NCBI GenBank assembly: GCA_963699165.1
Contig: OY969413.1
Location: 788,562-852,561, forward strand
Direction of reading: 5' to 3'
DNA from: Candidatus Kaiserbacteria bacterium
GTDB lineage: Bacteria; Patescibacteriota; Minisyncoccia; Phycocordibacterales; Phycocordibacteraceae
Length of the DNA: 64,000 nt
The position numbers were made by a program, and so were the translations under genes. Below are positions 1 through 64,000 of this stretch, one piece after another. The notes beneath the pieces are model-generated. The model was not told where the DNA came from. It was given only the letters and a program-made list of their open reading frames with translations, and ran no database searches. How positions within the stretch are numbered: position 1 is the stretch's first letter; every line of letters begins with the position of its first letter.

Positions 1-135
1 CTTTGCGGCGTCGATTGAGACGCGGACATTCGCTTTGACCTGTTCTTGTCCGACATAGTCGTCCCATTCCGACGGACGCAGTGCGGCATCGAGCGATGAG
101 GAGAGAGGAGTCGGTTTTTGGGAGGGACTTGACAT
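1..135 (-). CDS. ruvB: Holliday junction branch-migration helicase RuvB, N-terminal fragment; the gene runs off the window start
   Basis: The reverse complement of 1-135 translates to MSSPSQKPTPLSSSLDAALRPSEWDDYVGQEQVKANVRVSIDAAK, which matches the conserved RuvB N-terminus (LRP..LDE.IGQ..VK..L.I.AAK). ATG at 135-133. It is absent from the ORF track only because it is partial. Confidence 0.6.
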   Translation of the reverse strand, partial: MSSPSQKPTPLSSSLDAALRPSEWDDYVGQEQVKANVRVSIDAAK

Positions 136-199
136 AAATCTTAGTTGTTGCTAACATTCTATCACAGAAGTTTGATCCTGTTTATATTCCTCTAGGCAA

Positions 200-1530
200 G
201 GCTTGACGGCTTTGGGCGACTCCCCAAGGACTTTGTGGTCCGATACTTCGGTATTGGCGCTGCGGGGCACCTCAGGTGTTTTGTCTACCCCGCATTTATG
301 CGGGTTTTGCCTGGAGGAATATGCACGGGAGCTCCGCAGGCGCGTACATGTGTGTCCGAATTTTCGGCCGGGCTGTGTCGCCGAAAATTGGACAAGGAAC
401 TTCTGTTTAGTGTATAAACGGCGGAGAGACAGGAGTGTGGAAGATGATAGTGCTAGGCACCCAAACCCCTCAATTCGAACGACGGTTTTTTGCGCTCCTC
501 TGAGCGCGTTGTTTCTTTTCCGCAGCATACGCCTCATCTGGCGTGAGTGAACCGAGCACATCCATGAAGCGGCGATTCATCTTTGCTTCGAGTTTCTGCA
601 CAAATCTTTTTGAATACTTTGAAATATCCGAGCTTTTCGGGATGTACCGCCGCAAGTCCTTGTTCAGATTCTCGATTGATGGCTTCTCCCATGGCGCATG
701 CACATGACAGAAATATATCTTCACCCCAAGCACCTTCTCTAGCCGTTTGTGTTCGAGAAAGAGAATATCGTTGTCGAATGTGATGGTCTGCATCTCGGGA
801 TACCGCTTTTTCATTCTGCGAAGCGCTCGCTCCACGTTTCGCACTGACACTGGCAGGATCCGCTCCAGCAGGTTTTTGCGCACCCTGCGATCCCGCAGAC
901 CAAGAATGATGCCTTGACCGCTCTTGCCCGACACGATGAAGTCGCCCTCCATGTGACCCAATCCCCATCGCTTGTTGATTTTGCTCGGTCGTTTGTCGAT
1001 CAGGCGCTTGTCGGCAATGTGTGGTTTCGATGGCCGAGAGCGTCGCCTCTTCTTGAATACCTTTGCTCGATGCGACTCGATCCGTCTGCCATACGGGCTC
1101 TTGATATATCGGCGTATAGCCGAGGATGAAGCATATCCGATATCCTTCTCGATCCGCTTCAATCGAAGTGAGATGTTTTCGGGCGACTGATCGTCGAAGA
1201 GATGCGCCTCGATGAACTTCCGGAGCTTCGGGTCGAGAGCAATCATCTTGCCGACCGCTCGGCTGTATTTCCTTCGTACGTATGAAATGTGATGCGCATA
1301 TGCAGCATCATACGGCCGTCCCTTCCTCTTCTTTTGCGTCTCGTACCATATGACACTCTTCGGTCGGTCGAGTGCATCTCCGACATCTTGCAAAGAGTAT
1401 CCCTTCGCTAACAGTATCTGTATTTCGTCTCGTTCGGACCTTGTGAAGTGCGCACCGCCGGAGGTTTTTTCATTCGCTCAATGTATCAAACGTTCGAATT
1501 CAAAAGACTAGTCGCCCTAAAGTCGCAGTG
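200..1530. mobile_element. IS30-family insertion sequence; ends approximate
   Basis: Single transposase ORF. Candidate imperfect terminal inverted repeats are ttgggcgactcc near 210 and ggagtcgccc-like gactagtcgccc near 1515. Both ends are uncertain. Confidence 0.35.
470..1393 (-). CDS. IS30-family DDE transposase
   Basis: 307 aa. Basic HTH-containing N-terminus and a DDE core with the IS30-like spacing HMEGDFIVSGKSG...ITFDNDILF...E. Confidence 0.7.
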   Translation of the reverse strand: MQDVGDALDRPKSVIWYETQKKRKGRPYDAAYAHHISYVRRKYSRAVGKMIALDPKLRKFIEAHLFDDQSPENISLRLKRIEKDIGYASSSAIRRYIKSPYGRRIESHRAKVFKKRRRSRPSKPHIADKRLIDKRPSKINKRWGLGHMEGDFIVSGKSGQGIILGLRDRRVRKNLLERILPVSVRNVERALRRMKKRYPEMQTITFDNDILFLEHKRLEKVLGVKIYFCHVHAPWEKPSIENLNKDLRRYIPKSSDISKYSKRFVQKLEAKMNRRFMDVLGSLTPDEAYAAEKKQRAQRSAKNRRSN

Positions 1531-1855
1531 CCCGGTCGATGATTGCAAGGGCGTAGCGAATCTTATGTGGCGGTTGCGTTCCAAGATACGCGGAATTATT
1601 GAGACCAACCTCACGGTCAATCGGCGCAAAAGAAATGGCGAGAAAGGCAAAAAGGAGCACCTATTTGTAAATGTATTGCCACCTCAATCAGCACAGGGGA
1701 AGCCGCGTGAAATTTCCATTACTATTACGATGCCCGAGAATCCCGCATGTAGACAAGATCTCTACGAGAGGGAAGGCAGAATAAAGAAACTTCTCGGGGA
1801 GGTTTTTAAGCAGGAGGGCTACACGTTGAAAGATTGCTGGGTGTTTCTTATGTAA
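1448..1855 (+). CDS. hypothetical protein
   Basis: 135-aa ORF between the IS30 element and pilB with no recognisable motifs. It may start at the internal Met MYQTF. Confidence 0.25.
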   Translation: MRTAGGFFIRSMYQTFEFKRLVALKSQCPVDDCKGVANLMWRLRSKIRGIIETNLTVNRRKRNGEKGKKEHLFVNVLPPQSAQGKPREISITITMPENPACRQDLYEREGRIKKLLGEVFKQEGYTLKDCWVFLM

Positions 1856-1865
1856 AGACAACAAA

Positions 1866-1905
1866 ATGAATTCGCGTCCGAAGGAATCGCCTGAGTCCTT
1901 CGGGC
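1866..1905 (-). terminator. hairpin downstream of pilB, a candidate intrinsic terminator
   Basis: ccgaagga...tccttcgg and aatcgcc...ggcgatt stems are followed by a T/A-rich tract immediately 3' of the pilB stop (1915). Confidence 0.35.
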
Positions 1906-1914
1906 GATTTCTAT

Positions 1915-3585
1915 TTATCTCGGCAAATCGACTGTGTCTGCGACTTCGGAAAGGGAAGTGATGCCGGCAAGAGCTTTTAGGATGCCGTCTTGCGCCATTG
2001 TGAGATAACCCTGCTTTGCGGCCAGCTTTGCGATTTCATTTTCAGGCGGATTGTCTCGGAGGAAGTGCGCGAGTTCATCGTCCATAAAAATCGCCTCATA
2101 CAAACCGATGCGTCCTATGTAGCCGGTTTCATCCGCATTGTCCGGTGCGGGTTCCCATACCGTTTCTATCATTTCGGGTACGAGCGTTTTGTCCGCGAGC
2201 GGTTCAAACACTTTTACAATCATCGCTTTCTCGTCGTCGGTCAACGGCCGTTCTTTCTTTCTCTCCGGGTCGAGTTTTCGCAGCAGCCGCTGAGCCATCG
2301 AGACGGTGACGGCCGAACCGAAGGACTTGGGGTCGGCGCCGAGGTCTGCGAGGCGCGGAAAGGTGCCCGCGGCGTTGTTGGTGTGAAGCGTCGAAAAAAC
2401 GAAGTGGCCGGTAAGCGCCGCCTGGATCGCAATGTTCGCCGTATCGCCGTCGCGGATTTCGCCGACCATGATGATGTCCGGGTCTTGGCGCACGATTGAG
2501 CGAAGACCTTCGGCAAAGGTATATTTGCCCGCCTCGACCTGCGTTTGTGTAATGCCTTCGAGGTGGTACTCGACCGGGTCCTCAATCGTGATGATTTTTA
2601 TTTCCGGCCGGTGAATTTCGCGCAAAAAAGAATACAAGGTTGTCGTCTTTCCGCTGCCGGTCGGGCCGGTCGTGAGCAGCATGCCGTTCGGTCTGCGGAT
2701 TTCCTGCTCAAGCCGCGCGAGCAGTTTGGGATGAATGCCGAGCTCCGCATATGAAATTTTCGTCGTTTCGGGGTCGAGCATGCGCAGCACAATCGATTCG
2801 CCGTAATTGCCGGGGATGAACGATGCGCGCACCTCGATGTCGTTTCCGCCCGGCGAGATGCTGAAGCGTCCGTCTTGCGCCTCGTTGGTGATATTTAACT
2901 TGATGCCCGACAGCAGCTTGATGCGCGAATTCAATTGGTGATAGGTGAGCGGATCAAAAAAATACGCATCGACAAGCACGCCGTCGATGCGTAAGCGCAG
3001 ACGGGTGTTTTTCTCCTCCGGCTCAAAGTGAATGTCCGACGCGTGGAGCGCGAGTGCGCCCGTAAAAATAATTTCAAGCACGCGCGACACCCGCTCGAGC
3101 GACTTCAGCGACGTCGTCGAGTCGAGCGCCGTCGTAAACGAGCCGAGCGATGCGGTACCCTCGGCAAATGCGCTGCGCACCTCGGGCGCAATGGTCAAAA
3201 TGCCTGCGCGCTCCTCGACCGCAAACGACAAATCGGCATAGCGCGCGAACGCCTTGTCCAAACTTTTTTTAGACACCAAATACTCTTGCAGCGTATATCC
3301 GCGCGTTTGCAGTTCCGCGCACAGCTTGCCGAGCGCGGGATTGTTCGGGTTATGAACGGCAAGCGAAATCACTTTAGCCGTTTTCGCAAACGCCGCTGCG
3401 TCCGCAAGCCGCGCTTCCGCTTCGGGAATGACGCGAAGCGCCTCGGTGTCTATCTCCGCCACCGAAAGGTCGGCATACGGCATGCCATACTTTTGAGAGA
3501 GAATCTGCGCGACGTCCTCTTCTTCGCGCTCGCGCACTTCGGCGAGCTTTGCATCTTCATTTGCGGCATTAAACGGCAAATCCAT
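1915..3585 (-). CDS. pilB: type IV pilus assembly / type II secretion ATPase, PilB/GspE family
   Basis: 556 aa. Walker A box GPTGSGKTT, GspE-type N-terminal domain, and conserved Asp/His boxes of secretion ATPases. Confidence 0.85.
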   Translation of the reverse strand: MDLPFNAANEDAKLAEVREREEEDVAQILSQKYGMPYADLSVAEIDTEALRVIPEAEARLADAAAFAKTAKVISLAVHNPNNPALGKLCAELQTRGYTLQEYLVSKKSLDKAFARYADLSFAVEERAGILTIAPEVRSAFAEGTASLGSFTTALDSTTSLKSLERVSRVLEIIFTGALALHASDIHFEPEEKNTRLRLRIDGVLVDAYFFDPLTYHQLNSRIKLLSGIKLNITNEAQDGRFSISPGGNDIEVRASFIPGNYGESIVLRMLDPETTKISYAELGIHPKLLARLEQEIRRPNGMLLTTGPTGSGKTTTLYSFLREIHRPEIKIITIEDPVEYHLEGITQTQVEAGKYTFAEGLRSIVRQDPDIIMVGEIRDGDTANIAIQAALTGHFVFSTLHTNNAAGTFPRLADLGADPKSFGSAVTVSMAQRLLRKLDPERKKERPLTDDEKAMIVKVFEPLADKTLVPEMIETVWEPAPDNADETGYIGRIGLYEAIFMDDELAHFLRDNPPENEIAKLAAKQGYLTMAQDGILKALAGITSLSEVADTVDLPR

Positions 3586-3625
3586 TCACGCAATTGTAGC
3601 ACTCGACCGTGAGCCGAAAGGGTGC

Positions 3626-3671
3626 TTGACAAATATGTAAATATCATGTTACTTTAGAATCAGAAAGGAGG
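3626..3671 (+). promoter_or_regulatory. sigma70-like promoter (TTGACA -35) plus strong Shine-Dalgarno AAAGGAGG upstream of 3678
   Basis: TTGACA at 3626-3631 with an AT-rich downstream region. AAAGGAGG at 3664-3671 lies 6 nt before the ATG. Confidence 0.4.
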
Positions 3672-3677
3672 TACTCC

Positions 3678-4043
3678 ATGAAGTACCTTTTCATCGCGTT
3701 AGTTGCCATTTCATTCTTGTTCGGTCAAGCGGTACCGGCAGGCGCTCTGGGTAACTGCCAGAACGGGTATGTCGAGACACCAATCGGGTGCGATGAGATA
3801 GTAGCGCAGAATACGTTCACCGCTCCGGATGGGTCCGTGGTCACCGACTACGAGACCCGCGAGGGATGGTATGTACGGTTAGTGACGGACAAGGGCGTTC
3901 TTGTTGGAAACTCCTTTTCCAGAACCCCGTTTGTTGTTGTCCAAGCCGCACCGCCCACGACCGGGCAAGTGCTTACGGTCCTGGGGTTGTACGCAATTAA
4001 TCGCATCATCCCCAATCCTGCCCGCCATCGACATGGGCGGTAA
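3678..4043 (+). CDS. small secreted protein with a signal peptide; hypothetical
   Basis: The N-terminus MKYLFIALVAISFLFGQAVPAGA is signal-peptide-like. It has a strong RBS and promoter. Confidence 0.5.
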   Translation: MKYLFIALVAISFLFGQAVPAGALGNCQNGYVETPIGCDEIVAQNTFTAPDGSVVTDYETREGWYVRLVTDKGVLVGNSFSRTPFVVVQAAPPTTGQVLTVLGLYAINRIIPNPARHRHGR

Positions 4044-4066
4044 GGAAGGGGAGGCACGCGAAGCGC

Positions 4067-4558
4067 TTGAGTCTCTCCGGAGGTTCGGGCGCTTCTCCAT
4101 TTCGAGGTACAATTGAAGCAATGGAGAAGGTCGTCAACACACTTGAAGAATTTGATGCCGACGCGGCGCGGTTTGCCGGCGCCCTTGCACCGAGCGAGTA
4201 CGGAGCGGCACTCGTGGTGCTTTCGGGAGAACTTGGCGCCGGTAAAACGGCATTTACGAAGGCGGTCGCAAGAACGCTCGGCATCGAAGAAACGGTGAGC
4301 AGTCCGACATTTGTGATTGAAAAAATCTACCTGCTTCCCAAAGGGCATCTATTTAAACGCCTCGTTCATATCGACGCTTATCGGCTTGAAAAGGGAAGCG
4401 ACCTCGCGCCGCTCGGCTTCCACGAACTTATGCGTGACCCTGAAAATCTCATTTTGCTTGAATGGCCGGAAAAAGTCGCGCATGCGCTTCCGCCGGTAAT
4501 CGCGAAAATTTCCTTCACCGTTCTTCCGGACGGCGCGCGTAAGATTTCGTATGGCTAA
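4067..4558 (+). CDS. tsaE: tRNA threonylcarbamoyladenosine biosynthesis protein TsaE (YjeE)
   Basis: P-loop GELGAGKTAFTK followed by SSPTFVI, the YjeE/TsaE signature. It overlaps the polA start by 8 nt. Confidence 0.7.
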   Translation: MSLSGGSGASPFRGTIEAMEKVVNTLEEFDADAARFAGALAPSEYGAALVVLSGELGAGKTAFTKAVARTLGIEETVSSPTFVIEKIYLLPKGHLFKRLVHIDAYRLEKGSDLAPLGFHELMRDPENLILLEWPEKVAHALPPVIAKISFTVLPDGARKISYG

Positions 4559-6959
4559 AAAATCCGACAAGAAACGAATTGTGCTGCTCGATACGCATGC
4601 GATTATTCATCGCGCATATCACGCCTTGCCGGATTTCACCGGTCCCACCGGCGCGCCGACCGGCGCGCTCTACGGACTGGTTTCGATGCTGCTTAAAATC
4701 GCAACCGACTTAAAACCCGATTACATCGCGGCATGCTTTGATTTGCCGAAGCCCACGATTCGCCACGAGGCGTATGCGGACTATAAAGCAACGCGCGCAA
4801 AAACCGACGATGCGCTCTCGCAGCAAATCGGAGAATCGCGCAAAGTGTTCGAGGCGTTTTCGATTCCGCTGTATGAGCGCGAAGGATTCGAGGCCGACGA
4901 TTTGCTCGGCACCATCGCATACGAGCTGCACGGAAAGGGCGTCGATGTCATCATCGCCTCCGGCGACATGGATACGCTCCAGCTTGTCGACGATGAAAGC
5001 GTTCGCGTATACACGCTGAAGAAAGGCATCAACGATACGATTTTGTATGACGAAAAAGCGGTTGTCGCGCGGTTCGGATTTCTGCCGAAACTCATTCCCG
5101 ACTGGAAGGGACTTCGCGGCGACCCGTCCGACAACATAAAAGGAGTGCCCGGCATCGGCGAGAAGACGGCAACCGACCTCATTGTGCATTTCGGCTCGAT
5201 TGAAAAAATATATGCGCAATTAAAAAAAGGAGACAAAGCGTTTCTTGAGAAGGGCATCAAACAGCGGATGATTGGACTGCTGAAGGACAACGAAGAAGCG
5301 GCGCGTTTTTCGAAGTCGCTCGCGACGATTCGGCTCGACGCGCCGATTGCGTTTTCGCTTCCGGAAAAGCCGTGGCGGGAAAATGTCGATTTCAAAAAAG
5401 TGCTTACGCTCTTCGATGAATTCGGTTTTCGCTCGCTTCGGGCGCGGGTTCAGGATGTCCTCGGGTCAGTGGGAGGCATCGGCGCTCGGGCTGAATTTTC
5501 CGAATCCTCGGTTCTCGACTCGCCGGGAAGCGAGTCGCCGGAATCGAAAATTCAGCCCGAGCGCCTCGCTGAAGCCGGCGTGATGCTTTGGCTTATTTCT
5601 TCGGAATTCACAAATCCGTCGCTTGACGACATTCTCGCTTTTACAAAAGAGCGAACATTTGACGCCGCATATACGGTGCTTGAAAAACAGTTGTCCGAAA
5701 TGGGGCGCGTGCGCGAGGTGTACGAGAAAATCGAGAAGCCGCTCATTCCCGTAGTTCGCCGCATGGAAGAGCGCGGCGTATTAATTGACCCGAAGGTGCT
5801 TGCCGGCCTCGCGGAGAAATATCGCGCGGAACTTATTTCAATCGAGAAAAGCATCTATAAAGCCGCCGGACGGGAGTTCAATATCAGCTCGCCCAAACAG
5901 CTCGGGGAAGTGCTTTTTGACGAGCTCAAAATCGTGCCGGAGCGGCAAAAGAAAACCGCAGGCGGACAGCGGTCGACCCGAGAGAGCGAACTCGAAAAAA
6001 TCCGCGACATGCATCCGGTCGTCGGACAGATTCTCGAATACCGGGAATTAAAAAAACTGCTTTCAACCTATATCGAAAATCTTCCGCCTCTGCTTGATGT
6101 GGAGCACCGTTTGCACGCGGAATTTTTGCAGACCGGCACAACGACGGGACGCATGGCGAGTCAGAATCCGAATCTGCAAAATATTCCGCTTCACTCGGAA
6201 CGCGGCCGCGCGATTCGCCACGCATTTGTCGCACCGGAAGGGTTTACGCTGCTTTCGCTCGACTATTCTCAGGTTGAGTTGCGGCTTGCGGCCATTCTCT
6301 CGGGCGACGAGAAGCTCTGCGCGATTTTTCGAAGCGGCCGCGATGTTCATACGGAAGTCGCGGCACAAGTGTTCCATGTCGCGCCCGAATCGGTCGACAG
6401 CGAGATGCGCCGCCGCGCGAAAGTCATCAATTTCGGCATCCTCTACGGCATGGGAGTGAACGCTCTTCGCGCGCAGCTTTGCTCGACGACTGCGGAGGCG
6501 CACCAGTTTTTGGAGGATTATTTTTCAACATTTAAAACGCTGTCGGAATATCTGGAGAGCACGCGCGGCTTTGCGCGCAAGCACGGGTACACCGAAACCA
6601 TGTTCGGGCGCCGCCGGCAATTTCCCGAAATGAAATCGACGCTGCCGTATGTGCGCGCGCAGGCGGAACGCATGGCGATAAATGCGCCGATTCAGGGAAC
6701 GCAATCGGACATCATCAAACTCGCAATGGTGCGGGTCGACGACATGTTTGATAAAGAAAAAGCGCGCGCAGATGCCTATCTGCTTCTGCAGGTGCACGAT
6801 GAATTGGTATTTGAAATTCGAGACGGACGCGTTGAGTCGCTTCGTGCGAAGATTCAAGAAATTATGGAATCCGTTTTGTCGCCCGAACAGGCGCGCGATG
6901 TGCCGGTGATTGTTGCGGCGAAGGAAGGCCCGAATTGGGGCGATATGCAATCGGTATGA
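4551..6959 (+). CDS. polA: DNA polymerase I, with a 5'-3' exonuclease domain and a polymerase domain
   Basis: 802 aa. N-terminal FEN-like domain (LLDTHAIIHRAYHAL). Polymerase motifs A (DYSQVELR), B (RRRAKVINFGILYG) and C (LQVHDE). Confidence 0.9.
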   Translation: MAKKSDKKRIVLLDTHAIIHRAYHALPDFTGPTGAPTGALYGLVSMLLKIATDLKPDYIAACFDLPKPTIRHEAYADYKATRAKTDDALSQQIGESRKVFEAFSIPLYEREGFEADDLLGTIAYELHGKGVDVIIASGDMDTLQLVDDESVRVYTLKKGINDTILYDEKAVVARFGFLPKLIPDWKGLRGDPSDNIKGVPGIGEKTATDLIVHFGSIEKIYAQLKKGDKAFLEKGIKQRMIGLLKDNEEAARFSKSLATIRLDAPIAFSLPEKPWRENVDFKKVLTLFDEFGFRSLRARVQDVLGSVGGIGARAEFSESSVLDSPGSESPESKIQPERLAEAGVMLWLISSEFTNPSLDDILAFTKERTFDAAYTVLEKQLSEMGRVREVYEKIEKPLIPVVRRMEERGVLIDPKVLAGLAEKYRAELISIEKSIYKAAGREFNISSPKQLGEVLFDELKIVPERQKKTAGGQRSTRESELEKIRDMHPVVGQILEYRELKKLLSTYIENLPPLLDVEHRLHAEFLQTGTTTGRMASQNPNLQNIPLHSERGRAIRHAFVAPEGFTLLSLDYSQVELRLAAILSGDEKLCAIFRSGRDVHTEVAAQVFHVAPESVDSEMRRRAKVINFGILYGMGVNALRAQLCSTTAEAHQFLEDYFSTFKTLSEYLESTRGFARKHGYTETMFGRRRQFPEMKSTLPYVRAQAERMAINAPIQGTQSDIIKLAMVRVDDMFDKEKARADAYLLLQVHDELVFEIRDGRVESLRAKIQEIMESVLSPEQARDVPVIVAAKEGPNWGDMQSV

Positions 6960-7648
6960 TGTATCTTTTCCACGGGAGCGACAAGGAGAAAGTCCGCGCT
7001 AAGGCGTTTGATTGGGTTGCGAAAGCGCGCGCAAAGGAGCCGAACCTCGCATATGCGCGCCTTGCCCGCGAGGAGCTCACGGCTGCGGCACTCGAAGACG
7101 CGGCGCAGTCGGGCGGACTTTTTGTCAGCCGCCTTTTGATTTTGCTCGACGACCCTTATCCGGCTGCGCGAACGGCGGCTGAAGACGATGAAGGCGGTGA
7201 AGAAGAAAAGACGGAAAGCGTGCTCGAGGAATATCTCGACGAGTTGGCCGCGTCAAACAACGCCATCATCATGCTTGCGCCAAAACTAGCGGCTGCGAAA
7301 GCAAAAAAAATCGCCGCGAAGGCGAAGGCGGAATACAAATTCGACCTGCCTGCCGCGCGCATAGATGCGCGCGGATTCAATTCCAATCTGGTGAACGCCC
7401 TTGCCGCTCGAAGCCGCGAAAAACTCTGGCTTGAAATCAATCGCGCGCTTCGCGCGGGCGACGCGCCCGAAATGTTGCACGGCCTTTTGCATTGGAAAGC
7501 GCGCGACATGATGGAAAAGGGGAGTCCCAAATGGAAGCCGCAGGAATCGCGCGAGCTTTCGCTCGCGCTCATCGAACTTTTGCAGGCCTCGCGCCGCGGA
7601 GGGCTTGATTTGGGGCTTGCGCTCGAGCGTTTTGCGCTTAGCATTTAG
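6935..7648 (+). CDS. DNA polymerase III delta-subunit-like (HolA-like) protein
   Basis: The N-terminal MMYLFHGSDKEKV...GGLFVSRLLILLDDP resembles the HolA clamp-loader delta N-domain. It is short (237 aa) and overlaps the polA end. Confidence 0.4.
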   Translation: MGRYAIGMMYLFHGSDKEKVRAKAFDWVAKARAKEPNLAYARLAREELTAAALEDAAQSGGLFVSRLLILLDDPYPAARTAAEDDEGGEEEKTESVLEEYLDELAASNNAIIMLAPKLAAAKAKKIAAKAKAEYKFDLPAARIDARGFNSNLVNALAARSREKLWLEINRALRAGDAPEMLHGLLHWKARDMMEKGSPKWKPQESRELSLALIELLQASRRGGLDLGLALERFALSI

Positions 7649-7667
7649 CGTCCTTTATACTTTGTCC

Positions 7668-8057
7668 ATGAAAGAGTACGAGAACAAAATCCGTGAATTT
7701 TTGCATGAACGAAAATGGGACAATCTGCGTCCGGCGGACGTTGCGAAGTCGATTGCTATTGAAGCGGGAGAATTGCTCGAACTTTTTCAATGGACGAACG
7801 AAACGCTCGAGGACGTAAAAGGAAATGCGGAAAAACTCGGGGAAATAAAAAAAGAACTCGCGGATGTGCTTAATTATTGTTTCGATATGAGCGTGTTGCT
7901 CGATTTTGATACGGAGCAAATTCTTATAGACAAATTGGAAAAAGTTAAGCAGAAATATCCCGCGCACTTATTTAACGGCCGAGATGAAAATGTCGATGCG
8001 GGTTCCGAAGAAATTTATTGGAAGATAAAGAAAGAACATCGCGCAAAAGGCGGATAG
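7668..8057 (+). CDS. MazG-like nucleotide pyrophosphohydrolase
   Basis: EAGELLELFQW...ELADVLNY is the EExxE/D four-helix NTP-PPase signature. The start is taken at the internal Met MKEYENK. GC is lower than in flanking genes. Confidence 0.6.
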   Translation: MKEYENKIREFLHERKWDNLRPADVAKSIAIEAGELLELFQWTNETLEDVKGNAEKLGEIKKELADVLNYCFDMSVLLDFDTEQILIDKLEKVKQKYPAHLFNGRDENVDAGSEEIYWKIKKEHRAKGG

Positions 8058-8220
8058 GTTCAAGTGGTCACACATAATTCGCTCGTCGCCCCTCGCGAAT
8101 TTGCGCGACCCCTAAAGGACTGTGGTTTGTATGCCAATCGCTTCGCTCTTGGACAAACCGGGAGCCCGGCTCGCGGTTTTGTCCGCTGACAAAACATCGC
8201 TGCGGCCCGCACTTGTAAAC

Positions 8221-8246
8221 AAAAACGGCATGCAGATGCCGTTTTT
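8221..8246. terminator. bidirectional intrinsic terminator hairpin
   Basis: aaaaacggca-tgcaga-tgccgttttt is a 10-bp stem flanked by A-run and T-run. It sits between the mazG-like end and the 3' end of tRNA-Lys. Confidence 0.55.
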
Positions 8247-8254
8247 GATTCAAG

Positions 8255-8327
8255 TGCGCCCAGCAGGGTACGATCCTGCGACCTTCTCCTTAAAAGGGAG
8301 CTGCTCTACCAGCTGAGCTATGGGCGC
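8255..8327 (-). tRNA. tRNA-Lys (anticodon TTT)
   Basis: Hand-folded cloverleaf: acceptor GCGCCCA/TGGGCGC, D-arm GCTC...GAGC, anticodon loop CTTTTAA, T-arm GCAGG-ATCGTAC-CCTGC. Confidence 0.8.
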
Positions 8328-8439
8328 GTAGTGAGGAATAGGAACTCCCCGGATTCTTGGTCTTCGAACGAGCGCTCATATCGAATCCGAGAAGATATGG
8401 ACGCGGTATTTGCAACTTACCATCTACCACCGGCTTTTT

Positions 8440-9558
8440 CTAGTAGCTAAACGCATCAACCGTATTTCCGCTTTTATCGAGCAGTTTTACCACTTCGTGT
8501 TGCGAGCGCCACATCGAGTTCGTGCGGCCGAGATAAATGCGCCATGTATCGCCCTCGAAGTCGGTGTCGTTTTGATGGGAGTTTACGCAGCCGTTATAGT
8601 TCAGATGATTTACCAATACCGACTGGCACGCGGACGTAAGATTGGCCGGTGGCGACAGCACGACTTGGCAGCGTGACAGCGCATTCACGTAGTTGATGCA
8701 CGCCGCGTCGCGAATGTAGATGCCGCCGTAATAGGCGTCAAATTCGCTTGACGGCGATGGACAATCTTGCGGAAGCGCCGGTGAGAATTTCTGGAATGTG
8801 CTGAAATAGCCGATGCATTTATTCTCGCGGAATGACGCGCCGATGGGCGATTGTCCCGAAATGAGAATCGCGCTTTCTCCCGGAGTGAGTACGATGTCCT
8901 GCGCCGCGTTCACGATGCCCGACATCGGAACCTCGGTTCCTTTCGGAATAACGGCCGAATTGCCGGTGGCATCGCTTACGAGCGTCCATCCGGTGAGGTC
9001 GACCGGAATGCCTCCGTTTTGGGAAACATGCAGCGCAATGTTTTCATTTTTGGGATCGCTTGAGCCGGCGCCCGATACCGAATGGCTGAGCGAAACGATG
9101 CCGCGGTACAGCGAGGGCGTTCCGAAAATGGCGCCGCCGCTAAGCGTCGGAAGTTGCGTTCCTCCGGACGTGCCGGCCGCGTAACTGCCGCCGCCGTTTG
9201 AGGAGCCGGGCAAAGAAATATAGGTGCTGCCGATGCCAAACGGCGCCTGCGGAAGCGCAAACCCGGCGCGATTCCCGGTGCTCGTACCGCTGCCGCCCAC
9301 CGAGGCGCCCGGCAGTGAGATATTTGAGCCGCCAACGCCGCCGATGCCTCTGCCGCCGCCCGTAAGTCCGCTAAACCAATTCGAAAATGAAAAGCCCGAA
9401 CTGCCGCTCGTGCCGCTTCCGTTCGTTCCGGTTCCGCTCGATTGCACTATGGTCGACGCGGGAAAAAAAACGGAACGGAGCGGGCCGCCGATGAAAATCC
9501 AGACGAGAAAAATGAAGGCGAACAGCCAGATGAAAAACCATGCATCGCGCTTCTCCAT
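8440..9558 (-). CDS. membrane-anchored Gly/Ser-rich protein with a C-terminal lamin-tail domain (LTD)
   Basis: N-terminal TM segment, low-complexity G/S/T linker, then NIALHVSQNGGIPVDLTGWTLVSD, which matches the LTD consensus. Confidence 0.55.
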   Translation of the reverse strand: MEKRDAWFFIWLFAFIFLVWIFIGGPLRSVFFPASTIVQSSGTGTNGSGTSGSSGFSFSNWFSGLTGGGRGIGGVGGSNISLPGASVGGSGTSTGNRAGFALPQAPFGIGSTYISLPGSSNGGGSYAAGTSGGTQLPTLSGGAIFGTPSLYRGIVSLSHSVSGAGSSDPKNENIALHVSQNGGIPVDLTGWTLVSDATGNSAVIPKGTEVPMSGIVNAAQDIVLTPGESAILISGQSPIGASFRENKCIGYFSTFQKFSPALPQDCPSPSSEFDAYYGGIYIRDAACINYVNALSRCQVVLSPPANLTSACQSVLVNHLNYNGCVNSHQNDTDFEGDTWRIYLGRTNSMWRSQHEVVKLLDKSGNTVDAFSY

Positions 9559-9570
9559 AGGTAGATAGTA

Positions 9571-10848
9571 TCAAAGTTTTCCGAGCATTTTTCCGAGCTC
9601 TTCGCGGACCACGCGGGCGTCGCTCCACGGCTCTTTGGTGCCGCGGGGTCCCATGATGTACGGGTCGGTGCCTTTGCCGGAAATGAGCACGGCATCGCCC
9701 GTCTTCGCGAGTGAAAGCGCATGCCGAATCGCTTCGCGACGGTCCATAATGATTTCAGGCGCGCGCTTCATGCCCTTCGCCATCGCGTCGACAATCGCGC
9801 GCGGGTCTTCGTCATACGGGTCTTCATTTGCAAGAATGACCTTATCGCACGTTTCGTCGGCAATGCGCCCCATCTCCGCGCGCTTCCAGGTGTCGCGGCC
9901 GCCGCCGGTGTTGCCGAGCAAACAGATTTTTCGCTGATGCGGAAATGCGCTGTAGAGCGCGCGGAGCGAATCCGGCGTGTGCGCGTAATCGACGACGGCA
10001 ATGAAATCCTGCCCCTCCTCGATTCGCTCGACGCGGCCGCGCACAACGGGAAGTTTCGCAAGTGCGCTCGCCGCGGTTCCAAGCGGAATGCCGAATGCTT
10101 CACAGAGCTTCACCGCCGCAAGCGCATTCGTCGCATTGAATGTGCCGGGCAAAGGAAGAACAAACGGCGTTCCGCCGTACGTAAAGCGTACGCTCTCGTC
10201 ATCCGCCACGACGTGCCGCATGTCCTCTTGCTGAAAGGGAATGGCGCGCTCAACTTTCGCGGAAAGAAAGTCCCGTGTTTCCGAAATGTCTCCGTTTGCC
10301 ACCAGTATTCGCGGCCGTTTCGGCGAATGCACGAGCGTATCGACGATGGCGCGCTTTGCCGCAACATACTTTTCGAACGAGCCATGGCTTTCGATATGTT
10401 CCTTCTGAATGTTGGTAACGATAAGCCCGTTAAAATCCAAAAAACGGTTTCGAAACTGCAGCACGCTTTCCGACGTAACTTCGATAACAAAGTGCGTGCA
10501 TCCGGCATCGAGCGCCTTGCGCATAAATGACTGCGCAAATCCGCGGCCTTGCAGCGTCATTTTATAGAGGTTCGGTTCGGACTCATCTTCGATGGCAAAT
10601 CGTATCGTCGAAATAAGGCCGGTTTTTTTGCCGGACGCGCGCAGGATTTGAAAAACCATTTCGGCAACCGTTGATTTGCCTTTGGTGCCTGTGACGCCGA
10701 TGACAATGAGTTTCCGCGCGGGGAAACCGTAGGATGCAGCCATAAGAAAAGTGAGTGCGCGATGATACAACGGGCGCAGTGGACGCACGACCGGTTCCGG
10801 TACGACTTTTTTCAAGAGGCGAACAATCCGATTTACGAATTCGTACAT
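9571..10848 (-). CDS. Mur ligase family protein (MurE/MurF-like UDP-N-acetylmuramoyl-peptide ligase)
   Basis: ATP-binding GVTGTKGKST, DYAHTPDSL and GRVERI motifs of the Mur ligase middle and C-terminal domains. Confidence 0.7.
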   Translation of the reverse strand: MYEFVNRIVRLLKKVVPEPVVRPLRPLYHRALTFLMAASYGFPARKLIVIGVTGTKGKSTVAEMVFQILRASGKKTGLISTIRFAIEDESEPNLYKMTLQGRGFAQSFMRKALDAGCTHFVIEVTSESVLQFRNRFLDFNGLIVTNIQKEHIESHGSFEKYVAAKRAIVDTLVHSPKRPRILVANGDISETRDFLSAKVERAIPFQQEDMRHVVADDESVRFTYGGTPFVLPLPGTFNATNALAAVKLCEAFGIPLGTAASALAKLPVVRGRVERIEEGQDFIAVVDYAHTPDSLRALYSAFPHQRKICLLGNTGGGRDTWKRAEMGRIADETCDKVILANEDPYDEDPRAIVDAMAKGMKRAPEIIMDRREAIRHALSLAKTGDAVLISGKGTDPYIMGPRGTKEPWSDARVVREELGKMLGKL

Positions 10849-10851
10849 ATA

Positions 10852-11397
10852 TTATTCTCCGTGAGAAAGCGCCGCTTTCAATCGCGCGTCTTTTCCGGTC
10901 ACGCTTTCGGGAATGCCCTGCAATGCTTTGCGCGCTTCGCGTTCGGTGTAGCCGAGCGCGACGAGCGTGTCAAACACCTCGCCGTCGGCATTGTCGTGCG
11001 CCCGCGGGCCGACCTTGTCCGCAAGTTCGACCAGCATTTTCTCCGCGCTCTTTTTTCCGAGCCCGACAACTTTGGTGAGGTACACAAGGTCGCGTTTCCC
11101 GATGGCGCCCTCAAGCGCTTCACGCGGCGAGCGGCGCAGCACGCTCAAAGCTGTTTTTGGGCCGACGCCGGAAACCGAAAGAATAAGCTCGAAGAAATCG
11201 CGGTCGGCGGCGTCTTGGAATCCGTAAAGCTCCAGGCCGTCCTGTTTGAGCGCGAGGTGCGTCGCAAGAACGGCCTCCGCGCCGACCGAAAGCGTCTGCG
11301 GCGCGCTCATCCGCACCTCGATGCCGAAGCCCGCCACTTCGACGACTGCGCTTGTCGGCCCCACCGAAAGCACCCGTCCGCGAATCTGTCGAATCAT
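10852..11397 (-). CDS. ruvA: Holliday junction DNA helicase subunit RuvA
   Basis: N-terminal MIRQIRGRVL..VVEVAGFGIEV OB-fold domain, two HhH motifs and the C-terminal domain III. 181 aa. Confidence 0.85.
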   Translation of the reverse strand: MIRQIRGRVLSVGPTSAVVEVAGFGIEVRMSAPQTLSVGAEAVLATHLALKQDGLELYGFQDAADRDFFELILSVSGVGPKTALSVLRRSPREALEGAIGKRDLVYLTKVVGLGKKSAEKMLVELADKVGPRAHDNADGEVFDTLVALGYTEREARKALQGIPESVTGKDARLKAALSHGE

Positions 11398-11453
11398 ACC
11401 GACATCGTACTACCATTTGCCATTCCGCGGGAGGTAGCGTATATATAGGACAT

Positions 11454-11720
11454 ATGGCAATCACCAGTTCGGCAAAAAAGGCAATCCGCGTTTCCGCGCG
11501 GAAGCACGTATTTAACCTGCGCCGCAAGGACGCGCTCTACGACACGACCAAGTCGCTTACCAAGGCGCTTGCCGCAAAGGATGTCGCGGGAGCCGCAAAG
11601 CTTCTTCCGTCCGCATACAAGGCAATCGACAAGGCGGCAAAGCGCGGCGTCATCAAGAGCAATACGGCCGACCGAAAGAAGGCGCGCCTCGCGGCCGCAA
11701 TCAAACGAGCGCAGGCGTAA
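11454..11720 (+). CDS. rpsT: 30S ribosomal protein S20
   Basis: MAITSSAKKAIRVSARKHVFNLRRKD... is a basic 88-aa S20. The start is taken at the internal ATG 11454, not the track ORF start 11352. Confidence 0.85.
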   Translation: MAITSSAKKAIRVSARKHVFNLRRKDALYDTTKSLTKALAAKDVAGAAKLLPSAYKAIDKAAKRGVIKSNTADRKKARLAAAIKRAQA

Positions 11721-11794
11721 CGCTATGTGCTAGGGTTGAGTCGGGTCGTGCACCGTGCCCGACTTTTGGCAGACCAACACCATTTATTTTTAGT

Positions 11795-13117
11795 ATGAAA
11801 AAGCTGTACGGCGCGCAAACGGAAAAAGCTCTCGCGAATTTCCCTTTTCATTTTCGTAAAACACCGAAAGAATTTATTCGTGCAATCGTCGAAATAAAAA
11901 AAGCCGGCGCGATTGCGCATGGCAAAGCGGGGGAGCTCGATGCGGGAAGAAAGACGGCAATCGTAAAAGCATGCGATGAAATTTTGAAAGGGGAGCATGC
12001 CGAGCAGTTTGTGTTGCCGGCTTTTCAGGGCGGGGCGGGAACCTCGAATCACACAAATGTGAACGAAGTGATTGCAAATCGAGCGACGGAGATTTTGAAA
12101 GCATCCGGCTCGAAAAATGTTGTGCACCCGAACGACCACGTCAACATGTCGCATTCGACCAACGACGTGATGCCGTCTGCACTAAAAATCACTGCGTATC
12201 GTATCGCGGAGAAATTGCTCGCAACGTTCGATGTCGTTGCCGAAAGCTTTGATGCGAAAGCGCGCGAATTTAAAGATGTTGTAAAACTCGGTCGGACGCA
12301 TTTGCAGGACGCCGTTCCGGTAACGCTTGGGAGCGAGTTCGCGGCATATGCGGAATGTGTCCGCCGCGGAGCGCGAAGAGTTAAGACGGCATCGCATGAT
12401 TTGCTTGAACTTAACTTGGGCGGGACTGCCGTAGGAAATGCCATCAATTCGTCCGCACAGTATCGAAAGCAACTTTTTGTAGAACTCAAAGAAATAACCG
12501 GATTGAAAGTCGTGCCCGCGAAAAATCTCATGGCGCAGACGAGCAGCAACACGGACTTTGTGTGGCTCTCGCAGAGTTTGGTCGCCGTATGCGTTGACCT
12601 CTCGAAAATCTCTAACGACTTGCGGCTGCTTTCTTCGGGACCGCGGGGCGGCCTCGGCGAACTGTACATTCCTGAACTCCAGGCGGGTTCGGCGATTATG
12701 CCGGGCAAGGTCAATCCGGTTCTTATGGAAACGGTCAATCAATTGTATTTTTTGGTTTCGGGCAACAATCTTTCAATCGAGCATTCCGCGGAGGCGTCGC
12801 AGCTTGAGTTGGGAGTGATGCTGCCGCTTGTCGCCGACCGACTCATCGAGTCGCTCTCGCTTATGGACGAAGTGCTTTTGCAATTTGCGAAGAAATGCGT
12901 GGACGGCATTACGGCAAACAAAGGCCGCTGCCGCGAGCTTCTTGAAAAATCAACCGCGTATGCGACGCGCCTTACTCCGAAAATCGGCTATGACGCGACG
13001 GCGGAATTGGTAAAAGAGTCGGTTGCCGGGGGAAAAACCATCCGCGAATTGGCACTCGAGAAAAAATTGCTCACGAACGAGGAGTTCGATGCGCTGGTGA
13101 AAGGGTTTCGGCCGTAA
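11795..13117 (+). CDS. aspartate ammonia-lyase / class II fumarase family lyase; aspartase-like
   Basis: Signature GSAIMPGKVNPVLMETVNQ (the SS-loop, closer to AspA NPVVPEVVNQ than to FumC NPTQCE). 440 aa. Confidence 0.75.
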   Translation: MKKLYGAQTEKALANFPFHFRKTPKEFIRAIVEIKKAGAIAHGKAGELDAGRKTAIVKACDEILKGEHAEQFVLPAFQGGAGTSNHTNVNEVIANRATEILKASGSKNVVHPNDHVNMSHSTNDVMPSALKITAYRIAEKLLATFDVVAESFDAKAREFKDVVKLGRTHLQDAVPVTLGSEFAAYAECVRRGARRVKTASHDLLELNLGGTAVGNAINSSAQYRKQLFVELKEITGLKVVPAKNLMAQTSSNTDFVWLSQSLVAVCVDLSKISNDLRLLSSGPRGGLGELYIPELQAGSAIMPGKVNPVLMETVNQLYFLVSGNNLSIEHSAEASQLELGVMLPLVADRLIESLSLMDEVLLQFAKKCVDGITANKGRCRELLEKSTAYATRLTPKIGYDATAELVKESVAGGKTIRELALEKKLLTNEEFDALVKGFRP

Positions 13118-13123
13118 AACAGG

Positions 13124-13369
13124 CTACCTAAATGAATCTTCCATTTTGTTTTTAAAGCCAATAAGCTTATTTTGAAACCAACCATTGGTCAGAAACAAAA
13201 TTCCCGCTATCAGAGAAATTGCAGCGTATAGGAGTATGTTACATGGCCACGTTATGGGTGACATAGAAATTACAGCTCCCGCGATTGAGAGAGTGAACCC
13301 CAAATTGATATAAATATAATCCCAGCTTCCTTGACCGCGCTTAATTTTTGCTTCTAAGGCAGTTTTCAT
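13124..13369 (-). CDS. small membrane protein, hypothetical
   Basis: 81 aa with two predicted TM helices. It lies in a low-GC islet. Confidence 0.3.
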   Translation of the reverse strand: MKTALEAKIKRGQGSWDYIYINLGFTLSIAGAVISMSPITWPCNILLYAAISLIAGILFLTNGWFQNKLIGFKNKMEDSFR

Positions 13370-13390
13370 AACATATTCTACAAATTCCGT

Positions 13391-14014
13391 TTAAAGCACC
13401 TTTGAAATCATTGCTTGCGCCTCTGGTTTCATTCCGGTCATGAATATCTTCAATGTTGTTTTGGCAAATGACACTCGTTCCTCGTGTTTTTCTTTTATAA
13501 ACCTGTCGTCTGTCAGCAACTCAAGCCAAGCAGGACTTTGGGCAATTACCTTTTCTTCATTTAGGAAAATATAAAAAGACGTTGCGGCTGAGCTTGCTCT
13601 TGCTAAGCGATGTTGCTCGTCCCTTTCGTTTTTGCTCATTTCAAGTTCAAGTGTTCCCCCTATAAATGCCACATCCAGTATCCCAAATTTAACTTTCTCA
13701 TTGCATGACTGGTCAATCATCTTTTTGCAATCAGCTAACAGATAAAGTGCTTTCGGATAATCCTTCTTTTCGGCGTAGATTCCCGCTAGAGCTGTGTAAG
13801 CCGTGATGCTTTCTGGATTGAGTTCCAGTATCTCCCTAAAATCGTGTTCCGCATCGTCAAATCGCCTTTCCTTAAGTAAATACGTTCCTCGAGTAGAAAG
13901 CCACCCAGTTTTTGACAGCATTAAAATCTTCGGGTCCGAGGCCCACTGCATCTGAAATTCTTTGAATTTTTCAATTTTTTCCTTCTCAAGCAAACCCGAT
14001 GTCTGCGTATTCAT
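13391..14014 (-). CDS. TPR-repeat protein
   Basis: TPR-like helical repeats (AYTALAGIYAEKKDYPKALYLL). Low GC compared with the backbone. Confidence 0.5.
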   Translation of the reverse strand: MNTQTSGLLEKEKIEKFKEFQMQWASDPKILMLSKTGWLSTRGTYLLKERRFDDAEHDFREILELNPESITAYTALAGIYAEKKDYPKALYLLADCKKMIDQSCNEKVKFGILDVAFIGGTLELEMSKNERDEQHRLARASSAATSFYIFLNEEKVIAQSPAWLELLTDDRFIKEKHEERVSFAKTTLKIFMTGMKPEAQAMISKVL

Positions 14015-14273
14015 ATGCTGACTCCTAGATTGTTATTTAGGTTGTAATTTTATCACAATCCGGTTAAGGAAATGCTTCGATTTGAATTCAAGATAGCTCG
14101 AAGCAGAATCTTCGAGATGGCTAATTCAGTCGGTGTGGCCGCGAATTGTTTGCTCGTCGACACCCGCAAATTTCCGCGACCCCGGCTCGCGATTTTGCAC
14201 CCGACGGCACGATGAGGCGTCGCGTGCTAACAAAACATCGGCCCTCGACAGTGAGACGAGGCGTCTTGCTCCA

Positions 14274-14325
14274 AGCACAAAAGCAGAAAGCCCTGCCGCA
14301 GGGCAGGGCTTTCTGCTTTTGTGCT
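14274..14325. repeat. perfect 24-bp inverted repeat with a 4-nt loop (long hairpin)
   Basis: agcacaaaagcagaaagccctgcc-gcag-ggcagggctttctgcttttgtgct, intergenic between two minus-strand genes. Confidence 0.7.
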
Positions 14326-14446
14326 CTCGGACAGAATCGAACTGTCATTGCCGGCTCCGCAAGCCGGTGTCCTATCCGTTGAACGACGAGAGCATGACGC
14401 GCGAACTCAAGTATGCCTACATACGAGAGCAACACTTGAATGTATA

Positions 14447-14920
14447 TCAGAATCCGAGCAAGGCCGCCACCAGCTCTGCGAAAGTCGGCGGGTGTTCCTT
14501 CTCGTCCACATGCTGCAGGAAGTAGGCGTAAATCAAGTCGGCATCAACGCCTTCCAGCGGAATAATGAGGTGCGGCGAGTGCCAATTCTTTGTCTTGATT
14601 GAAATCATGGGAGGAAATTCTCCCTCGATATCTTCGAGAACGGAGAATGAAATCATTTGTGCAAACGGATGCAGCTGGTCGCCGATGAGGATGCCGTTGT
14701 CCGCAAGGCGAAATCGATGGACCGGCGGCACCTTTGCCGCATGAAGCGCGATTGCCGCCGCCGCGACAACGATTAGAATCGCGAGCAGGTAATTTGCGAA
14801 GAGAACCGATGCTATGACGGCGGCCGTGGCGACTATTCCGAGCGCCCAATACCAGTCCGCACTTTTCGGATTGTGGTCGTATTCTCGTCCTTCCCATTCC
14901 AATATAGCGGGGCGGGGCAT
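14447..14920 (-). CDS. hypothetical membrane protein
   Basis: 157 aa. Central hydrophobic segment WYWALGIVATAAVIASVLFANYLLAILIVVAAAAIAL. Confidence 0.4.
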   Translation of the reverse strand: MPRPAILEWEGREYDHNPKSADWYWALGIVATAAVIASVLFANYLLAILIVVAAAAIALHAAKVPPVHRFRLADNGILIGDQLHPFAQMISFSVLEDIEGEFPPMISIKTKNWHSPHLIIPLEGVDADLIYAYFLQHVDEKEHPPTFAELVAALLGF

Positions 14921-14935
14921 ACGGAAAGTATATCA

Positions 14936-16102
14936 CTAGAAATGCGCGGTGAGCGGGGTTCCGAGACCGGTCACGTAGTCGTAGTGCGTTCGCGCCGTGC
15001 AGACGTATCCGCAGTCGCCGTTTGTTCCGCTTACGATGTCGCGGAAATATTGTTCCGAACCGCTCGACGCTTTGTCGGTGTAGAAATTCGGATTGTTAGC
15101 ACCGCTGCCGAGTGCGGCGATTGCCGCCCATTGCGGAGCGCCCGCGCTCGTGCCGCCCACGACGCGCCAAACGCCGCCGCGGACAATCGAAAAGCCGCTC
15201 GCCGGGTCGGCGTCATACGCGACGTCGGGAATCGCGCGCATGCCGCCGCTTTTCTTGATGGAATAGCCGCTCTGATATACCGGTTCTTTTTCATACGCGC
15301 TGATGCCGCCACCAGAGCCGCCCCACGCCGTTTCGCTTTGAAATGCACCGCCTGCGCCAACCTTAAGCGTCGTACCACCGACGCCAATCACATTCGGTGA
15401 GCTCGCCGGCCACGACGCTCCGGATCCGTCGTCGCCCGCGCTTGCGAAAAAGACCGCGCCGTTTTTCGAAACGAAATGCGAATCGAGCGTCGTTTCTTCG
15501 GAAAACTCGGAGCCGCCGAAACTCATCGAAACGGCGACGACATCGCCTCTGCCCGCGGCGTAATCAATTGCCTTAAGAAAATTTGCGCCGGATGGCGTCG
15601 GTGCCTCGATGAGAAGAATTTTTGCCGACGGCGCAATCGCGTGCGCCCACTCGACATCGAGCGTTGTCTCGAGAGCCCAACCGCTGTTTGTCGATTCCTT
15701 CGCGCTCATTTTGTGCTTTTCAAAACAGCCGTTCGCGGTTGTGCAGGCGGGCAAGTTAAATGCTTTTGAAAAATCGCCGAGATCTTTTTCTATCGACGAG
15801 TCGTCGTAGGCATCGATGATGGCAATGGTGCCTTTGCCGCCCGTGCTCGGCAAATGGTATATCGTTTTGATTTCGCTCGGTGTCATGCCTTGCGGTGATT
15901 TGCTTGTGCCGGATGCGACATGAATCGGCGGCACGCCGCGATAATTTGAAAAATGATACGCGGCATTCGCGAGCGGAGTACCGCTCGCGAATGCGATTAT
16001 AAAAATGAGCACCCCAACCCCTCGCACCAGCCGAAGAAAACGTACGCGCATCGGAAGTATTTTAAAATAAACGCGCGCCATTACAGCGCCGACCCTGTGC
16101 AT
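14936..16102 (-). CDS. secreted subtilase-like serine peptidase (S8/S53 family)
   Basis: Signal peptide, then TIAIIDAYD (Asp box) and GTSAGAPQWAAIAAL (catalytic Ser motif GTSxAxP). Confidence 0.65.
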   Translation of the reverse strand: MHRVGAVMARVYFKILPMRVRFLRLVRGVGVLIFIIAFASGTPLANAAYHFSNYRGVPPIHVASGTSKSPQGMTPSEIKTIYHLPSTGGKGTIAIIDAYDDSSIEKDLGDFSKAFNLPACTTANGCFEKHKMSAKESTNSGWALETTLDVEWAHAIAPSAKILLIEAPTPSGANFLKAIDYAAGRGDVVAVSMSFGGSEFSEETTLDSHFVSKNGAVFFASAGDDGSGASWPASSPNVIGVGGTTLKVGAGGAFQSETAWGGSGGGISAYEKEPVYQSGYSIKKSGGMRAIPDVAYDADPASGFSIVRGGVWRVVGGTSAGAPQWAAIAALGSGANNPNFYTDKASSGSEQYFRDIVSGTNGDCGYVCTARTHYDYVTGLGTPLTAHF

Positions 16103-16141
16103 AAATGCCCACGGCTTCGCTTCGGCGGGGAAGCCGCGATG

Positions 16142-16660
16142 TTATCTCAAAGCCGCTACAATGGCATCCACAACCTTTGGTAATGGCTCCGTGGCATCAA
16201 TCACAACTGCACCGAGCGCTCTAAAATCGTTTGCAAAAGTTTTATTCCATCGGAGGATGTCATCATGCTGGTGTTTTGCTTTTCCGTAATCGTTGCCGGT
16301 CCGCGACATAAGGCGATGTTCCAGTGTTTCGTCGTCCACCGCTAGGCAGAACACTGTATCAAACAGATGTGCCACTTCGCGCGCGTTTCCCGGTGTGCCG
16401 CACAGGAACACCGCTGTATCGTCTGACTCTTTTTTCAAACGGGAGACGACGGCTGCTTCGAGCGTCCACCGGAACGTGCGATACCACTCCGGAGTGCCGT
16501 ATTGAATGCCGGACTGCCCGTTGTCTGGCTCTCGATTGTCACGGCGGATCCATATTGACAACGAGTCGGTACCTTGCGCGTCATATTCGCGCCGGGTGAG
16601 TTCTCTTTGTACGGAGGTCTTGCCGGCACCGGGAATGCCCGTGACGAAATATATTGCCAT
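16142..16660 (-). CDS. P-loop NTPase, small AAA/kinase-like protein
   Basis: Walker A GIPGAGKTS near the N-terminus. 172 aa. Confidence 0.45.
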   Translation of the reverse strand: MAIYFVTGIPGAGKTSVQRELTRREYDAQGTDSLSIWIRRDNREPDNGQSGIQYGTPEWYRTFRWTLEAAVVSRLKKESDDTAVFLCGTPGNAREVAHLFDTVFCLAVDDETLEHRLMSRTGNDYGKAKHQHDDILRWNKTFANDFRALGAVVIDATEPLPKVVDAIVAALR

Positions 16661-16710
16661 TATTCAGCATTCTAGCCGATGCAGTTCGGCTTACATAGCC
16701 CCGTGCTGGT

Positions 16711-17259
16711 CTACACAGTCGAATGTTCCGTATCGGACGGCTCCTTGGTCTCGTCATGGTGCAAACTAAAGCTTGATATTATGGATGCAACGATGTAATC
16801 AGTATCCGCGTCGCCTGCAATGATTTCGTCCGCGAATTTTTCATACAAAGGCAGACGCTCGGCGTACAAATCAGCAAATGTCCTGTTTTCGGCGACTACG
16901 ATGCCGCGAGGTTTCCCCCCGATTCTTTCTTCAAGCACCGCAAGCGGTACACGTAAATAAAAAATGCGAGAGATATTTTTTAAATGCTTCATCGCCGTTT
17001 GGCGGTAAATGACACTTCCGCCGGGAGAGATGACGGTGTCGTTTCTGCCCGCAGTACCGGAAATCACCATCTGCATTTCTTTATCAAGAAATTCGTGATC
17101 ACCTAGTGTCTCGACAATCTTCTGGAGAGGCATTGCGAAATTCTTTTCAAGCATAGCATCGGTTTCAACGAGAGAAAAACCGAGCTGCGCGGCTAATTTC
17201 GCCCCGATGAAAGATTTGCCGGACCCGGGCATGCCGATAAGGGTTATGTTCATACGCAT
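16711..17259 (-). CDS. aroK: shikimate kinase
   Basis: MNITLIGMPGSGKSFIGAKLAAQLGFSLVETD is the Walker A plus shikimate-binding signature. The start is trimmed to MRMNITL. Confidence 0.7.
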   Translation of the reverse strand: MRMNITLIGMPGSGKSFIGAKLAAQLGFSLVETDAMLEKNFAMPLQKIVETLGDHEFLDKEMQMVISGTAGRNDTVISPGGSVIYRQTAMKHLKNISRIFYLRVPLAVLEERIGGKPRGIVVAENRTFADLYAERLPLYEKFADEIIAGDADTDYIVASIISSFSLHHDETKEPSDTEHSTV

Positions 17260-17467
17260 TTTTCCTGTTCGAGAATTATGCCATAGGTAATTGAGCGATT
17301 TCATTCGCTAGGCATCCGTGCCCGCATTTCTTTTTCACAGTTTTTGAATGCGAATCAAAACTGCGGTGTGTCAGCGATTCAACCTTTGGTGTCCAAGCCC
17401 CATAAGGGTATTCTAGACGATTTTCTTCGACCCCGCTGAGGGCTCGGCATAGGTCTGCTATTTTTGA

Positions 17468-17518
17468 AAATGAGACAAATAAGACACTAAAAGGGTGTCT
17501 CGTGCGCGTGTCTCATTT
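17468..17518. promoter_or_regulatory. nested inverted repeats in the divergent intergenic region (operator-like)
   Basis: Outer arms aaatgagaca / tgtctcattt and inner arms agacac / gtgtct, immediately upstream of ORF 17539. Confidence 0.3.
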
Positions 17519-17538
17519 ATAAACTAACCCCATATACT

Positions 17539-18186
17539 ATGGAGTTTTCAGACGATTTGGTTGCAAGGGCAAAAGCGGAGTTCAAGGATAAGGACGGCAA
17601 AGAAATGAGCGACGGCGAAGCGCAAGAGGCGCTCCAAAACCTCGCTGGGCTGTTCGAGCTCCTATACGAGGGCGCGGTAGAAGATCAGCGCCGGAAGCAA
17701 CGGCTGAAAAAGGAACCCGAAGGATTTAGCCTCGACAATCATTACACCTGTCATGTTTGTCACAACACCTTTGGACCTGATCAGAACTGGTACTCGCGCT
17801 GGGGCATCACCTGTCGCACCTGCTTGCGGGCGCTAAAGGATGGCACTGTACCGGATTTCGTGACCCGAGACAGAGAAAGCTTTTATGCCGACTGGCAACT
17901 CAAGAGCGACTTCAACATACACCCGCAAACGATGCGCAAGATGGTGCGGCTCGGGGAGCTCAAAGCGAGGATCGTGTTGAACGACCAGGGGCGGCCATAT
18001 GAATATATATTTCTCAAGAAAGAGAACCCGCAGCTTATAGACCCCAAGCGACATTCCTCCGCGCGCAAGTCATATGAGCGCAATCGGGAAAAGTTAAGCG
18101 ACGCACGTATACGGGAAGCGAAGAAAGAATTTCGGGAAGAGAGGAAGAAAGAAATTGCAAAGTGGAAGAAAATAAATATAACTTGA
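17539..18186 (+). CDS. hypothetical zinc-ribbon protein (CxxC...CxxC)
   Basis: CHVCHN...CRTCL pair. Basic C-terminus. Confidence 0.45.
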   Translation: MEFSDDLVARAKAEFKDKDGKEMSDGEAQEALQNLAGLFELLYEGAVEDQRRKQRLKKEPEGFSLDNHYTCHVCHNTFGPDQNWYSRWGITCRTCLRALKDGTVPDFVTRDRESFYADWQLKSDFNIHPQTMRKMVRLGELKARIVLNDQGRPYEYIFLKKENPQLIDPKRHSSARKSYERNREKLSDARIREAKKEFREERKKEIAKWKKINIT

Positions 18187-18197
18187 ACATATCGATT

Positions 18198-19019
18198 TTA
18201 AAGAATAATAGCGGCTAAGGCCCTTGCCTCCCGAATTAGGCGTTCAACATCCGCAGGAATGACTTGCTCTTTGGGATGAGCGCAATTGTTTCCTACCTTA
18301 AATAGAGACTCAAGCTGCGATTGCTGTATTGGACTTATCACGCTGGAATTTTTGAGAGAGGTGATAACATCTTGAACGTCTGCCTTCTTTTTGCCGGGAG
18401 GGTTAACTGCGATTTTAACACCATGATCGTCTGCCACCGTAAAAAGATGTCGCTCTAAAGCAACCCGGGCTATCATGCCACTCACTCGGTAAAATACTTC
18501 TTCTCCATTTGCGTTTTTGAATATCGTTTCGGCAGTGGCAAATTCATCTGCCGCCACCTCGAAGCTCAGTTGTGTCTTTACAGGTAATTCACGAGACAAA
18601 ACCTCTTCGACGACAGAGAGTAGCAGTGCTCGTGCCGTCGAAAAATACTGCGAAAAGAGTCCAAGATATTCATGCCCTTTGGCTTCTTGTCCAGGTCCCG
18701 GCCAGTTTGCTTCGTGATAACTGTTGGTACCGATATTTATGTATTGCCCTATGTCGGTGTAGCTTCTCCTGCTTGGTATACCGTTACCTCGGCGAGGAAA
18801 TTTCGAGGTGTCATAACATTGATCAAACTCTTCGAGGGCAGAGGAGTTTGCTTGCACTAATATTTCACGCGCCCCCCGATACCATCGCTGTCCTTTCACC
18901 GACAAATCCGGCTGGACTTTTTCACCCTTGCTGAGACGTTCTGCTAGAGCTTGCGCCTCATCCGCGAGCACTTCGAGATCAGCAATTCTTTTTTGAAGTT
19001 GTACAAGTTTGCTCGACAT
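18198..19019 (-). CDS. hypothetical protein
   Basis: 273-aa ORF with a coiled-coil N-terminus and no secure motif. Confidence 0.45.
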   Translation of the reverse strand: MSSKLVQLQKRIADLEVLADEAQALAERLSKGEKVQPDLSVKGQRWYRGAREILVQANSSALEEFDQCYDTSKFPRRGNGIPSRRSYTDIGQYINIGTNSYHEANWPGPGQEAKGHEYLGLFSQYFSTARALLLSVVEEVLSRELPVKTQLSFEVAADEFATAETIFKNANGEEVFYRVSGMIARVALERHLFTVADDHGVKIAVNPPGKKKADVQDVITSLKNSSVISPIQQSQLESLFKVGNNCAHPKEQVIPADVERLIREARALAAIIL

Positions 19020-19021
19020 AT

Positions 19022-19585
19022 TTAGTTGGTGGTATGCACGTGGAATCCGCAGGCACGGCAGAGACCATTGATTTGTGCGGGATTCACATGAAATTCAAAA
19101 CGTTCAACGCCGCAGATGGGACACGTTACGCTGCCGTATTTTCTTCCACTTTCGTCGATTGTGGTAAGTACTGTTTTTACGTCACGTACATACCTGTCTA
19201 CGTTCTCTTTGTCATTGACGTAACCCATAACCCACAAATCGGTGCTGATTTTACCAGCTGACGTCTCCTTGTAGCGGATTTTACCTTCATTCAAAAGTTT
19301 CTCCCAATATTGGCGGCTCTTCCCGTACTCACGAGCAATATCGCGCGATGACATAGTCCTTGCACGAAATGGAATAAACCCGTCCTTCTCCATCTGCTCG
19401 TAACACTTCGCTATTCCATGGGCGATCTCCTGTTCCTTCTCTTCTTTGGTGAATTGGCCGGTCATATCGATGCCCAAACTGAGCGTGCCGCCACTGCTAG
19501 CTCCGGCGTGCCAATAGACCTGTCGTTTGTCTTGTTCTGCCTCCATGTTTGCAGTATAGCGCGCTTGGTTGCCAAAAGCAACCAC
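19022..19585 (-). CDS. hypothetical HTH plus zinc-ribbon protein
   Basis: HTH-like SRDIAREYGKSRQYWEKLL and a C-terminal CPICG...CRACG. Confidence 0.45.
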   Translation of the reverse strand: MVAFGNQARYTANMEAEQDKRQVYWHAGASSGGTLSLGIDMTGQFTKEEKEQEIAHGIAKCYEQMEKDGFIPFRARTMSSRDIAREYGKSRQYWEKLLNEGKIRYKETSAGKISTDLWVMGYVNDKENVDRYVRDVKTVLTTIDESGRKYGSVTCPICGVERFEFHVNPAQINGLCRACGFHVHTTN

Positions 19586-20049
19586 AGTAATCCCCCTTAT
19601 CCACAGTGTATTTCCCTTGTATTCCCCCTACGGAGGCGTAAAGTTAAAAGCGTGTAACCCTAACAAAGGGGCGCAGGTGAAATCCCTCCGTTTAACTGGC
19701 ACGAACCAAGAATGGAAAAAGTTGTCTGAAAAGACCCATCAACGCAGTCCTGAAAAGGACAGGGTTTAATTCCCCCGCCGGTCGTTGGGCGGAAGTGGCG
19801 AAAGCACACTGATTTTTAGGTAGGTTCTCGGAGCCTAGTAAAACAAATCCTGCGTAATCCCCTAAAAGTCTGCAAGAGCAAGGGTAACGCCTTCGTTTCG
19901 CAAACGAAAAGTGCCGAAGGGGCGCGGGCGACATAGTCTCAATCCCTTGAAATTAAAGGGGGAGAAAAGCTGAGGCTTTTTTCTGCATGAAGTAAAGACC
20001 TCGGCAACGAGCGGTTTCGTCATGCATATTATGTATCTAAGAAAAAATA

Positions 20050-21390
20050 ATGAAAACAAAAACAGGCCCCGAGGGCCTGCGGATTGAGCATGTCTCAACC
20101 GCCGCCCTCAAACCCGCCGAATATAATCCCCGCACGTGGGACAAGGAAGCCGAGCAGCAGTTAAAGGAAAGTATTACCAAGTTTGGCATCGTCGATCCGA
20201 TTCTCGCTAACAGCGCACCGGAGCGCAGGGATGTCGTCATCGGCGGGCACTTCCGGCTCTCGGTCATCAAGGAGCTGGGCATCGAGACGGTGCCGGTGGT
20301 ATATCTCAACATCCCCGACATCGAGCGCGAAAAGGAACTTAACTTGCGGCTCAACAAAAACACTGGCGCGTGGGACGAAGCGCTGCTCGCAGAGTTCGAC
20401 GAGGCATTCCTCTCCACCGTCGGGTTCACCAGCGAGGAGATAGACGACATTTTCGCCATCGAAGAAACGCCGGAGCAATTCGACTTGGAGAAGGAACTCG
20501 CCAAGCTCGATATCAAAAACATCAATGTAAAGAAAGGCGACATCTACGACCTCAACGGCTCGCGCCTCATGTGCGGCGACAGTACTGTTGAGGAGGACAC
20601 GCTCAAACTCATGGATGGTGCAAAAGCTGACATGTGCTTCACCGACCCGCCGTATATCCTCGACTATCTCAAGGGCAAGACGAAGCAGAAGGATGGAGTG
20701 ACACGCGGATTCGGGGCGAAGAAAAATCGCGTGTACCTCGGTACCGAAACACTGCCGGAGAATTTCTCCGATCTTTGGATGGCAAATGTCGCTCTCGTAC
20801 AGAAGCCAGACTTCTCGATCATCATCTTCGAACATCCAAAGAACCTCCGCACCATATGGAACGCGATGGAGAAGCACTGGCGGTACCGCAACACCATCAC
20901 CTGGCATGTGCCCAATCGGGTGCAGGGCTTCTCTGCCAAGTACAAATTCTTCAACAAGCAGGATATCGCGCTAGTTGGTACGGGTGGCAATGTCGCGTTG
21001 GACATGGAACCCGAATCGGACACATTGCTCCAAACAGAATACGAGAACGCACTCTATGCCACTTCCGGCAAACCGCACTGGGAAGGATACGAGAAAGGCA
21101 AGAAATATCAACCCACCGACTTCATCGATCATATCGCAGCTGACCAAAAAAGTAGCGGCCAAGGCATCATATTCGGCACCAAACCTCTAGAATTGCTAAT
21201 CCCATACATCAAAGTGCTCACGAAGCGCGGAGACCTCATCTTGGAGCCGTTTGGAGGCTCTGGGAGCACTCTCATAGCCTCGGTAAAGATGCAGCGCCGC
21301 TGTTACCTCATGGAGAAGTCGCCTGTGTACGCCGAGGTCATCCTCAATCGCTGGTCAAGACTTACCGGTCTTACTCCAAAAAAGATATGA
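20050..21390 (+). CDS. ParB-like nuclease domain fused to an N6-adenine/N4-cytosine DNA methyltransferase (phage-type orphan methyltransferase)
   Basis: N-terminal ParB/Srx motif (LKPAEYNPRTWD), catalytic DPPY (FTDPPY) and C-terminal AdoMet motif FGGSGST, i.e. beta-class order. Confidence 0.8.
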   Translation: MKTKTGPEGLRIEHVSTAALKPAEYNPRTWDKEAEQQLKESITKFGIVDPILANSAPERRDVVIGGHFRLSVIKELGIETVPVVYLNIPDIEREKELNLRLNKNTGAWDEALLAEFDEAFLSTVGFTSEEIDDIFAIEETPEQFDLEKELAKLDIKNINVKKGDIYDLNGSRLMCGDSTVEEDTLKLMDGAKADMCFTDPPYILDYLKGKTKQKDGVTRGFGAKKNRVYLGTETLPENFSDLWMANVALVQKPDFSIIIFEHPKNLRTIWNAMEKHWRYRNTITWHVPNRVQGFSAKYKFFNKQDIALVGTGGNVALDMEPESDTLLQTEYENALYATSGKPHWEGYEKGKKYQPTDFIDHIAADQKSSGQGIIFGTKPLELLIPYIKVLTKRGDLILEPFGGSGSTLIASVKMQRRCYLMEKSPVYAEVILNRWSRLTGLTPKKI

Positions 21391-21860
21391 CCGAGACTAC
21401 CGAACCCTTCTCCATAGAGGAGAGGCAGGCGCATGACAAGCAGAAAGTGCTCGACGCGCTCAAGGAAATGCCAATAGTACAGATTGCGTGCAAGAAAGCG
21501 GGCATAAGCCGACCGACGTATTACCGCTGGCGGCAGGAGGACAAGATATTCAGACGGCAGGCCGTCGACGCGATGAACCACGGGGTCGAGTTCATCAACG
21601 ATATGAGCGAGTCGCAGATTATCTCTCTCATTAAAGACAAGAAACTGCAGGCCATGGCACTGTGGCTGAAGCACAACCATCCGAAGTACGGCGCCAAAGT
21701 CAAAGAATACACGCCCCTCAGCGCGGACGACGATCTGACCGAAGATGAGCAGAAAATTGTCATGGAGGCACTGTCGCTTATCGCGCAGGGAACACATAAT
21801 GTAAAACCATATGAACGAAACCGAACGCCTATCGACGCTGATAAATACGGCAAGAAATAA
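21387..21860 (+). CDS. phage terminase small subunit-like HTH protein
   Basis: HTH ACKKAGISRPTYYRWRQ. Its stop overlaps the large terminase start. Confidence 0.45.
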   Translation: MTETTEPFSIEERQAHDKQKVLDALKEMPIVQIACKKAGISRPTYYRWRQEDKIFRRQAVDAMNHGVEFINDMSESQIISLIKDKKLQAMALWLKHNHPKYGAKVKEYTPLSADDDLTEDEQKIVMEALSLIAQGTHNVKPYERNRTPIDADKYGKK

Positions 21861-22980
21861 CCCGAAGGTACGCCGGAGGCTCGGGCACGAGGACCCCCTC
21901 TACTTCGCCCTACTCTACCTCACGCATCACTTCAAGCATCCGCTGGCGCCCATGCACCTCGAGATGTTCGACATCGTGAAGCGTGGGGAGATAAACCTCG
22001 CGGCAGTCATGGCATTCCGTGAGTCGGGCAAGTCGACCATACTCAATACCGTGTGCGCGCTCTGGTCGATACTCTGCAAGCCGGAGCGCAAATTCGTGGT
22101 CATCGTGAGCAAGACGCAGGAGCAGGCGAAGAATCATTTCACCAACATCAAAGCGGAGCTTGAGCGCAATCCGTGGCTCAAGGAGGACTTCGGACCCTTC
22201 ACGGAGCGGCCGGAGGAGTGGAGCAAGCAATCGCTCGAGCTCGAGTACCACGGCGCGAAAATCCTCTCTGTCACCGCTCGCCAGAGTCTACGCGGGATGA
22301 AGCATCTCTCACACCGCCCCGACCTCATCATTATCGACGACGTGGAGGATGCTACATCAGTTAGGGACGATCGCTCGCGCGGCGACGACCTGTACCAATG
22401 GTATTTGGAAGAAGTCGTGCCGGCGGGGACCGACAAAACGCGCATCATAGTCCTCGGGAACCTGCTCTCAATGGTATTCGATGAGAAAAAGCCGGACTTT
22501 CTCGTCATGCGACTCCGGAGGGAGATACTCAGCCGCCGGCAGGTGGGTCTGTTCCGCGCCTACCCTCTCATCGACAATAACGGCGAGTGCCTCTGGCCAG
22601 GCAAGTACCCGACACGAGAATCCCTCAAAGTGCTGCGAGAGAAGGTAGGCCGAGGCCTCTGGCAGCGGGAGTACCTCCTCAAGGTATGGGGGCAGGAAGA
22701 TACTGCTTTAGTGGCCCCGCTGTTTTATGGAAGCGAACACGGCCGCTGGTCTATGGGGGCACACTTCATCACCATGTTCAATAAGGATGGATATACCGTG
22801 TATGACGGGGAGAATGGCGTTATGCTGCAACAGCCGCTCATCGCGCAGATGGCCAAATATGAAATTACGGCTCCGAGTATTCGAACCATGCTCTTCTACC
22901 CGACCAAAGACGACCCGCGCTTAAAGAAATACCTTGAAGGACTGCTGCTGGAGTGCGACTACCGGCATAATAGCGAGTGA
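21811..22980 (+). CDS. phage terminase large subunit-like ATPase
   Basis: Walker A RESGKST and Walker B LIIIDDVED in the spacing of the terminase ATPase domain. Confidence 0.6.
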   Translation: MNETERLSTLINTARNNPKVRRRLGHEDPLYFALLYLTHHFKHPLAPMHLEMFDIVKRGEINLAAVMAFRESGKSTILNTVCALWSILCKPERKFVVIVSKTQEQAKNHFTNIKAELERNPWLKEDFGPFTERPEEWSKQSLELEYHGAKILSVTARQSLRGMKHLSHRPDLIIIDDVEDATSVRDDRSRGDDLYQWYLEEVVPAGTDKTRIIVLGNLLSMVFDEKKPDFLVMRLRREILSRRQVGLFRAYPLIDNNGECLWPGKYPTRESLKVLREKVGRGLWQREYLLKVWGQEDTALVAPLFYGSEHGRWSMGAHFITMFNKDGYTVYDGENGVMLQQPLIAQMAKYEITAPSIRTMLFYPTKDDPRLKKYLEGLLLECDYRHNSE

Positions 22981-22987
22981 GAGAGGT

Positions 22988-23116
22988 TTACGACTCCTGC
23001 CAAATTTCCAGAGCTTCTTCCAAGTCCACACCAATCTCATCAGCCACATCCTGCACCTCCTGCGCCTCATCAAGCGTGAGGTCGTTCTCTTTTGCTAGTT
23101 CAAAAAGCTCCTCATC
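22988..23116 (-). CDS. small acidic protein (about 43 aa), hypothetical
   Basis: MDEELFELAKENDLTLDEAQEVQDVADEIGVDLEEALEIWQES. It is paralogous to the small ORF at 26250-26399. Confidence 0.3.
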   Translation of the reverse strand, partial: DEELFELAKENDLTLDEAQEVQDVADEIGVDLEEALEIWQES

Positions 23117-23120
23117 CATA

Positions 23121-23342
23121 TCAATGTGAAAAAAGGAGTGCCCATCCGATAAGAAGTAAAAAACCGGCAAAGCCGGCAGCAGCAAGCACTACCACGCTGC
23201 TTATGGCAAACGAGAGCGGATCTTTACCAAGAACTACGCCAAGCACGAGCAAAAAACAAAACAAACCAATAAGAAGGATAAGCCATCCCATAACCAATAT
23301 AATAACTACGATTGATGTATAGAGCAACAAAAAACTCCCCAA
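23121..23342 (-). CDS. small integral membrane protein, hypothetical
   Basis: 73 aa with two TM helices. Confidence 0.35.
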   Translation of the reverse strand: MGSFLLLYTSIVVIILVMGWLILLIGLFCFLLVLGVVLGKDPLSFAISSVVVLAAAGFAGFLLLIGWALLFSH

Positions 23343-23676
23343 TGTGGGAAGTTCTTTGTGGGAGTAACAAACTACTTGAAGATAGGCAGGATTTCGTCGC
23401 CTGCTTCGCCCTCTGTTCGTTTTTCAGCCCTCAATTTTGCTCCAGTCTTGCCCGGCTGAACTCTTGGTAGACCCGTAAGCCAGTGGTCGCTTTTTACCGC
23501 TACCTTCGCCCCTCTGGGCGATCCACCGCACAATGGCGGATGACGGTCTTACTTCACGACCCCTGTTCCCGGCCGAGGCCGAAAAATACCAACTCTCGCT
23601 ACTCCGCGGACTATTTTATCACAAGTGCCCTCGTGAAGGGCGAACCTCCAACCTTGGCGATGTATAGTGTGTGTAG

Positions 23677-23747
23677 CAGGGTATGGTGAAGCGGTATCAT
23701 GCGTGGTTTGGAATCATGCGTCGTAGGTTCAACTCCTACTACCCTGA
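23677..23747 (+). tRNA. tRNA-Pro (anticodon TGG)
   Basis: Hand fold: acceptor CAGGGTA/TACCCTG (C1:G72, the Pro identity pair), D-arm GTGA...TCAT, anticodon stem CGTGG/TCATG with two G-U pairs, loop TTTGGAA, T-arm GTAGG-TTCAACT-CCTAC, discriminator A. Confidence 0.6.
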
Positions 23748-23819
23748 CAGATTATCTTGTGCCGAGCATTGGACGAAGTGAGAACCTCCGGATGGATATG
23801 CAGCCCAACAAATCTCTTG

Positions 23820-24116
23820 TTATGATGACCCCATGATTACCCAGCTCCTAATAAGCGGCGTAATAGGCCTAATTGGCTGGTTCGTTTTGATGTATTTGAG
23901 CACCAACCTGCTTGGGATGTTTGTAAGGGGTTTATTTACTAATCCCGAATTGGGGTACACGAAGCTCATAAAGAGTAAGTGGTATGCAAAAAGAGCCATG
24001 TGATATGACTCTGAATCAATGGCGGAAAGATATTGGGCCTTTAATCCCTCAAGATACTTCTGCTCCTCGCCACTCTCATATCGAAGCGAGAGGTATGAGG
24101 CAAGCAACGGTTCCAT
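23820..24116 (-). CDS. hypothetical protein (low GC)
   Basis: 98-aa ORF with AT-rich codon usage typical of the island. Confidence 0.3.
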   Translation of the reverse strand: MEPLLASYLSLRYESGEEQKYLEGLKAQYLSAIDSESYHMALFAYHLLFMSFVYPNSGLVNKPLTNIPSRLVLKYIKTNQPIRPITPLIRSWVIMGSS

Positions 24117-24119
24117 ATT

Positions 24120-24533
24120 TTATTCGCTCCACAGCTTTGCGATAGTGTCTTTGGTCTTTTGCTCGTAAATGTCAATCAGTTTTTTGGAAGATTCTACTAA
24201 GCTCCGCTCGGCCTCGATTTTTTCCACTATTTGCTCTTGGACGGCTAAAGGCGGGAGAGGGATTTCGATTTCATTCAAAACTCGTATCGGTAATTGGGGT
24301 TGCGCACTTCCAGACATAAAATTTGAAACCTGCACCTCAAACTCTAAAGAATTCAAAAACAACAACAAAAAGTTCGGAGAAATCTTATCTAAGTTACTCC
24401 TTAGAATAACCATACCGGAATTGATTCTTATATTTTCAAACGGAATATTTTTTAAATAGTATGCCGTGTTTCCTAATGTGCCCCGCGTTGTCAAAACTAC
24501 ATCTTCACGCTTTAGTTTACCCTTCCGTAGTCC
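24120..24533 (-). pseudogene. hsdS: type I restriction-modification specificity subunit (HsdS) C-terminal fragment, truncated by IS3 insertion
   Basis: HsdS half-TRD with conserved coiled-coil region (LPPLAVQEQIVEKIEAERSLVE). The N-terminal part is missing and the reading frame runs into the IS3 left end at 24534. Confidence 0.6.
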
Positions 24534-24595
24534 TGACCTGACCCCCAAATTTCAGACCATGTTCTAGACGGGATTAACCGCTAGAATGACGTCAT

Positions 24596-24853
24596 ATGAA
24601 GCAATACCGCATCGCTCCTGAGGTGAAGGAACAAATCATTAATCGAATCAAGAACGATGGTGTCACTGTCGCCCAAGCGGCCAAAGAGCATGGTATCCAC
24701 GAGACCACCATCTATGGCTGGCTTGGTGCGAAAGTGCAAGACGGTACCGCATCTGTTCTTGAGATTGCGAGACTTCGAAAAGAGAATGACGAACTCCTTC
24801 GTCTTGTTGGACTCATGACGCTCAAGCTGTCTGAAACCCAAAAAAAGAAGTGA
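24596..24853 (+). CDS. IS3-family transposase OrfA (HTH)
   Basis: 85 aa. HTH plus leucine-zipper typical of IS3 OrfA. It overlaps orfB by 4 nt. Confidence 0.8.
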   Translation: MKQYRIAPEVKEQIINRIKNDGVTVAQAAKEHGIHETTIYGWLGAKVQDGTASVLEIARLRKENDELLRLVGLMTLKLSETQKKK

Positions 24854-25662
24854 GCAAAGAATCTCCGATTGGTACGCGCACAACAGCGCGTACTCTTGGT
24901 ATAGCTCGTTCCACCTTCTGGTATCAAAAGAAGAAGCCTGACAAAGACTGGGCACTCAAATGCCGTATTGAAGAAGTCCTTCGAGAGTTTCCTTCGTATG
25001 GATACCGGAGAGTTGCCCTGTATCTCAAGGAGAACAAAAAGAAGGTTCAAAGAGTCATGCGACTCTTTGGTATCAAAGCATATCGAAGAAGAGGAAGACG
25101 GTGGAGGAAATCAAGGAAACAAGCCGTGGAGTATCCAAATCTCCTGATGCGGATTGTACCCGCCTATCCGCATCAAGCATGGGTCGCTGATTTCACTCAT
25201 GTGTATTTCAAAGGGAAAGACATTCGTGTGGCAACCACCATGGACGTATACACTCGAAGTGTCGTTGGGCTCGCCATTGGTACGCGAGGTGGAACCGTAC
25301 TTGTGACGCAGGCATTGTGCGCGGCACTTCTCAACCATCCTCGTCCCACCATCTTTCACAGCGACAACGGAGTGGAATACAATGCCGCATCCTTCCGAGA
25401 GATGCTCATCAATTTCGGCATCAGCATCTCTCGCTCAAAAAAGGGCTGTCCGTGGGAGAACGGGTACCAAGAATCGTTCTATGGAAAATTCAAAACTGAT
25501 CTGGGCGATCCCAATCGCTTCGATACGCTTGGTGAACTTGTTGCTGAAATCTATCAGACAATTCACCGGTACAACACCGTGCGTATACACTCAACACTCA
25601 AGATGGCACCGAGAGAGTTTGCGAAATCGCACATCACCCGTACACTATCTTCACTCGTCTAG
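24850..25662 (+). CDS. IS3-family transposase OrfB (rve DDE integrase core)
   Basis: DDE triad region HSDNGVEY...WENG, rve fold. 270 aa. Confidence 0.85.
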   Translation: MSKESPIGTRTTARTLGIARSTFWYQKKKPDKDWALKCRIEEVLREFPSYGYRRVALYLKENKKKVQRVMRLFGIKAYRRRGRRWRKSRKQAVEYPNLLMRIVPAYPHQAWVADFTHVYFKGKDIRVATTMDVYTRSVVGLAIGTRGGTVLVTQALCAALLNHPRPTIFHSDNGVEYNAASFREMLINFGISISRSKKGCPWENGYQESFYGKFKTDLGDPNRFDTLGELVAEIYQTIHRYNTVRIHSTLKMAPREFAKSHITRTLSSLV

Positions 25663-25718
25663 GAAGTGGTCTGAAGAATAGGGGTCGGTACAGAATCGCT
25701 ATAGAAACTCTGGGCACG

Positions 25719-26219
25719 TCACCTAACCGAGAGAGTGTCCTTGATTTTTTGAGCAAGCTCGCTTGAGTTGAAACTTCCGTGGTTTTCCAATCGCAAGAGA
25801 GGCAAACCTGCGTCCTGCAAAATGCGCTCCACTTCTCGATCCCTCTCTTGTCGATCGGGGCGCTCGTGGGTTTTATCGTCCAGCTCAATTGCTAGTTTGG
25901 GCGAGATGTATGCCTTATCGCACAACACGAAATCAACTGACTTACCGTTTATGTGCCGGAATGCGCCTCGCCAGTTTTGGCCAACAACCTTACTATCTAC
26001 CAGCGTGGGCAGGTGAACCTGAGCGAAAACGAGATACTCGTTCCCAACAGCGGCTACCAAAGCGTCATAGCACTCATGCTCTGCACGGGACAGGAAAAAG
26101 TCCTTCCGCTTGTATTGGTACTTCTTTTCCTCGACGTCCTCACTCGTGGGGATTCGTAGAACGAAAAGTACGATAGCGATAACGGCTACAACACCGGCAA
26201 AAATGAATAGTATTGTCAT
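25719..26219 (-). CDS. membrane-anchored DUF2726/NERD-like nuclease-related domain protein
   Basis: N-terminal TM, then VDFVLCDKAYISPKLAIELDDKTHE, which matches the DUF2726 signature. Confidence 0.45.
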   Translation of the reverse strand: MTILFIFAGVVAVIAIVLFVLRIPTSEDVEEKKYQYKRKDFFLSRAEHECYDALVAAVGNEYLVFAQVHLPTLVDSKVVGQNWRGAFRHINGKSVDFVLCDKAYISPKLAIELDDKTHERPDRQERDREVERILQDAGLPLLRLENHGSFNSSELAQKIKDTLSVR

Positions 26220-26249
26220 AGCGATGGGTCAAATATAGCACCACGCCAC

Positions 26250-26399
26250 TCATTGCAGATCCGCGGCATCGTCCATATCAACATCACCGTCGGCAACCAT
26301 CTGTTGCACCTCCGGATCGAGAGCTTCAAAATCCGCAATCTGGTCGGGCTCGATAACTCCATCCTTTACTAGCTCAAGTATTTCTTCCGGGTCCATAGA
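26250..26399 (-). CDS. small acidic protein (49 aa), unannotated in the ORF track
   Basis: Manual translation MDPEEILELVKDGVIEPDQIADFEALDPEVQQMVADGDVDMDDAADLQ. Resembles the 22988-23116 product. Confidence 0.3.
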   Translation of the reverse strand, partial: SMDPEEILELVKDGVIEPDQIADFEALDPEVQQMVADGDVDMDDAADLQ

Positions 26400-26412
26400 T
26401 AGATAGTCGACA

Positions 26413-29400
26413 TCAGTAGAAATTCACCCCGCTCTTTTTGAGCTCACTCTCACGCGTATTGGTCAGTGAGAATTCGATTTGCGCGATTTCCTTCTCGTTC
26501 AGGTCGAAGAGTTTATAAACGATCTCGTCAATTTCATGTTCGATTTGTGTGACTGCGCCCATGTCGCCTGCAGCAGCTGCTTTTGTCGCCCGATCGGCAA
26601 GATCCGTAAGGCGGCCTTTGTCGGCGGGGTTCGCTGTAGGAATCGGCACTTTGGCCATTCGATCTCCTCGAAATTGCACTCGGCCCGCACTCCAAGGGTC
26701 ACCCCATGACGGAAATGTTGATCGATAGAACCAATCCATAACAGTGCTATTTAATATTGCCAATACGTACAGAGCGTCGGGCGTAAGAATTATAAAACCC
26801 GTTTTATTTATCGCGTTTCCTTCAGTATCTAGATATGCATGAAGTCGCTTCGAGGTTTCATTGAACACTATTTTCGGCTCATTGAATGCGGCGATATAAG
26901 ACTTCGATGGATTGTTATCCAGCTCAAGCCAGTGATGCTGGCCTTCGCCACCCCCGCGCCTTGACGTTTTACATTGCCCGCGAGCTTTTAGTAGATCTTC
27001 GAACCTGTTTAGATGATTCAGGACAGCAGGATATTTAGCCAGTTCTGTATTGAAGCCAAATGGAACTATAATTACATAAAACTGATGATATTCGTGAGTC
27101 CATCGTTTAATGTCGCGTCCACGAATCCATGGCTTTATCAACTCGGCCGATTTTGAATCCTCGCAGACTAATTTTTGCCGAGTGTCGCCATCTATCACGA
27201 ACGCTTCATTCAAACCCGTCTTAATACCGTAATAAAATCTGTCTTTAACATAATCCTCAAGCGGAGTACCGACAGATTTTAACTTTTCAATTAGCTCAAG
27301 CCCGGAACTACCTTCCAACGACCAGCCCTCCTCTTTCAGTTGTGACGGCGAGTAAATACTTTTCTGTTTGGTGATAACCTGCCGGAGCCACGCAATATCA
27401 GATTCATTTTTTACCACCAACGCAGTAATTTCGTCCGCTTCTTGTGCCTTTGATTTCTCTACAACCACGATCATTGGATCTGTCGATGCCTCAAAGACCG
27501 GAAGTTCGCAAAAATCAATTAGGTCGTGGATTCGATACGAGGAAAGCAGCTGTCGCAAGTTGCGGCCATACCCGGCCCGCTGAAATTTATTTGAACTGAT
27601 GAAGGAAAGGACGCCGCCTGTACGCAAAAGATTCAAACCGCGTTCATAAAAGAGACAGTAAATGTCACCACGGGCCGCAAAGGTCTTGTAACTTTTTCTC
27701 CACTCCGCCTGTTTAACGGTTCGAGCAAATTTTTCAATAGAGATATAAGGCGGATTGGCAATAACGATATCGAAACCGCCTTTTCGCTCTACTGCGGGGA
27801 AGAAATATCTGGTATCGAAAAATCCGACCGGCTTGTTTGTAAATATATTCTCGTAGCTGCCCCAAAGATTATTTATCCTAAGTCGTTCTTCGTGCTCATC
27901 CTCATTTTTTTCTGCCAGTAACTTTCTATGTTTTTCGTCTTTAACGACACTAAACGAGCGCAAAATACTCTCCAACTCTTTTTTTGTTCTGTCAGTTATC
28001 AACTGCTGCAATTTCCTGCCAACCTCTAATTTATGCAACTGGTCTACTGGGGCAAAATATTCATCGATGAGTTCGCCCAGTTCTACTGCAAACGTGTCTC
28101 CAAATAGCGGTCCTTCGTGGACCGGTGGTTTTGTGAGTGTGTCGGCACAAACGAATTTAAAGTCGAGGTTGGGTAACGGGTCGATGCCTCTATTGGGAGC
28201 ACTGTCGTCAACGCGTTGATCGACAACAAGCGTGAGAAAGCAACGCAGTCGCGATATGTCGGTCGCTACTGGCTGAATGTCGACTCCGTGAATGCATTCT
28301 CGAATCACACCTAACTTTCGGACATAGGGAAGGTTGTGTTCTTGCAGCTGTCTGCGCACCTCTACTGGCAGTTTACTCAGGTAAATGGAGCAGTCAGGAT
28401 CAAGGATTCCAAGCATGCGCACCAAGTGTTGAAGCACTCCGATGGGAAATGCGCCAGAGCCGCATGCTGGATCTAAAACCGCTGTTCCGTGTATTGCTTC
28501 CACGATCGTCCTCCTTTCATTTTCAGGAATCGGGTACTGTAAATCGTCTTCAACGTCGTATGTCGAGAGAGCACGTATCTTTTCCTCGGAAAAGCCAGTT
28601 TTAGTCACCAAATGACTAACAATCGCTTCCTCTACCATGAAATCAACAATTTCGCGTGGCGTATAAAAACTTCCGGTTGCACTTCGTGCACTGTCACCAG
28701 TTTCGGGATTTACCTCGGCAAGAAGATTTTCAAATATTCTTCCCAGCATTTCAGGGTCGATGGAGAGCTCTGTATCTATCGAGGTATTCTCATCGATTGT
28801 GAAGTTATACTCCTCGAAAATCCCGAATAATCCCGCAAACCATTCATCGGGAACTACAACAGATCCACGTCGGTCGCTCATGCCCGTAGTACGGTTAAAT
28901 TTGTGATTGTCTTCTGCGTGGTCCTGAAACAGACCTCCATTTAGAAATGGCACCATCTCGAATAGGTCGGAATGCCTAAAAAAGGATGGCCTAGAGTTGT
29001 GCGGCTTATTCAGTACTTCAAAAAAAAGTGGCACACAAAGGGAGTGATAATAATCCCCGGTTCTCGTCACCGCATCGACTGAAAGTAAATCGGACGGAAT
29101 TAGCGGTATACCTTCATTGCTTTTCTTTTGCTTCAAAAACCAGCAAAAAACAAGACGACCAATAAGCCGTATTGCGAAGTTGGCATACACGTCATCGCTT
29201 TGCGCTCCCAGAGCAAGGGTTCTTTGAAATGATACTGCACGCCTTCCTTCGCCTCTTACACCCCCAACCAGCTTAGAGTATTGCTCCGCAATTCGCGTAT
29301 AAAATTCCTTGCTTACGACTTCAAGCGAGAAGCGACTCAAGAGGTCGTCGGTGTCTTTGACACGACCGTGTTTTACGAGTTGTTGTTCCGGGGTCTTCGT

Positions 29401-29805
29401 TTTCGCGCCGACACCGAGATAAAAAGAATAGCGACGAGCATTGGAATACTTTGCGACGATCTTGTTCTTTTCGTTGAGATCGAGCGAAATGGTGAGGTAC
29501 GAGAGGCGATAGTTCTCAGATTCGTTGTTTTTGAAAATTACAAGTGCCTTGTCGTAGCCGAAAGTGGCGAGGATTTTGAACGCATCGGTCGCAATGGAAA
29601 CACGCGGGTCTGTCTCCTTTGCATGGGTCATTTCGAGTACGTAGGTATTGAGCGAGGGGGCGTGGCCGAGCTCGCGCGCTTTCGTGATTATCTTACATCG
29701 CGATAGATCAGCGATGTCTTTTTCTTTCTCAACATAATCCTCAGGCAGAAAATCTTGAAGAAATGCCGAAAATGCATCGGGGTTGTATTTTTGGTCAAAC
29801 TTCAT
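26413..29805 (-). CDS. MmeI/PglX/Eco57I-superfamily gamma-class N6-adenine DNA methyltransferase with a C-terminal TaqI/Eco57I-type target-recognition domain
   Basis: 1130 aa. AdoMet motif I VLDPACGSGAFP and catalytic motif IV IANPPYIS. Helical-domain motifs RLVFCWF and PFLNGGLFQD parallel MmeI RLLFCLFAED / PYINGKLFE. C-terminal YGIKTGLNEAFVIDGDT is TaqI_C-like. Low GC. Confidence 0.85.
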   Translation of the reverse strand: MKFDQKYNPDAFSAFLQDFLPEDYVEKEKDIADLSRCKIITKARELGHAPSLNTYVLEMTHAKETDPRVSIATDAFKILATFGYDKALVIFKNNESENYRLSYLTISLDLNEKNKIVAKYSNARRYSFYLGVGAKTKTPEQQLVKHGRVKDTDDLLSRFSLEVVSKEFYTRIAEQYSKLVGGVRGEGRRAVSFQRTLALGAQSDDVYANFAIRLIGRLVFCWFLKQKKSNEGIPLIPSDLLSVDAVTRTGDYYHSLCVPLFFEVLNKPHNSRPSFFRHSDLFEMVPFLNGGLFQDHAEDNHKFNRTTGMSDRRGSVVVPDEWFAGLFGIFEEYNFTIDENTSIDTELSIDPEMLGRIFENLLAEVNPETGDSARSATGSFYTPREIVDFMVEEAIVSHLVTKTGFSEEKIRALSTYDVEDDLQYPIPENERRTIVEAIHGTAVLDPACGSGAFPIGVLQHLVRMLGILDPDCSIYLSKLPVEVRRQLQEHNLPYVRKLGVIRECIHGVDIQPVATDISRLRCFLTLVVDQRVDDSAPNRGIDPLPNLDFKFVCADTLTKPPVHEGPLFGDTFAVELGELIDEYFAPVDQLHKLEVGRKLQQLITDRTKKELESILRSFSVVKDEKHRKLLAEKNEDEHEERLRINNLWGSYENIFTNKPVGFFDTRYFFPAVERKGGFDIVIANPPYISIEKFARTVKQAEWRKSYKTFAARGDIYCLFYERGLNLLRTGGVLSFISSNKFQRAGYGRNLRQLLSSYRIHDLIDFCELPVFEASTDPMIVVVEKSKAQEADEITALVVKNESDIAWLRQVITKQKSIYSPSQLKEEGWSLEGSSGLELIEKLKSVGTPLEDYVKDRFYYGIKTGLNEAFVIDGDTRQKLVCEDSKSAELIKPWIRGRDIKRWTHEYHQFYVIIVPFGFNTELAKYPAVLNHLNRFEDLLKARGQCKTSRRGGGEGQHHWLELDNNPSKSYIAAFNEPKIVFNETSKRLHAYLDTEGNAINKTGFIILTPDALYVLAILNSTVMDWFYRSTFPSWGDPWSAGRVQFRGDRMAKVPIPTANPADKGRLTDLADRATKAAAAGDMGAVTQIEHEIDEIVYKLFDLNEKEIAQIEFSLTNTRESELKKSGVNFY

Positions 29806-32800
29806 GCGGCTATCAATTCTTCGGACAGCACTATTAACTTTCCTGCATCGTTCGCGCGATCAGCGGTTTCAAAAATGCTCTCAAGATACTTTTGGGGCAC
29901 GAGTTCCTTGAGCGCGATGAATGCCTTACCGAGATTATCTTTTTCCATTCGCAAGTCGCCAATTTCTTTGAGCACGCCGTACGGAAGGCCGTCGAGATCT
30001 TTGATGGTCTTGATGATATCATCGCATAAATCTTTCGCGGGCGAATGATTTTCGGATAGGAACTTGAGATTTTTAAGCGCATCCTGCTTGCGGCGGCCGG
30101 TAATCGGTGGTTTGGTATTGTCCTTAAATATGTGTTCTTTGGCGATTTTGTATATTGGCTCGAAGTTTACCGTCGTTTCTAACGCTTTCTCCCCTTCAGT
30201 GATGTCATTGAAGAGAGGGAGCGCGATTTCCGGTGCAACGATTTGCACGGTCTCCGGTGTTTTACCGAACGCAAAAACAAAGTTGCCGCTCCTTTTTGCG
30301 AGCGCAACAACACCCGGGATGGCAAACTTACGAGCAATACGAGCCCGGTGCGGAATGGAGGCAATCTGCTTCCTGATTTCGGGATCGTGCCGGAAACGCA
30401 TCCACTCGTCCCGATATTTCGCATCCCACGACAAACTCTCGCTCTTATTCTTTTCTTCCTGATACTGCTTGGCAAAGTAGTTTTTGAGGTCTTCGTCTTT
30501 GGTGAAGATTTTGGTGTCCTCACCTAGCAAAGAATGGATCAAGTCCATTTTCAGCGTCGAAATAGCCCGCGTGTGGGTTTCCACTTCCCCGGTTGTCGTT
30601 GGGAAGAAGTTGAAAATATATAACTCATCAAATACCTTTTTGTTGATACGGTTGATGCGACCGACGCGTTGAATTACACGCGTCGGGTTATATGGAATAT
30701 CGTAGTTTATAACCGCCCCAGCACGGTGAAGGTTAAACCCTTCGGAGATGGCGTCGGTGGCAATGATGATGTCATAGTCGTCGGATTGCTTCGCCTTTTC
30801 AAGGCCGGCATCAAAGTTCTTTTGGATGATCTCCTTGTTGCTTTTCGACGAGTCCTCCGAACTGTATTTATAGACACGCTTGATGCCCTCGGCAGCAAGC
30901 TTGTCGGAGACGTAGTTTGCCGTATCAGTAAACTCGGTGAAGACGATAATTTTGCGTTTCGGTTCGTTCTTGATGGACCGCGTGATTTTTTCTTTGAAAA
31001 AATCATACTTTGGGTCGGTTTCTACCTTGAGCCACTTTTCCTGTACCTTTTCCAGGAGCGTAATGTCCTTCTCAAGTGCGGCACGAAATTGCGGTTGCAT
31101 TTCAGAGACTGGGATTTCGATGAGCCCTTTATCTTTGAGTCGCCCGAACAGCTCCTCGATCTCTTCGGCAGTCTTTTCTTCCAGTTCTTCAGTTGTCGGA
31201 AGTGCGCCCTTTTTAAAAATCGGAACAACGCCTTTATTATCGTACCAGTCGAGCATCGTCTCCGACGAAGCGATCATGTTTTTAAGCGAAGCACGGAACG
31301 AGCCGATAGAGCTTTCAAACCGGCGCACGAGCAAACGTCGCATGAACTTGGCGACGTTTGCCTGTGCTTGCGTGATCCGTTGGATTTTCTCTTCAGCTGA
31401 GATGTCACTTTCTTCGTCTTCTTCAGCTTCTATAAGTTCTTTGATGAACTTTGATCCGGTTTTGATGTAGCTTGCAGGCTTGTAGCGCACACCCTCGAAA
31501 CTCTCCGATTTATCGGAGGACGATATTTGCTCAAGCGTCTCAATGTAGAGAGGAGTGAGTTCGCCGAGGTCGTACTCAAGGATTTCCGGGTCGCGTACTT
31601 CCGCGAACGCAACACCCTGTTTCTCAAGGTCTAGGCGATAGTCCTCGATTTCTTTGAGATCAAGGCGAGAGCGACGAATAACAAGTGGCTCTATCATTTT
31701 CCGCAGTTCTGCGGCGATGGCGTGAAGTTCTGTTTGAACCTCTGATATTCCTTCAAGCCCGTTTTGCTTGGATGATTTCCGTATCTCACGGCGTATGTTT
31801 TTGTAGCGCTTGAAGAGTTCATGGAATGAGATGCTCAGGTTTTCGACGGTCTTGATAGTCGACTGACCAGGCGTGCTGAAAAGCTTAATGAGCGCGTAAA
31901 TGTCTTTTGGGTCATTGTTGAATGGGGTTGCCGAGAGCGCCATGACGGAATTGCCCGCACAGAGTCGGTGGAGCACTTTATAGTTGTCAGTATCTTCATT
32001 GCGGTGCTTATGAGCTTCGTCGAGAACAATGAGTACGTTTTTGTCGTTGCCATGTCGCTCTAAGGCTTTTTCGATTTCTCCAGTGGTATACACGAAGCCG
32101 TTGAAGTTGAAGCCCGAACGATAGTCATCCCACTGCGCCTTTAGATGCGGGGGCGCAATGATAATTGTCTTTCGGTCGAGATTGTGCGCGATGGTAGAAG
32201 CAATGATACTTTTGCCAAGACCGACGACATCAGCGATGATGACTCCACCGAAACGCTTGATGCGGTCTATACCAAGATTTACAGCATCTTTTTGGTACTT
32301 AAGATCGATGAACTTGCCGTCGGTGATCTGCTGCGGCGTCTTCATGCCATCTATCTCCTCGACGGAAAAATACTCGTCGAGAACGCGGTAATACATCAAC
32401 TTCGGGTCAGGCAACTGATAGAGCCAAATACGTTTTTTGACTTCAGCGATGAACTCGTCCGAGATGTTGATGTCGGTGATGGTTATATTACTCGGGTCAT
32501 TCCACGCAGCCTCAAATTCTCCAAAATGCTGTTCGTAGTAGTGCTTTTCAGAAAGTACGAGATTGTGTTCCCTTTGTCCCTTGAGACCGGAGTAGGTGAG
32601 ATTACTTGAGCCCACAAAGACCATGCCCGGTTTTTCACCATTCTCAGAGTACTCTGGTTTATGGTGGAGGATATAAAACTTGGCGTGGTTTGCCTCGGCA
32701 GTCTTCCTTATTAGTAAGCTGCCGTCTTTTATTTTGCTCAAGAAAATCTCAAAGGCTCTTTGCGACTCTTCATTATCGAAGTAGTCAGTATCGTTGAAGA

Positions 32801-33098
32801 TTTTTGAAAAACTCTCGATATACTCATTGCGCGCACTTGAACGAGTAGAGATTTTTGTACCCACCGCATGGTCGTCAAGGTCAAGGCCGTCAAATGATGA
32901 GATTTTTTCGATAATTTTCTTATCGATATCCATTCCGACGAGGATACGAATTGTTTTATCTTTCAGCTCTTCGTGTAAATCGCGAAAACCAGAAAAATAG
33001 AAATAGCCGACGAGAGCATCAATCCGGTCACTTTTGGGCAAAATCTCCTTGAGTTTTGAGGAAAGTGTGTTCTCGCCAACGTTGGTAATTGAGGGCAT
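29802..33098 (-). CDS. phospholipase-D-family nuclease domain fused to an SNF2/Rad54-family (SF2) DNA translocase ATPase
   Basis: 1098 aa. N-terminal PLD HxK motif NHAKFYILHH...VGSSNLT. Walker A GLGKS, DEAH box LDEAHKHRN, motif III LSATPF, helicase-C IIATDAISEGFNL and motif VI QRVGRINR. It overlaps the methyltransferase gene by 4 bp (ATGA). Confidence 0.85.
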   Translation of the reverse strand: MPSITNVGENTLSSKLKEILPKSDRIDALVGYFYFSGFRDLHEELKDKTIRILVGMDIDKKIIEKISSFDGLDLDDHAVGTKISTRSSARNEYIESFSKIFNDTDYFDNEESQRAFEIFLSKIKDGSLLIRKTAEANHAKFYILHHKPEYSENGEKPGMVFVGSSNLTYSGLKGQREHNLVLSEKHYYEQHFGEFEAAWNDPSNITITDINISDEFIAEVKKRIWLYQLPDPKLMYYRVLDEYFSVEEIDGMKTPQQITDGKFIDLKYQKDAVNLGIDRIKRFGGVIIADVVGLGKSIIASTIAHNLDRKTIIIAPPHLKAQWDDYRSGFNFNGFVYTTGEIEKALERHGNDKNVLIVLDEAHKHRNEDTDNYKVLHRLCAGNSVMALSATPFNNDPKDIYALIKLFSTPGQSTIKTVENLSISFHELFKRYKNIRREIRKSSKQNGLEGISEVQTELHAIAAELRKMIEPLVIRRSRLDLKEIEDYRLDLEKQGVAFAEVRDPEILEYDLGELTPLYIETLEQISSSDKSESFEGVRYKPASYIKTGSKFIKELIEAEEDEESDISAEEKIQRITQAQANVAKFMRRLLVRRFESSIGSFRASLKNMIASSETMLDWYDNKGVVPIFKKGALPTTEELEEKTAEEIEELFGRLKDKGLIEIPVSEMQPQFRAALEKDITLLEKVQEKWLKVETDPKYDFFKEKITRSIKNEPKRKIIVFTEFTDTANYVSDKLAAEGIKRVYKYSSEDSSKSNKEIIQKNFDAGLEKAKQSDDYDIIIATDAISEGFNLHRAGAVINYDIPYNPTRVIQRVGRINRINKKVFDELYIFNFFPTTTGEVETHTRAISTLKMDLIHSLLGEDTKIFTKDEDLKNYFAKQYQEEKNKSESLSWDAKYRDEWMRFRHDPEIRKQIASIPHRARIARKFAIPGVVALAKRSGNFVFAFGKTPETVQIVAPEIALPLFNDITEGEKALETTVNFEPIYKIAKEHIFKDNTKPPITGRRKQDALKNLKFLSENHSPAKDLCDDIIKTIKDLDGLPYGVLKEIGDLRMEKDNLGKAFIALKELVPQKYLESIFETADRANDAGKLIVLSEELIAA

Positions 33099-33198
33099 AG
33101 ATAAAATCTAGCATTTTTGCAGACATTTTGGAGCATCTGGTTACCAACTCCGAGGCCTCTCGGACGCTCTGGACTCCTGGGGGGAGACGCGTCATCCC

Positions 33199-34539
33199 TT
33201 GTGTTGTATGCAAACCATAACCGTGCCGGTGGGGCTTCCGGCCAAGCCAATACAAGCCCCCGTACGGGTCAGGTACTGCCTGTACGCCCGCAAGAGTACC
33301 GAAAGCGAGGAACGCCAAGTCCTCTCCATAGACAGCCAGATCAAGGAGATGCTCCAGCTGGCAGAGCGGGAGGGGCTGGAGATCGTGGAGCTCAAACGCG
33401 AGAGCCACTCTGCGAAAGAGACCGGCCAGCGACCGATTTTCAACGAGATCGTCGAGGAGCTCAAGGCGGGTAAATTCAACGGCATCCTCACGTGGGCACC
33501 GGATCGTATCAGCAGAAATGCCGGTGACCTCGGCAAGATCGTAGATCTCATGGACGCAGGTGTGCTGCAAGAGATACACACGTACAGCCAGAGCTTCAGG
33601 AACAATCCGAACGAGAAGTTCCTTCTCATGATATTGGGGAGCCAGGCGAAACTTGAGAATGATAACCGAGGTGTGAATGTGCGGCGCGGACTAAGAACGC
33701 GCTGCGAAATGGGTTTGCGTCCCGGCGTTGCGCCGACCGGCTATATCAACGAGTACACGAAGGAGCAGAATGCCGCGAAGCGCTGCCACGCCGTCATCGA
33801 CCCCGTGCGCGGCCCCATCATCAAGAAGATGTTCGAGAAGGTAGCAAACGAGAAATGGAGCGGTCGCAAGCTCCATCACTGGCTCAAATTCGATATCAAC
33901 TTTAAGTCCAAGGGCAACAAGAACCTCTCCCTCGGCAACATCTACGTCATCCTCCAAAATCATTTCTACTACGGCACCTTCGAGTACCCGGAGAAGAGCG
34001 GCAACTGGTACCACGGCAAGCATGAGCCGCTTATCTCGAAGGAGCTTTTCGACGCCGTCCAGGTGCACCTGAAGCGCGATCAGATCGTGCGCTCGGAGAT
34101 AAAAGAATTCGCCTTCACGAAGCTCATGGTCTGCGGCTCCTGCGGCTCGGGCATCTGCGCCGATGAGAAGTTCAAGCGCCTCAAAGACGGCACCTCAGCC
34201 CGCTATGTCTACTATGGCTGTACCCGCCACAAGGACAAGAGCTGCAAGAACGGCTATGTACGCGAGGAGGCCTTAATCGAGCAGATGGTGAAGGTGATGG
34301 ACGACGTGGACTTCAACAAGATAGCTATGCGGGAGAAGTTCGAGGAGGAGATGGAGCGGCTCAAGAAGTTCCAGCGCATGTTCGCCAGCGGAGACTCTGC
34401 ACCAAAGAAAGACATTGATCTCTGCGACTATGCGAAGTATCTTCTTCGCAACGGCAGTCTCACAGAGAAGCGCGAGCTACTGCTCTGTATCAAGAGCAAG
34501 TTGGTGCTGAAGAAAGGGGTGTTAGGACTGGAGAAATAG
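33199..34539 (+). CDS. large serine recombinase (resolvase/invertase N-domain, recombinase domain, zinc ribbon)
   Basis: Catalytic region VRYCLYARKSTESEERQ...SIDSQ, recombinase domain and CGSCGS...C..C zinc ribbon. 446 aa. Confidence 0.85.
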   Translation: MCCMQTITVPVGLPAKPIQAPVRVRYCLYARKSTESEERQVLSIDSQIKEMLQLAEREGLEIVELKRESHSAKETGQRPIFNEIVEELKAGKFNGILTWAPDRISRNAGDLGKIVDLMDAGVLQEIHTYSQSFRNNPNEKFLLMILGSQAKLENDNRGVNVRRGLRTRCEMGLRPGVAPTGYINEYTKEQNAAKRCHAVIDPVRGPIIKKMFEKVANEKWSGRKLHHWLKFDINFKSKGNKNLSLGNIYVILQNHFYYGTFEYPEKSGNWYHGKHEPLISKELFDAVQVHLKRDQIVRSEIKEFAFTKLMVCGSCGSGICADEKFKRLKDGTSARYVYYGCTRHKDKSCKNGYVREEALIEQMVKVMDDVDFNKIAMREKFEEEMERLKKFQRMFASGDSAPKKDIDLCDYAKYLLRNGSLTEKRELLLCIKSKLVLKKGVLGLEK

Positions 34540-34712
34540 CTAACCGTGCTTGCCGTGCTTTTTCTTGGCGGCAACCCATTCGACTTTGTTCGGATGCTTC
34601 GTGGCATACGCACGCGACGTGATCCGACCAGTGTCGACTTGGTGCGGTTGGTATTTCGCCCAGTTGTGATGTCTCGGGTCTTTACCCATATAGAAATTTT
34701 ATCATGCAAGCT

Positions 34713-35150
34713 CTAAATGGGCTGCTTGATTTTTGCGTATTCTATTTTGCAACCGACGATTCCGAAGGCCTCGTGGCAATTCACTACTGGCGACATCCAA
34801 CCCGGAACTTTTGGTAAGGTGCCGAAGTCAAGTGCGGTTTCCTGAGTGCCAGAAAACACCACCAACTCCCGATCAACGACCGGCGATTGCTCTGCAAGTT
34901 TGAAGCCGTTCTTTCGCAAGAAATCAGCCACCACCTGTCCGACCTTCTTTGGAGAGTAAATCTCGACGTACCCCTTCGGTAGCAAAACCTTAGCAAGGGC
35001 GGCTTCTGCATCAACCGGCGTCTCATAAATCTCATCCAATATGTATTCGGTTGCGTAACCAGAGCCGACACTTGAGTCTACGATTTCAGCGGCGGCTCTC
35101 CATTTGCCGTCCTCCGAGCGCTGCTGTGGTTTTGAGTAGTAGAAAAGCAT
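34713..35150 (-). CDS. hypothetical protein, third gene of the ClpP-like cassette
   Basis: 145-aa ORF. A 3-nt gap to the upstream gene suggests an operon. Confidence 0.4.
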   Translation of the reverse strand: MLFYYSKPQQRSEDGKWRAAAEIVDSSVGSGYATEYILDEIYETPVDAEAALAKVLLPKGYVEIYSPKKVGQVVADFLRKNGFKLAEQSPVVDRELVVFSGTQETALDFGTLPKVPGWMSPVVNCHEAFGIVGCKIEYAKIKQPI

Positions 35151-35152
35151 AG

Positions 35153-36490
35153 TTAATGTTGTACCAACTTCGCAGTCATCAGTCTGACGACATTCCTCAC
35201 CGATTCAAACACCAGCCCGATGGTCGCCTCATCAGCGACGATGAATCCGCGATGTGCGTATTGGCACCTGGCTTTATATAGTTTATCAAACCAAGGAAGA
35301 AGTGAGGCATCGAGGGCGTGTATTGCACCCACGATGTATTTTACATTGTCGTTAATAACGGCTTCGGGTACGAATAGGTGCTCAAGACAGCAATAAAGCA
35401 GGAGCAGTTTCGCGCCGAGATCAGAGACTTGGGTTGCAGAACTCAAAATATCTAGCGATGGTGCCACGTTAGACATACTCTCCTTGCTCCAGGGATTCTC
35501 GAGGAGATCAAAGATTAGCTTGTTATCGACAATGAATCTTTTCATCCCGCCGAATGTTCGCGTGTCGAGCCACATCGGCGAGAGGCCGCGATACCCAAAG
35601 GAGCGGAAAAGACAGCCGTCTGGGAATTTAGCCCACGGCTCTTTCCGATCCTCATGCCATGCAAAAACTCCTATGGTGCGAGCCCCAAGAAACACGGGAG
35701 TAGTGGGCGCTTCAATTTTGACATCAAAGCCGAAATCTATTTGCCCGTGGTGAACAAAGCCCGCGATTCGAAGTAAGTTCAGGAATGCACGAAGCGAGGC
35801 GGAGGCATAAAGGTACGCGTATGTCTCTGTGCCGGTAACCGTAAATCCTATGGATGGACTTGAGAAGAATTGCCGAGCGCTCGGGAGTGTGAGCTGCCGT
35901 AGATGTGGCTGTAACTCCTTGAACTTCTGCTCCAATGCATCGTCCTCAAGGTAACAAGAAAAAGGTGCTTCGAGCCCAACAAACATGTCTTCAAAGAATT
36001 CTCTGGCACCGCCCATCTCGGTTCGGAACTCAGTTATGTGAGTTATGAGGGTGCGCTCTTTAATCGAACCATCAAGTAATTCGAAATGACGATTGAGTAC
36101 ATCTTCCGCTGGTGATTCGCGCTCGCGCCAATCGAAACGGAATGCGGGCTCCTTAAGGTAGAAGAGGCCTCCGCCCGTTCGTTGAATAAACTCTTGCTCT
36201 GTGTCCGTAGCGAAAACGAGCTTGTAGTGGAACAAGATGTCAAGAATATCTAGCGGAGAAAATCTCAAACCATTCTCATGAAAGACTCGGCATTCTTCCT
36301 TGATTTCATCGAGCATTGGTTTGCGTTGAAAATATTGTTCTTTCCTCCACTTATCTTGGAGCGGCATAGCACGAGCACGACCGACTTCGCTGTCGGCGAG
36401 CCGCTCTATGCGGGAATAGGCCTCCAGTCCGATCCTTTCCTTCAGCTCTTCCACTCGTGGCATACGGGTGATTATAGACCGGCTGCCCAT
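35153..36490 (-). CDS. hypothetical protein with a C-terminal HEPN-like Rx4H motif
   Basis: 445 aa. C-terminal KARCQYAHRG (R-x4-H). No other recognisable domain. Confidence 0.45.
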   Translation of the reverse strand: MGSRSIITRMPRVEELKERIGLEAYSRIERLADSEVGRARAMPLQDKWRKEQYFQRKPMLDEIKEECRVFHENGLRFSPLDILDILFHYKLVFATDTEQEFIQRTGGGLFYLKEPAFRFDWRERESPAEDVLNRHFELLDGSIKERTLITHITEFRTEMGGAREFFEDMFVGLEAPFSCYLEDDALEQKFKELQPHLRQLTLPSARQFFSSPSIGFTVTGTETYAYLYASASLRAFLNLLRIAGFVHHGQIDFGFDVKIEAPTTPVFLGARTIGVFAWHEDRKEPWAKFPDGCLFRSFGYRGLSPMWLDTRTFGGMKRFIVDNKLIFDLLENPWSKESMSNVAPSLDILSSATQVSDLGAKLLLLYCCLEHLFVPEAVINDNVKYIVGAIHALDASLLPWFDKLYKARCQYAHRGFIVADEATIGLVFESVRNVVRLMTAKLVQH

Positions 36491-36508
36491 AAAATGCGGT
36501 CCCGACGT

Positions 36509-37156
36509 TTAGCCAGGAAGAGTTGCGAGATACTGATCCGTAATGTAGAGAACGCCTGCGGTGGGGATTTTCGGAAGCTCAATTTTGTCGAGGAAGCCAT
36601 ACTTTTGCGCGTCCGCAGCATGATAAGTTGCCGACTTTAATGCCGCATTCCGGACAGCCGCAGCTGTCAGATTTTTAGAACCCCGTGAGGCTGTTTCTTT
36701 TATGATAATCTTTTGGGTCTTCTCGTCCGTCGCGGATAGTGCAGCGTTTTGTGTTGCTAGGTCAAAGACATTGAACTGCTCGGGCAATGCCGTTCTTGGC
36801 ATCGTTGTCTGGTGCACCATAAAACTACAGTCCGGTACGCCAACTCGGTTCTGGAAGCTCAGGAAAAACGGGACGCCGGCTGAGGCAACATTTCCCATGT
36901 TATAGACGGTGGTTTTCTGAGGAATGGATTTAATAAAATTGTAGAGGCTTATCGCCGAGAATGGGCTGCCACCGATCGTCGATAGATAGACGACATATTC
37001 AGAAATGTTCTGTCCTGTCTGGGCTTGGTTGAGGATGAACCCGATGAAAACATCTTCCATTTTCTTGCTGATCAAAACACTGCACCAGATGTGCTGGACC
37101 TTGGGAGGTTGTGCTGTTTGAACTGGAGGCATGAGAGTCATTGTACGCTCATGCAA
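36509..37156 (-). CDS. ClpP/S14-family serine peptidase-like protein
   Basis: ClpP-fold motifs YLSTIGGSPFSAISLYN and GNVASAGVPF (catalytic Ser region) ... MVHQ. Confidence 0.55.
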   Translation of the reverse strand: MHERTMTLMPPVQTAQPPKVQHIWCSVLISKKMEDVFIGFILNQAQTGQNISEYVVYLSTIGGSPFSAISLYNFIKSIPQKTTVYNMGNVASAGVPFFLSFQNRVGVPDCSFMVHQTTMPRTALPEQFNVFDLATQNAALSATDEKTQKIIIKETASRGSKNLTAAAVRNAALKSATYHAADAQKYGFLDKIELPKIPTAGVLYITDQYLATLPG

Positions 37157-37238
37157 AATAAACCGAAAGATTCATTCAGTTCGAGTCCCTCCCGCCCTCC
37201 AATAGGAGAAGGTCGGTAAACACTAGCGCCCTAGACTG

Positions 37239-37325
37239 CGGAAGGGGTGAGATTCGAACTCACGGTCCCCGTTAAGAGACGGCGGATTTCAAGTCCGCTG
37301 CGTTAGACCACTCTGCCACCCTTCC
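37239..37325 (-). tRNA. tRNA-Ser (anticodon TGA), type II with a long variable arm
   Basis: Hand fold: acceptor GGAAGGG/CCCTTCC, anticodon arm GCGGA-CTTGAAA-TCCGC, variable hairpin, T-arm GTGAG-TTCGAAT-CTCAC. Close to the E. coli Ser tRNA pattern. Confidence 0.8.
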
Positions 37326-37337
37326 CTCGATTTGATT

Positions 37338-37607
37338 CTACTGTGCCTCGGGTGATTTGTGTACTGGAGCGTCTTCGGCCGGTTTTTCCTCGGGACGGAA
37401 CCAGATGAGGTAAATGATTTCAAGAAGACCGGCGGTGTTTAAAACGAGGAGGAAAACAAACCACCATTTCTGACTGCCACGGGCGGCGAACCATAGTGCG
37501 AATCCTTTCAAAACCGTGCTCCATATAATGACCGCGATGAGAAGCGGGAGAAACGCCAGAATCACCTCGGGCGCAATCGGGTTGTAGAACGGTGTGAAGT
37601 CGTGCAT
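37338..37607 (-). CDS. small membrane protein, hypothetical
   Basis: 89 aa with two TM helices. Confidence 0.45.
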   Translation of the reverse strand: MHDFTPFYNPIAPEVILAFLPLLIAVIIWSTVLKGFALWFAARGSQKWWFVFLLVLNTAGLLEIIYLIWFRPEEKPAEDAPVHKSPEAQ

Positions 37608-37637
37608 ATATGCGGATTATACCATACAATTAGTCGC

Positions 37638-38051
37638 ATGCGATACCTCGGCATCGATTACGGCAGCCGGAAAGTCGGCCTCGCGCTCTCGGACGAAGCG
37701 GGCACGATGGGGTTCCCGCACGACATCGTCCCGAATACGCCGCGGCTTGTCGACGAGTTGTGCGCCCTCATCGCGAAAGAAAACGTCGGCGCAGTAGTGA
37801 TCGGCGAATCAAGAAATCTTGCGGGCGGCGAAAACGCAATTGCAAAAGATGCGCGCGAACTCGGGGCGCACATTACCGAACGCGCTGGCATTCCGGTTCT
37901 GTTTGAGTCGGAAGTGTTTACGAGCGCCGAGGCGCGGCGAATGCCGGAAAAGCAGGAAAAGTCGCGCGGCGCGAAGCGCCGCGCGGATGTCGACGATTCG
38001 GCCGCCGCACTTATTCTTACCAGCTACCTTTCCAGAATCGACCATGAGTAA
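37638..38051 (+). CDS. ruvX: Holliday-junction-resolvase-like pre-16S rRNA nuclease YqgF/RuvX
   Basis: MRYLGIDYGSRKVGLALSDE is the RNase H-like YqgF N-terminus. The start is trimmed to the internal ATG 37638. Confidence 0.8.
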   Translation: MRYLGIDYGSRKVGLALSDEAGTMGFPHDIVPNTPRLVDELCALIAKENVGAVVIGESRNLAGGENAIAKDARELGAHITERAGIPVLFESEVFTSAEARRMPEKQEKSRGAKRRADVDDSAAALILTSYLSRIDHE

Positions 38052-38385
38052 AGAACGGATTTCAATAGACGAGTTTGCAAAAATCGAGGTGCAGGTCGGC
38101 ACCGTTAAAACCGCCGAGCGCGTTCCCGAGACCGAAAAATTGCTGCGGCTCACGGTCGATTTCGGCGAGGAAAGCGGACCGCGTCAAATCATTTCCGGCA
38201 TTGCCGGTTATGTTTCGGAGCCGGAATCGCTTGTCGGGCGCCAGCTCGCATTCGTCACCAACTTGGAGCCGCGCACGATTCGCGGACTCGAAAGCAACGG
38301 AATGCTATTTGCCGTCGGTTCGGCCGAAACGTTTGCATTTCTCGAGCCGGACAGGGAAGTGTCGCCGGGCACCAGTGCACATTGA
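38044..38385 (+). CDS. tRNA-binding (EMAP/Myf-type OB-fold) domain protein, CsaA-like
   Basis: FAKIEVQVGTVKTAERVPETEKLLRLTVDFG...RQIISGIAGY is the tRNA-binding domain signature. Start at ATG 38044. Confidence 0.7.
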   Translation: MSKERISIDEFAKIEVQVGTVKTAERVPETEKLLRLTVDFGEESGPRQIISGIAGYVSEPESLVGRQLAFVTNLEPRTIRGLESNGMLFAVGSAETFAFLEPDREVSPGTSAH

Positions 38386-38432
38386 GCAATAAAATGCGCG
38401 GCCGCGAAGCGGCCGCGTGATATTCTGTATGT

Positions 38433-39530
38433 ATGGCCTTTGTTTTCAGTGAGCGACTTCGAACCGCGTTTGCGCCACCGCGCTATCTTGCGCTTCCTCT
38501 TTCCGGAATTGATATTTCAAACAGCGGAGTCAAAGTGGTCCGTCTGGCGCAGAGTCCGCACGGGCTCATTCTCGAGAGCTTTTCCACGACGCTTTTGCCG
38601 GCCGGCGCATATGCCGATGGTGAAATCGTCGACCGTGCGGCCGTTGTGAACGCGATTGCAGCAACCGCGAAAACCGTCGGCGTTTCGCTTGCAAACGCGG
38701 CTCTGCCGGAATCGAAATCCTATTTGTTTGAAACGATTGCGGAAGGCGCGAGAAAGACGGAGTGGCGCACGGCGGTCGAACAGCACATCGACGAGCTTAT
38801 TCCGCTTCCGCCGCAGGAAACGGCATTCGATATCATTCCTATCGGTCGCGCGGAAAACGGAGGAGAACTCATCGCGGGCGTCGGGTTTGCCCGTCGAGTC
38901 GTGGACGAAACGCTCGCAACGTTCGATCAAGCGGGCATCCGCGCCCGCTCGCTCGAAGGAGAAACATTCGCGATGACGCGAGCGCTTTTGCCTAAAGGCG
39001 ATTCTTCGACCGCGCTTATCGTCGATATCGGCAAAACGACAACGAAACTCGTCATCGTTGCGAACCGCATCCCGCGTTTTGCCGCCACCATAGGCATCGG
39101 GGGACATGCGTTTACGCTTGCCGTGCAGAAATTTTTCGGCGTGACGGAAGCCGAGGCGCGCCGCGTGAAAGCGGAGCATGGCATCGTACCCGCGCCCGGG
39201 AACGAAGATTATCTTGCCGCAATGCTTTCGACGACTTCCGCGATTCGAGACGAGATTGCCACGCGGCTAGCGTATTGGCAGGACAAAGCGGCGCAAAAAG
39301 GCGCGCACGAACCCGTGTCGCACGCGATTCTTGCGGGCGGCAACGCCTCCGTGCGCGGTCTGCCGGAATATTTGGAAGCGGCGCTGAAGATTCCCGTCGC
39401 TACCGGCGACGTCTTCACCAATCTCGCGTCGCATGATTTTTGGATTCCGCCGGTCGATTACACCGAATCGCTCGCGTTTGCGACCTCCATAGGCCTTGCA
39501 CTTCGCGACGACGTTGAACCCAATGACTGA
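38433..39530 (+). CDS. pilM: type IV pilus assembly protein PilM (actin-like ATPase fold)
   Basis: 365 aa with an FtsA/PilM-like fold. Followed by pilN/pilO-like genes with overlapping stops and starts. Confidence 0.75.
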   Translation: MAFVFSERLRTAFAPPRYLALPLSGIDISNSGVKVVRLAQSPHGLILESFSTTLLPAGAYADGEIVDRAAVVNAIAATAKTVGVSLANAALPESKSYLFETIAEGARKTEWRTAVEQHIDELIPLPPQETAFDIIPIGRAENGGELIAGVGFARRVVDETLATFDQAGIRARSLEGETFAMTRALLPKGDSSTALIVDIGKTTTKLVIVANRIPRFAATIGIGGHAFTLAVQKFFGVTEAEARRVKAEHGIVPAPGNEDYLAAMLSTTSAIRDEIATRLAYWQDKAAQKGAHEPVSHAILAGGNASVRGLPEYLEAALKIPVATGDVFTNLASHDFWIPPVDYTESLAFATSIGLALRDDVEPND

Positions 39531-40077
39531 AGAATTCACCAATTTGCTTCCGATTGAACGCAGAAATGCGCTGTCCCGCGACTACGTTCTACGCCTCTGC
39601 ACGGTTGCCGTCTGGTTTCTCACCGCGCTCACGCTTGCGGCAATGGTATTGCTTTTGCCGACCTACACGCTGCTTGCAGAAAATGCGAGCACGCAGCAGG
39701 CGCACCTTGCAAGCATCGAGGCCGCAATGTCGTCGGGCGACGAGTCCTCGCTCGCCGCGCGCGTTTCCGCGTTGAATGCAAATGCGGCGGCGCTCTCCGC
39801 GCTCGCAAACGCTCCGTCCGCGAGCGCAACGCTTCGGTCGGTGCTCGGCGTCGCTCATGCGGGCGTTTCGCTCAACGAACTTTCCTATACGCCGGCGAAG
39901 GGCAAAGGCGCGGGAACCGTTGCAATTTCCGGAACTGCCGCGACGCGCGACGCGCTTCGTGCATATCAGCTCGCGCTTTCGGGTGCTTCGTTTGCGCACG
40001 CGGTCGATTTGCCGGTGTCGGCTTATGCGCAGGATACCGCTATTCCGTTTACGATTACCGTAACGCTCACGCCATGA
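39496..40077 (+). CDS. PilN-like pilus assembly protein
   Basis: N-terminal TM anchor followed by a periplasmic domain. Operon position after pilM. Confidence 0.45.
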   Translation: MHFATTLNPMTEEFTNLLPIERRNALSRDYVLRLCTVAVWFLTALTLAAMVLLLPTYTLLAENASTQQAHLASIEAAMSSGDESSLAARVSALNANAAALSALANAPSASATLRSVLGVAHAGVSLNELSYTPAKGKGAGTVAISGTAATRDALRAYQLALSGASFAHAVDLPVSAYAQDTAIPFTITVTLTP

Positions 40078-40607
40078 AATCGCCGCTCGTACATTTGATA
40101 ATTGCAATAGCGATATGCGCGGCCGCACTCGGGGCATACGGGTGGTGGTATGCGGACATCTCGGCGAAAAGTGCCGTCGTCGCCGATTTGGAAACTCAGA
40201 TTGCGGAGAAAAGCGGCGACATGAATCAATTGACCGCTACGCGTTCGGCGCTCGGAGAAATTACGGACGACGAAGCATTGGTGCAGGGATACTTTGTGTC
40301 CGGCAGCAGCGTCGTGAACTTTATCGAAAATATAGAAGCGTTGGGAAGCGCGCAGAGTGCAACGGTCAACGTTCTTTCGGTTTCGGCCGGCGGTTCCGCG
40401 GCGCGTCCCACACTCGCGTTCAGTATTTCCGTCAAAGGAACATTCGACGCGGTAATGCGAACGGTCGGCGCAATTGAATATGCTCCGTATGCCATTTCGA
40501 TGTCATCGCTCTCCGTCGGAGAAGACGGGAAAGACAGTTGGCACGCCGACCTTTCTCTCATCGTCGGGTCGCTTCCGGCGAAGACGACCGCAACAAGCAC
40601 GCCATGA
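40074..40607 (+). CDS. PilO-like pilus assembly protein
   Basis: TM anchor plus coiled coil. Operon position. Overlaps its neighbours by 4 nt. Confidence 0.4.
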   Translation: MKSPLVHLIIAIAICAAALGAYGWWYADISAKSAVVADLETQIAEKSGDMNQLTATRSALGEITDDEALVQGYFVSGSSVVNFIENIEALGSAQSATVNVLSVSAGGSAARPTLAFSISVKGTFDAVMRTVGAIEYAPYAISMSSLSVGEDGKDSWHADLSLIVGSLPAKTTATSTP

Positions 40608-40912
40608 AAATTCCTAATTCCATCGCAACATTTTTCAAACGACTTCGCGGCGGCACGCAGCAGGATCCGGCGCGGGACTGGCTCATTTTGATTGGCGTCT
40701 CGCTGGTCGTGTTTGCGGGCGTCATCGTGTGGAATGTGTGGGCGTTTACCATCGTCTCGCAAGGGGGCACCATCGGTTCCTCTCCGGTTCCGGCATCGTC
40801 GGCATTCAATCGTTCGTCGCTGGAAAGTATCCAAGGCGTTTTCTCGGCGCGTGCAACCGAAGAACAAAAATATGTCACGGGCGTATACCGGTACGTCGAC
40901 CCTTCGCAATAA
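40604..40912 (+). CDS. small membrane protein in the pil operon (PilP-like?)
   Basis: Start ATG 40604 overlaps the pilO stop. One TM helix. Confidence 0.35.
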   Translation: MKIPNSIATFFKRLRGGTQQDPARDWLILIGVSLVVFAGVIVWNVWAFTIVSQGGTIGSSPVPASSAFNRSSLESIQGVFSARATEEQKYVTGVYRYVDPSQ

Positions 40913-41026
40913 GCTCGGTTTGCGCTAGGGTATGGGAGTGTTTTGCCCACCGAACTTCTCGGATTCGATACGGTGGGCTCGTTCGGGAGGCAAGAATCCG
41001 AGTGCGGTTTCTTGTGCCCTCGCTTC

Positions 41027-41101
41027 GCCCCTGTAGTTAAACGGATATAACTGCGGACTTCTAAGCCGCTATTCGAGGTTCGACTCCTCGCGGGGGCACC
41101 A
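41027..41101 (+). tRNA. tRNA-Arg (anticodon TCT), CCA encoded
   Basis: Hand fold: acceptor GCCCCTG/CGGGGGC, D-arm GTTA...TAAC, anticodon loop CTTCTAA, T-arm CGAGG-TTCGACT-CCTCG, ACCA at the 3' end. Confidence 0.8.
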
Positions 41102-41144
41102 AATGAGAAAACGCCATCGGCAGTTTTCTCATTTGGTGCCCCCG
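41091..41144. repeat. 22-bp perfect inverted repeat whose left arm is the tRNA-Arg 3' end
   Basis: cgggggcaccaaatgagaaaac-gccatcggca-gttttctcatttggtgcccccg. Confidence 0.7.
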
Positions 41145-41365
41145 AGCACGCCCGGGAAGCGTGCGTCGAGGAATCGAAGACCTTGCGAGCATTTTTCTGG
41201 AGCAGCGCGAACAGAAAAATCCGCCTACTCCAAGGGTCATTCTGCCGAATGACCCAGTAGGTCATTTTGCTAAATGAGGTATGCTGAAAGTGCGATTCAG
41301 CAGAATCGCACTACCGGGTAAGTTTCGATTCCTCGCCGCCGGACGATTGGTTGATTTTTTCGTGC

Positions 41366-41447
41366 GGGCATGTGGCGGAATTGGTATACGCGTACGTCTC
41401 AGAAGCGTATGTCGCAAGACTTGGGAGTTCGAGTCTCCCCATGCCCA
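41366..41447 (+). tRNA. tRNA-Leu (anticodon CAG), type II
   Basis: Hand fold: acceptor GGGCATG/CATGCCC, D-arm GCG-GAATTGGTATA-CGC, anticodon arm TACGT-CTCAGAA-GCGTA, variable hairpin GTC-gcaa-GAC, T-arm GGGAG-TTCGAGT-CTCCC. Confidence 0.7.
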
Positions 41448-41677
41448 CAGCGAACGAAGAGAGCGAGAACATGGAGCACCCTGTCTGCACAGGGTGCGTG
41501 GAGACTCGAATGGCGGAGCCATGTCCGAACGAGAGTGAGGACAGCGAGCCGGGGTCGCGCGCACTTGACGCAAAGCGGCCAAGTGACGCGTGACCGAGCC
41601 CCCATGCCTACAGAAGTTGCAACAAAACTGGCGAACACGGTCTCACAATTATGATATTGTGCACGGTACGCTCGTCG

Positions 41678-41750
41678 GGGCGCTTAGCTCAGTTGGTAGA
41701 GCAACCCGTTTACACCGGGTAGGTCAGAGGTTCGAGTCCTCTAGCGCCCA
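41678..41750 (+). tRNA. tRNA-Val (anticodon TAC)
   Basis: Hand fold: acceptor GGGCGCT/AGCGCCC, D-arm GCTC...GAGC, anticodon arm ACCCG-TTTACAC-CGGGT, T-arm AGAGG-TTCGAGT-CCTCT. Confidence 0.8.
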
Positions 41751-41788
41751 CTTGAAACTAAACTTGTCCAGTATACGTTTTATTAACT

Positions 41789-42499
41789 ATGAATGAACGC
41801 AACGACGGCGTGTCGGATGTTTCGCGCGCGACTTCGGTCGGCATCATTATGGACGGCAATCGCCGCTGGGCGAAGGCGCGCGGCGCGCAGACATTTGAAG
41901 GCCATGCGGCGGGGCTTTCAAAAGCGAAGGAAATCGTCCGCCACGCGTTTTCCCGCGGCGTGAAGGCGGTGACGCTGTACGCATTTTCGACGGAGAATTG
42001 GAAGCGTTCGACACAAGAGGTCGGCTATCTCATGGATTTGTTCGGCTCGGCGATGGTGCGCGAATTCGAAGATATCGCGCGCGAGGGCGTGCATGTTCGT
42101 TTTATCGGAGACCTTTCGCGGGTGCCGGAGAATCTGCGCGCGGCTGCGGCGAAGCTTGAAGAAAAATCCGCAAAAACCGCTTCCGGAAAAACGCTCGGCA
42201 TCGCTCTTTCATACGGCGGTCGCGCGGAAATCCTCGCCGCGATGCGGCGGCTGTTTTCGGCGGGGAAGAATGATGTCGCCGAGGAGGATGTTAATGCCGC
42301 GCTTTGGAGCGCCGGTATGCGGGACCCGGACATTATCATTCGCACCGGCGGCGAAAAGCGGCTTTCCGGTTTTCTTACGTGGCAATCGATTTACAGCGAA
42401 CTTTTCTTTTCGGACTCGTTTTGGCCGGCATTTACGAAGGAAGAATTCGATTCCATTCTTGCAGATTTTGCGCTTCGCGAGCGCCGCCTCGGCACGTAA
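41789..42499 (+). CDS. uppS: undecaprenyl diphosphate synthase (cis-isoprenyl transferase)
   Basis: GIIMDGNRRWA and the ...FSTENW.R cis-IPPS motifs. Confidence 0.85.
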   Translation: MNERNDGVSDVSRATSVGIIMDGNRRWAKARGAQTFEGHAAGLSKAKEIVRHAFSRGVKAVTLYAFSTENWKRSTQEVGYLMDLFGSAMVREFEDIAREGVHVRFIGDLSRVPENLRAAAAKLEEKSAKTASGKTLGIALSYGGRAEILAAMRRLFSAGKNDVAEEDVNAALWSAGMRDPDIIIRTGGEKRLSGFLTWQSIYSELFFSDSFWPAFTKEEFDSILADFALRERRLGT

Positions 42500-42515
42500 A
42501 TGATAGAGTGGGGCA

Positions 42516-43214
42516 ATGGAGCTTCCCATTCTCTACGAAGATGCGGATATCGTCGCGGTTGCAAAACCGGCCGGCGTTTTGACGCATTCGGATGGACGCT
42601 CGAAGGCGGAAACCGCCGAGGATTGGTTCGATGAACGATATCCGCACGAAGCAACCGAACCGCCGCAAGTCGGGTACGTGCATCGCCTCGACCGCGATAC
42701 CTCCGGCGTGCTGGTCTTCGCAAAGAATCCAACTGTGTATGCGTTTTTGCGCAAAGCATTTCACGACCGCGACGTGCATAAAACCTATCTCGCATTCGTG
42801 CATGGCGTTCCGAAAGAAAAAACGGGAGTGATTGATTTTGACATCGGGCGTTCGCGAAGAGATTTTCGCCTACGAAGCGCGCAGCCGAAAGCCAAAGGAC
42901 GGCTGCGCGAATCCCTCACGCGCTACGAAGTGGTAGGGGAGACCGCCGGCTTTGCGCTTCTCAAAGTGAGCCCCGAAACGGGCAGGACGCATCAGATTCG
43001 CGTGCATTTAAAGGCGATTCATCATCCGATTGTCGGCGATTCGCTGTATGCGCCAAAGCACCCCGCTGCGCTCGGCATTACCCGTCTCGGATTGCATGCA
43101 TACCGAGTCGAAATTCCGCTTCCGGCCGGCCGGCGGGTGACGATTGTCGCGCCCGTGCCGAAAGACCTCGCTCCCGCGTTCTCGGCCTTTCCGCAGGTAA
43201 AGGCGGGGTATTAA
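42516..43214 (+). CDS. RluA-family pseudouridine synthase
   Basis: Catalytic motif HRLDRDTSGVLVFAK. Confidence 0.8.
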   Translation: MELPILYEDADIVAVAKPAGVLTHSDGRSKAETAEDWFDERYPHEATEPPQVGYVHRLDRDTSGVLVFAKNPTVYAFLRKAFHDRDVHKTYLAFVHGVPKEKTGVIDFDIGRSRRDFRLRSAQPKAKGRLRESLTRYEVVGETAGFALLKVSPETGRTHQIRVHLKAIHHPIVGDSLYAPKHPAALGITRLGLHAYRVEIPLPAGRRVTIVAPVPKDLAPAFSAFPQVKAGY

Positions 43215-44014
43215 GAACGAGTTGGCACAAGCGTTAATGATTTTAATAAGTAAGTGCGCGGATTTCCGAACAATTCCGGTGAGGAAAATCTGAAGCAGAA
43301 TTCCCTCACGTATTGCTCGAGGTTCTCGCTCCAGTGATGATGATACATCCTCCGCACAAAGGTGCGGTATACGCCGAACACGCCTTCGATTTCGGAGGTA
43401 TGTTCGAACTCGAATTTTGAATGAATGTCTCTGCTGTGGGAGACCGGCCATCGCTTGCCGACACCCCGGTATATCGAACCGCCATCGGTCCACAACTCGC
43501 TCCCCGGCTTCACTTTGGCAAAGAGAAAGTCCATCACGTCCGTCTTGTTCGGGAAGCGATTGTGCATGACGGTATAGGCAAGCTTTCTCGTTCCTTTCTG
43601 CTTGGCCATCACGAGAGCTGCGTTCTTGAAATATGCCTCGTCCATCTGCACGATACGCTCGAGAATATGCTCTTCTTGGGGCAAATGCTCACGAAAGGTG
43701 GCATACCAGCGGCGTATCGTTCGTTCAGGCAAATGCGTGAGCTCCATGGCCTGCAAGACGGGTTCTCGTATCGTCCAGCACCAGAGGAGCATCCACCACG
43801 TCTGGAGCGGAAGCTTGAGGTTTGAGAGCCAGGTATGCGAGAGGAGCGAGAACCTTCGGCGGCAGGCAACACACCGGTACCGGTCTTCGTACCGCACAAT
43901 CCTGCGCGAGCGGCAGAGCGGGCAAAACACATTCTTTCCGAACAACGTTCGCCGCAAAAACTTTCTAATCTGCACTTCAGACGGAATTTGTTTGAGCGTG
44001 TACATAGCTTCCAT
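43211..44014 (-). CDS. IS1595-family (ISXO2-like) transposase
   Basis: N-terminal zinc finger CPLCRS...CVACRRRF and a DDE_Tnp_IS1595-like core (QMDEAYF...). Confidence 0.65.
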   Translation of the reverse strand: MEAMYTLKQIPSEVQIRKFLRRTLFGKNVFCPLCRSRRIVRYEDRYRCVACRRRFSLLSHTWLSNLKLPLQTWWMLLWCWTIREPVLQAMELTHLPERTIRRWYATFREHLPQEEHILERIVQMDEAYFKNAALVMAKQKGTRKLAYTVMHNRFPNKTDVMDFLFAKVKPGSELWTDGGSIYRGVGKRWPVSHSRDIHSKFEFEHTSEIEGVFGVYRTFVRRMYHHHWSENLEQYVREFCFRFSSPELFGNPRTYLLKSLTLVPTRS

Positions 44015-44099
44015 GATACGGGAGCTGTGCCAACAGAGTCTGAATACCCTAAAGGCGGAATTTGCTCTCTGATACGGCGCGTGCTACAGTGCGCGGGAT

Positions 44100-44570
44100 A
44101 TGCGTAAAGTCATAACCTCGGTAAATACGGAAGGACGCGCGAAGCTCGGCATTCGCACGGGCGATACCGTGCGCGTCGTCCAAAACATCGTCGAGCTCAA
44201 AAAGGGCCGCGGCACCGACAAAAAGGAGAAGACGCTCAAAAATGTCCGCAAGCAGACATTCGAGGGCCTTGTCCTTTCGGTAAAGCACGGCACCGAAGCG
44301 GGCGCGATGTTCACCGTTCGCACCACGCTCTCCGGCGTCGGCGTCGAAAAGACCTTCCCGCTCTACTCTCCCGCCATCGACTCCATCGAAATCGTGAAGC
44401 GTTCAAAGGTGCGCCGCGCAAAGCTCTACTTTATCCGCGAGAAGGCGGCAAAGGCGGTCCGCCGCCAGCTTCGAAACGCGCGCATGATGAATGTGAAGAG
44501 CGACGAAGTCGTTGCTCCCGCGGAGGCGGAAGCCATTGCGGAGGAGAAAGCGGAGGAAGTTGTAGTATAG
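44100..44570 (+). CDS. rplS: 50S ribosomal protein L19 with an Ala/Glu-rich C-terminal extension
   Basis: Conserved L19 core (FEGLVLSVKHG...TFPLYSP.I..IEIV). Confidence 0.85.
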   Translation: MRKVITSVNTEGRAKLGIRTGDTVRVVQNIVELKKGRGTDKKEKTLKNVRKQTFEGLVLSVKHGTEAGAMFTVRTTLSGVGVEKTFPLYSPAIDSIEIVKRSKVRRAKLYFIREKAAKAVRRQLRNARMMNVKSDEVVAPAEAEAIAEEKAEEVVV

Positions 44571-44580
44571 TGATTCGGTT

Positions 44581-44664
44581 GCCCAGGTGGCGAAATTGGT
44601 AGACGCACTACCTTGAGGTGGTAGCTCTCGCAAGGGATTGGAGGTTCGAGTCCTCTCCTGGGCA
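44581..44664 (+). tRNA. tRNA-Leu (anticodon GAG), type II
   Basis: Hand fold: acceptor GCCCAGG/CCTGGGC, D-arm GCG-AAATTGGTAGA-CGC, anticodon arm CTACC-TTGAGGT-GGTAG, variable arm, T-arm GGAGG-TTCGAGT-CCTCT. Confidence 0.8.
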
Positions 44665-44740
44665 CAACAGTCAGAGACCGTGTTTGCGACCGTTTGGCTC
44701 TAGAAGACAGGTAAAAATGGTTCGGTACCTTTCGGGGTGT

Positions 44741-44775
44741 TTGACGCAAAACCTCGCGATTTTCATCGCGAGGTT
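44741..44775 (+). terminator. hairpin with a T-rich tail downstream of rplS / tRNA-Leu
   Basis: caaaacctcgcga-ttttca-tcgcgaggttttg, a 13-bp stem. Confidence 0.4.
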
Positions 44776-44789
44776 TTGCTTTGGGCGCT

Positions 44790-45843
44790 CTAATTTTCGA
44801 TAGCCACCTTCCGGTCTTTCAGGATGATCCTTCCCTTGAGATGCCCGAGTAGTTCCCGCTGTTCCGATGGTGTCCCGTTCTCAAGAAGATACTTTGCGTA
44901 CTTCCGTATATCCATTTCGTCTGCCTTCACCTTCTCACTTTTGTCCTGCATGGCCGCCCGGAGCTTGTTGTACCGGGATACCTCTCTTTCGATGAGATGC
45001 CGAGCCCCAATCTCGTCGATGCTGATGCTCTCTAACAGTACGAGTAGTTGCTCGATGAGCCGATCCTCTCGGATATAGGGATTCTTGCAGGCACGATCCT
45101 TGGACTTGGAACAGGAGTAGTAGGTGTAGAAGTGAAAGCCGCCGCCCGCCGCGTCCTTCTGCTTCTCTTGGGACGTGATGCCGCTCCCGCATATCCCACA
45201 GACCATGAGCTTGGTGAAGGTCGTATCGTGCGTCTTTTGCTTGGGGCGGCTCTCCTCAGCAAGTTTCTCCTGCACCGCCTGGAATAGGTCGCGCGTGATG
45301 AGTGGGGTGTGCTTGCCGGTATACCAGTTGCCACTCCCTCGGGGATACTCGAAGACCCCGCAGTATAGCGGGTTCCGCAGAAGGTTATAGATATTGCTCA
45401 AGCTCATGGTCTTATTCGTGCGCGAGAGGAAGTGTAGGTCGCTCTTGAGCCAGTGATATATCTTCCTTCCGCTCCACCTTTCGTTCCCGACCTTCTCGAA
45501 CATTTGCTTCATCACTCCCGAGCGCACAGAGTCTATGAGCATCTCGCACTTGTGGTCTGAGCGTTTGTCATTTAGGTAGCCGCACGGTGCCAAGCCCGGC
45601 CAGAGTCCCATCTCCGCTCTGGCCTTGAGCCCGCGCTTCACGTTGATGCGCTTGTTGTCGTTCTCGAGCTTCGCTTGGCTCCCTAATATCATGAGAAGGA
45701 ACTTTTCGTTCGGGTTATTGCCGAAACGTTGGCCATAGGTGCGGATGTCTTTCAAGAGCCCCTGATCCATAAGGTCGACGATGCGGCCGAGGTCACCTGC
45801 ATTTCTGCTGATGCGATCCGGTGCCCATGTCAGGATGCCGTTG
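44790..45843 (-). pseudogene. large serine recombinase lacking its catalytic N-terminus, truncated by IS3 copy 2
   Basis: Paralog of the 33199-34539 product from residue about 110 onward ([18 protein letters not shown]...). The reading frame runs open up to the IS3 end at 45844. No resolvase catalytic domain. Confidence 0.75.
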
Positions 45844-45905
45844 TGACCTGACCCCCAAATTTCAGACCATGTTCTAGACGGGATTAACCGCTAGAATGAC
45901 GTCAT

Positions 45906-46163
45906 ATGAAGCAATACCGCATCGCTCCTGAGGTGAAGGAACAAATCATTAATCGAATCAAGAACGATGGTGTCACTGTCGCCCAAGCGGCCAAAGAGCA
46001 TGGTATCCACGAGACCACCATCTATGGCTGGCTTGGTGCGAAAGTGCAAGACGGTACCGCATCTGTTCTTGAGATTGCGAGACTTCGAAAAGAGAATGAC
46101 GAACTCCTTCGTCTTGTTGGACTCATGACGCTCAAGCTGTCTGAAACCCAAAAAAAGAAGTGA
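45906..46163 (+). CDS. IS3-family transposase OrfA
   Basis: Identical to the 24596-24853 product. Confidence 0.8.
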   Translation: MKQYRIAPEVKEQIINRIKNDGVTVAQAAKEHGIHETTIYGWLGAKVQDGTASVLEIARLRKENDELLRLVGLMTLKLSETQKKK

Positions 46164-46972
46164 GCAAAGAATCTCCGATTGGTACGCGCACAACAGCGCG
46201 TACTCTTGGTATAGCTCGTTCCACCTTCTGGTATCAAAAGAAGAAGCCTGACAAAGACTGGGCACTCAAATGCCGTATTGAAGAAGTCCTTCGAGAGTTT
46301 CCTTCGTATGGATACCGGAGAGTTGCCCTGTATCTCAAGGAGAACAAAAAGAAGGTTCAAAGAGTCATGCGACTCTTTGGTATCAAAGCATATCGAAGAA
46401 GAGGAAGACGGTGGAGGAAATCAAGGAAACAAGCCGTGGAGTATCCAAATCTCCTGATGCGGATTGTACCCGCCTATCCGCATCAAGCATGGGTCGCTGA
46501 TTTCACTCATGTGTATTTCAAAGGGAAAGACATTCGTGTGGCAACCACCATGGACGTATACACTCGAAGTGTCGTTGGGCTCGCCATTGGTACGCGAGGT
46601 GGAACCGTACTTGTGACGCAGGCATTGTGCGCGGCACTTCTCAACCATCCTCGTCCCACCATCTTTCACAGCGACAACGGAGTGGAATACAATGCCGCAT
46701 CCTTCCGAGAGATGCTCATCAATTTCGGCATCAGCATCTCTCGCTCAAAAAAGGGCTGTCCGTGGGAGAACGGGTACCAAGAATCGTTCTATGGAAAATT
46801 CAAAACTGATCTGGGCGATCCCAATCGCTTCGATACGCTTGGTGAACTTGTTGCTGAAATCTATCAGACAATTCACCGGTACAACACCGTGCGTATACAC
46901 TCAACACTCAAGATGGCACCGAGAGAGTTTGCGAAATCGCACATCACCCGTACACTATCTTCACTCGTCTAG
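46160..46972 (+). CDS. IS3-family transposase OrfB
   Basis: Identical to the 24850-25662 product. Confidence 0.85.
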   Translation: MSKESPIGTRTTARTLGIARSTFWYQKKKPDKDWALKCRIEEVLREFPSYGYRRVALYLKENKKKVQRVMRLFGIKAYRRRGRRWRKSRKQAVEYPNLLMRIVPAYPHQAWVADFTHVYFKGKDIRVATTMDVYTRSVVGLAIGTRGGTVLVTQALCAALLNHPRPTIFHSDNGVEYNAASFREMLINFGISISRSKKGCPWENGYQESFYGKFKTDLGDPNRFDTLGELVAEIYQTIHRYNTVRIHSTLKMAPREFAKSHITRTLSSLV

Positions 46973-47030
46973 GAAGTGGTCTGAAGAATAGGGGTCGGTA
47001 CAATACGGAAACTGTTCTCGGGTCCACGCC

Positions 47031-48110
47031 TGCATAAGTTCAGATACATTTGGCAGTCCTCATAACCGAGGATATATGCGCATCAGAAGCAATTTCAGGG
47101 GTACGAAGGGCTGGTTGAGCATGTGGGAAAGGACGATACGATTGCGGCATATGCGGAAACCAAAGGAAGTCGACAGACGGGTGAAGATATTGGGATTCTG
47201 GGACATGCACGGGACGGAGGCCACATACGACGCCTTTGGCACCTCGGAGCGCACCTTGTATCGCTGGAAGGAGGAACTCAAAGCCCACGAGGGCCGCATT
47301 GATGCACTTGACCCGAAGAGCACTGCGCCGAAGGCGCGTCGAAGGAGGACTGTTCTGCCCGAGGTCGAGGATTTCATCATCCGCGAACGACAGGCGCATC
47401 CCCGGCTTGGGAAAGCAAAGCTTGCCGTTCTCCTGCGCGAAGAAGGGTACTCCGTGTCGGAGTCATACGTTGGGCGGGTCATTCTGGATTTGAAGAACCG
47501 CGGTCTGCTCCCGCAGCAGAGCCGGCTCTCGTTCCACGCACGTACGGGCAATCACACGGAAACACCGCAGAAACGCCGTACCAAGCTTCGCCGCACCGGC
47601 AAGCGCGGCATGGAGCTCGATACCGTCGTCCGCTTCATCGACGGCGTGAAGCGGTACGTCCTCACGGCAGTGGACGTGGAGCGGAAGTTCGCCTTTGCGG
47701 GCGCGTATACGAACCACTCGTCGAGAAGCGCGGACGACTTCCTTCGCCGAGTCATCGAGGTTTGCCCCTTCGATATCGACGAGTTGCAGACCGACAACGG
47801 GAGCGAGTTCGCCAAACACTTCGAGGATGCCTGTGCCGAACTCGGGCTCACGCACTTTCACACCCGCCCCCGCACTCCCAAGATGAATGCCCACGTCGAA
47901 CGATTCAATCGCACCGTCTCCGAGGACTTCATCATGCTGAATCGGGGCCTGCTGCGGGACGATATTCATTCCTTCAATCTGAAGCTTGTCGACTGGCTGA
48001 TCTGGTACAACACCAAACGCCCGCACCAGTCGCTCGGCATGGTGTCCCCCTTGCGGTATATTGTGTGTACATTAACCGTCGGGGACTGCCAAAAGTACTG
48101 GACGCGTACA
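47031..48110 (+). mobile_element. IS481-family insertion sequence, copy A (1080 bp)
   Basis: Three near-identical copies (A, B, C) with ends TGCATAAGTTCAGATACATTTGGCAGTCC ... GGACTGCCAAAAGTACTGGACGCGTACA. Single transposase gene 47076-48125 (HTH plus DDE/rve) whose stop lies just outside the element. Confidence 0.85.
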
Positions 48111-48125
48111 TCGCCCGTTTTCTAA
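47076..48125 (+). CDS. IS481-family transposase (HTH plus rve DDE)
   Basis: 349 aa. DDE core DNGSEF...HTRPRTPKMNAHVERFNRT. Confidence 0.85.
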   Translation: MRIRSNFRGTKGWLSMWERTIRLRHMRKPKEVDRRVKILGFWDMHGTEATYDAFGTSERTLYRWKEELKAHEGRIDALDPKSTAPKARRRRTVLPEVEDFIIRERQAHPRLGKAKLAVLLREEGYSVSESYVGRVILDLKNRGLLPQQSRLSFHARTGNHTETPQKRRTKLRRTGKRGMELDTVVRFIDGVKRYVLTAVDVERKFAFAGAYTNHSSRSADDFLRRVIEVCPFDIDELQTDNGSEFAKHFEDACAELGLTHFHTRPRTPKMNAHVERFNRTVSEDFIMLNRGLLRDDIHSFNLKLVDWLIWYNTKRPHQSLGMVSPLRYIVCTLTVGDCQKYWTRTSPVF

Positions 48126-49036
48126 TCAATAGCTTGGACGCATTCTGTTAATATGGCGAGCGGCGTTTTGAGGTCGAGCCCGAAGTGGTGGCGGGTGGTG
48201 TTGTACCCGCTCAGATAGGTCGGCAGAATCGCATTGATTGCCCGTATCTCAATCGAAAGAGCATCAAGACACTCTTCACGCAGTGTGCGATTGAATCGCT
48301 CGACGTGCGCATTGTCGTTGCTCTGCCTGACTCTCGTGTGTCGATGGCGTATCGAGAGGCGTTCGGTGAAGTGCATGGAGAACTCGGGGCCATTGTCGGT
48401 CTGCACGCACTCGAACAGGAATGGTGCCGCAACCTGTGCCCGCTTCACGAAGAGGAGAGAGACGCGGCAGTTGATGCGCGGGGTCGCCCAGGCGTACGCC
48501 CAACGGCTGTATACATCGATTAGTGTATACACGTACAGAACCGTTTTGCCGTGGAGTGCCAGATGGATGGTGTCCACCTCCACAAGAGCGCCCGGATATG
48601 CGGCTTCCGGACGTTCCGAGTGCGGGTGGTACCGTTTCCACGGGCTCCGCTTTTTGATGAGGCCGAAACGACCGAGCGTCCGCTTCACCGACGAGAGCGA
48701 CACCGAGACACCCTCGTCTTCGAGCGCCCGGTGTACGACCTCGGCCGAGCGTTTGAGTACGAGACGCTTCTCGACAATCTTGTTCACAATCTTCGACGGC
48801 AGCTCGTTTGGATGATTCCTCGGTTTTGATGAGAGCGTCGGAATCGGATGATACCCGTATATCTTCGCCTTCTTCACCCATTTGCATACCGTACTCGACC
48901 CGACGCCGAACCGACGGCCAACCTCGGTGGGCGTATATCCTCTCCTCACCATGTCTGCAGCATCCCTTCTGACCTTGGGCATGTGAGGGTTTTGTGTGTA
49001 TGCCATGACGCGATGATATCGCGTCCAAGCTATTGA
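48126..49036 (-). mobile_element. second, distinct IS481-family element abutting copy A
   Basis: 16-bp terminal IRs TCAATAGCTTGGACGC at 48126-48141 and, inverted, at 49021-49036. Transposase 48122-49006 (HTH plus DDE ...DNGPEF...HVERFNRTLREE). Confidence 0.55.
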
Positions 49037-49170
49037 ACCATTACGATCGCCTTGACACACCGACCATCCTATGTTTATAACACACCCAGAAGCACCTTGA
49101 TTCCGTTACGGACACAAAAGCTTCAACTCGGGCCATCTGGCACGAGCAACTTGAGAAAGGAAACGCCGAA

Positions 49171-49863
49171 ATGGGCACACCCTCGATCAAACGCGCCTAC
49201 AACCTCGGCCTGAAAGCCGTCCCGAACTTCGTGGCGCTTTCCGACGATGTCATAGCGTATTACGAGCAGCACCTCGATCAAATCCCGCGTGCGCTCGCAC
49301 GAGGCTTCGTCCCGGCCGAGGAAACCAAGCAAGCTGCACTCTTCTCCGTCATCACGACGACTAACCTCGCCGCGACTGCCGCAAAGAAAACAGCGAAGTG
49401 CTTCACCGCCTCTTCCCGCTACTACTACCGCGACGGCGACTTCGATCGCTGGCTCCCGGCCTCTCAGCCCAAAGCGGACGCCTGCACCATCTCGACCCTC
49501 GGGTTCGAGAAGGACTGGACGTTCGTCGAAGCCGCGGCCAAAGTTCTCGGCATCGGCGCTGGCAGCAGCACCAAGCTGATCGGCCAAGCGCTCATCGAGA
49601 ATGGCCACACCGTCACCCTCGCGCAAATCGAGGAAATGGTGGAAGCCACCGAGCGCGGCGAGAAGACCGGCATGCAGACCAACGGCTATTGGAACTTCTT
49701 CTTTGTCGAAACCGGCAACACTGACGATCCCGTCTCGGTCGCCCGCGTGATTCGCGACGACTCGAGGTGGCTCGCGAACGTCAGCAGGCTCGGCGACGAC
49801 AATCGCTGGAACGCTGACTATCGACTCCTCGTCCGCAACTTGAAGGATACTTCGAAACTCTGA
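49171..49863 (+). CDS. hypothetical protein
   Basis: 230-aa ORF with good coding periodicity and no recognisable motif. Followed by a terminator. Confidence 0.45.
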   Translation: MGTPSIKRAYNLGLKAVPNFVALSDDVIAYYEQHLDQIPRALARGFVPAEETKQAALFSVITTTNLAATAAKKTAKCFTASSRYYYRDGDFDRWLPASQPKADACTISTLGFEKDWTFVEAAAKVLGIGAGSSTKLIGQALIENGHTVTLAQIEEMVEATERGEKTGMQTNGYWNFFFVETGNTDDPVSVARVIRDDSRWLANVSRLGDDNRWNADYRLLVRNLKDTSKL

Positions 49864-49898
49864 CCCTTCTGGTCACTGTATTCGGGCTCCTTCCGAAA

Positions 49899-49941
49899 AT
49901 ACCCTCGTTCGCGCTTTGCGCGGGCGAGGGTATCACTTTTT
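49899..49941 (+). terminator. intrinsic terminator (GC-rich nested hairpin plus T-run)
   Basis: ataccctcg-[cgcgc tttg cgcg]-cgagggtat followed by cactttttaa. Confidence 0.55.
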
Positions 49942-50562
49942 AATGCTTGGGCTGGCGCAGCACTAGACAATTGCCTCACCTGGTGTCTTGCGGTACCGTT
50001 AGGGGGTACAAAAATAACAAACCGCTCGCGAAACGTGCGGTTTGTTATTTTTGGCCAACAGGAGAGGACTCGAGCGCCGGAGCAAGTTTCCGCGAGCAAG
50101 CGGAAACAGCGAGGCGGTGCCCAGCCCGAACGCGAGCGACGGCGAGCACGAGAGGCGAGGGAGAGATGCCTCTCCGCAAATGATGAAACCCTGACTTCGC
50201 CCGTAAGGCGAGAGATTTCTCTCTTGAGCACAAATGGTACAGTACACCCGTTACCTCTAACTTTTCCCATATGCCGCAAATTAATCTCGATACCACGCCG
50301 AAACAATTCGCCGACAATTCGGCCATCGGTTCGTCAAAAGAATTCTTCACGTTTCTTTTCATCACGGGACAAAACGGAACCGCCTTTGCGCTCAGTCCCG
50401 AGCACGCAAAAAAGATTTTCGCTTTCTTTGCAATACCAAGTTGAAAAATTCGAACGGGAAAGCAGAAAAATCGAAGCGGATTGGAATCCCGGCATGCCAA
50501 GCCCCATTCAGCCGTCGGACTTGGGCGGCGGGAAGAAATAAATCGCAAACCTGCGTTCGGAA

Positions 50563-51621
50563 TTATTCTCCTTTAACAACGTCAAACCGATTCGTATTGA
50601 AGTCAATCGTCCCGGCGAGCACCTTTATCTTTTTTGCGACCGCGGGGACGCGCTCGCGCAATATGCGTTCCGATTCGCGCTTGAGGAAAAGCGCTTTTTC
50701 AATGGCCACGCCTTTGTCGGCGCCGATTGAGCGGTAGGGCGCGGAAACGAGAAGCAGTACGCCGTCTTTTTCAGGAATGCGTTTTTCTTTCATATTGTTG
50801 AGCACGATATTTCCGGCAGTCGCAACCGCATCTTCCCATTGCGGGTCGTAGGGCCCGATGATGAGGGCGCGATTCGGCAAGTGAAGCCAATCGAAGCCGC
50901 GGCCGACGGCGATGATTTGTTCGCAGTGCTCGAGGTCCTGAATGGGCCGTTTCTGCGCGCGGGTGGCCCGTACGTATTGTTGATTGCCGATGACAAACGG
51001 TATGAGGTCATCAATGATGCGTTCCGGCACCTCGGGATACATATTGCGCAATTCGCTTTTCAGGTTTTCCGGGCTCGCATCGATATGGTCGGCCACATCC
51101 AAAATCTTTTTCCCTTCCGCGTGGAAAATGAGCGCGTTCTCGTCGGTCTCTATGCCGACGACAATGGGGAAGACGGTGGTGTGATTGCCGCCGAACGCGG
51201 TCTCGAATTGCTCGCGCAGCTTGGTTGCGCCCGCGCGCGCGGCAGCGGTGTCGTATTTGTGTCCCGCGCAGCCGCGATGATGGCTTCCTTTTGAAAAATG
51301 ATAGGTCGAAAGCACGATAGTGGGGCGTCCCTTTGAAACCGAATACTCGATGTCGTCGAGCATCAGGCGTCCAAAGAACGGCCAGCCGAGGTCGAATTTC
51401 CCGCCTATGTTGCGGTACGGCTTTATGATGCCGGGCGGCGTACTCGTGATGACAGAAAGGTTCAGGCGTCCGTCCATGCATTTGAGCGCGATGATTTCGC
51501 TCGGGTGCTGCGCGCGGTACATCATGCGCGCGAGCTGCGCGCCGGGCGTGCAGAATTCAGCGCTCTGCTTTTTATTGCGCTCTAGGATAAACGCGGGCAA
51601 GTCCTGTTTTTTCGAGGCCAT
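50563..51621 (-). CDS. hypothetical protein with beta-carbonic-anhydrase-like zinc-ligand motifs
   Basis: ALKCMDGRL (CxDxR) and, about 60 aa downstream, HHRGCAGH (HxxC). 352 aa with an unrelated C-terminal extension. Confidence 0.3.
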   Translation of the reverse strand: MASKKQDLPAFILERNKKQSAEFCTPGAQLARMMYRAQHPSEIIALKCMDGRLNLSVITSTPPGIIKPYRNIGGKFDLGWPFFGRLMLDDIEYSVSKGRPTIVLSTYHFSKGSHHRGCAGHKYDTAAARAGATKLREQFETAFGGNHTTVFPIVVGIETDENALIFHAEGKKILDVADHIDASPENLKSELRNMYPEVPERIIDDLIPFVIGNQQYVRATRAQKRPIQDLEHCEQIIAVGRGFDWLHLPNRALIIGPYDPQWEDAVATAGNIVLNNMKEKRIPEKDGVLLLVSAPYRSIGADKGVAIEKALFLKRESERILRERVPAVAKKIKVLAGTIDFNTNRFDVVKGE

Positions 51622-51660
51622 AACTCCGTCATCCTACTACAATCTTCATGGATTTGAAGT

Positions 51661-52224
51661 ATGCTTAACCGGACACCTAATTTACTCGACATGCTCTACA
51701 CCGGCAAAGGAGACGGGGGAACCACGCAGACATTCGGCTGCGACCAGAAGCGGATTTCAAAATCATCCGAGCTTCCGGAGGCGCTCGGCGCGCTCGACGA
51801 ACTGAATGCGTTTCTTGGTTTTGTAAAAATGCGCGCGGCGCTCGAGCCGCGCATTGCGGATGCTTTGCGCGGCGCACAGGAGGAACTTTTCATCATTCAG
51901 GCGGAAGTTGCGGGCGCCGACAAGAAAACGGGGAAGGAGGCCGTAAAAAATATCGAGGACATCATCAACGGGATTGAGAAAGAAATTCCGCCGCTCAAAG
52001 GGTTTTCCATCGCGGGCGGTACGGAACTTTCGGCCTTACTCGACGTGTCCCGCACGCTCGCACGAAAAGCCGAGCGGCGGCTCATCGCGGTTACGGAAGC
52101 GGACATTCGCCAGTTATCTGACGAGACGAAAGCGTATATGAATCGTCTTTCATCGCTTCTTTTTGCGCTCGCGCGCCTCGCGAACCATCTCGCCGGCATC
52201 GCCGAAGAAAACCCGCGCTACTAG
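51661..52224 (+). CDS. ATP:cob(I)alamin adenosyltransferase, PduO-type
   Basis: N-terminal LYTGKGDGGTT and the conserved helical bundle (ELNAFLG...). Confidence 0.75.
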   Translation: MLNRTPNLLDMLYTGKGDGGTTQTFGCDQKRISKSSELPEALGALDELNAFLGFVKMRAALEPRIADALRGAQEELFIIQAEVAGADKKTGKEAVKNIEDIINGIEKEIPPLKGFSIAGGTELSALLDVSRTLARKAERRLIAVTEADIRQLSDETKAYMNRLSSLLFALARLANHLAGIAEENPRY

Positions 52225-52285
52225 GGCGCTTCGGAAAATCGTGGTATAAAAACACCGTACCTGCTTAGAGCAGTACGTTAAGCAT

Positions 52286-52358
52286 GGCGGCCATGGTGTA
52301 ATGGTTAACACTGGAGCTTGTGGAGCTCTCGATCAGGGTTCAATTCCCTGTGGCCGCC
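52286..52358 (+). tRNA. tRNA-His (anticodon GTG), with an encoded G-1
   Basis: Extra 5' G pairing with discriminator C. Acceptor GCGGCCA/TGGCCGC, anticodon arm GGAGC-TTGTGGA-GCTCT, T-arm CAGGG-TTCAATT-CCCTG. Confidence 0.8.
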
Positions 52359-52382
52359 CAAAATAACTTACAATAAGAAAGA

Positions 52383-52820
52383 ATGTCTGATAAAAAATTC
52401 GCCGTATGTTCGAGGGCTGTCATCTTCCACGAAGGCAAGTTGCTCGTCGTAGCCCATCCGCACGATACCAGTTATTACGCATTGCCCGGCGGGCATCTTG
52501 AATGGGGCGAAGGCGCTCACGAATGTTTGAAGCGGGAAATTGTTGAGGAGCTTGGTGTAGAACCGGCAATCGGGAGATTGTTGTATGTGAATATGTATAT
52601 GGAAGGCGAGAACGTACAGGCATTTGAATTCTTTTTCGAAGTTTTAAACGGAGCAGACTATGTCGATATTTGTGGACGAGAGCGGACGCACCAACACGAA
52701 ATCAGCAGCATGCGCTGGGTTGCCAAAGGTGACCAGGTGACTATTTTGCCAAAACAGCTGGAGCTTGATTTGCAATCCGGCAATTTGTTTTCGCATACGG
52801 TGCGGTTCTTACAGCCCTAA
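52383..52820 (+). CDS. NUDIX hydrolase
   Basis: Nudix box GGHLEWGEGAHECLKREIVEELGV. Confidence 0.75.
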   Translation: MSDKKFAVCSRAVIFHEGKLLVVAHPHDTSYYALPGGHLEWGEGAHECLKREIVEELGVEPAIGRLLYVNMYMEGENVQAFEFFFEVLNGADYVDICGRERTHQHEISSMRWVAKGDQVTILPKQLELDLQSGNLFSHTVRFLQP

Positions 52821-52844
52821 AAAGGCGCGTGGTATGATTCGCTC

Positions 52845-53489
52845 ATGAAAGGCCTTTTGTGGGGTATTTTGCTCATCATTATCGTCGGATTGGGCGGGTT
52901 TTTTTACCGCAATGCGCTTGAAAATCCTACTCAACCCGTTGCATGTCCTCTTGATGCAAAACTCTGTCCGGACGGGACATCGGTCGCGCGCACCGGAAAT
53001 TCGTGCACGTTCGCGCCGTGCCCGCCGCCGAACGTGTCGCTCGACTCGGTGGGGATTTCGTTTGCGGTTCCGGACGGTTTCGACACGACTAAGATTCCCG
53101 GAGGCGCTATTGCCGCGTATGACACGCCTGCCGATGCGTCAACAACAAGTTCCGCCGGCATCGTGATTCGGCGGTACGCAATCGAGGCGTCTTCGACGGC
53201 GCTTGCGACAATGCAAAAAACGGCAATCGGAAATCCGTCGGGATTACCCGCCGGCGCCGCGCAGTTTTCTTCGACGGTGCTTGGCGACCATCGCTTCACG
53301 GTTGTTTCAATCGAGCGTTTCGAAGGCGTTGTCGACACGGCATACTATCTTGCCCGCAACGCAGACGTCTTGCGATTTGATGCCATCGACAGAAACGTTA
53401 TGAATTGGACGGACCAAAACCTCGATGTCTCGACGCTTCCCGCAAATCAAGCGCTTCAAAAAATGCTCTCGACCCTGCAAAGCGACTGA
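52845..53489 (+). CDS. secreted/membrane-anchored hypothetical protein
   Basis: N-terminal TM/signal sequence LLWGILLIIIVGLGGFF. 214 aa. Confidence 0.45.
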   Translation: MKGLLWGILLIIIVGLGGFFYRNALENPTQPVACPLDAKLCPDGTSVARTGNSCTFAPCPPPNVSLDSVGISFAVPDGFDTTKIPGGAIAAYDTPADASTTSSAGIVIRRYAIEASSTALATMQKTAIGNPSGLPAGAAQFSSTVLGDHRFTVVSIERFEGVVDTAYYLARNADVLRFDAIDRNVMNWTDQNLDVSTLPANQALQKMLSTLQSD

Positions 53490-53534
53490 AATGCCCGGTG
53501 GTATACTAACGGCATACCACATAATTAAATCGCC

Positions 53535-54362
53535 ATGGACACAAACAATCTCCACGAGCTGTTCCGCGTGACAAGGGGTGTGCGCACGGCCGTTGTCGGC
53601 GTGCTCGTTGTTCTCGGCATTTTCCTGCTTGTAGAAACCGCGTCCGTTTTCGGAGGTCTCGGTCGGCCGGCCGTTCCGGCGACCGATACCATCACGGTGC
53701 AGGGCGACGGGCAGGCGACGCTTCCGCCGGACGTCGCGCAGATTTCGTTTACGGTGCAAAACACGGCGGCTGCGGTTGCGGATGCGCAGGCCGCGACGAC
53801 CAAGCAGGCAAATGCCGTGCTGGCTTTCGTGAAAGGGCAAGGCATTGCGGATAAAGATGTGAAGACGCTTTCCTATAACATCACGCCGCAGTATTCGTAT
53901 TCGTATCCCGCGCCCTGCGCTCCGGGAACCGCGTGTCCGGATTACGTTGTATCGGGCGGGGGCTCGCCGAGAGTTACCGGCTACCAGGTGAGCGAGACCA
54001 TTCAAGTAACCGAGCATGACCTCACCGCGGTTGGCGCGCTCGTCGGCGGACTCGGAAAACTCGGCGTGCAAAATGTGGACGGTCCGTCGTTTACACTGGA
54101 GGACACGTCTGCCGGCTATGATGCCGCGCGTGCGGATGCGATTACGAAGGCAAAGGCGCAGGCGGATATTCTCGCGAATCAGCTTGGCGTGCATCTCGGT
54201 AAAATCGTGAATTTCAGCGAGTCCTCGGGGAATTATCCCGTGTATTCCGCAGGCGCTGTTACGGCAATGTCCGCAGCTGCCGCTCCCGCGCCGACACCAA
54301 GTGTTCCGGTCGGACAGAATACGTATAACGCGTCGGTCTCGATTACGTACGAGATTCGCTAG
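53535..54362 (+). CDS. SIMPL-domain (DUF541) periplasmic protein
   Basis: N-terminal anchor plus SIMPL-like repeats (TITVQGDG...ISFTVQ; YQVSETIQVT...). Confidence 0.65.
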   Translation: MDTNNLHELFRVTRGVRTAVVGVLVVLGIFLLVETASVFGGLGRPAVPATDTITVQGDGQATLPPDVAQISFTVQNTAAAVADAQAATTKQANAVLAFVKGQGIADKDVKTLSYNITPQYSYSYPAPCAPGTACPDYVVSGGGSPRVTGYQVSETIQVTEHDLTAVGALVGGLGKLGVQNVDGPSFTLEDTSAGYDAARADAITKAKAQADILANQLGVHLGKIVNFSESSGNYPVYSAGAVTAMSAAAAPAPTPSVPVGQNTYNASVSITYEIR

Positions 54363-54410
54363 ATGTAGAGAATGGAATAAACAGCCGGCGGCACTTCGTG
54401 CCGCCGGCTG

Positions 54411-55490
54411 TGCATAAGTTCAGATACATTTGGCAGTCCTCATAACCGAGGATATATGCGCATCAGAAGCAATTTCAGGGGTACGAAGGGCTGGTTGAGC
54501 ATGTGGGAAAGGACGATACGATTGCGGCATATGCGGAAACCAAAGGAAGTCGACAGACGGGTGAAGATATTGGGATTCTGGGACATGCACGGGACGGAGG
54601 CCGCATACGACGCCTTTGGCACCTCGGAGCGCACCTTGTATCGCTGGAAGGAGGAACTCAAAGCCCACGAGGGCCGCATTGATGCACTTGACCCGAAGAG
54701 CACTGCGCCGAAGGCGCGTCGAAGGAGGACTGTTCTGCCCGAGGTCGAGGATTTCATCATCCGCGAACGACAGGCGCATCCCCGGCTTGGGAAAGCAAAG
54801 CTTGCCGTTCTCCTGCGCGAAGAAGGGCACTCCGTGTCGGAGTCATACGTTGGGCGGGTCATTCTGGATTTGAAGAACCGCGGTCTGCTCCCGCAGCAGA
54901 GCCGGCTCTCGTTCCACGCACGTACGGGCAATCACACGGAAACACCGCAGAAACGCCGTACCAAGCTTCGCCGCACCGGCAAGCGCGGCATGGAGCTCGA
55001 TACCGTCGTCCGCTTCATCGACGGCGTGAAGCGGTACGTCCTCACGGCAGTGGACGTGGAGCGGAAGTTCGCCTTTGCGGGCGCGTATACGAACCACTCG
55101 TCGAGAAGCGCGGACGACTTCCTTCGCCGAGTCATCGAGGTTTGCCCCTTCGATATCGACGAGTTGCAGACCGACAACGGGAGCGAGTTCGCCAAACACT
55201 TCGAGGATGCCTGTGCCGAACTCGGTCTCACGCACTTTCACACCCGCCCCCGCACTCCCAAGATGAATGCCCACGTCGAACGATTCAATCGCACCGTCTC
55301 CGAGGACTTCATCATGCTGAATCGGGGCCTGCTGCGGGACGATATTCATTCCTTCAATCTGAAGCTTGTCGACTGGCTGATCTGGTACAACACCAAACGC
55401 CCGCACCAGTCGCTCGGCATGGTGTCCCCCTTGCGGTATATTGTGTGTACATTAACCGTCGGGGACTGCCAAAAGTACTGGACGCGTACA
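54411..55490 (+). mobile_element. IS481-family insertion sequence, copy B
   Basis: 1080 bp, near-identical to copies A and C. Transposase 54456-55499. Confidence 0.85.
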
Positions 55491-55499
55491 GGATGTTGA
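54456..55499 (+). CDS. IS481-family transposase
   Basis: Identical to the copy A product except one residue (H vs Y). Confidence 0.85.
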   Translation: MRIRSNFRGTKGWLSMWERTIRLRHMRKPKEVDRRVKILGFWDMHGTEAAYDAFGTSERTLYRWKEELKAHEGRIDALDPKSTAPKARRRRTVLPEVEDFIIRERQAHPRLGKAKLAVLLREEGHSVSESYVGRVILDLKNRGLLPQQSRLSFHARTGNHTETPQKRRTKLRRTGKRGMELDTVVRFIDGVKRYVLTAVDVERKFAFAGAYTNHSSRSADDFLRRVIEVCPFDIDELQTDNGSEFAKHFEDACAELGLTHFHTRPRTPKMNAHVERFNRTVSEDFIMLNRGLLRDDIHSFNLKLVDWLIWYNTKRPHQSLGMVSPLRYIVCTLTVGDCQKYWTRTGC

Positions 55500-55574
55500 C
55501 GTATTCCGCGCCCCGTACTATGATGTCGGTATCAGAAAGCCCGCAGGGCTTTTTTAATTGATAACCGCCTCTTC

Positions 55575-55760
55575 ATGACTTCACCCTTCACCTATTTGAA
55601 GCACGTTCGCGAAGAATTCGCGCACATCGTATGGCCGTCAAATCGCACGGCGATTTCGCACACGCTTGTCGTTATTTTCATTGCGGCGGTCATCGCGCTT
55701 CTCGTTGCATTCGTGGACTACGCGTTCGGTTTGGTGGTGAGTCACGTCGCAGGCGCATAA
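55575..55760 (+). CDS. secE: preprotein translocase subunit SecE
   Basis: 61 aa. The conserved C-terminal TM segment follows VREEFAHIVWPS. Canonical secE-nusG-rplK synteny. Confidence 0.7.
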   Translation: MTSPFTYLKHVREEFAHIVWPSNRTAISHTLVVIFIAAVIALLVAFVDYAFGLVVSHVAGA

Positions 55761-55770
55761 CAATCTTTCT

Positions 55771-56409
55771 ATGGACACAAACGAACAATCCGAAAATATC
55801 GAGATTCCGGAGGAAGAAGTCGGCATGGCGGACATTGCGCCTGCCGTGCGCAAAGAAGTCCGCGACGAAGTGGCTCCTCGCGAGGAGGATGCTCGCTGGT
55901 ATACGATTCACACCTACGCCGGCTATGAGAACGCGGTCGAGCGCAACCTAAAACAGCGCATCGAATCACTCGGCATGGAGGACAAGATTTTCGATGTCAT
56001 CGTGCCGACCGAAAAAAAGATTCGCGTCAAAGCGGGGAAGAGAATCGTCGAAGAAGAGAAAATTTATCCGGGATACATTCTCGTGCGCATGATTGTCGAC
56101 GATGACTCGTGGTTTGTCGTGCGCAATACGCCGCGCGTTACCGGCTTTGTCGGTTCGGGAAATACGCCGGTTCCGATGGGGGAGGCGGAAGTCGCATCGC
56201 TTATGAAGCGCATGACGGCCGAGGCGCCGAAGCACCGCATCGATCTCGTGAAAGACGACCCGATTGTCATTGCCGACGGCCCGTTTAAGGATTTGGAAGG
56301 AAAGGTCGGCGATATCGACGAGGAACGCGGCAAGGTGAAGGTCATGGTTTCGATGTTCGGGCGCGAAACGCCGGTCGAACTGGACTTTCTTCAGGTTAGA
56401 AAACTGTAG
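55771..56409 (+). CDS. nusG: transcription termination/antitermination factor NusG
   Basis: NGN domain (WYTIHTYAGYEN) and KOW motif (GPFKDLEGKVGDID). Confidence 0.85.
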   Translation: MDTNEQSENIEIPEEEVGMADIAPAVRKEVRDEVAPREEDARWYTIHTYAGYENAVERNLKQRIESLGMEDKIFDVIVPTEKKIRVKAGKRIVEEEKIYPGYILVRMIVDDDSWFVVRNTPRVTGFVGSGNTPVPMGEAEVASLMKRMTAEAPKHRIDLVKDDPIVIADGPFKDLEGKVGDIDEERGKVKVMVSMFGRETPVELDFLQVRKL

Positions 56410-56453
56410 GAGAGAAAATTGACCCAAAGCACTTATTACTATAGATTCAAGAC

Positions 56454-56873
56454 ATGGCTACAGTCGTAAAAAAGATAAAACTTCAAATCCCGGGCGGCGC
56501 GGCGACGCCGGCGCCTCCGGTAGGCACGGCGCTCGGTCCGGCCGGCGTAAACATCGGTCAATTTGTGACCCAGTTCAACGATGCGACCAAGGACAAGCGC
56601 GGAACCATCATTCCTGTCGAGCTTTTGGTATTCGATGACCGCACCTTCACCTTCACGATGAAGAACCCGCCGGCGTCCCGCCTTATCCTTAAGGCGCTCG
56701 GCATTGATAAGGGTTCCGCAAAGGCGCGCGAGAAGAAAGTCGGTACTCTTACGAAAGCGCAGATTGCGGCAATCGTTGCGGAGAAGATTCCGGACATGAA
56801 TGCCACTGATCCTGAAGCGGCGGCCCGCACTATCGCCGGCACGGCGCGCTCGATGGGGATAGAGGTCAAATAG
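56454..56873 (+). CDS. rplK: 50S ribosomal protein L11
   Basis: [34 protein letters not shown] is the L11 N-terminal signature. Confidence 0.9.
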
Positions 56874-56928
56874 CATTTCGAATGCATAATAAAGAATCGG
56901 GCTCGGCGCTTCGCGCCGAGCCCGATTG

Positions 56929-57633
56929 CTATTTCCGGTAAGGTTGGAGCGCCTTCGCAAACGCTTCCACCTTCATTGGGTCGAGTTCATGGAATGTTCG
57001 TCCTATGCCGGTTGCCACCAGGAAGCAGTCGGCATACGGAGCAAACTGCCCGACATTTTCCGGAGTCATGCCGGAGGCGATTGCGAGCGGGTGGCTTCCG
57101 ATTGCCGCGCGCATTGCGTGTATTTTCGTGATATCTGGTGCATCGCCCGTGCGATTGCCGGACGTTGTAATGACATCGATGTAAGGAGCGGCTAGCCGTG
57201 CTGCTTTGGCAGGGTCCGACACTGGCGTTTGATACTTGAACGCAACTCCCCCGAAGAGAAGAGAGTCCGGACAGTAGCGGTCGTGCAGGCGGGAAAGTTC
57301 TGCCAGAACATCTGTTGAACTTGTGTCAGTTATCCCAACATCATCGACCCAAAGAGCCGATGCGTTTTTTGGGACGGTGCGAATCGCCCTTGCAGACGAC
57401 AAATCGAGAAAGTTGAGTCCAATCCAATGCTGCGGTAGCCGAGAACGGATGTCGTCGTAAATTGAACGAAGCCACTGCGCATTCGCCTCATGGCCGTGCG
57501 CTATCAAGAAGACGCCGTCGGCACCATTGTTGAAAGCTGTTGCGACGTTGCGCTTTGTTTGTACCTCAGTCGCAACATGAATGACCGGAAGGAACGCTTT
57601 CCCGCTCGGGAATGCGTCAGTAAATCTGGACAT
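56929..57633 (-). CDS. TIM-barrel protein, BtpA/SgcQ-like (tentative)
   Basis: KAFLPVIHV...GADGVFLI...IASGMTPENVGQ pattern. The family assignment is uncertain. Confidence 0.3.
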   Translation of the reverse strand: MSRFTDAFPSGKAFLPVIHVATEVQTKRNVATAFNNGADGVFLIAHGHEANAQWLRSIYDDIRSRLPQHWIGLNFLDLSSARAIRTVPKNASALWVDDVGITDTSSTDVLAELSRLHDRYCPDSLLFGGVAFKYQTPVSDPAKAARLAAPYIDVITTSGNRTGDAPDITKIHAMRAAIGSHPLAIASGMTPENVGQFAPYADCFLVATGIGRTFHELDPMKVEAFAKALQPYRK

Positions 57634-57691
57634 AATCCTCCTTGTCTTTAGTGCGTGTCCGAAGGCAATCTATAGTGTTCCGACCATTGCG

Positions 57692-58801
57692 TCAAACCCG
57701 TGTACGCGTCCAGTACTTTTGGCAGTCCCCGACGGTTAATGTACACACAATATACCGCAAGGGGGACACCATGCCGAGCGACTGGTGCGGGCGTTTGGTG
57801 TTGTACCAGATCAGCCAGTCGACAAGCTTCAGATTGAAGGAATGAATATCGTCCCGCAGCAGGCCCCGATTCAGCATGATGAAGTCCTCGGAGACGGTGC
57901 GATTGAATCGTTCGACGTGGGCATTCATCTTGGGAGTGCGGGGGCGGGTGTGAAAGTGCGTGAGCCCGAGTTCGGCACAGGCATCCTCGAAGTGTTTGGC
58001 GAACTCGCTCCCGTTGTCGGTCTGCAACTCGTCGATATCGAAGGGGCAAACCTCGATGACTCGGCGAAGGAAGTCGTCCGCGCTTCTCGACGAGTGGTTC
58101 GTATACGCGCCCGCAAAGGCGAACTTCCGCTCCACATCCACTGCCGTGAGGACGTACCGCTTCACGCCGTCGATGAAGCGGACGACGGTATCGAGCTCCA
58201 TGCCGCGCTTGCCGGTGCGGCGAAGCTTGGTACGGCGTTTCTGCGGTGTTTCCGTGTGATTGCCCGTACGTGCGTGGAACGAGAGCCGGCTCTGCTGCGG
58301 GAGCAGACCGCGGTTCTTCAAATCCAGAATGACCCGCCCAACGTATGACTCCGACACGGAGTGCCCTTCTTCGCGCAGGAGAACGGCAAGCTTTGCTTTC
58401 CCAAGCCGGGGATGCGCCTGTCGTTCGCGGATGATGAAATCCTCGACCTCGGGCAGAACAGTCCTCCTTCGACGCGCCTTCGGCGCAGTGCTCTTCGGGT
58501 CAAGTGCATCAATGCGGCCCTCGTGGGCTTTGAGTTCCTCCTTCCAGCGATACAAGGTGCGCTCCGAGGTGCCAAAGGCGTCGTATGCGGCCTCCGTCCC
58601 GTGCATGTCCCAGAATCCCAATATCTTCACCCGTCTGTCGACTTCCTTTGGTTTCCGCATATGCCGCAATCGTATCGTCCTTTCCCACATGCTCAACCAG
58701 CCCTTCGTACCCCTGAAATTGCTTCTGATGTGCATATATCCTCGGTTATGAGGACTGCCAAATGTATCTGAACTTATGCAACCCGCTCCAATGTAATCCA
58801 T
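57692..58801 (-). CDS. IS481-family transposase, copy C
   Basis: Same protein as copies A and B (R to H at position 2). The likely true start is the internal Met at 58735. Confidence 0.8.
   Translation of the reverse strand: MDYIGAGCISSDTFGSPHNRGYMHIRSNFRGTKGWLSMWERTIRLRHMRKPKEVDRRVKILGFWDMHGTEAAYDAFGTSERTLYRWKEELKAHEGRIDALDPKSTAPKARRRRTVLPEVEDFIIRERQAHPRLGKAKLAVLLREEGHSVSESYVGRVILDLKNRGLLPQQSRLSFHARTGNHTETPQKRRTKLRRTGKRGMELDTVVRFIDGVKRYVLTAVDVERKFAFAGAYTNHSSRSADDFLRRVIEVCPFDIDELQTDNGSEFAKHFEDACAELGLTHFHTRPRTPKMNAHVERFNRTVSEDFIMLNRGLLRDDIHSFNLKLVDWLIWYNTKRPHQSLGMVSPLRYIVCTLTVGDCQKYWTRTRV
57701..58780 (-). mobile_element. IS481-family insertion sequence, copy C (inverted relative to A and B)
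   Basis: 1080 bp, near-identical to A and B. The transposase ORF 57692-58801 includes a 22-codon upstream read-in. Confidence 0.85.
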
Positions 58802-59289
58802 CGATACCGAAGTCCTTCCGATTCTCTCCGCTCCTCGGCGACAATTTTTGAAAACTCTTTCTCATAGGGAGGGAAAAAGGCATCAGCCGGAGCCTCGGCC
58901 TCGATAATCGTTAGGTACAAGCGATTCGCAATCGGCAGCGCCTCGCCGTACAGTTCTGCTCCCCCGACTACGAATATCTCTTCAGCTCCAGGAGCATTCT
59001 CTACTGCCACGAGAGCTTCTTTCAGTGAGTGCGCGATTATGGCACCGGGAGCTGCATAGATTTGCGAGCGGGTTACGACAACGTTAGTGCGGCCTTTAAG
59101 AGGTCGCGAACTTGCCGGCATCGATTCCCACGTCTTCCGTCCCATGATGACCGGGTGTCCCATCGTCAATTTTCTAAAACGCCCCATCATATCGTCGGAA
59201 ATATGCCAAATGAGGTCTCCACCGAAACCGAGTTCTCGGTTCTTTCCGATGGCGGCTATAATGGAAATACAGGGTTCTTTTGATTGCAT
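58774..59289 (-). CDS. folA: dihydrofolate reductase
   Basis: ISIIAAIGKNRELGFGGDLIWH...VIMGRKTWESMP...VVGGAELY DHFR signatures. Start trimmed to Met at 59289. The last codon and the stop are supplied by the IS481-C terminus. Confidence 0.8.
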   Translation of the reverse strand: MQSKEPCISIIAAIGKNRELGFGGDLIWHISDDMMGRFRKLTMGHPVIMGRKTWESMPASSRPLKGRTNVVVTRSQIYAAPGAIIAHSLKEALVAVENAPGAEEIFVVGGAELYGEALPIANRLYLTIIEAEAPADAFFPPYEKEFSKIVAEERRESEGLRYRWITLERVA

Positions 59290-59331
59290 GTCAATATCTT
59301 TTCTTTGCAGTATGCGTAGTATACTACCAGC

Positions 59332-59895
59332 ATGTCGGTCATCGGAATCAACGAGGTCGTGCGGAGAATCAAGGAAGAGAATCTCATCACCGGACTCGGC
59401 GGCCGCGACTTTTCGAATCCGGAAGGAACGGGTATCGACCTGCGGCTCGGCGCGGTGCACAAAATCATCGAAGGCGGTGCTTTTATCGAAGCCGATGGTG
59501 CGGCCGGTCTTGGCAAGCGCCGCGGAGTGAAAACCGAAGAACTGCTTCATTTGAAAGAAGGGGATGTGCAGGACGAATTGGTGGTGAAGCCGGGCGAATA
59601 CTACCTTGTGCAGACGGCAGAAACTATTTCCACTCCGCTCGACCTTATGCCGATGGTGTATCCGCGAAGCAGTCTTTTCCGCGCCGGACTTCTTTTGCTT
59701 GCGACCAAAACGGACCCCGGGTATACGGGGCCGCTCACCTTCGGCCTTACAAATCTAAGTCCTTTTGAAGTTCGCCTCCAGCTCGGCGCCCGTTTTTGCA
59801 ACATCGTTTTCCATAAAATCGAAGGAGAAACCATCGGATATCGCGGACAGCACCAGGGCGGGCGCATCTCGCACGGCGAAGAACAGCAAGTGTAA
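59332..59895 (+). CDS. dCTP deaminase/dUTPase-family protein (Dcd-like paralog, possibly a Dcd-type dUTPase)
   Basis: PRSSLFRAGLLL...DPGYTGPLTF resembles the Dcd core RSSLARLGL...DPGW.G. More diverged than the downstream dcd. Confidence 0.55.
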   Translation: MSVIGINEVVRRIKEENLITGLGGRDFSNPEGTGIDLRLGAVHKIIEGGAFIEADGAAGLGKRRGVKTEELLHLKEGDVQDELVVKPGEYYLVQTAETISTPLDLMPMVYPRSSLFRAGLLLLATKTDPGYTGPLTFGLTNLSPFEVRLQLGARFCNIVFHKIEGETIGYRGQHQGGRISHGEEQQV

Positions 59896-59897
59896 TT

Positions 59898-60461
59898 ATG
59901 TTTCTTTCCGATGTAGATATCGAAGAGGCAGTCAAGAGAAAAGCGATTACGCTTGATCCGTTCGTGCCTTCGAGGCTGCAGCCGGCGAGCTACGACATCC
60001 TTCTCGGAAATAAATTCATCGTGAATGACGAGACGTCGACGCATTTCATCGACCCATCCCGGAAGATATACGCGAAGACGCGCGAGATAGAAGTGGAGGA
60101 CGGCGGCGAATTCGTCCTGCACCCGGGAGTCTCCGTGCTCGGGACATCGAAGGAATTTTTCGGTTCGGATGAATATTTAATCCAAGTCGGCGGGAAATCC
60201 AGTTTGGCCCGCGTCGGCCTCATGATTCACAACACCGCCGGCCTCATTAATCCCGGCCACTTCCTGCACATTACATTCGAGCTGTGCAATTTAAACAACG
60301 TGCCGATTATTCTCCGGCCGGGCATGGAAATAGCCCAGCTCACGTTCTCAAAAATGTCGTCGCCGACAAAGCAAAGCTATGAAAAAGTCGGACGGTTTGC
60401 AAAAGACAACTGGCAAAATTTCACTCCGCCGAAGAAAAAAATTTTAAAAGTAAAAAAATAA
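59898..60461 (+). CDS. dcd: dCTP deaminase
   Basis: MFLSDVDIEEAV...GKSSLARVGLMIHNTAGLINPGH...LRPGMEIAQLTF is collinear with E. coli Dcd. Confidence 0.8.
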   Translation: MFLSDVDIEEAVKRKAITLDPFVPSRLQPASYDILLGNKFIVNDETSTHFIDPSRKIYAKTREIEVEDGGEFVLHPGVSVLGTSKEFFGSDEYLIQVGGKSSLARVGLMIHNTAGLINPGHFLHITFELCNLNNVPIILRPGMEIAQLTFSKMSSPTKQSYEKVGRFAKDNWQNFTPPKKKILKVKK

Positions 60462-60465
60462 AACC

Positions 60466-61431
60466 ATGAGCACCCGCCATCCCGAATACCAGTATCTCGA
60501 TCTGGTGCGCGACACGCTTGAAAACGGGGAAGAGCAGGTGGACGCCGGCACGGGGATAAAGACGTACAGCGTATTCGGCCGGCAGATTCGTTTTGATTTG
60601 TCGGAAGGGTTGCCGCTGCTCACGACCAAAAAAGTGTACTGGAAAGGCGTGCTGCATGAGCTGTACTGGTTCCTCTCGGGACAGTCGAACATAAAATATC
60701 TTGTCGACAATAATGTGCATATTTGGGACGACTACCCGTACAAGATTTATGTCGAGAAAGGAATTGCTCCGGCGCTTACGAAAGAAGAGTTTATCGCCAA
60801 AATTGCTGGCGATGCGGCTTTCGCAAAAGAGCACGGAGAACTGCGCCATATTTACGGCGAACTGTGGCGCCGTTGGCCGGCAAGCGACGGGCGCGCCGTT
60901 GACCAGCTTGGATGGGCAGTCGAAGAGCTTCGCAAAGACCCGGATGCGCACAACACGCTCGTCACCTCATGGAATCCGGAATATCTCTACAAAATGGCGA
61001 AGCCGGGCGAAGGCGTTCGTTTTCCGATTTGCCACAATCTCTACCAGCTCAATATCAAAAAAGGCAAAGTGTGCCTGCAGTTGTACCAGCGGAGCGCCGA
61101 CATTTTCCTCGGCGTGCCTTTCAACATCGCAAGCTATGCTCTGCTCACCATGATTATCGCGAAGATTCTCGGGCGCGAACCCGGCGAATTCGTACATACA
61201 TTCGGCGATTTGCATGTGTATGAAAATCATCGCGAGCAGGCGCAGGAACAGATTGCTCGCGAACCGCGTCCGTTCCCGACCGTGAAATTTATCGAGCAAT
61301 TCAATTCGCTCGATGCGTTCCGCCCGCAATTTGCCGAACTTGTGGGATACGACCCGCATCCGTCCATAAAGGCAGAAATGGCTGTCGTAGGCGGTTACAA
61401 TGAGAAAATGCACGGCACAGCGTCCGGCTAA
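60466..61431 (+). CDS. thyA: thymidylate synthase (ThyA type)
   Basis: ...LPPCH..YQ...LSCQLYQRSAD.FLGVPFNIASYALL... Here: ICHNLYQLNIKKGKVCLQLYQRSADIFLGVPFNIASYALLT. Confidence 0.9.
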   Translation: MSTRHPEYQYLDLVRDTLENGEEQVDAGTGIKTYSVFGRQIRFDLSEGLPLLTTKKVYWKGVLHELYWFLSGQSNIKYLVDNNVHIWDDYPYKIYVEKGIAPALTKEEFIAKIAGDAAFAKEHGELRHIYGELWRRWPASDGRAVDQLGWAVEELRKDPDAHNTLVTSWNPEYLYKMAKPGEGVRFPICHNLYQLNIKKGKVCLQLYQRSADIFLGVPFNIASYALLTMIIAKILGREPGEFVHTFGDLHVYENHREQAQEQIAREPRPFPTVKFIEQFNSLDAFRPQFAELVGYDPHPSIKAEMAVVGGYNEKMHGTASG

Positions 61432-61436
61432 TACCT

Positions 61437-62696
61437 ATGAATGTCTACCAACACATCAAAGACGAAGACGCGGAAATATATGCGGCGATAGCGGGCGAGG
61501 AGAAGCGGCAGGAGGAAGGGCTTGAACTCATCCCGTCAGAAAATTACGTGTCGCAGGCGGTGAAAGAAGCGATGGCGTCGTCGCTCACTAATAAATATTC
61601 GGAAGGGTATCCGGGCAAGCGATATTACGGCGGGCAGGAATTTACGGACAAAGTCGAGCTGATTGCTATCGAGCGGGCAAAAAAACTTTTCAATGCCGCG
61701 TATGCAAACGTGCAGCCCTTGGGCGGCGCAAATGCAAACATTGCAATGTACATGGCGCTCCTTTCCCCCGGCGACACGATTCTCGGCATGGACCTTTCGC
61801 ACGGCGGGCATCTCACGCACGGCCATCCGGTAACGTACCTCACCAAGATTTTCGATTTTGTGCGGTACAAGATGAAGGATGTTGAGACGGGCGAAATAGA
61901 TTATGCGGAGATGCTGCAAGTCGCGAAAGAAGTGCGGCCGAAAATAATTCTCGCGGGCTTTTCAGCATACCCGCGCGAACTCGAGTATCAAAAATTCGTG
62001 GACATCGCGCGTGACGTCGGCGCCCTCGCCGTGATGGACATCGCGCATATCGCAGGGCTCATCGCGGGCGGCGCGGCTAAGAATCCGTTTGATTTCGGTT
62101 TCGACATCATGACGACAACGACGCACAAAACACTGCGCGGTCCGCGCGGCGGCATGATTCTCACGCGCGAAAGCGAAGAGCTCGCAAAGAAAATCGACAA
62201 GGCGGTGTTTCCCGGTCTTCAGGGTGGTCCGCATATGCATCAGATTGCGGCAAAAGCGGTTTCGTTTAAAGAGGCGCTTCAATCGTCCTTCAAGGCATAT
62301 GCGAAGCAAATCATTTTGAACGCAAAGGCGATGGAGGGCGTGTTCAAGGAACAGAAAGCGCGCATGATTGCGGGCGGTACCGACAACCATCTTATTTTGC
62401 TCGACGTCTGGACTTCGTTCGGCGTTTCCGGTGCTGATGCAGAGATATTGCTCGATCGCGCAGGCATCACGCTCAATAAAAACTCGATTGCCGACGATAC
62501 TCGAAAGCCGATGGACCCGTCCGGCATTCGTTTTGGAACGCCTGCCGTCACCACGCGCGGATTCGGCGAAGCCGAATCCGCGCAAGTCGCGAAGATAATG
62601 GTGGACGTGCTCACGAAAAAGACCGATGCTGCCGCGGCGAAAGAGGAAGTCAAAAAACTCGCCCTGTCGCATCCGATTCCCGGATCGTTCGTCTAA
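61437..62696 (+). CDS. glyA: serine hydroxymethyltransferase
   Basis: PLP-lysine region TTTTHKTLRGPRGGMIL and GGHLTHGH. Confidence 0.9.
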   Translation: MNVYQHIKDEDAEIYAAIAGEEKRQEEGLELIPSENYVSQAVKEAMASSLTNKYSEGYPGKRYYGGQEFTDKVELIAIERAKKLFNAAYANVQPLGGANANIAMYMALLSPGDTILGMDLSHGGHLTHGHPVTYLTKIFDFVRYKMKDVETGEIDYAEMLQVAKEVRPKIILAGFSAYPRELEYQKFVDIARDVGALAVMDIAHIAGLIAGGAAKNPFDFGFDIMTTTTHKTLRGPRGGMILTRESEELAKKIDKAVFPGLQGGPHMHQIAAKAVSFKEALQSSFKAYAKQIILNAKAMEGVFKEQKARMIAGGTDNHLILLDVWTSFGVSGADAEILLDRAGITLNKNSIADDTRKPMDPSGIRFGTPAVTTRGFGEAESAQVAKIMVDVLTKKTDAAAAKEEVKKLALSHPIPGSFV

Positions 62697-62748
62697 CTCT
62701 CGGCAGTAAGCGCAATCAGCTGCACCAGCGCGGCGGCGCAATGCAAAT

Positions 62749-62766
62749 GGTATGATATATCATACC
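62749..62766. promoter_or_regulatory. 18-bp perfect palindrome GGTATGATATATCATACC (operator-like), copy 1
   Basis: Perfect dyad symmetry. An identical copy lies at 63232-63249. It overlaps the start region of the TrpR-like gene. Confidence 0.5.
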
Positions 62767-62769
62767 CCC

Positions 62770-63198
62770 ATGACGCACGTGTCGAAAAAGAAAATCAAGA
62801 AACCAATCGCGAAAGATCTTGCCGATCAGTTTTTAACATTTCTAACCGTAGCTCATACGAAACAAGACGCGCGAATATTCGCTAATGAACTTTTTTCGCA
62901 AACCGAGCGCGTGATGCTCGCCAAGCGCCTTGCAATCGTCATTCTGCTCACTCGCGGGTATTCTTTTACTCAAATCGAATCATCGCTCGGTGTTACGCGG
63001 CAGACAGTTGTGCGAATATGGAAAGAGATGCAAGTTGGCGGTTTTCGGAAGATTGCATTTTACGCGCGCAAACACACGAAGCATTTCAGGCGGGAATCCA
63101 CAATTGATGCCTTTATCAGGATTCTCCATCTAGGAATGCCCCCGCGAGCGGGGAAGCGTTGGCAACAGCTCGATAAGCTTTGGGGTTTTGAAGGATAA
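62770..63198 (+). CDS. TrpR-like / YerC-YecD-family DNA-binding protein
   Basis: QTERVMLAKRLAIVILLTRGYSFTQIESSLGVTRQTVVRIWKEM is a TrpR-fold HTH. The start is ambiguous (62752 or 62770). Confidence 0.5.
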   Translation: MTHVSKKKIKKPIAKDLADQFLTFLTVAHTKQDARIFANELFSQTERVMLAKRLAIVILLTRGYSFTQIESSLGVTRQTVVRIWKEMQVGGFRKIAFYARKHTKHFRRESTIDAFIRILHLGMPPRAGKRWQQLDKLWGFEG

Positions 63199-63231
63199 GC
63201 GCGGAATAATCGCAGAACGCAAGCATAAGAA

Positions 63232-63249
63232 GGTATGATATATCATACC
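63232..63249. promoter_or_regulatory. 18-bp perfect palindrome GGTATGATATATCATACC, copy 2, upstream of argS
   Basis: Identical to 62749-62766. About 80 nt upstream of the argS ATG. Confidence 0.5.
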
Positions 63250-63329
63250 CCTTGTGAAAGGTGGGCGGGTCGCGGCCTGCTGCGTTGTGGATTTCCGAAT
63301 TGTTCGCATAATCTGGTACACTCTTTCGC

Positions 63330-64000
63330 ATGGAAGAGCGCATACGAAAAGCGATTGCGGATGAACTTAAAAGCGCGGGAGCTGGTGATGTTGCGTTTGC
63401 CGTTGAGCGGCCAAGCGATGCGGCGCATGGCGACTATGCGACAAATGCCGCGCTCGTCGCCGCAAAAACGCTTGGAAAGAATCCGCGCGAGCTCGCGGAC
63501 GAGCTCGCGCGTTCCATCATCGATTCTCTCGGCAAAGACATCGCGAGTCACGTGTCAGTGGCCGGTCCGGGGTTTGTAAACATTACGCTCGCGCGCGAGG
63601 TGGTGACATTTGCCGTTGCGGAAGCCGATGCGAAAGGAAACGAGTGGGGAAAGGGAATTGCGGAAGATGGGAAACGAATTATCGTCGAGTACTCAAATCC
63701 AAACGCATTCAAAGAAATGCACCTTGGGCATTTGGTCGGGACCGTGGTCGGCGAAGCTGTGTCGCGGCTTTTCGAAAATTCGGGTGCGACGGTTGTGCGC
63801 GACACGTTTGGCGGCGACATCGGTCCGAATGTCGCAAAGGCGCTCTGGGGACTTCAAGAAAAAGGAATCATCGAACCCGAGACCGCACGCGAGATTGGCG
63901 TTGCATATGCCGAGGGCTCAAATGCGTACGAGAGCGACCCGAATGCAAAGGCGGAAATTGATGCGCTGAACAAAGCGATATATGCCGGCAATGACCGCGA
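63330..64000 (+). CDS. argS: arginyl-tRNA synthetase, N-terminal fragment; runs off the window end
   Basis: Manual translation MEERIRKAIADELKSAG...RIIVEYSNPNAFKEMHLGHLVGTVVGEAVSRLFE contains the class I HIGH motif (MHLGH) and the ArgRS add-1 N-domain. Confidence 0.85.
   Translation, partial: MEERIRKAIADELKSAGAGDVAFAVERPSDAAHGDYATNAALVAAKTLGKNPRELADELARSIIDSLGKDIASHVSVAGPGFVNITLAREVVTFAVAEADAKGNEWGKGIAEDGKRIIVEYSNPNAFKEMHLGHLVGTVVGEAVSRLFENSGATVVRDTFGGDIGPNVAKALWGLQEKGIIEPETAREIGVAYAEGSNAYESDPNAKAEIDALNKAIYAGNDR

Follow-up and report, generated by a model that had tools for sequence, protein, structure and literature searches.

The 64,000-nucleotide stretch of DNA analysed here (the window) probably holds one composite element, about 20 kb long (from about 17.36 to 37.24 kb), that carries a large serine recombinase (LSR) and is located at tRNA-Ser(TGA). 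The initial annotation had placed a defence island between tRNA-Pro and tRNA-Ser; that interval is most likely the right-hand two-thirds of the phage-derived mobile element, and its AT-rich stretch is most likely the cargo part. The reading of the region as horizontally acquired and rich in defence genes is supported, but its limits and its tRNA-Pro edge did not hold. The island is of an ordinary kind with a somewhat unusual backbone, and its less common feature is the location of LSR genes beside tRNA genes. The features of the element are as follows (L numbers denote related loci):

17360..17511, no strand: non-coding left-end region X, with operator-like repeats GAGACAAATAAGACAC / GTGTCTC
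17539..18186, plus: backbone gene of 215 aa, with homologues (31-52% identity) upstream of the ParB-methylase in L040, L051, L052 and L055
18198..19585, minus: two genes of low G+C (0.48), encoding 273 aa (weak DUF4145 match) and 187 aa
20050..21390, plus: phage-type ParB_N and N6/N4 DNA methyltransferase protein (ParB-methylase), backbone (Pfam; phrog_498, 6e-80)
21387..21860, plus: small terminase-like protein (TerS), backbone (phrog_4044, 4e-9; colinear homologues in the family)
21811..22980, plus: TerL-like ATPase, 389 aa (GpA_ATPase; phrog_38, 3.5e-41, profile positions 254-518 of 760)
23677..23748, plus: tRNA-Pro(TGG), within cargo slot 1
23820..24116, minus: 98-aa ORF with no match in Pfam, PADLOC, PHROGs or NCBIfam
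24120..24548, minus: type I HsdS fragment with one target-recognition domain (Methylase_S, 2.4e-11; PADLOC Specificity_I, 1.7e-19)
24534..25692, plus: IS3-family element, orfA (85 aa) and orfB (270 aa) (HTH_Tnp_1, rve; TG...CA inverted repeats)
25719..26219, minus: DUF2726 protein of a nuclease-like fold family, with an N-terminal membrane helix (PF10881, 4.7e-29; weak MTES_1575 and DUF559 matches)
26413..29805, minus: gamma-class N6-adenine methyltransferase, 1130 aa, type IIG-like, with a TaqI_C specificity domain (Eco57I, 1e-35; TaqI_C; PADLOC REase_MTase_IIG, 2e-107)
29802..33098, minus: PLD(HKD)-nuclease and SNF2 helicase protein (PLD-SNF2), 1098 aa (PLDc_2, SNF2-rel_dom, Helicase_C)
33208..34539, plus: intact large serine recombinase LSR1 (Resolvase, Recombinase and Zn_ribbon_recom; phrog_95 integrase, 2e-62; YARKS serine)
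34713..35150, minus: 145-aa protein paired with the 445-aa gene; the L012 homologue of that gene has a 143-aa neighbour with 60% identity to this protein
35153..36490, minus: 445-aa Patescibacteria-specific protein with a C-terminal HEPN-like Rx4H motif (229 homologues, 45-60% identity)
36509..37156, minus: ClpP-like serine protease, 215 aa (CLP_protease, 3e-13; GNVASAG and HQT motifs)
37157..37237, no strand: spacer beside tRNA-Ser, with a diverged copy (37211-37226) of the family's conserved block
37238..37325, minus: tRNA-Ser(TGA), right boundary

The G+C content of 23749-37237 is 48.1%, compared to 54.5% in the flanks, and 2-kb windows within this interval reach z = -2 to -4, so that the compositional scan bears out the AT-richness initially reported; the shift is not bounded by tRNA-Pro, however, and the LSR gene is host-like (0.553) although it lies inside the AT-rich interval. 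Tetranucleotide distance is raised without a break from about 17 kb to 37 kb (z 2-4.6), and the atypical composition as a whole runs from about 17.4 kb to 37.2 kb, starting 6 kb left of tRNA-Pro. With this early onset and with backbone genes left of tRNA-Pro, the element is probably wider than the tRNA-Pro/tRNA-Ser interval.

Region X, which coincides with the onset of the tetranucleotide anomaly, probably marks the left end of the element; it is approximately 72-80% identical to L024 10-142 and L040 189-358, and has a 21-nt exact core in common with L038. The adjacent 215-aa gene has no Pfam or PHROG match. The ParB-methylase is 60-77% identical to proteins of ten loci (L024, L028, L032, L036, L038, L040, L052, L054, L056, L058) and 64.7% identical to that of L053 over a contig-truncated match, and its homologues lie upstream of TerS on the same strand as the LSR. 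The TerL-like ATPase is without a nuclease domain: by alignment, the nuclease motifs of L051 and L034 are missing both here and in the closest homologue, L040. The ParB-methylase, TerS and TerL-like genes just left of tRNA-Pro had been overlooked in the initial annotation. A colinear backbone, in the order non-coding left end, 215-aa gene, ParB-methylase, TerS, TerL-like ATPase, cargo slot and LSR, is common to approximately 25 IMG/VR contigs and one ENA contig; in roughly 25 IMG/VR loci the ParB-methylase, TerS and TerL are on the strand of the LSR, with a gap to it of 0.6-8.5 kb. Two of these relatives (L038, L040) are units of 12-13.5 kb without capsid or tail genes, and the cargo slots of relatives contain KAP NTPase, MmeI, Shedu, restriction-modification and SLFN/AlbA genes.

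LSR1 is 44-69% identical to the LSRs of 33 IMG/VR loci. The tRNA gene downstream of the LSR is convergent with it in all 14 fetched loci that have one, at a spacing of 117-146 nt where no cargo lies between them, and a second LSR remnant in the window, beside tRNA-Leu(gag), has the same geometry (approximately 125 nt; 123 nt in L001). The prediction software may have cut IMG/VR proviruses off at tRNAs, which would inflate the number of contigs ending there but cannot explain orientation or spacing. The closest LSR clade (L028, L031, L033) and the L001 remnant are likewise located at tRNA-Ser(tga), which is probably the integration landmark; synteny with L001-L003 resumes exactly at this gene, so that it stands as a boundary. 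The spacer beside it, which also contains a tRNA-3'-end-like 22-mer (37180-37201, plus strand), is probably the right attachment junction. No repeat shared between the two ends of the element scored above shuffled controls and no attachment sites could be defined from them; the exact recombination sites are presumed. As an attachment gene, tRNA-Pro was rejected, being co-directional with the backbone where the tRNAs of the family are convergent with the LSR.

The right part of cargo slot 1 is occupied by the PLD-SNF2 and methylase genes, which overlap by 4 nt. The former protein (motifs HAK..GSSNLT, GLGKS and DEAH) matches PADLOC DrmD (5e-33) and "HKD+Snf2" C3a139 (2e-31); the latter retains LDPACGSG and NPPY, and is a mosaic that, compared to L019, L022 and L024, is 84-91% identical over aa 1-100, approximately 50% over aa 100-600 and 12-30% beyond. 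The pair occupies the same cargo slot in two relatives. L024 has the LSR (65% identity), PLD-SNF2 (89%), methylase, TerS and ParB-methylase (66%) in the relative order and orientation of the window, and L054 has ParB-methylase, TerS and TerL, then methylase and PLD-SNF2 on the minus strand, the LSR and a convergent tRNA-Gln. PLD-SNF2 has more than 4400 homologues and is 64-89% identical across several Patescibacteria classes in differing neighbourhoods, whereas the housekeeping proteins PilM, RuvX and Mur ligase range from 62 to 78%. This cargo is thus conserved far more than housekeeping genes, and the comparison of 89% for PLD-SNF2 with 72% at best for PilM implies horizontal transfer. The LSR, PLD-SNF2, methylase and ClpP-like proteins all retain their catalytic motifs; the element may be mobile at present and its cargo genes may be active in defence.

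In the left part of slot 1, the segment 22981-26412 has no homologue in any fetched relative. It includes tRNA-Pro, which has no counterpart in the equivalent interval of L001 and L003; its presence inside the element is counted as a point against a single element. The HsdS fragment is cut off at its 5' end by the IS3, and its ORF enters the left inverted repeat. The ends of the IS3 are fixed by an identical (100%) second copy at 45844-47002, and neither copy has a target-site duplication (flanks TCC/GAA at 24534..25692); a rearrangement involving the two IS copies may thus have brought together originally non-contiguous DNA on either side of 24.5-25.7 kb. The NCBI MAG contig breaks inside the IS3.

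Between the LSR and tRNA-Ser, slot 2 contains a cassette that may not be cargo but a separate insertion. In the family of the 445-aa protein, E370-H371 and R408..H413 are invariant; the AF2 model (pLDDT 91) has a HEPN protein as its best, weak PDB match (E 0.92) and no viral fold match. The gene is mostly stand-alone elsewhere. Its 145-aa partner matches no family in Pfam, PADLOC, PHROGs or NCBIfam, and the ClpP-like protein retains its catalytic Ser and His.

In relatives with a 72%-identical PilM, tRNA-Arg(gcg) is followed by a 157-aa gene, tRNA-Ser, DUF5652 and RuvX, in this order; tRNA-Arg(gcg) and tRNA-Ser are separated by 2.5-4 kb compared to 22.9 kb in the window, and these relatives lack tRNA-Pro as well as every gene that the window has between 14.9 and 37.2 kb, absence thus being read from relatives no closer than genus level. 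No close strain without the element was found, every contig with an identical PilM being 100% identical to the window.

The single element must be weighed against an unlikely alternative in which several independent elements accreted side by side and were stitched by IS3-mediated deletions: at 17.4-23 kb the remnant of a prophage or a decayed LSR element, its recombinase lost; a type I restriction island (98-aa ORF, HsdS fragment) formerly inserted at the tRNA-Pro 3' end; an LSR-borne PLD-SNF2/methylase module at tRNA-Ser; and a ClpP/HEPN cassette acquired on its own. Elements of the LSR family do occur in tandem or as neighbours (L037, L038, L027/L029, L047/L050), tRNAs separate a TerL fragment from an LSR in L046, and the lack of target duplication at both IS3 copies indicates rearrangement; the uneven G+C of the segments (0.42 to 0.55), the orphan 22-mer, and the tRNAs and tyrosine integrases that adjoin the 445-aa family elsewhere also fit such a history. 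However, in L024 and, independently, in L054 the PLD-SNF2/methylase pair is flanked at one end by ParB-methylase and TerS and at the other end by the LSR, in the order and on the strands of the window; tRNA-Pro has the wrong orientation for an attachment gene of this family; and there is neither a tyrosine integrase nor a tRNA-Pro repeat.

A single 13.6-kb defence island integrated in the classic manner between tRNA-Pro and tRNA-Ser, as initially proposed, is very improbable and largely refuted. The 3' ends of tRNA-Pro(tgg) and tRNA-Ser(tga) do both point inward, G+C is lowest between them, the interval is filled with defence-type genes, and all the genes that had been named are present (HsdS fragment, IS3, DUF2726, methyltransferase with PLD-SNF2, intact LSR, ClpP-like/HEPN-like cassette), but the anomaly and the conserved backbone extend 6 kb beyond tRNA-Pro, with backbone genes on both sides of it, and relatives lack this gene between tRNA-Arg(gcg) and tRNA-Ser. 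The classic signature pairs a tyrosine integrase with a directly repeated tRNA 3' end; the island lacks the integrase, and neither tRNA 3' end recurs elsewhere in the window when up to 3 mismatches are allowed. Hardly credible is a variable, fast-evolving chromosomal region that is not mobile and was inherited vertically: the failure to find a close strain without the island and the identical content of four independent assemblies or samples would agree with it, but these four are 100% identical and hence the same strain, core proteins reach at most 78% identity against 89% for PLD-SNF2 in neighbourhoods that are unrelated, and the window has two IS copies and phage packaging genes along with an intact recombinase.

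The single element would consist of region X, the 215-aa gene, ParB-methylase, TerS, the nuclease-less TerL-like ATPase, slot 1, LSR, slot 2 and an attachment junction adjoining the tRNA-Ser(TGA) 3' end in a host of the Patescibacteria (Minisyncoccia/Paceibacterota). The LSR is predicted to have inserted it beside the tRNA gene, leaving no long direct repeat because the recombinase is of the serine type. The pair in slot 1 would resemble restriction-modification, with the PLD-SNF2 nuclease/translocase cutting unmodified DNA and the N6-adenine methylase shielding that of the host. Slot 1 may later have gained tRNA-Pro, the type I remnant, DUF2726 and the IS3 copy, which may have deleted neighbouring DNA, and slot 2 would encode the ClpP-like protease with a HEPN-like putative RNase.

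P4-like satellites, P2 prophages and PICIs are phage satellites or prophages with hotspots of defence genes. On the accounts of them reported by Rousset et al. (2022) and in the literature on PICIs, the element resembles them in having an integrase beside a tRNA gene, a small conserved backbone that includes a packaging gene (TerS), and fixed slots with variable anti-phage cargo; it differs in that its integrase is an LSR rather than a tyrosine recombinase and its host a Patescibacterium, and in that no helper phage, replication module or capsid-remodelling gene was identified. The window copy may be a decayed prophage. Like those of Bxb1, phiC31, SPbeta and SCCmec (CcrAB), the LSR has three domains, with CcrB and XisF as its closest NCBIfam matches, below curated cut-offs, and as in LSR-integrated prophages and islands the ends are without long direct repeats. 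Classic LSR elements insert within protein-coding genes (Bxb1 in groEL1, for example), whereas in the window's family the LSR gene always lies about 120-146 nt from a tRNA gene and converges on it. In mycobacterial prophages, a tRNA-overlapping attB has been described as typical of tyrosine integrases (PMC8092301).

Type-2 BR systems combine an effector with a modifier, as a fusion of HKD(PLD)-nuclease and Swi2/Snf2 helicase with an N6-adenine methylase (PMC12839542). The pairing of PLD-SNF2 with an N6-adenine methylase in the window is like that of BREX-related type-2 BR/Hma and class 1 DISARM, and PADLOC and NCBIfam match DrmD, HmaA, DrmMI and PglX, the NCBIfam scores being far below curated cut-offs. 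Unlike these systems, the module in relatives consists of two genes, in some cases joined by a small HTH gene, and DUF499 ATPase, DUF3780, DrmA and DrmB have no match among the proteins of the region that were tested. Compared to type III (Mod/Res) and type ISP/IIG systems, the pair has a similar putative translocase-nuclease subunit and a methylase with its own specificity domain that matches PADLOC type IIG profiles, but its nuclease is PLD/HKD rather than PD-(D/E)xK, its helicase belongs to the SNF2 family, and nuclease and methylase are two polypeptides. The specificity half of the methylase is hypervariable, as in restriction systems that swap specificities.

The region from tRNA-Pro(tgg) to tRNA-Ser(tga) was described in the initial annotation as an AT-rich defence island bounded by the two tRNA genes. 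Both tRNA genes have the positions and strands assigned to them, as ARAGORN and Rfam agree, and every gene that had been listed between them (24120-37156) is present. The shift in G+C is real: the G+C content of 23749-37237 is 0.481 compared to 0.545 for the window outside 17.4-37.3 kb, and 2-kb windows inside 23749-37237 reach z = -2 to -4. The lower G+C therefore stands, but not tRNA-Pro as its limit: the tetranucleotide distance from the flanks has z of 2-4.6, with no break between about 17 and 37 kb and a sharp return to baseline at tRNA-Ser. The anomaly is also heterogeneous, with a host-like G+C content in the large serine recombinase (LSR) gene (0.553) and in the ParB-methylase, small terminase (TerS) and TerL-like genes (0.545), and 0.42 in the HsdS segment. 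The defence genes here belong to a region that was acquired horizontally, has its anchor at tRNA-Ser and reaches left to about 17.36 kb, and as such it is an ordinary defence island that was drawn too narrowly; about a third of the 64-kb window is DNA laden with defence genes and predicted to be mobile. Its features are listed below, with L-numbers denoting comparison loci fetched from genome contigs, IMG/VR and ENA.

Features of the region (window coordinates, strand where assigned, description)
17360-17511: conserved non-coding left end (X), about 72-80% identical to L040 189-358 and L024 10-142, with a 21-nt exact core in L038 8916-8936
17539-18186: 215-aa gene, homologues of which lie upstream of the ParB-methylase in L040, L051, L052 and L055
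20050-21390: phage-type ParB_N plus N6/N4 methylase (ParB-methylase), directly left of tRNA-Pro and outside the interval first annotated
21387-21860: small terminase-like gene (TerS), outside the interval first annotated
21811-22980: TerL-like ATPase, 389 aa, outside the interval first annotated
23677-23748, plus: tRNA-Pro(tgg)
24120-24548, minus: HsdS fragment, 142 aa, one domain, truncated by IS3
24596-25662, plus: IS3 orfA (HTH) and orfB (DDE rve)
25719-26219, minus: DUF2726 protein with an N-terminal membrane helix
26413-29805, minus: N6-adenine methyltransferase, 1130 aa, Eco57I/TaqI_C, motifs LDPACGSG and NPPY intact
29802-33098, minus: PLD-SNF2 protein, 1098 aa, PLDc_2, SNF2-rel_dom and Helicase_C domains; its reading frame shares 4 nt with that of the methylase
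33208-34539, plus: LSR1, intact, with Resolvase, Recombinase and zinc-ribbon Pfam domains, a phrog_95 match (2e-62) and catalytic-serine motif YARKS
34713-35150, minus: 145-aa protein
35153-36490, minus: 445-aa protein, HEPN-like
36509-37156, minus: ClpP-like protease, motifs GNVASAG and HQT intact
37238-37325, minus: tRNA-Ser(tga)

Comparison with close relatives lacking the island, which had been proposed as a check, was possible only at some distance. The DNA of the window belongs to a Patescibacterium. The sequences that are 100% identical to the window, namely NCBI MAG contig JBAPNL010000020.1 (labelled Minisyncoccia), the break of which falls inside IS3, and two Logan contigs, all carry the island, and no island-free close strain was found in genome and metagenome collections or by exact-protein look-ups. 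The nearest non-identical genomes have 66-72% identity in PilM (69-72% over full-length matches). Three of these relatives with 72% PilM identity (L001-L003) lack the island at this site while keeping the order of Mur ligase, tRNA-Arg(gcg) and a 157-aa gene, then tRNA-Ser(tga), DUF5652, RuvX and PilM. The spacing from tRNA-Arg(gcg) to tRNA-Ser(tga) is 2.5 kb in L001 and 4 kb in L003 versus 22.9 kb in the window, and between these two tRNAs the relatives have neither tRNA-Pro nor any of the window's 14.9-37.2 kb genes. Because of this synteny and gene content, the right boundary at tRNA-Ser is well supported and the left boundary at tRNA-Pro is not; tRNA-Pro is internal rather than an edge. No RNA gene was found by Rfam in 23340-23676.

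The architecture is likewise not that of a classic tRNA island. No Phage_integrase domain occurs in the ORFs tested from 14.4 to 39.5 kb, where the sole integrase is the LSR. The att-like direct repeats of tRNA 3' ends that had been proposed for a search at the island edges were not found: for tRNA-Pro as for tRNA-Ser, the terminal 22-27 nt at the 3' end occur once in the window with up to 3 mismatches allowed. Scanning for repeats in general and aligning the two ends of the region locally yielded nothing above shuffled controls. Integration relies on a serine recombinase and not on a tyrosine-integrase/tRNA-repeat system.

The left edge of the compositional anomaly coincides with X, which contains repeated GAGACA/AGACAC, inverted GTGTCTC and the block ATAAGGGTATTCTAG, with operator-like repeats GAGACAAATAAGACAC / GTGTCTC. 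X may be an operator/promoter or a recombinase-binding end of the element family. IMG/VR was scanned with the LSR and the ParB-methylase, and all window proteins were then compared to the fetched loci. About 25 contigs encode ParB-methylase, TerS, TerL and then an LSR on the same strand, the gap before the LSR being mostly 0.6-0.8 kb but up to 8.5 kb; the element backbone (ParB-methylase, TerS, TerL, cargo slot, LSR) is thus colinear with about 25 IMG/VR loci and with L024, at different genomic sites. The gap between TerL and LSR holds a KAP NTPase in L040, and in L054 a methylase and a PLD-SNF2 gene, both on the minus strand, exactly as in the window. L024 (ENA k141_356741) has the order and strands of the window, with an LSR (65% identity), PLD-SNF2 (89%), methylase, a 158-aa gene, TerS and ParB-methylase (66%), and an S24 repressor after the ParB-methylase. 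Because X meets the left edge of the anomaly and the backbone is colinear elsewhere, 17.36-34.54 kb is read as one element, in which cargo slot 1 is 22981-33198 and holds tRNA-Pro together with everything that had been listed before the LSR. The ClpP-like/445-aa/145-aa cassette would lie in another cargo slot (slot 2), which separates the LSR from the right junction.

The association of this LSR family with tRNA genes recurs among the fetched loci. The tRNA gene downstream of the LSR gene is convergent with it in all of the 14 independent loci that have one, at a distance of 117-146 nt where no genes intervene (L036, L044, L053, L060) and 0.5-4.7 kb where they do. The LSRs of L028, L031 and L033 (62-64% identity) adjoin tRNA-Ser(tga), as does that of the window; the slightly closer LSRs of L026 and L027 (69%) have no tRNA within the fetched sequence. 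L001 retains a 35-codon remnant of an LSR C-terminus (VKFLLRNGSLTEKRELL...), 123 nt from the 3' end of tRNA-Ser and in the orientation of the window LSR. The block GACAAYTTWKTATCGG directly follows tRNA-Ser in the LSR-associated loci L001, L028, L031 and L033, while L002 and L003, which have no LSR, do not have it; this suggests that the right junction of the element abuts tRNA-Ser. The window's version of this block (37211-37226) is diverged, and comparison of the ends did not locate a crossover point. Association with tRNA flanks has been described as the usual arrangement for tyrosine integrases, and the serine-integrase phage Bxb1 inserts within groEL1 (PMC8092301); therefore the tRNA-gene association is a less usual trait for an LSR, within the part of the LSR literature surveyed. 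A 22-mer TTCGAGTCCCTCCCGCCCTCCA at 37180-37201 (plus), 36 nt from the 3' end of tRNA-Ser and on the opposite strand, resembles the T-loop and acceptor 3' end of a tRNA, with no match to window tRNAs, Rfam families or IMG/VR contigs; it may be what is left of the attachment site of an earlier element that targeted tRNA genes, or part of the family's conserved LSR-to-tRNA spacer.

The region is thus probably a single LSR element inserted at tRNA-Ser, spanning about 17.36-37.24 kb. The main weakness of this model is at the IS3 element. Two 1159-bp copies of IS3, 100% identical to each other, are present in the window, and their comparison fixes the ends of the first at 24534 and 25692, with TG...CA inverted repeats. 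No target-site duplication of 3-5 bp is found at either copy (flanks TCC/GAA and TTG/ATA), which is taken as a sign that the DNA beside them was deleted or rearranged. The HsdS ORF ends in the left inverted repeat of IS3 with no continuation past the element; therefore IS3 deleted the DNA next to it and with it most of a type I system, and instead of HsdR, HsdM and a complete two-domain HsdS only a one-domain HsdS fragment remains. The DNA on either side of IS3 may have been joined secondarily. Side-by-side accretion of several elements, which would accommodate such a joint, is the less likely reading; the weakness at IS3 is offset by L024 and L054, which have the order of backbone, cargo and LSR without any insertion sequence.

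An island confined between tRNA-Pro and tRNA-Ser shares the right edge and the lower G+C with the single-element reading, but it would leave the backbone genes and the anomaly from about 17 kb outside, and it is improbable. That the region is not mobile at all is the least probable reading of the four. Further left, 14936-17304 has host-like composition and encodes a shikimate kinase, an AAA_18 kinase-like protein and a protein of 388 aa. L001 and L003 do not have these genes in the corresponding interval, and they may be either core genes or an older, ameliorated insertion.

The cargo of slot 1 includes the overlapping PLD-SNF2/methylase pair. The motifs of the PLD-SNF2 protein are intact (HAK...GSSNLT in the PLD domain, GLGKS and DEAH in the helicase). 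It has more than 4400 homologues, and 64-89% identity to proteins of Moran-, Nomura-, Roizman- and Paceibacterota MAGs, well above the values for core proteins (62-78%); the cargo is accordingly predicted from sequence to be horizontally mobile. The neighbourhoods of PLD-SNF2 genes vary, but an overlapping Eco57I-type methylase always follows, and a small HTH gene or an LSR often precedes. The methylase is 84-91% identical to its counterparts in L019, L022 and L024 over residues 1-100, about 50% over residues 100-600 and 12-30% in the C-terminal specificity half, so conservation of its first 100 or so residues equals that of the PLD-SNF2 protein encoded next to it. Such mosaicism is the pattern that would be expected of a specificity-swapping restriction-modification system and suggests a conserved docking segment with swapped specificity modules. 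The pair is likely to follow restriction-modification logic, in which an ATP-driven translocase fused to an HKD nuclease would act with a methylase that has its own specificity domain. The methylase and TaqI_C domains match the PADLOC type IIG profile strongly (2e-107), and the first 200 aa gave no hit to a nuclease domain; the PLD-SNF2 gene next to it appears to provide the nuclease for this type IIG-like methylase.

The unnamed HKD+Snf2 profile of PADLOC matches the PLD-SNF2 protein nearly end to end. BREX-related type-2 BR/Hma systems have an effector-plus-modifier core, with a DUF499 AAA+ ATPase and a stand-alone DUF3780 protein in the locus (PMC12839542). The window resembles these systems in its fusion of an HKD nuclease with a Swi2/Snf2 helicase (PADLOC HmaA, 5e-23) but differs in that no DUF499 ATPase or DUF3780 was found among the proteins tested from the region and from the relatives' modules. 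Similarity to DrmD/DrmMI of class 1 DISARM is partial, at 139 bits compared to an NCBIfam cut-off of 610, and the window has neither a separate DrmA gene nor a DrmB (DUF1998) gene; the weak DrmA-profile match is the PLD-SNF2 helicase core itself. Because DUF499, DUF3780, DrmA and DrmB are missing and scores are far below the NCBIfam cut-offs, the pair is not filed under the BR/Hma or DISARM names. Two tiny, strongly acidic ORFs of about 30-50 aa (e.g. MDPEEILELVKDGVIEPDQIADFEALDPEVQQMVADGDVDMDDAADLQ), at 26250-26400 and 23016-23110 on the minus strand, flank the cargo genes and may encode anti-restriction-like or regulatory peptides.

The slot 2 cassette is centred on the 445-aa protein, for which the label HEPN-like is reasonable: among 34 aligned homologues, E370-H371 and R408xxxxH413 (Rx4H) are invariant, the latter within the helical C-terminal region. 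Its predicted structure has a pLDDT of 91, the best PDB fold match being a HEPN protein without significance (E 0.92, TM 0.37), and it has no match in Pfam, PADLOC, NCBIfam or PHROGs and no viral structure match. The family, with 229 matches at 45-60% identity, appears to be Patescibacteria-specific, and the protein may be a new HEPN-type effector. A reading of the ClpP-like and 445-aa proteins as prohead protease and major capsid protein was rejected, the model being mostly helical with no viral-library or capsid match. A conserved three-gene ClpP/445/145 system was also rejected: the 445-aa gene mostly stands alone or has other neighbours, sometimes integrases, tRNAs or proteases, and the 145-aa partner recurs only in L012. 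Relatives carry in slot 2 an SF1 helicase, DUF2779/TnsA-like genes, or MmeI and Shedu with a 436/143-aa pair. The LSR, 436-aa and 143-aa proteins of L012 are each about 60% identical to their three window counterparts, and thus co-inheritance of the LSR, 445-aa and 145-aa genes fits.

A phage satellite of the PICI/P4 kind would combine an integrase with genes that redirect packaging and would have no virion structural genes. The window element has an LSR, TerS and a TerL-like ATPase, but it may also be a decayed full prophage, since L051 and L034 keep a full TerL with its nuclease motifs (506-522 aa). The TerL-like ATPase as a simple truncated pseudogene is only partly true, since its closest homologue, L040 (466 aa), is also without nuclease motifs and shares an alternative C-terminal tail with it. 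Capsid and tail genes were found neither in the window element nor in the 13.5-kb L040 contig or the repeat unit of L038 (12 kb), and therefore the element family either resembles satellites or has often decayed. A tentative possibility is that Patescibacteria have an undescribed family of satellite-like elements that are small (about 12-20 kb). In such a family the LSR would target tRNA genes at their 3' flank, each clade using its own tRNA; the ParB-methylase, TerS and often nuclease-less TerL-like ATPase would be used to hijack a helper phage; and two fixed slots would carry defence systems between ultra-small bacteria, the cargo here being the widespread two-gene PLD-SNF2/methylase restriction system and the Patescibacteria-specific HEPN-like protein of new fold.

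The genomes of Patescibacteria are tiny, and few defence systems are commonly attributed to them. The data suggest a recurrent vehicle for restriction-like and other defence genes between them, made of an LSR element, a phage packaging backbone and two slots, and suggest LSRs that use tRNA flanks as landing sites; this family picture might be worth follow-up. If true, it would show how islands in genomes of this kind can be delimited and would offer a set of serine integrases specific for tRNA flanks; the PLD-SNF2/methylase module of two genes and the HEPN-like family of the 445-aa protein would be candidate new defence genes.

Another element of this type, in a decayed state, lies at 44581-49060 and matches a second compositional anomaly at 44-49 kb.

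Features of the decayed element
44790-45770, minus: LSR remnant, 51% identical to LSR1, catalytic N-terminus lost
47076-48125, plus: rve-type transposase gene, after the second IS3 copy
48122-49060, minus: further rve-type transposase gene

The remnant is cut by the second IS3 copy (45844-47002) and is convergent with tRNA-Leu(gag) on the plus strand, about 125 nt away. Two LSR elements of this family occur in tandem or back to back in L038 (IMGVR_UViG_3300009694_001303), L037, L027/L029 and L047/L050, which indicates that such elements have inserted more than once at one site or close to it. A circular genome was rejected for L038, its terminal 438 nt being only 93% identical, and tandem related elements fit better. 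Perfect hairpins of 24 nt and 22 nt at 14274-14325 and 41091-41144 begin within tRNA-Arg(gcg) and tRNA-Arg(tct), in the 3' end of each, so that the tRNA acceptor end is part of a terminator-like stem. At 11795-14014, between a conserved 181-aa gene and tRNA-Arg(gcg), the window has fumarase and a low-G+C (0.417) TPR protein where L001 has tRNA-Arg(ccg) and a 635-aa gene instead, and this is therefore another variable spot adjoining a tRNA.

Follow-up and report, generated by a model that had tools for sequence, protein, structure and literature searches.

Within a 64,000-nucleotide stretch (the window) of the genome of a Candidatus Kaiserbacteria bacterium, a member of the candidate phyla radiation (CPR), two large neighbouring genes, here called A and B, encode a nuclease joined to an ATP-dependent motor and a DNA methyltransferase, respectively. 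The question raised by this locus is whether the two genes act as one restriction-modification (R-M) system, and if so of which kind.

Domain content of the two proteins

Both open reading frames were located on the minus strand as given in the preliminary description, and every motif quoted there was present in the translations; as the frames extend over ~1100 codons and have significant domain matches, they lie far beyond chance. The features of the pair are as follows.

29802-33098, minus strand: gene A, 1098 aa, PLD(HKD) nuclease fused to an SNF2 ATPase (ORF, translation, Pfam)
32499-33059, minus strand: PLD/HKD nuclease domain of A (~aa 14-200; PLDc_2 over aa 49-199)
30459-32300, minus strand: SNF2-type SF2 ATPase core of A (~aa 267-880; SNF2-rel_dom, Helicase_C)
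29805-30458, minus strand: C-terminal region of A (aa 881-1098; no family)
29802-29805, minus strand: ATGA overlap, A stop codon and B start codon
26413-29805, minus strand: gene B, 1130 aa, MmeI/Eco57I-type gamma-class N6-adenine methyltransferase with its own TRD (ORF, translation, Pfam)
29401-29805, minus strand: N-terminal domain of B (aa 1-135; family-specific alpha/beta domain)
28786-29400, minus strand: helical spacer of B (~aa 136-340, MmeI-like)
27466-28785, minus strand: methyltransferase catalytic domain of B (~aa 341-780; Eco57I over aa 503-771, N6_Mtase)
26416-27465, minus strand: TRD and C-terminal helices of B (aa 781-1130; TaqI_C over aa 892-1033)

A, the proposed motor-nuclease subunit, was 100% identical to P0001, 'helicase-related protein [Minisyncoccia bacterium]', and its translation contains NHAKFYILHH, VGSSNLT, GLGKS, DEAHKHRN, LSATPF, IIATDAISEGFNL and QRVGRINR. 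The domains assigned to both proteins in the preliminary description agreed with Pfam, which for A matched PLDc_2 (7.8e-09), SNF2-rel_dom (1e-11) and Helicase_C (7.8e-18), and the catalytic motifs were conserved across the family. One HKD motif was found in A (H138-x-K140 ... G163-S-S-N166, encoded at 32601-32687), and among 63 homologues (29-86% identity) the residues H138, K140, G163, S164, S165, N166, E177 and N179 were each conserved at 95% or more. Formation of an HKD active site by dimerisation is established for Nuc and BfiI; as the motif is single in A, its active site would also need dimerisation. The ATPase motifs comprise Walker A GLGKS (293-297), DEAH (360-363), SATP and QRVGRINR, and Walker A, DEAH and motif VI were invariant or nearly so in homologues over the same range of identity. 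Profile matches in the PDB were only to the helicase lobes of Chd1, ISWI, RapA and Hef. The C-terminal region (aa 881-1098) was covered by neither Pfam nor PADLOC and had low confidence in the AF2 model; it was conserved within the close family, and alignments of homologues at ~30% identity reached only ~aa 924. The AF2 model of the whole protein was poor (pLDDT 62) and did not confirm the PLD fold or the C-terminal domain.

B, the proposed specificity and modification subunit, matched Eco57I (1e-35), TaqI_C (4.6e-11) and N6_Mtase (2.3e-10), and its translation contains DPACGSGAF, IANPPYIS and YGIKTGLNEAFVIDGDT. Motif I, DPACGSGAF (445-453), and motif IV, NPPY (684-687), were both conserved in 65 homologues, and the TRD gave PDB sequence matches to CamA, BseCI and TaqI. 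The helical spacer and methyltransferase are common to B and MmeI, but the MmeI nuclease is absent from B, its place being taken by the domain of aa 1-135. No acidic residue or lysine was conserved in this domain among the 65 homologues and MmeI_N was matched by none of 53, in agreement with the earlier claim that B has no recognisable nuclease. It is proposed that aa 1-135 couple B to A. The topology of the domain is compatible with a degenerate PD-(D/E)xK fold, and residual nuclease activity via non-canonical residues may be present.

Linkage of A and B and a proposed mechanism

The junction reads ...GCC GCA TGA / ATG AAG..., which confirms the 4-bp overlap, and a gap of -4 or -1 between A and B was found in most of 80 related loci. 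A homologue of B directly followed the A homologue in all 68 genome loci that had at least 1.5 kb of DNA after A (A 29-86% identity, many phyla), lying within 130 bp in 64 of them and mostly with overlapping stop and start codons. B accompanied A in 11 of 12 IMG/VR loci, the twelfth contig stopping inside A, and look-ups anchored on B identified A or an A pseudogene upstream in four of four. Several copies of the pair were split or pseudogenised (L099-L102). De novo clustering of all neighbouring ORFs gave no third conserved gene near the pair: counted by locus, A was present in 82 and B in 76, and the family ranking next reached just 25. A and B are a strictly conserved and genuine unit whose pairing is obligate; the co-occurrence of homologue pairs, suggested as a check in the preliminary description, had no exceptions among the loci studied. 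Pseudarthrobacter and Haloferax have remote relatives of the PLD-SNF2 protein (24-31% identity) that directly adjoin Eco57I/MmeI-type methyltransferases, and one in Allomeiothermus lies ~1.8 kb upstream of such a methyltransferase with one gene between; MmeI_N was matched in none of these.

Similarity between loci dropped along the operon, Spearman rho against A identity being 0.95 for residues 1-135 of B, 0.77 for residues 201-440, 0.66 for the methyltransferase and 0.09 for the TRD. The TRD was 11-37% identical to those of all homologues, whatever the identity of A, and was hypervariable between systems that were otherwise near-identical: loci L012 and L028 shared 98% identity in A, 98% in the N-terminal domain of B and 19% in the TRD. 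Judged from these sequences, a gradient ending in a divergent TRD is the specificity swapping or diversification that is typical of R-M systems. The N-terminal domain of B is encoded beside the 3' end of A, and its co-variation with A could therefore reflect recombination distance alone.

These data suggest that A and B most likely constitute a two-component ATP-dependent R-M system resembling a split Type ISP enzyme, in which B would read and methylate DNA and A would translocate and cut it. B would be an MmeI-type enzyme whose helical spacer, methyltransferase (gamma-class, N6-adenine) and C-terminal TRD are kept and whose N-terminal PD-(D/E)xK nuclease was lost or was never there. A specific DNA sequence would be read by B and its host copies methylated, and A would provide the part that B is missing, in the form of a nuclease of the PLD family powered by an SNF2 translocase for double-stranded DNA. 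When bound to its site in foreign DNA that is not methylated, B would recruit A or license it, with the family-specific N-terminal domain as the proposed contact; it is from linkage that we infer this interaction. The DNA would then be pulled through by A using ATP, and with one HKD motif per A cleavage would require an encounter of two A subunits, as could happen where two complexes run into each other during translocation; Type ISP, Type I and Type III enzymes work by this logic. The predicted phenotype is defence. The Type III-like logic put forward in the preliminary description was reasonable, but closer analogies are a Type ISP enzyme split in two or an MmeI without its nuclease.

Genomic surroundings and carriage on mobile elements

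The neighbouring features in the window are listed below, and include all of those described earlier (both tRNAs, the intact serine recombinase, the rve transposase ORF and the HsdS fragment).

20050-22980, plus strand: phage-like module (Pfam, PHROGs)
20050-21390, plus strand: ParB_N-N6_N4 methyltransferase, in the phage-like module
21387-21860, plus strand: small-terminase-like ORF, in the phage-like module
21811-22980, plus strand: large terminase, truncated to 389 aa, in the phage-like module
23677-23748, plus strand: tRNA-Pro(TGG), to the left of the low-GC segment (ARAGORN)
24120-24548, minus strand: type I HsdS fragment, 142 aa (Pfam Methylase_S, PADLOC Specificity_I)
24850-25662, plus strand: transposase ORF with rve integrase core (Pfam rve, rve_3, HTH_21)
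25719-26219, minus strand: DUF2726 protein, 166 aa, encoded on the strand of B, 194 bp downstream
33199-34539, plus strand: large serine recombinase, divergent from A (Pfam Resolvase, Recombinase, Zn_ribbon_recom)
37238-37325, minus strand: tRNA-Ser(TGA), to the right of the low-GC segment (ARAGORN)

The GC content of the pair was 46.4%, against 54.1% for the window outside the island and 49.9% in the lowest 6.7-kb stretch elsewhere in the window. The pair is thus compositionally distinct, but to call it much more AT-rich, as had been done, overstates a difference of ~8 GC points. Given its low-GC segment and the company of a serine recombinase and a phage-like module, the pair probably came into the Kaiserbacteria genome on a mobile element.

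As terminase and recombinase modules often accompany the pair, it may have a role serving a mobile element rather than the host. It is unlikely, if conceivable, that the pair serves mainly a phage or integrative element, with the same biochemistry and another beneficiary; it could then be an addiction module, a superinfection-exclusion module or one for host-DNA degradation and self-marking. In the window the pair is flanked by a ParB-methyltransferase/TerS/TerL/serine-recombinase module, which lies beside it in a further 11-17 loci (three arrangements) and also on IMG/VR contigs. Twelve IMG/VR contigs carried A, with B present wherever the contig extends past A; A matched phrog_26785 at 9e-103, its 64-89% identity across different CPR lineages suggests recent horizontal spread, and the low GC of the pair fits the same reading. 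However, the terminase module was absent within 10 kb in most loci (>60 of 80), the pair also resided in ordinary defence islands as well as on plasmids or mobilisable elements from unrelated phyla, and deposited phage genomes held no close homologue of A (best 27% identity, partial). In 25 of 82 loci a serine recombinase was present no more than 10 kb from the pair, and defence genes beside it elsewhere were Gabija-like (L075) or encoded a dGTPase-like HD protein (L071), Piwi/pAgo and AIPR (L100) and TIR (L097). R-M systems on mobile elements are common, so carriage on an element is context and not a different mechanism.

Relation to known systems

It is rather improbable that B is a self-contained Type IIG/IIL R-M enzyme and A an independent or auxiliary helicase-nuclease, such as a backup effector or a Type IV-like protein. 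PADLOC-type models label B as Type IIG, its best matches being to REase_MTase_IIG ("Type IIG") models (2e-107 and 4e-105), but the longer match begins only at residue 198 and the other consists of three matched stretches, the best at 664-1113. The lack of any conserved D, E or K in aa 1-135 and of MmeI_N matches argues against a nuclease within B, and the strict adjacency of A and B, found reciprocally from B, is unexpected for independent genes.

No complete described system accounted for the pair; DISARM, BREX and Type-2 BR/Hma do not apply, because their defining partners are absent. The novelty that the preliminary description had claimed did not fully hold, as the architecture is seen in earlier genome surveys. 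In 2012 the Aravind group drew attention to bacterial R-M systems in which HKD domains are fused to SWI2/SNF2 ATPases (PMC3417536). The exact pairing was reported in 2023 in Bacteroides ovatus, as a Cj0031-like 'Type II RM' CDS with a PLD+SNF CDS immediately upstream, together with long-read evidence that the methyltransferase gene in such a pair undergoes programmed inversions (PMC9881135). An HKD-SNF2 helicase and an N6-methyltransferase also form the core, shared with the pair, of the four-gene Type-2 BREX-related systems defined in 2026, which have two extra genes absent from A-B (PMC12839542). A literature search found neither a name nor an experimental test for the A-B pairing.

Given this common core, the pair might be taken for a degenerate remnant of a Type-2 BREX-related/Hma system (DUF499 ATPase, methyltransferase, HKD-SNF2 and DUF3780) or of class 1 DISARM (DrmA, DrmB, DrmC, DrmD and DrmMI), which we regard as very unlikely. 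A gave only partial matches to DrmD, HmaA and BrxH models and B to DrmMI and PglX models, and NCBIfam scores were far under the cut-offs (DrmD 139 vs 610; PglX 70 vs 400). DUF499, DUF3780, DrmA/DrmB, PglZ and BrxC-like genes were found neither in the window nor among the conserved neighbours in 80 loci, and the earlier statement that DrmA/DrmB, BrxC/PglZ, HsdR and Res partners are missing was borne out in the window and these neighbours; an intact two-gene form that extends from 29% to 86% identity over many phyla is not a remnant. A non-defence role, as an epigenetic methyltransferase with an SNF2 remodeler or nuclease in gene regulation, DNA repair or nucleoid remodelling, would recall the housekeeping roles of SNF2 ATPases such as RapA, which is among the PDB profile matches of A, and the regulation of physiology by orphan MmeI/CamA-like methyltransferases, CamA being the best PDB sequence match of B, but it is scarcely credible, as the hypervariable TRDs, patchy distribution, low GC, mobile-element and defence-island context and frequent pseudogenisation of the pair are, to our knowledge, not traits of housekeeping genes, and the conserved HKD nuclease motif in A argues for DNA cleavage.

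The preliminary description had overlooked the phage-like ParB-methyltransferase/terminase module and the DUF2726 gene directly downstream of B. The product of the latter matched DUF2726 (4.7e-29) and, weakly, MTES_1575 (restriction-endonuclease family, 1.8e-05) and DUF559 (1.3e-04) in Pfam, and gave no match in PADLOC. Homologues were present near the pair in only two other loci (L006 and L056); the protein is outside the conserved core and may be an accessory nuclease that is optional, or a neighbour with no relation to the pair. Positions 24120-25662 represent a decay zone that holds the HsdS fragment and the transposase ORF.

Organization of the coupled genes

Two long minus-strand open reading frames (ORFs), here termed A and B, were found where the preliminary description had placed them, and all of the motifs quoted from them were present in the translations. 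The 4-bp ATGA overlap was evident at the junction of the two genes (GCA-TGA over ATG-AAG), and Pfam returned the domains that had been claimed, namely PLDc_2, SNF2-rel_dom and Helicase_C in A, and Eco57I, TaqI_C and N6_Mtase in B. The features of the window referred to in this section and below are as follows.

29802–33098, minus strand: A, 1098 aa, PLD (HKD) nuclease domain and SNF2 ATPase
26413–29805, minus strand: B, 1130 aa, MmeI/Eco57I-type N6-adenine methyltransferase with its own target recognition domain (TRD, aa 781–1130)
25719–26219: small nuclease-family gene (DUF2726), just downstream of B
20050–22980: module of ParB_N-N6_N4 methyltransferase, small-terminase-like ORF and large terminase
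34713–37156, minus strand: Clp-protease-like ORF of 215 aa (weak matches; Pfam 3e-13, PHROGs 'head maturation protease' 3e-07), followed by ORFs of 445 aa and 145 aa
14321–14393: tRNA-Arg(GCG)

The tRNA-Pro and tRNA-Ser genes, the intact large serine recombinase, the rve transposase ORF and a 142-aa HsdS fragment were likewise present. The pair had been called much more AT-rich than its surroundings; it is the most AT-rich stretch of its length (46.4% GC, compared with 54.1% for the rest of the window and a minimum of 49.9% in any other 6.7-kb stretch), although the wording somewhat overstated the difference. A second sharp dip in GC content, to 41.7% in one 1-kb window, was noted at 13001–14000, just before tRNA-Arg(GCG). 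Promoter and terminator consensus scans over 25600–33300 gave matches at chance level and have no bearing on co-transcription of the DUF2726 gene.

Residues H138, K140, GSSN (163–166), E177 and N179, together with the GLGKS, DEAH and QRVGRINR motifs, were at least 95% conserved in 63 homologues of A. Only one HKD motif is present in A. PLD-family nucleases such as Nuc and BfiI assemble one active site from two HKD motifs, and A would therefore need to dimerize in order to cut. The last ∼220 residues of A matched no family, a PDB sequence search with A recovered only generic SF2/SNF2 lobes, and the AF2 model of the full-length protein was poor (pLDDT 62, pTM 0.37), being built on a shallow alignment of 17 sequences with 64–80% identity. 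The Pfam ResIII match to A (1.1e-05) contained no single matched stretch that passed the threshold. The best PADLOC and NCBIfam matches to A were DrmD models, and the only near-full-length PADLOC match was 'C3a139 HKD+Snf2'. The latter was rejected as a named system, as it is a cluster of type III CRISPR accessory proteins and represents no defined defence system (PMC6546367).

Motif I (DPACGSGAF) and NPPY were conserved in 65 homologues of B. B itself matched Pfam Eco57I at 1e-35, and the TRD lies within its polypeptide (TaqI_C, 4.6e-11, aa 892–1033). The best PADLOC matches to B were Type IIG models (∼1e-105); the longer of these begins at residue 198 and the other consists of three stretches. 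Pfam scans of 53 homologues detected MmeI_hel in 37, MmeI_Mtase in 23 and DUF7814 in 44. MmeI_N was found in none of the 53, in agreement with the earlier observation that B has no recognizable PD-(D/E)xK nuclease. The N-terminal domain of B (aa 1–135) recovered 586 clusters from a library of 1.84 billion representatives. Among the best 150 of these the domain was always N-terminal, in proteins of ∼1000–1250 aa or fragments, and no fusion with an A-like protein ('Rosetta stone') was present, the longest protein being 1351 aa. B is thus an MmeI-like enzyme in which the position of the nuclease is held by a family-specific, apparently non-catalytic domain.

Pairing of A and B and exchange of the TRD

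The two genes had been proposed as a candidate two-gene restriction or defence system, for which a failure of the homologues to co-occur would have been refuting. The outcome was clearly the opposite, as the homologues co-occurred without exception in the loci examined. A homologue of B followed A on the same strand in all 68 loci that extended at least 1.5 kb beyond A; in two of these (L054 and L058) B was missed by the ORF parser and was shown by tblastn. The distance between the genes was ≤130 bp in 64 of the 68 loci, and the gap was mostly −4 or −1. Twelve IMG/VR contigs carried A, with B behind it in 11, while the remaining contig ends inside A. When the search was anchored on proteins sharing the N-terminal region of B, an upstream PLD-SNF2 gene was found in four of four cases, that of Dehalococcoides being a frameshifted remnant.

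De novo clustering of neighbouring ORFs placed A in 82 loci and B in 76, followed by serine recombinases (25), ParB-methyltransferases (17), small-terminase-like proteins (12) and large terminases (11). Among the remaining neighbours, whether recurrent or intervening, Pfam identified LexA-like repressors, tyrosine integrases, Cas4-like PD-(D/E)xK proteins, Fic, KilA-N, DUF3800, Gabija-like genes, a dGTPase-like HD protein and housekeeping genes; DUF499, DUF3780 and DUF1998 were absent from the same scans. No conserved third gene emerged from the clustering of the 82 loci, and this, together with the consistent position of B after A, indicates that the system consists of two genes.

Identities were compared over 1,953 locus pairs, and the Spearman correlation between segments of B and A fell along the operon.

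Spearman correlation (rho) of identity in segments of B with identity in A, 1,953 locus pairs
B residues 1–135: 0.95
B residues 201–440: 0.77
B methyltransferase domain: 0.66
TRD: 0.09

In the pair L012 and L028, A and the N-terminal domain of B are each 98% identical, the methyltransferase 72% and the TRD 19%. In some loci A is only 39% identical to that of the window, while the core of B is ∼75% identical. Rampant exchange of the TRD on a constant chassis, as seen in Type I HsdS and in MmeI-family enzymes, is a signature of selection for changing sequence specificity. The close tracking of A by the N-terminal domain of B would fit a contact surface between the two proteins; it could be simple linkage, because this domain is encoded right beside A.

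Damaged copies were encountered in several genomes. B is truncated in Mucilaginibacter. In L101 B is split in two and A is separated from it by an inserted RhuM gene, and L102 has both genes split. In Dehalococcoides mccartyi both genes are frameshifted or split and lie beside a Piwi/pAgo gene, and in L003 B is 778 aa and is without most of the TRD. The number of damaged copies (L099, L100, L101, L102 and L003) suggests frequent inactivation, as in costly restriction-modification (R-M) systems.

We consider it probable that A and B form a two-component ATP-dependent R-M system. B would bind its target through the TRD and methylate host sites; on unmethylated DNA it would license A, probably by contact through its N-terminal domain. 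A would then translocate double-stranded DNA, driven by ATP. Cutting would require two A subunits to complete an HKD active site between them, and the convergence of two complexes is the simplest way in which this could come about. Cleavage on convergence is modelled on Types ISP, I and III.

Distribution and mobile-element context

A is 100% identical to 'helicase-related protein [Minisyncoccia bacterium]', which identifies the host as a CPR (Patescibacteria) bacterium. More than 4,400 proteins matched A at E ≤ 1e-10. The best 120 of these were full length and 64–89% identical, and the named organisms belonged mostly to many different CPR lineages, labelled Paceibacterota, Moranbacteria, Nomurabacteria, Roizmanbacteria and Taylorbacteria. 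Such identity is unusually high for hosts this divergent, and suggests recent horizontal transfer. A profile of A was run against 185,579 species-representative genomes and returned 80 loci with 29–86% identity, most of them from CPR bacteria, which are largely uncultured; further labels here were Doudnabacteria, Falkowbacteria, Kaiserbacteria and others.

Several non-CPR labels of close homologues may be binning errors, and the breadth of phyla at >60% identity should consequently be read with care. The tblastn results for L031 and L032 were identical in all fields (length, identities and coordinates), while the deposited labels name a MAG of Candidatus Azambacteria and one of Flavobacteriaceae; Firmicutes/Bacillota is likewise the label given to a CPR-like locus (L004/L024).

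More distant pairs were also located. A Parabacteroides distasonis plasmid record (NZ_OY725763) carries the pair as 'SNF2-related protein' and 'N-6 DNA methylase' (A, 42% identity), flanked by an RNA-binding-domain protein and TIR/AAA genes, and in Mucilaginibacter gossypii the pair is carried on a mobilizable element. Remote PLD-SNF2 proteins of Pseudarthrobacter and Haloferax (24–25% identity) directly adjoin Eco57I/MmeI-type methyltransferases, and the Allomeiothermus protein (31% identity) has a methyltransferase of this type ∼1.8 kb upstream, beyond one intervening gene. The Pseudarthrobacter methyltransferase matched MmeI_hel, MmeI_Mtase, MmeI_TRD and MmeI_C and did not match MmeI_N; in every case examined the PLD-SNF2 gene was near an MmeI-like methyltransferase that gave no nuclease-domain match. 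Megablast of the pair against PLSDB plasmids gave no match. Comparison of A by tblastn with 50,697 deposited phage genomes yielded only partial matches of ≤27% identity, and the pair accordingly does not belong to the genes of characterized phages, despite a match to phrog_26785.

The ParB-methyltransferase/terminase module of the window was found beside the pair in a series of other loci from CPR genomes (L003, L004/L024, L012, L014/L085, L019, L021, L027–L029, L036, L051, L061 and L086), usually with a large serine recombinase and often with a LexA/S24-like repressor nearby. Three arrangements were seen: the pair lay beyond the recombinase, beyond the ParB-methyltransferase or, as in the window, between recombinase and terminase. 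The module of the window looks decayed, as its large terminase is 389 aa compared with ∼480–494 aa elsewhere. It may represent one end of a CPR prophage or satellite-like element with the pair as cargo. These recurrent neighbours favour the reading in which the same biochemistry mainly serves the mobile element rather than the host, but most loci are without them, and we regard this as unlikely.

The Clp-protease-like ORF and its companions lie between tRNA-Ser and the serine recombinase. The 445-aa and 145-aa ORFs matched no family in Pfam, PHROGs or PADLOC, and homologues showed no linkage to the pair in other loci; they could be a prohead-protease/capsid remnant, or host genes.

A minority of loci have a small nuclease-family gene directly after B (among them L051, L061, L044, L063, L073 and L031). 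The families differ, DUF2726 being found in the window and a Cas4-like PDDEXK_1 protein in seven loci, and the genes could serve as optional backup nucleases or be selfish insertions. DUF2726 was rejected as a third core component, homologues near the pair being found in only two other loci. A tie between DUF559/MTES_1575 and B, raised by the protein P0142, was also discarded; it probably reflects an insertion splitting B in L102, where a DUF559 domain lies inside the truncated B ORF (7001–8605).

Relation to known systems and adjoining defence genes

In MmeI-type enzymes (MmeI, NmeAIII, DrdV and Cj0031) the protein's own N-terminal PD-(D/E)xK domain cuts, and ATP is not needed. B shares with these Type IIL/IIG enzymes a gamma-class N6-adenine methyltransferase, helical spacer and TRD in the same chain, whereas it has a different N-terminal domain without catalytic residues in place of MmeI_N and is always preceded by the PLD-SNF2 gene. 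The matches to Type IIG models would accord with B as a self-sufficient Type IIG enzyme and A as an auxiliary, but the strict pairing and the lack of MmeI_N weaken this reading, which we regard as about as unlikely as a role mainly for the mobile element.

Type ISP enzymes (LlaGI, LlaBIII) combine, in one polypeptide, a nuclease of the Mrr family and a motor resembling that of Type I enzymes. Type ISP is the closest functional analogue of A and B, with the same order of nuclease, SF2 translocase, coupling region, gamma N6-adenine methyltransferase and TRD, and its cleavage by two converging translocating enzymes is the model proposed for the pair by analogy. In contrast, A and B are split over two translationally coupled genes, and A has a single-HKD PLD domain (PLDc_2) with an SNF2 motor and no Mrr PD-(D/E)xK domain at its N-terminus.

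The Mod methyltransferase of Type III systems belongs to the beta class and has its TRD internally, and Res carries a PD-(D/E)xK nuclease at its C-terminus and a helicase of another family. The EcoP15I-type Mod/Res pair would resemble B and A in combining a specificity-bearing methyltransferase with a dependent, ATP-using SF2 ATPase-nuclease, but differs in gene order and in the families of methyltransferase, helicase and nuclease, A having an N-terminal PLD domain and an SNF2 motor and B a C-terminal TaqI_C.

Type-2 BREX-related (BR)/Hma systems combine an HKD endonuclease-Swi2/Snf2 effector with an N6-methyltransferase (Rakesh and Krishnan, NAR, January 2026; PMC12839542) in a similar R-M-like scheme. 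Their DUF499 AAA+ ATPase is central and DUF3780 is present in 98% of taxa (PMC12839542), whereas neither was found in the window or among the conserved neighbours of the 80 loci, and the PADLOC HmaA match to A covers only the C-terminal helicase lobe (aa 638–851, 5e-23). Class 1 DISARM has comparable parts (SNF2 helicase DrmD, PLD nuclease DrmC and N6-adenine methyltransferase DrmMI), but in A the PLD and SNF2 domains are fused. DISARM membership was rejected, as DrmA/DrmB (DUF1998) were absent from the window and from the conserved neighbours and the DrmD model NF038317 scored 139 bits against a cut-off of 610; in PADLOC, B matched Type IIG models at 1e-107 and DrmMI at 8e-25. BREX membership was rejected in the same way, with no PglZ or BrxC among the neighbours and PglX models scoring 45–70 bits on B against cut-offs of 400–900. 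That the pair is a remnant of Type-2 BR/Hma or DISARM, with which it shares these parts, is thus highly improbable. A regulatory or repair role is equally improbable. The domain content, obligate pairing and TRD hypervariability fit the general definition of an R-M system, in which host DNA is protected by a sequence-specific methyltransferase and unmodified DNA is cut by a cognate nuclease.

The same gene pair has been recorded in Bacteroides ovatus (CP083813.1) and similar loci, described as 'Cj0031-homologue + PLD/SNF CDS', in which the PLD+SNF CDS lies immediately upstream of the methyltransferase CDS, in the same order, and programmed inversions in the B. ovatus methyltransferase gene were confirmed by long reads (NAR, 2023; PMC9881135). 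There the pair appears only as a table entry, given as a Type II RM enzyme and an adjacent CDS, and was not treated as a system (PMC9881135). According to a 2026 preprint, CPR bacteria are enriched in R-M components linked to SWI2/SNF2 and to helicases. No paper defining, naming or testing the two-gene system was found in the searchable literature, and searches combining MmeI, HKD and helicase, or CPR, PLD and helicase, returned nothing. The core idea of the preliminary description thus holds, while its novelty was overstated, as the B. ovatus pair and Type-2 BR precede it.

More tentatively, and with slightly less than even confidence, we propose that the pair represents a class of its own among ATP-dependent R-M systems, widespread and as yet without a name. 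It would be a PLD-armed version of Type ISP, split over two genes, in which a new N-terminal adaptor domain of B would couple site recognition to a translocating nuclease with a single HKD motif, cutting upon dimerization. Such a class would have been hidden under the label 'Type IIG', particularly common in CPR and spread among these bacteria on phage-like elements. If the two-component model is right, many genes with a best match to stand-alone 'Type IIG' enzymes would encode no more than one half, that for specificity and modification, of an ATP-dependent enzyme with two subunits, and their products alone would lack nuclease activity, affecting defence-system censuses, REBASE-style predictions and the mining of MmeI-like enzymes as programmable reagents. 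A PLD/SNF2 solution would join the translocating restriction enzymes of Types I, III and ISP, and would offer a two-gene model for the licensing of an SNF2 motor by a methylation-sensing partner, a question relevant to DISARM, BREX type 3 and Hma/BR systems as well. The homologues in cultured P. distasonis (WP_009274870/WP_009274871) and, from the literature, B. ovatus make the hypothesis directly testable.

Genes of other defence families adjoin the pair in some loci. These are a Gabija-like AAA_15/TOPRIM and UvrD pair (L075, 16626–20629), a dGTPase-like HD protein (L071, 16542–17828), TIR and AAA proteins (L097, 16636–21019) and a Piwi/pAgo with a DpnII-MboI-family protein (L100, 681–4048). 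Their presence in unrelated genomes is consistent with a defence-island location.
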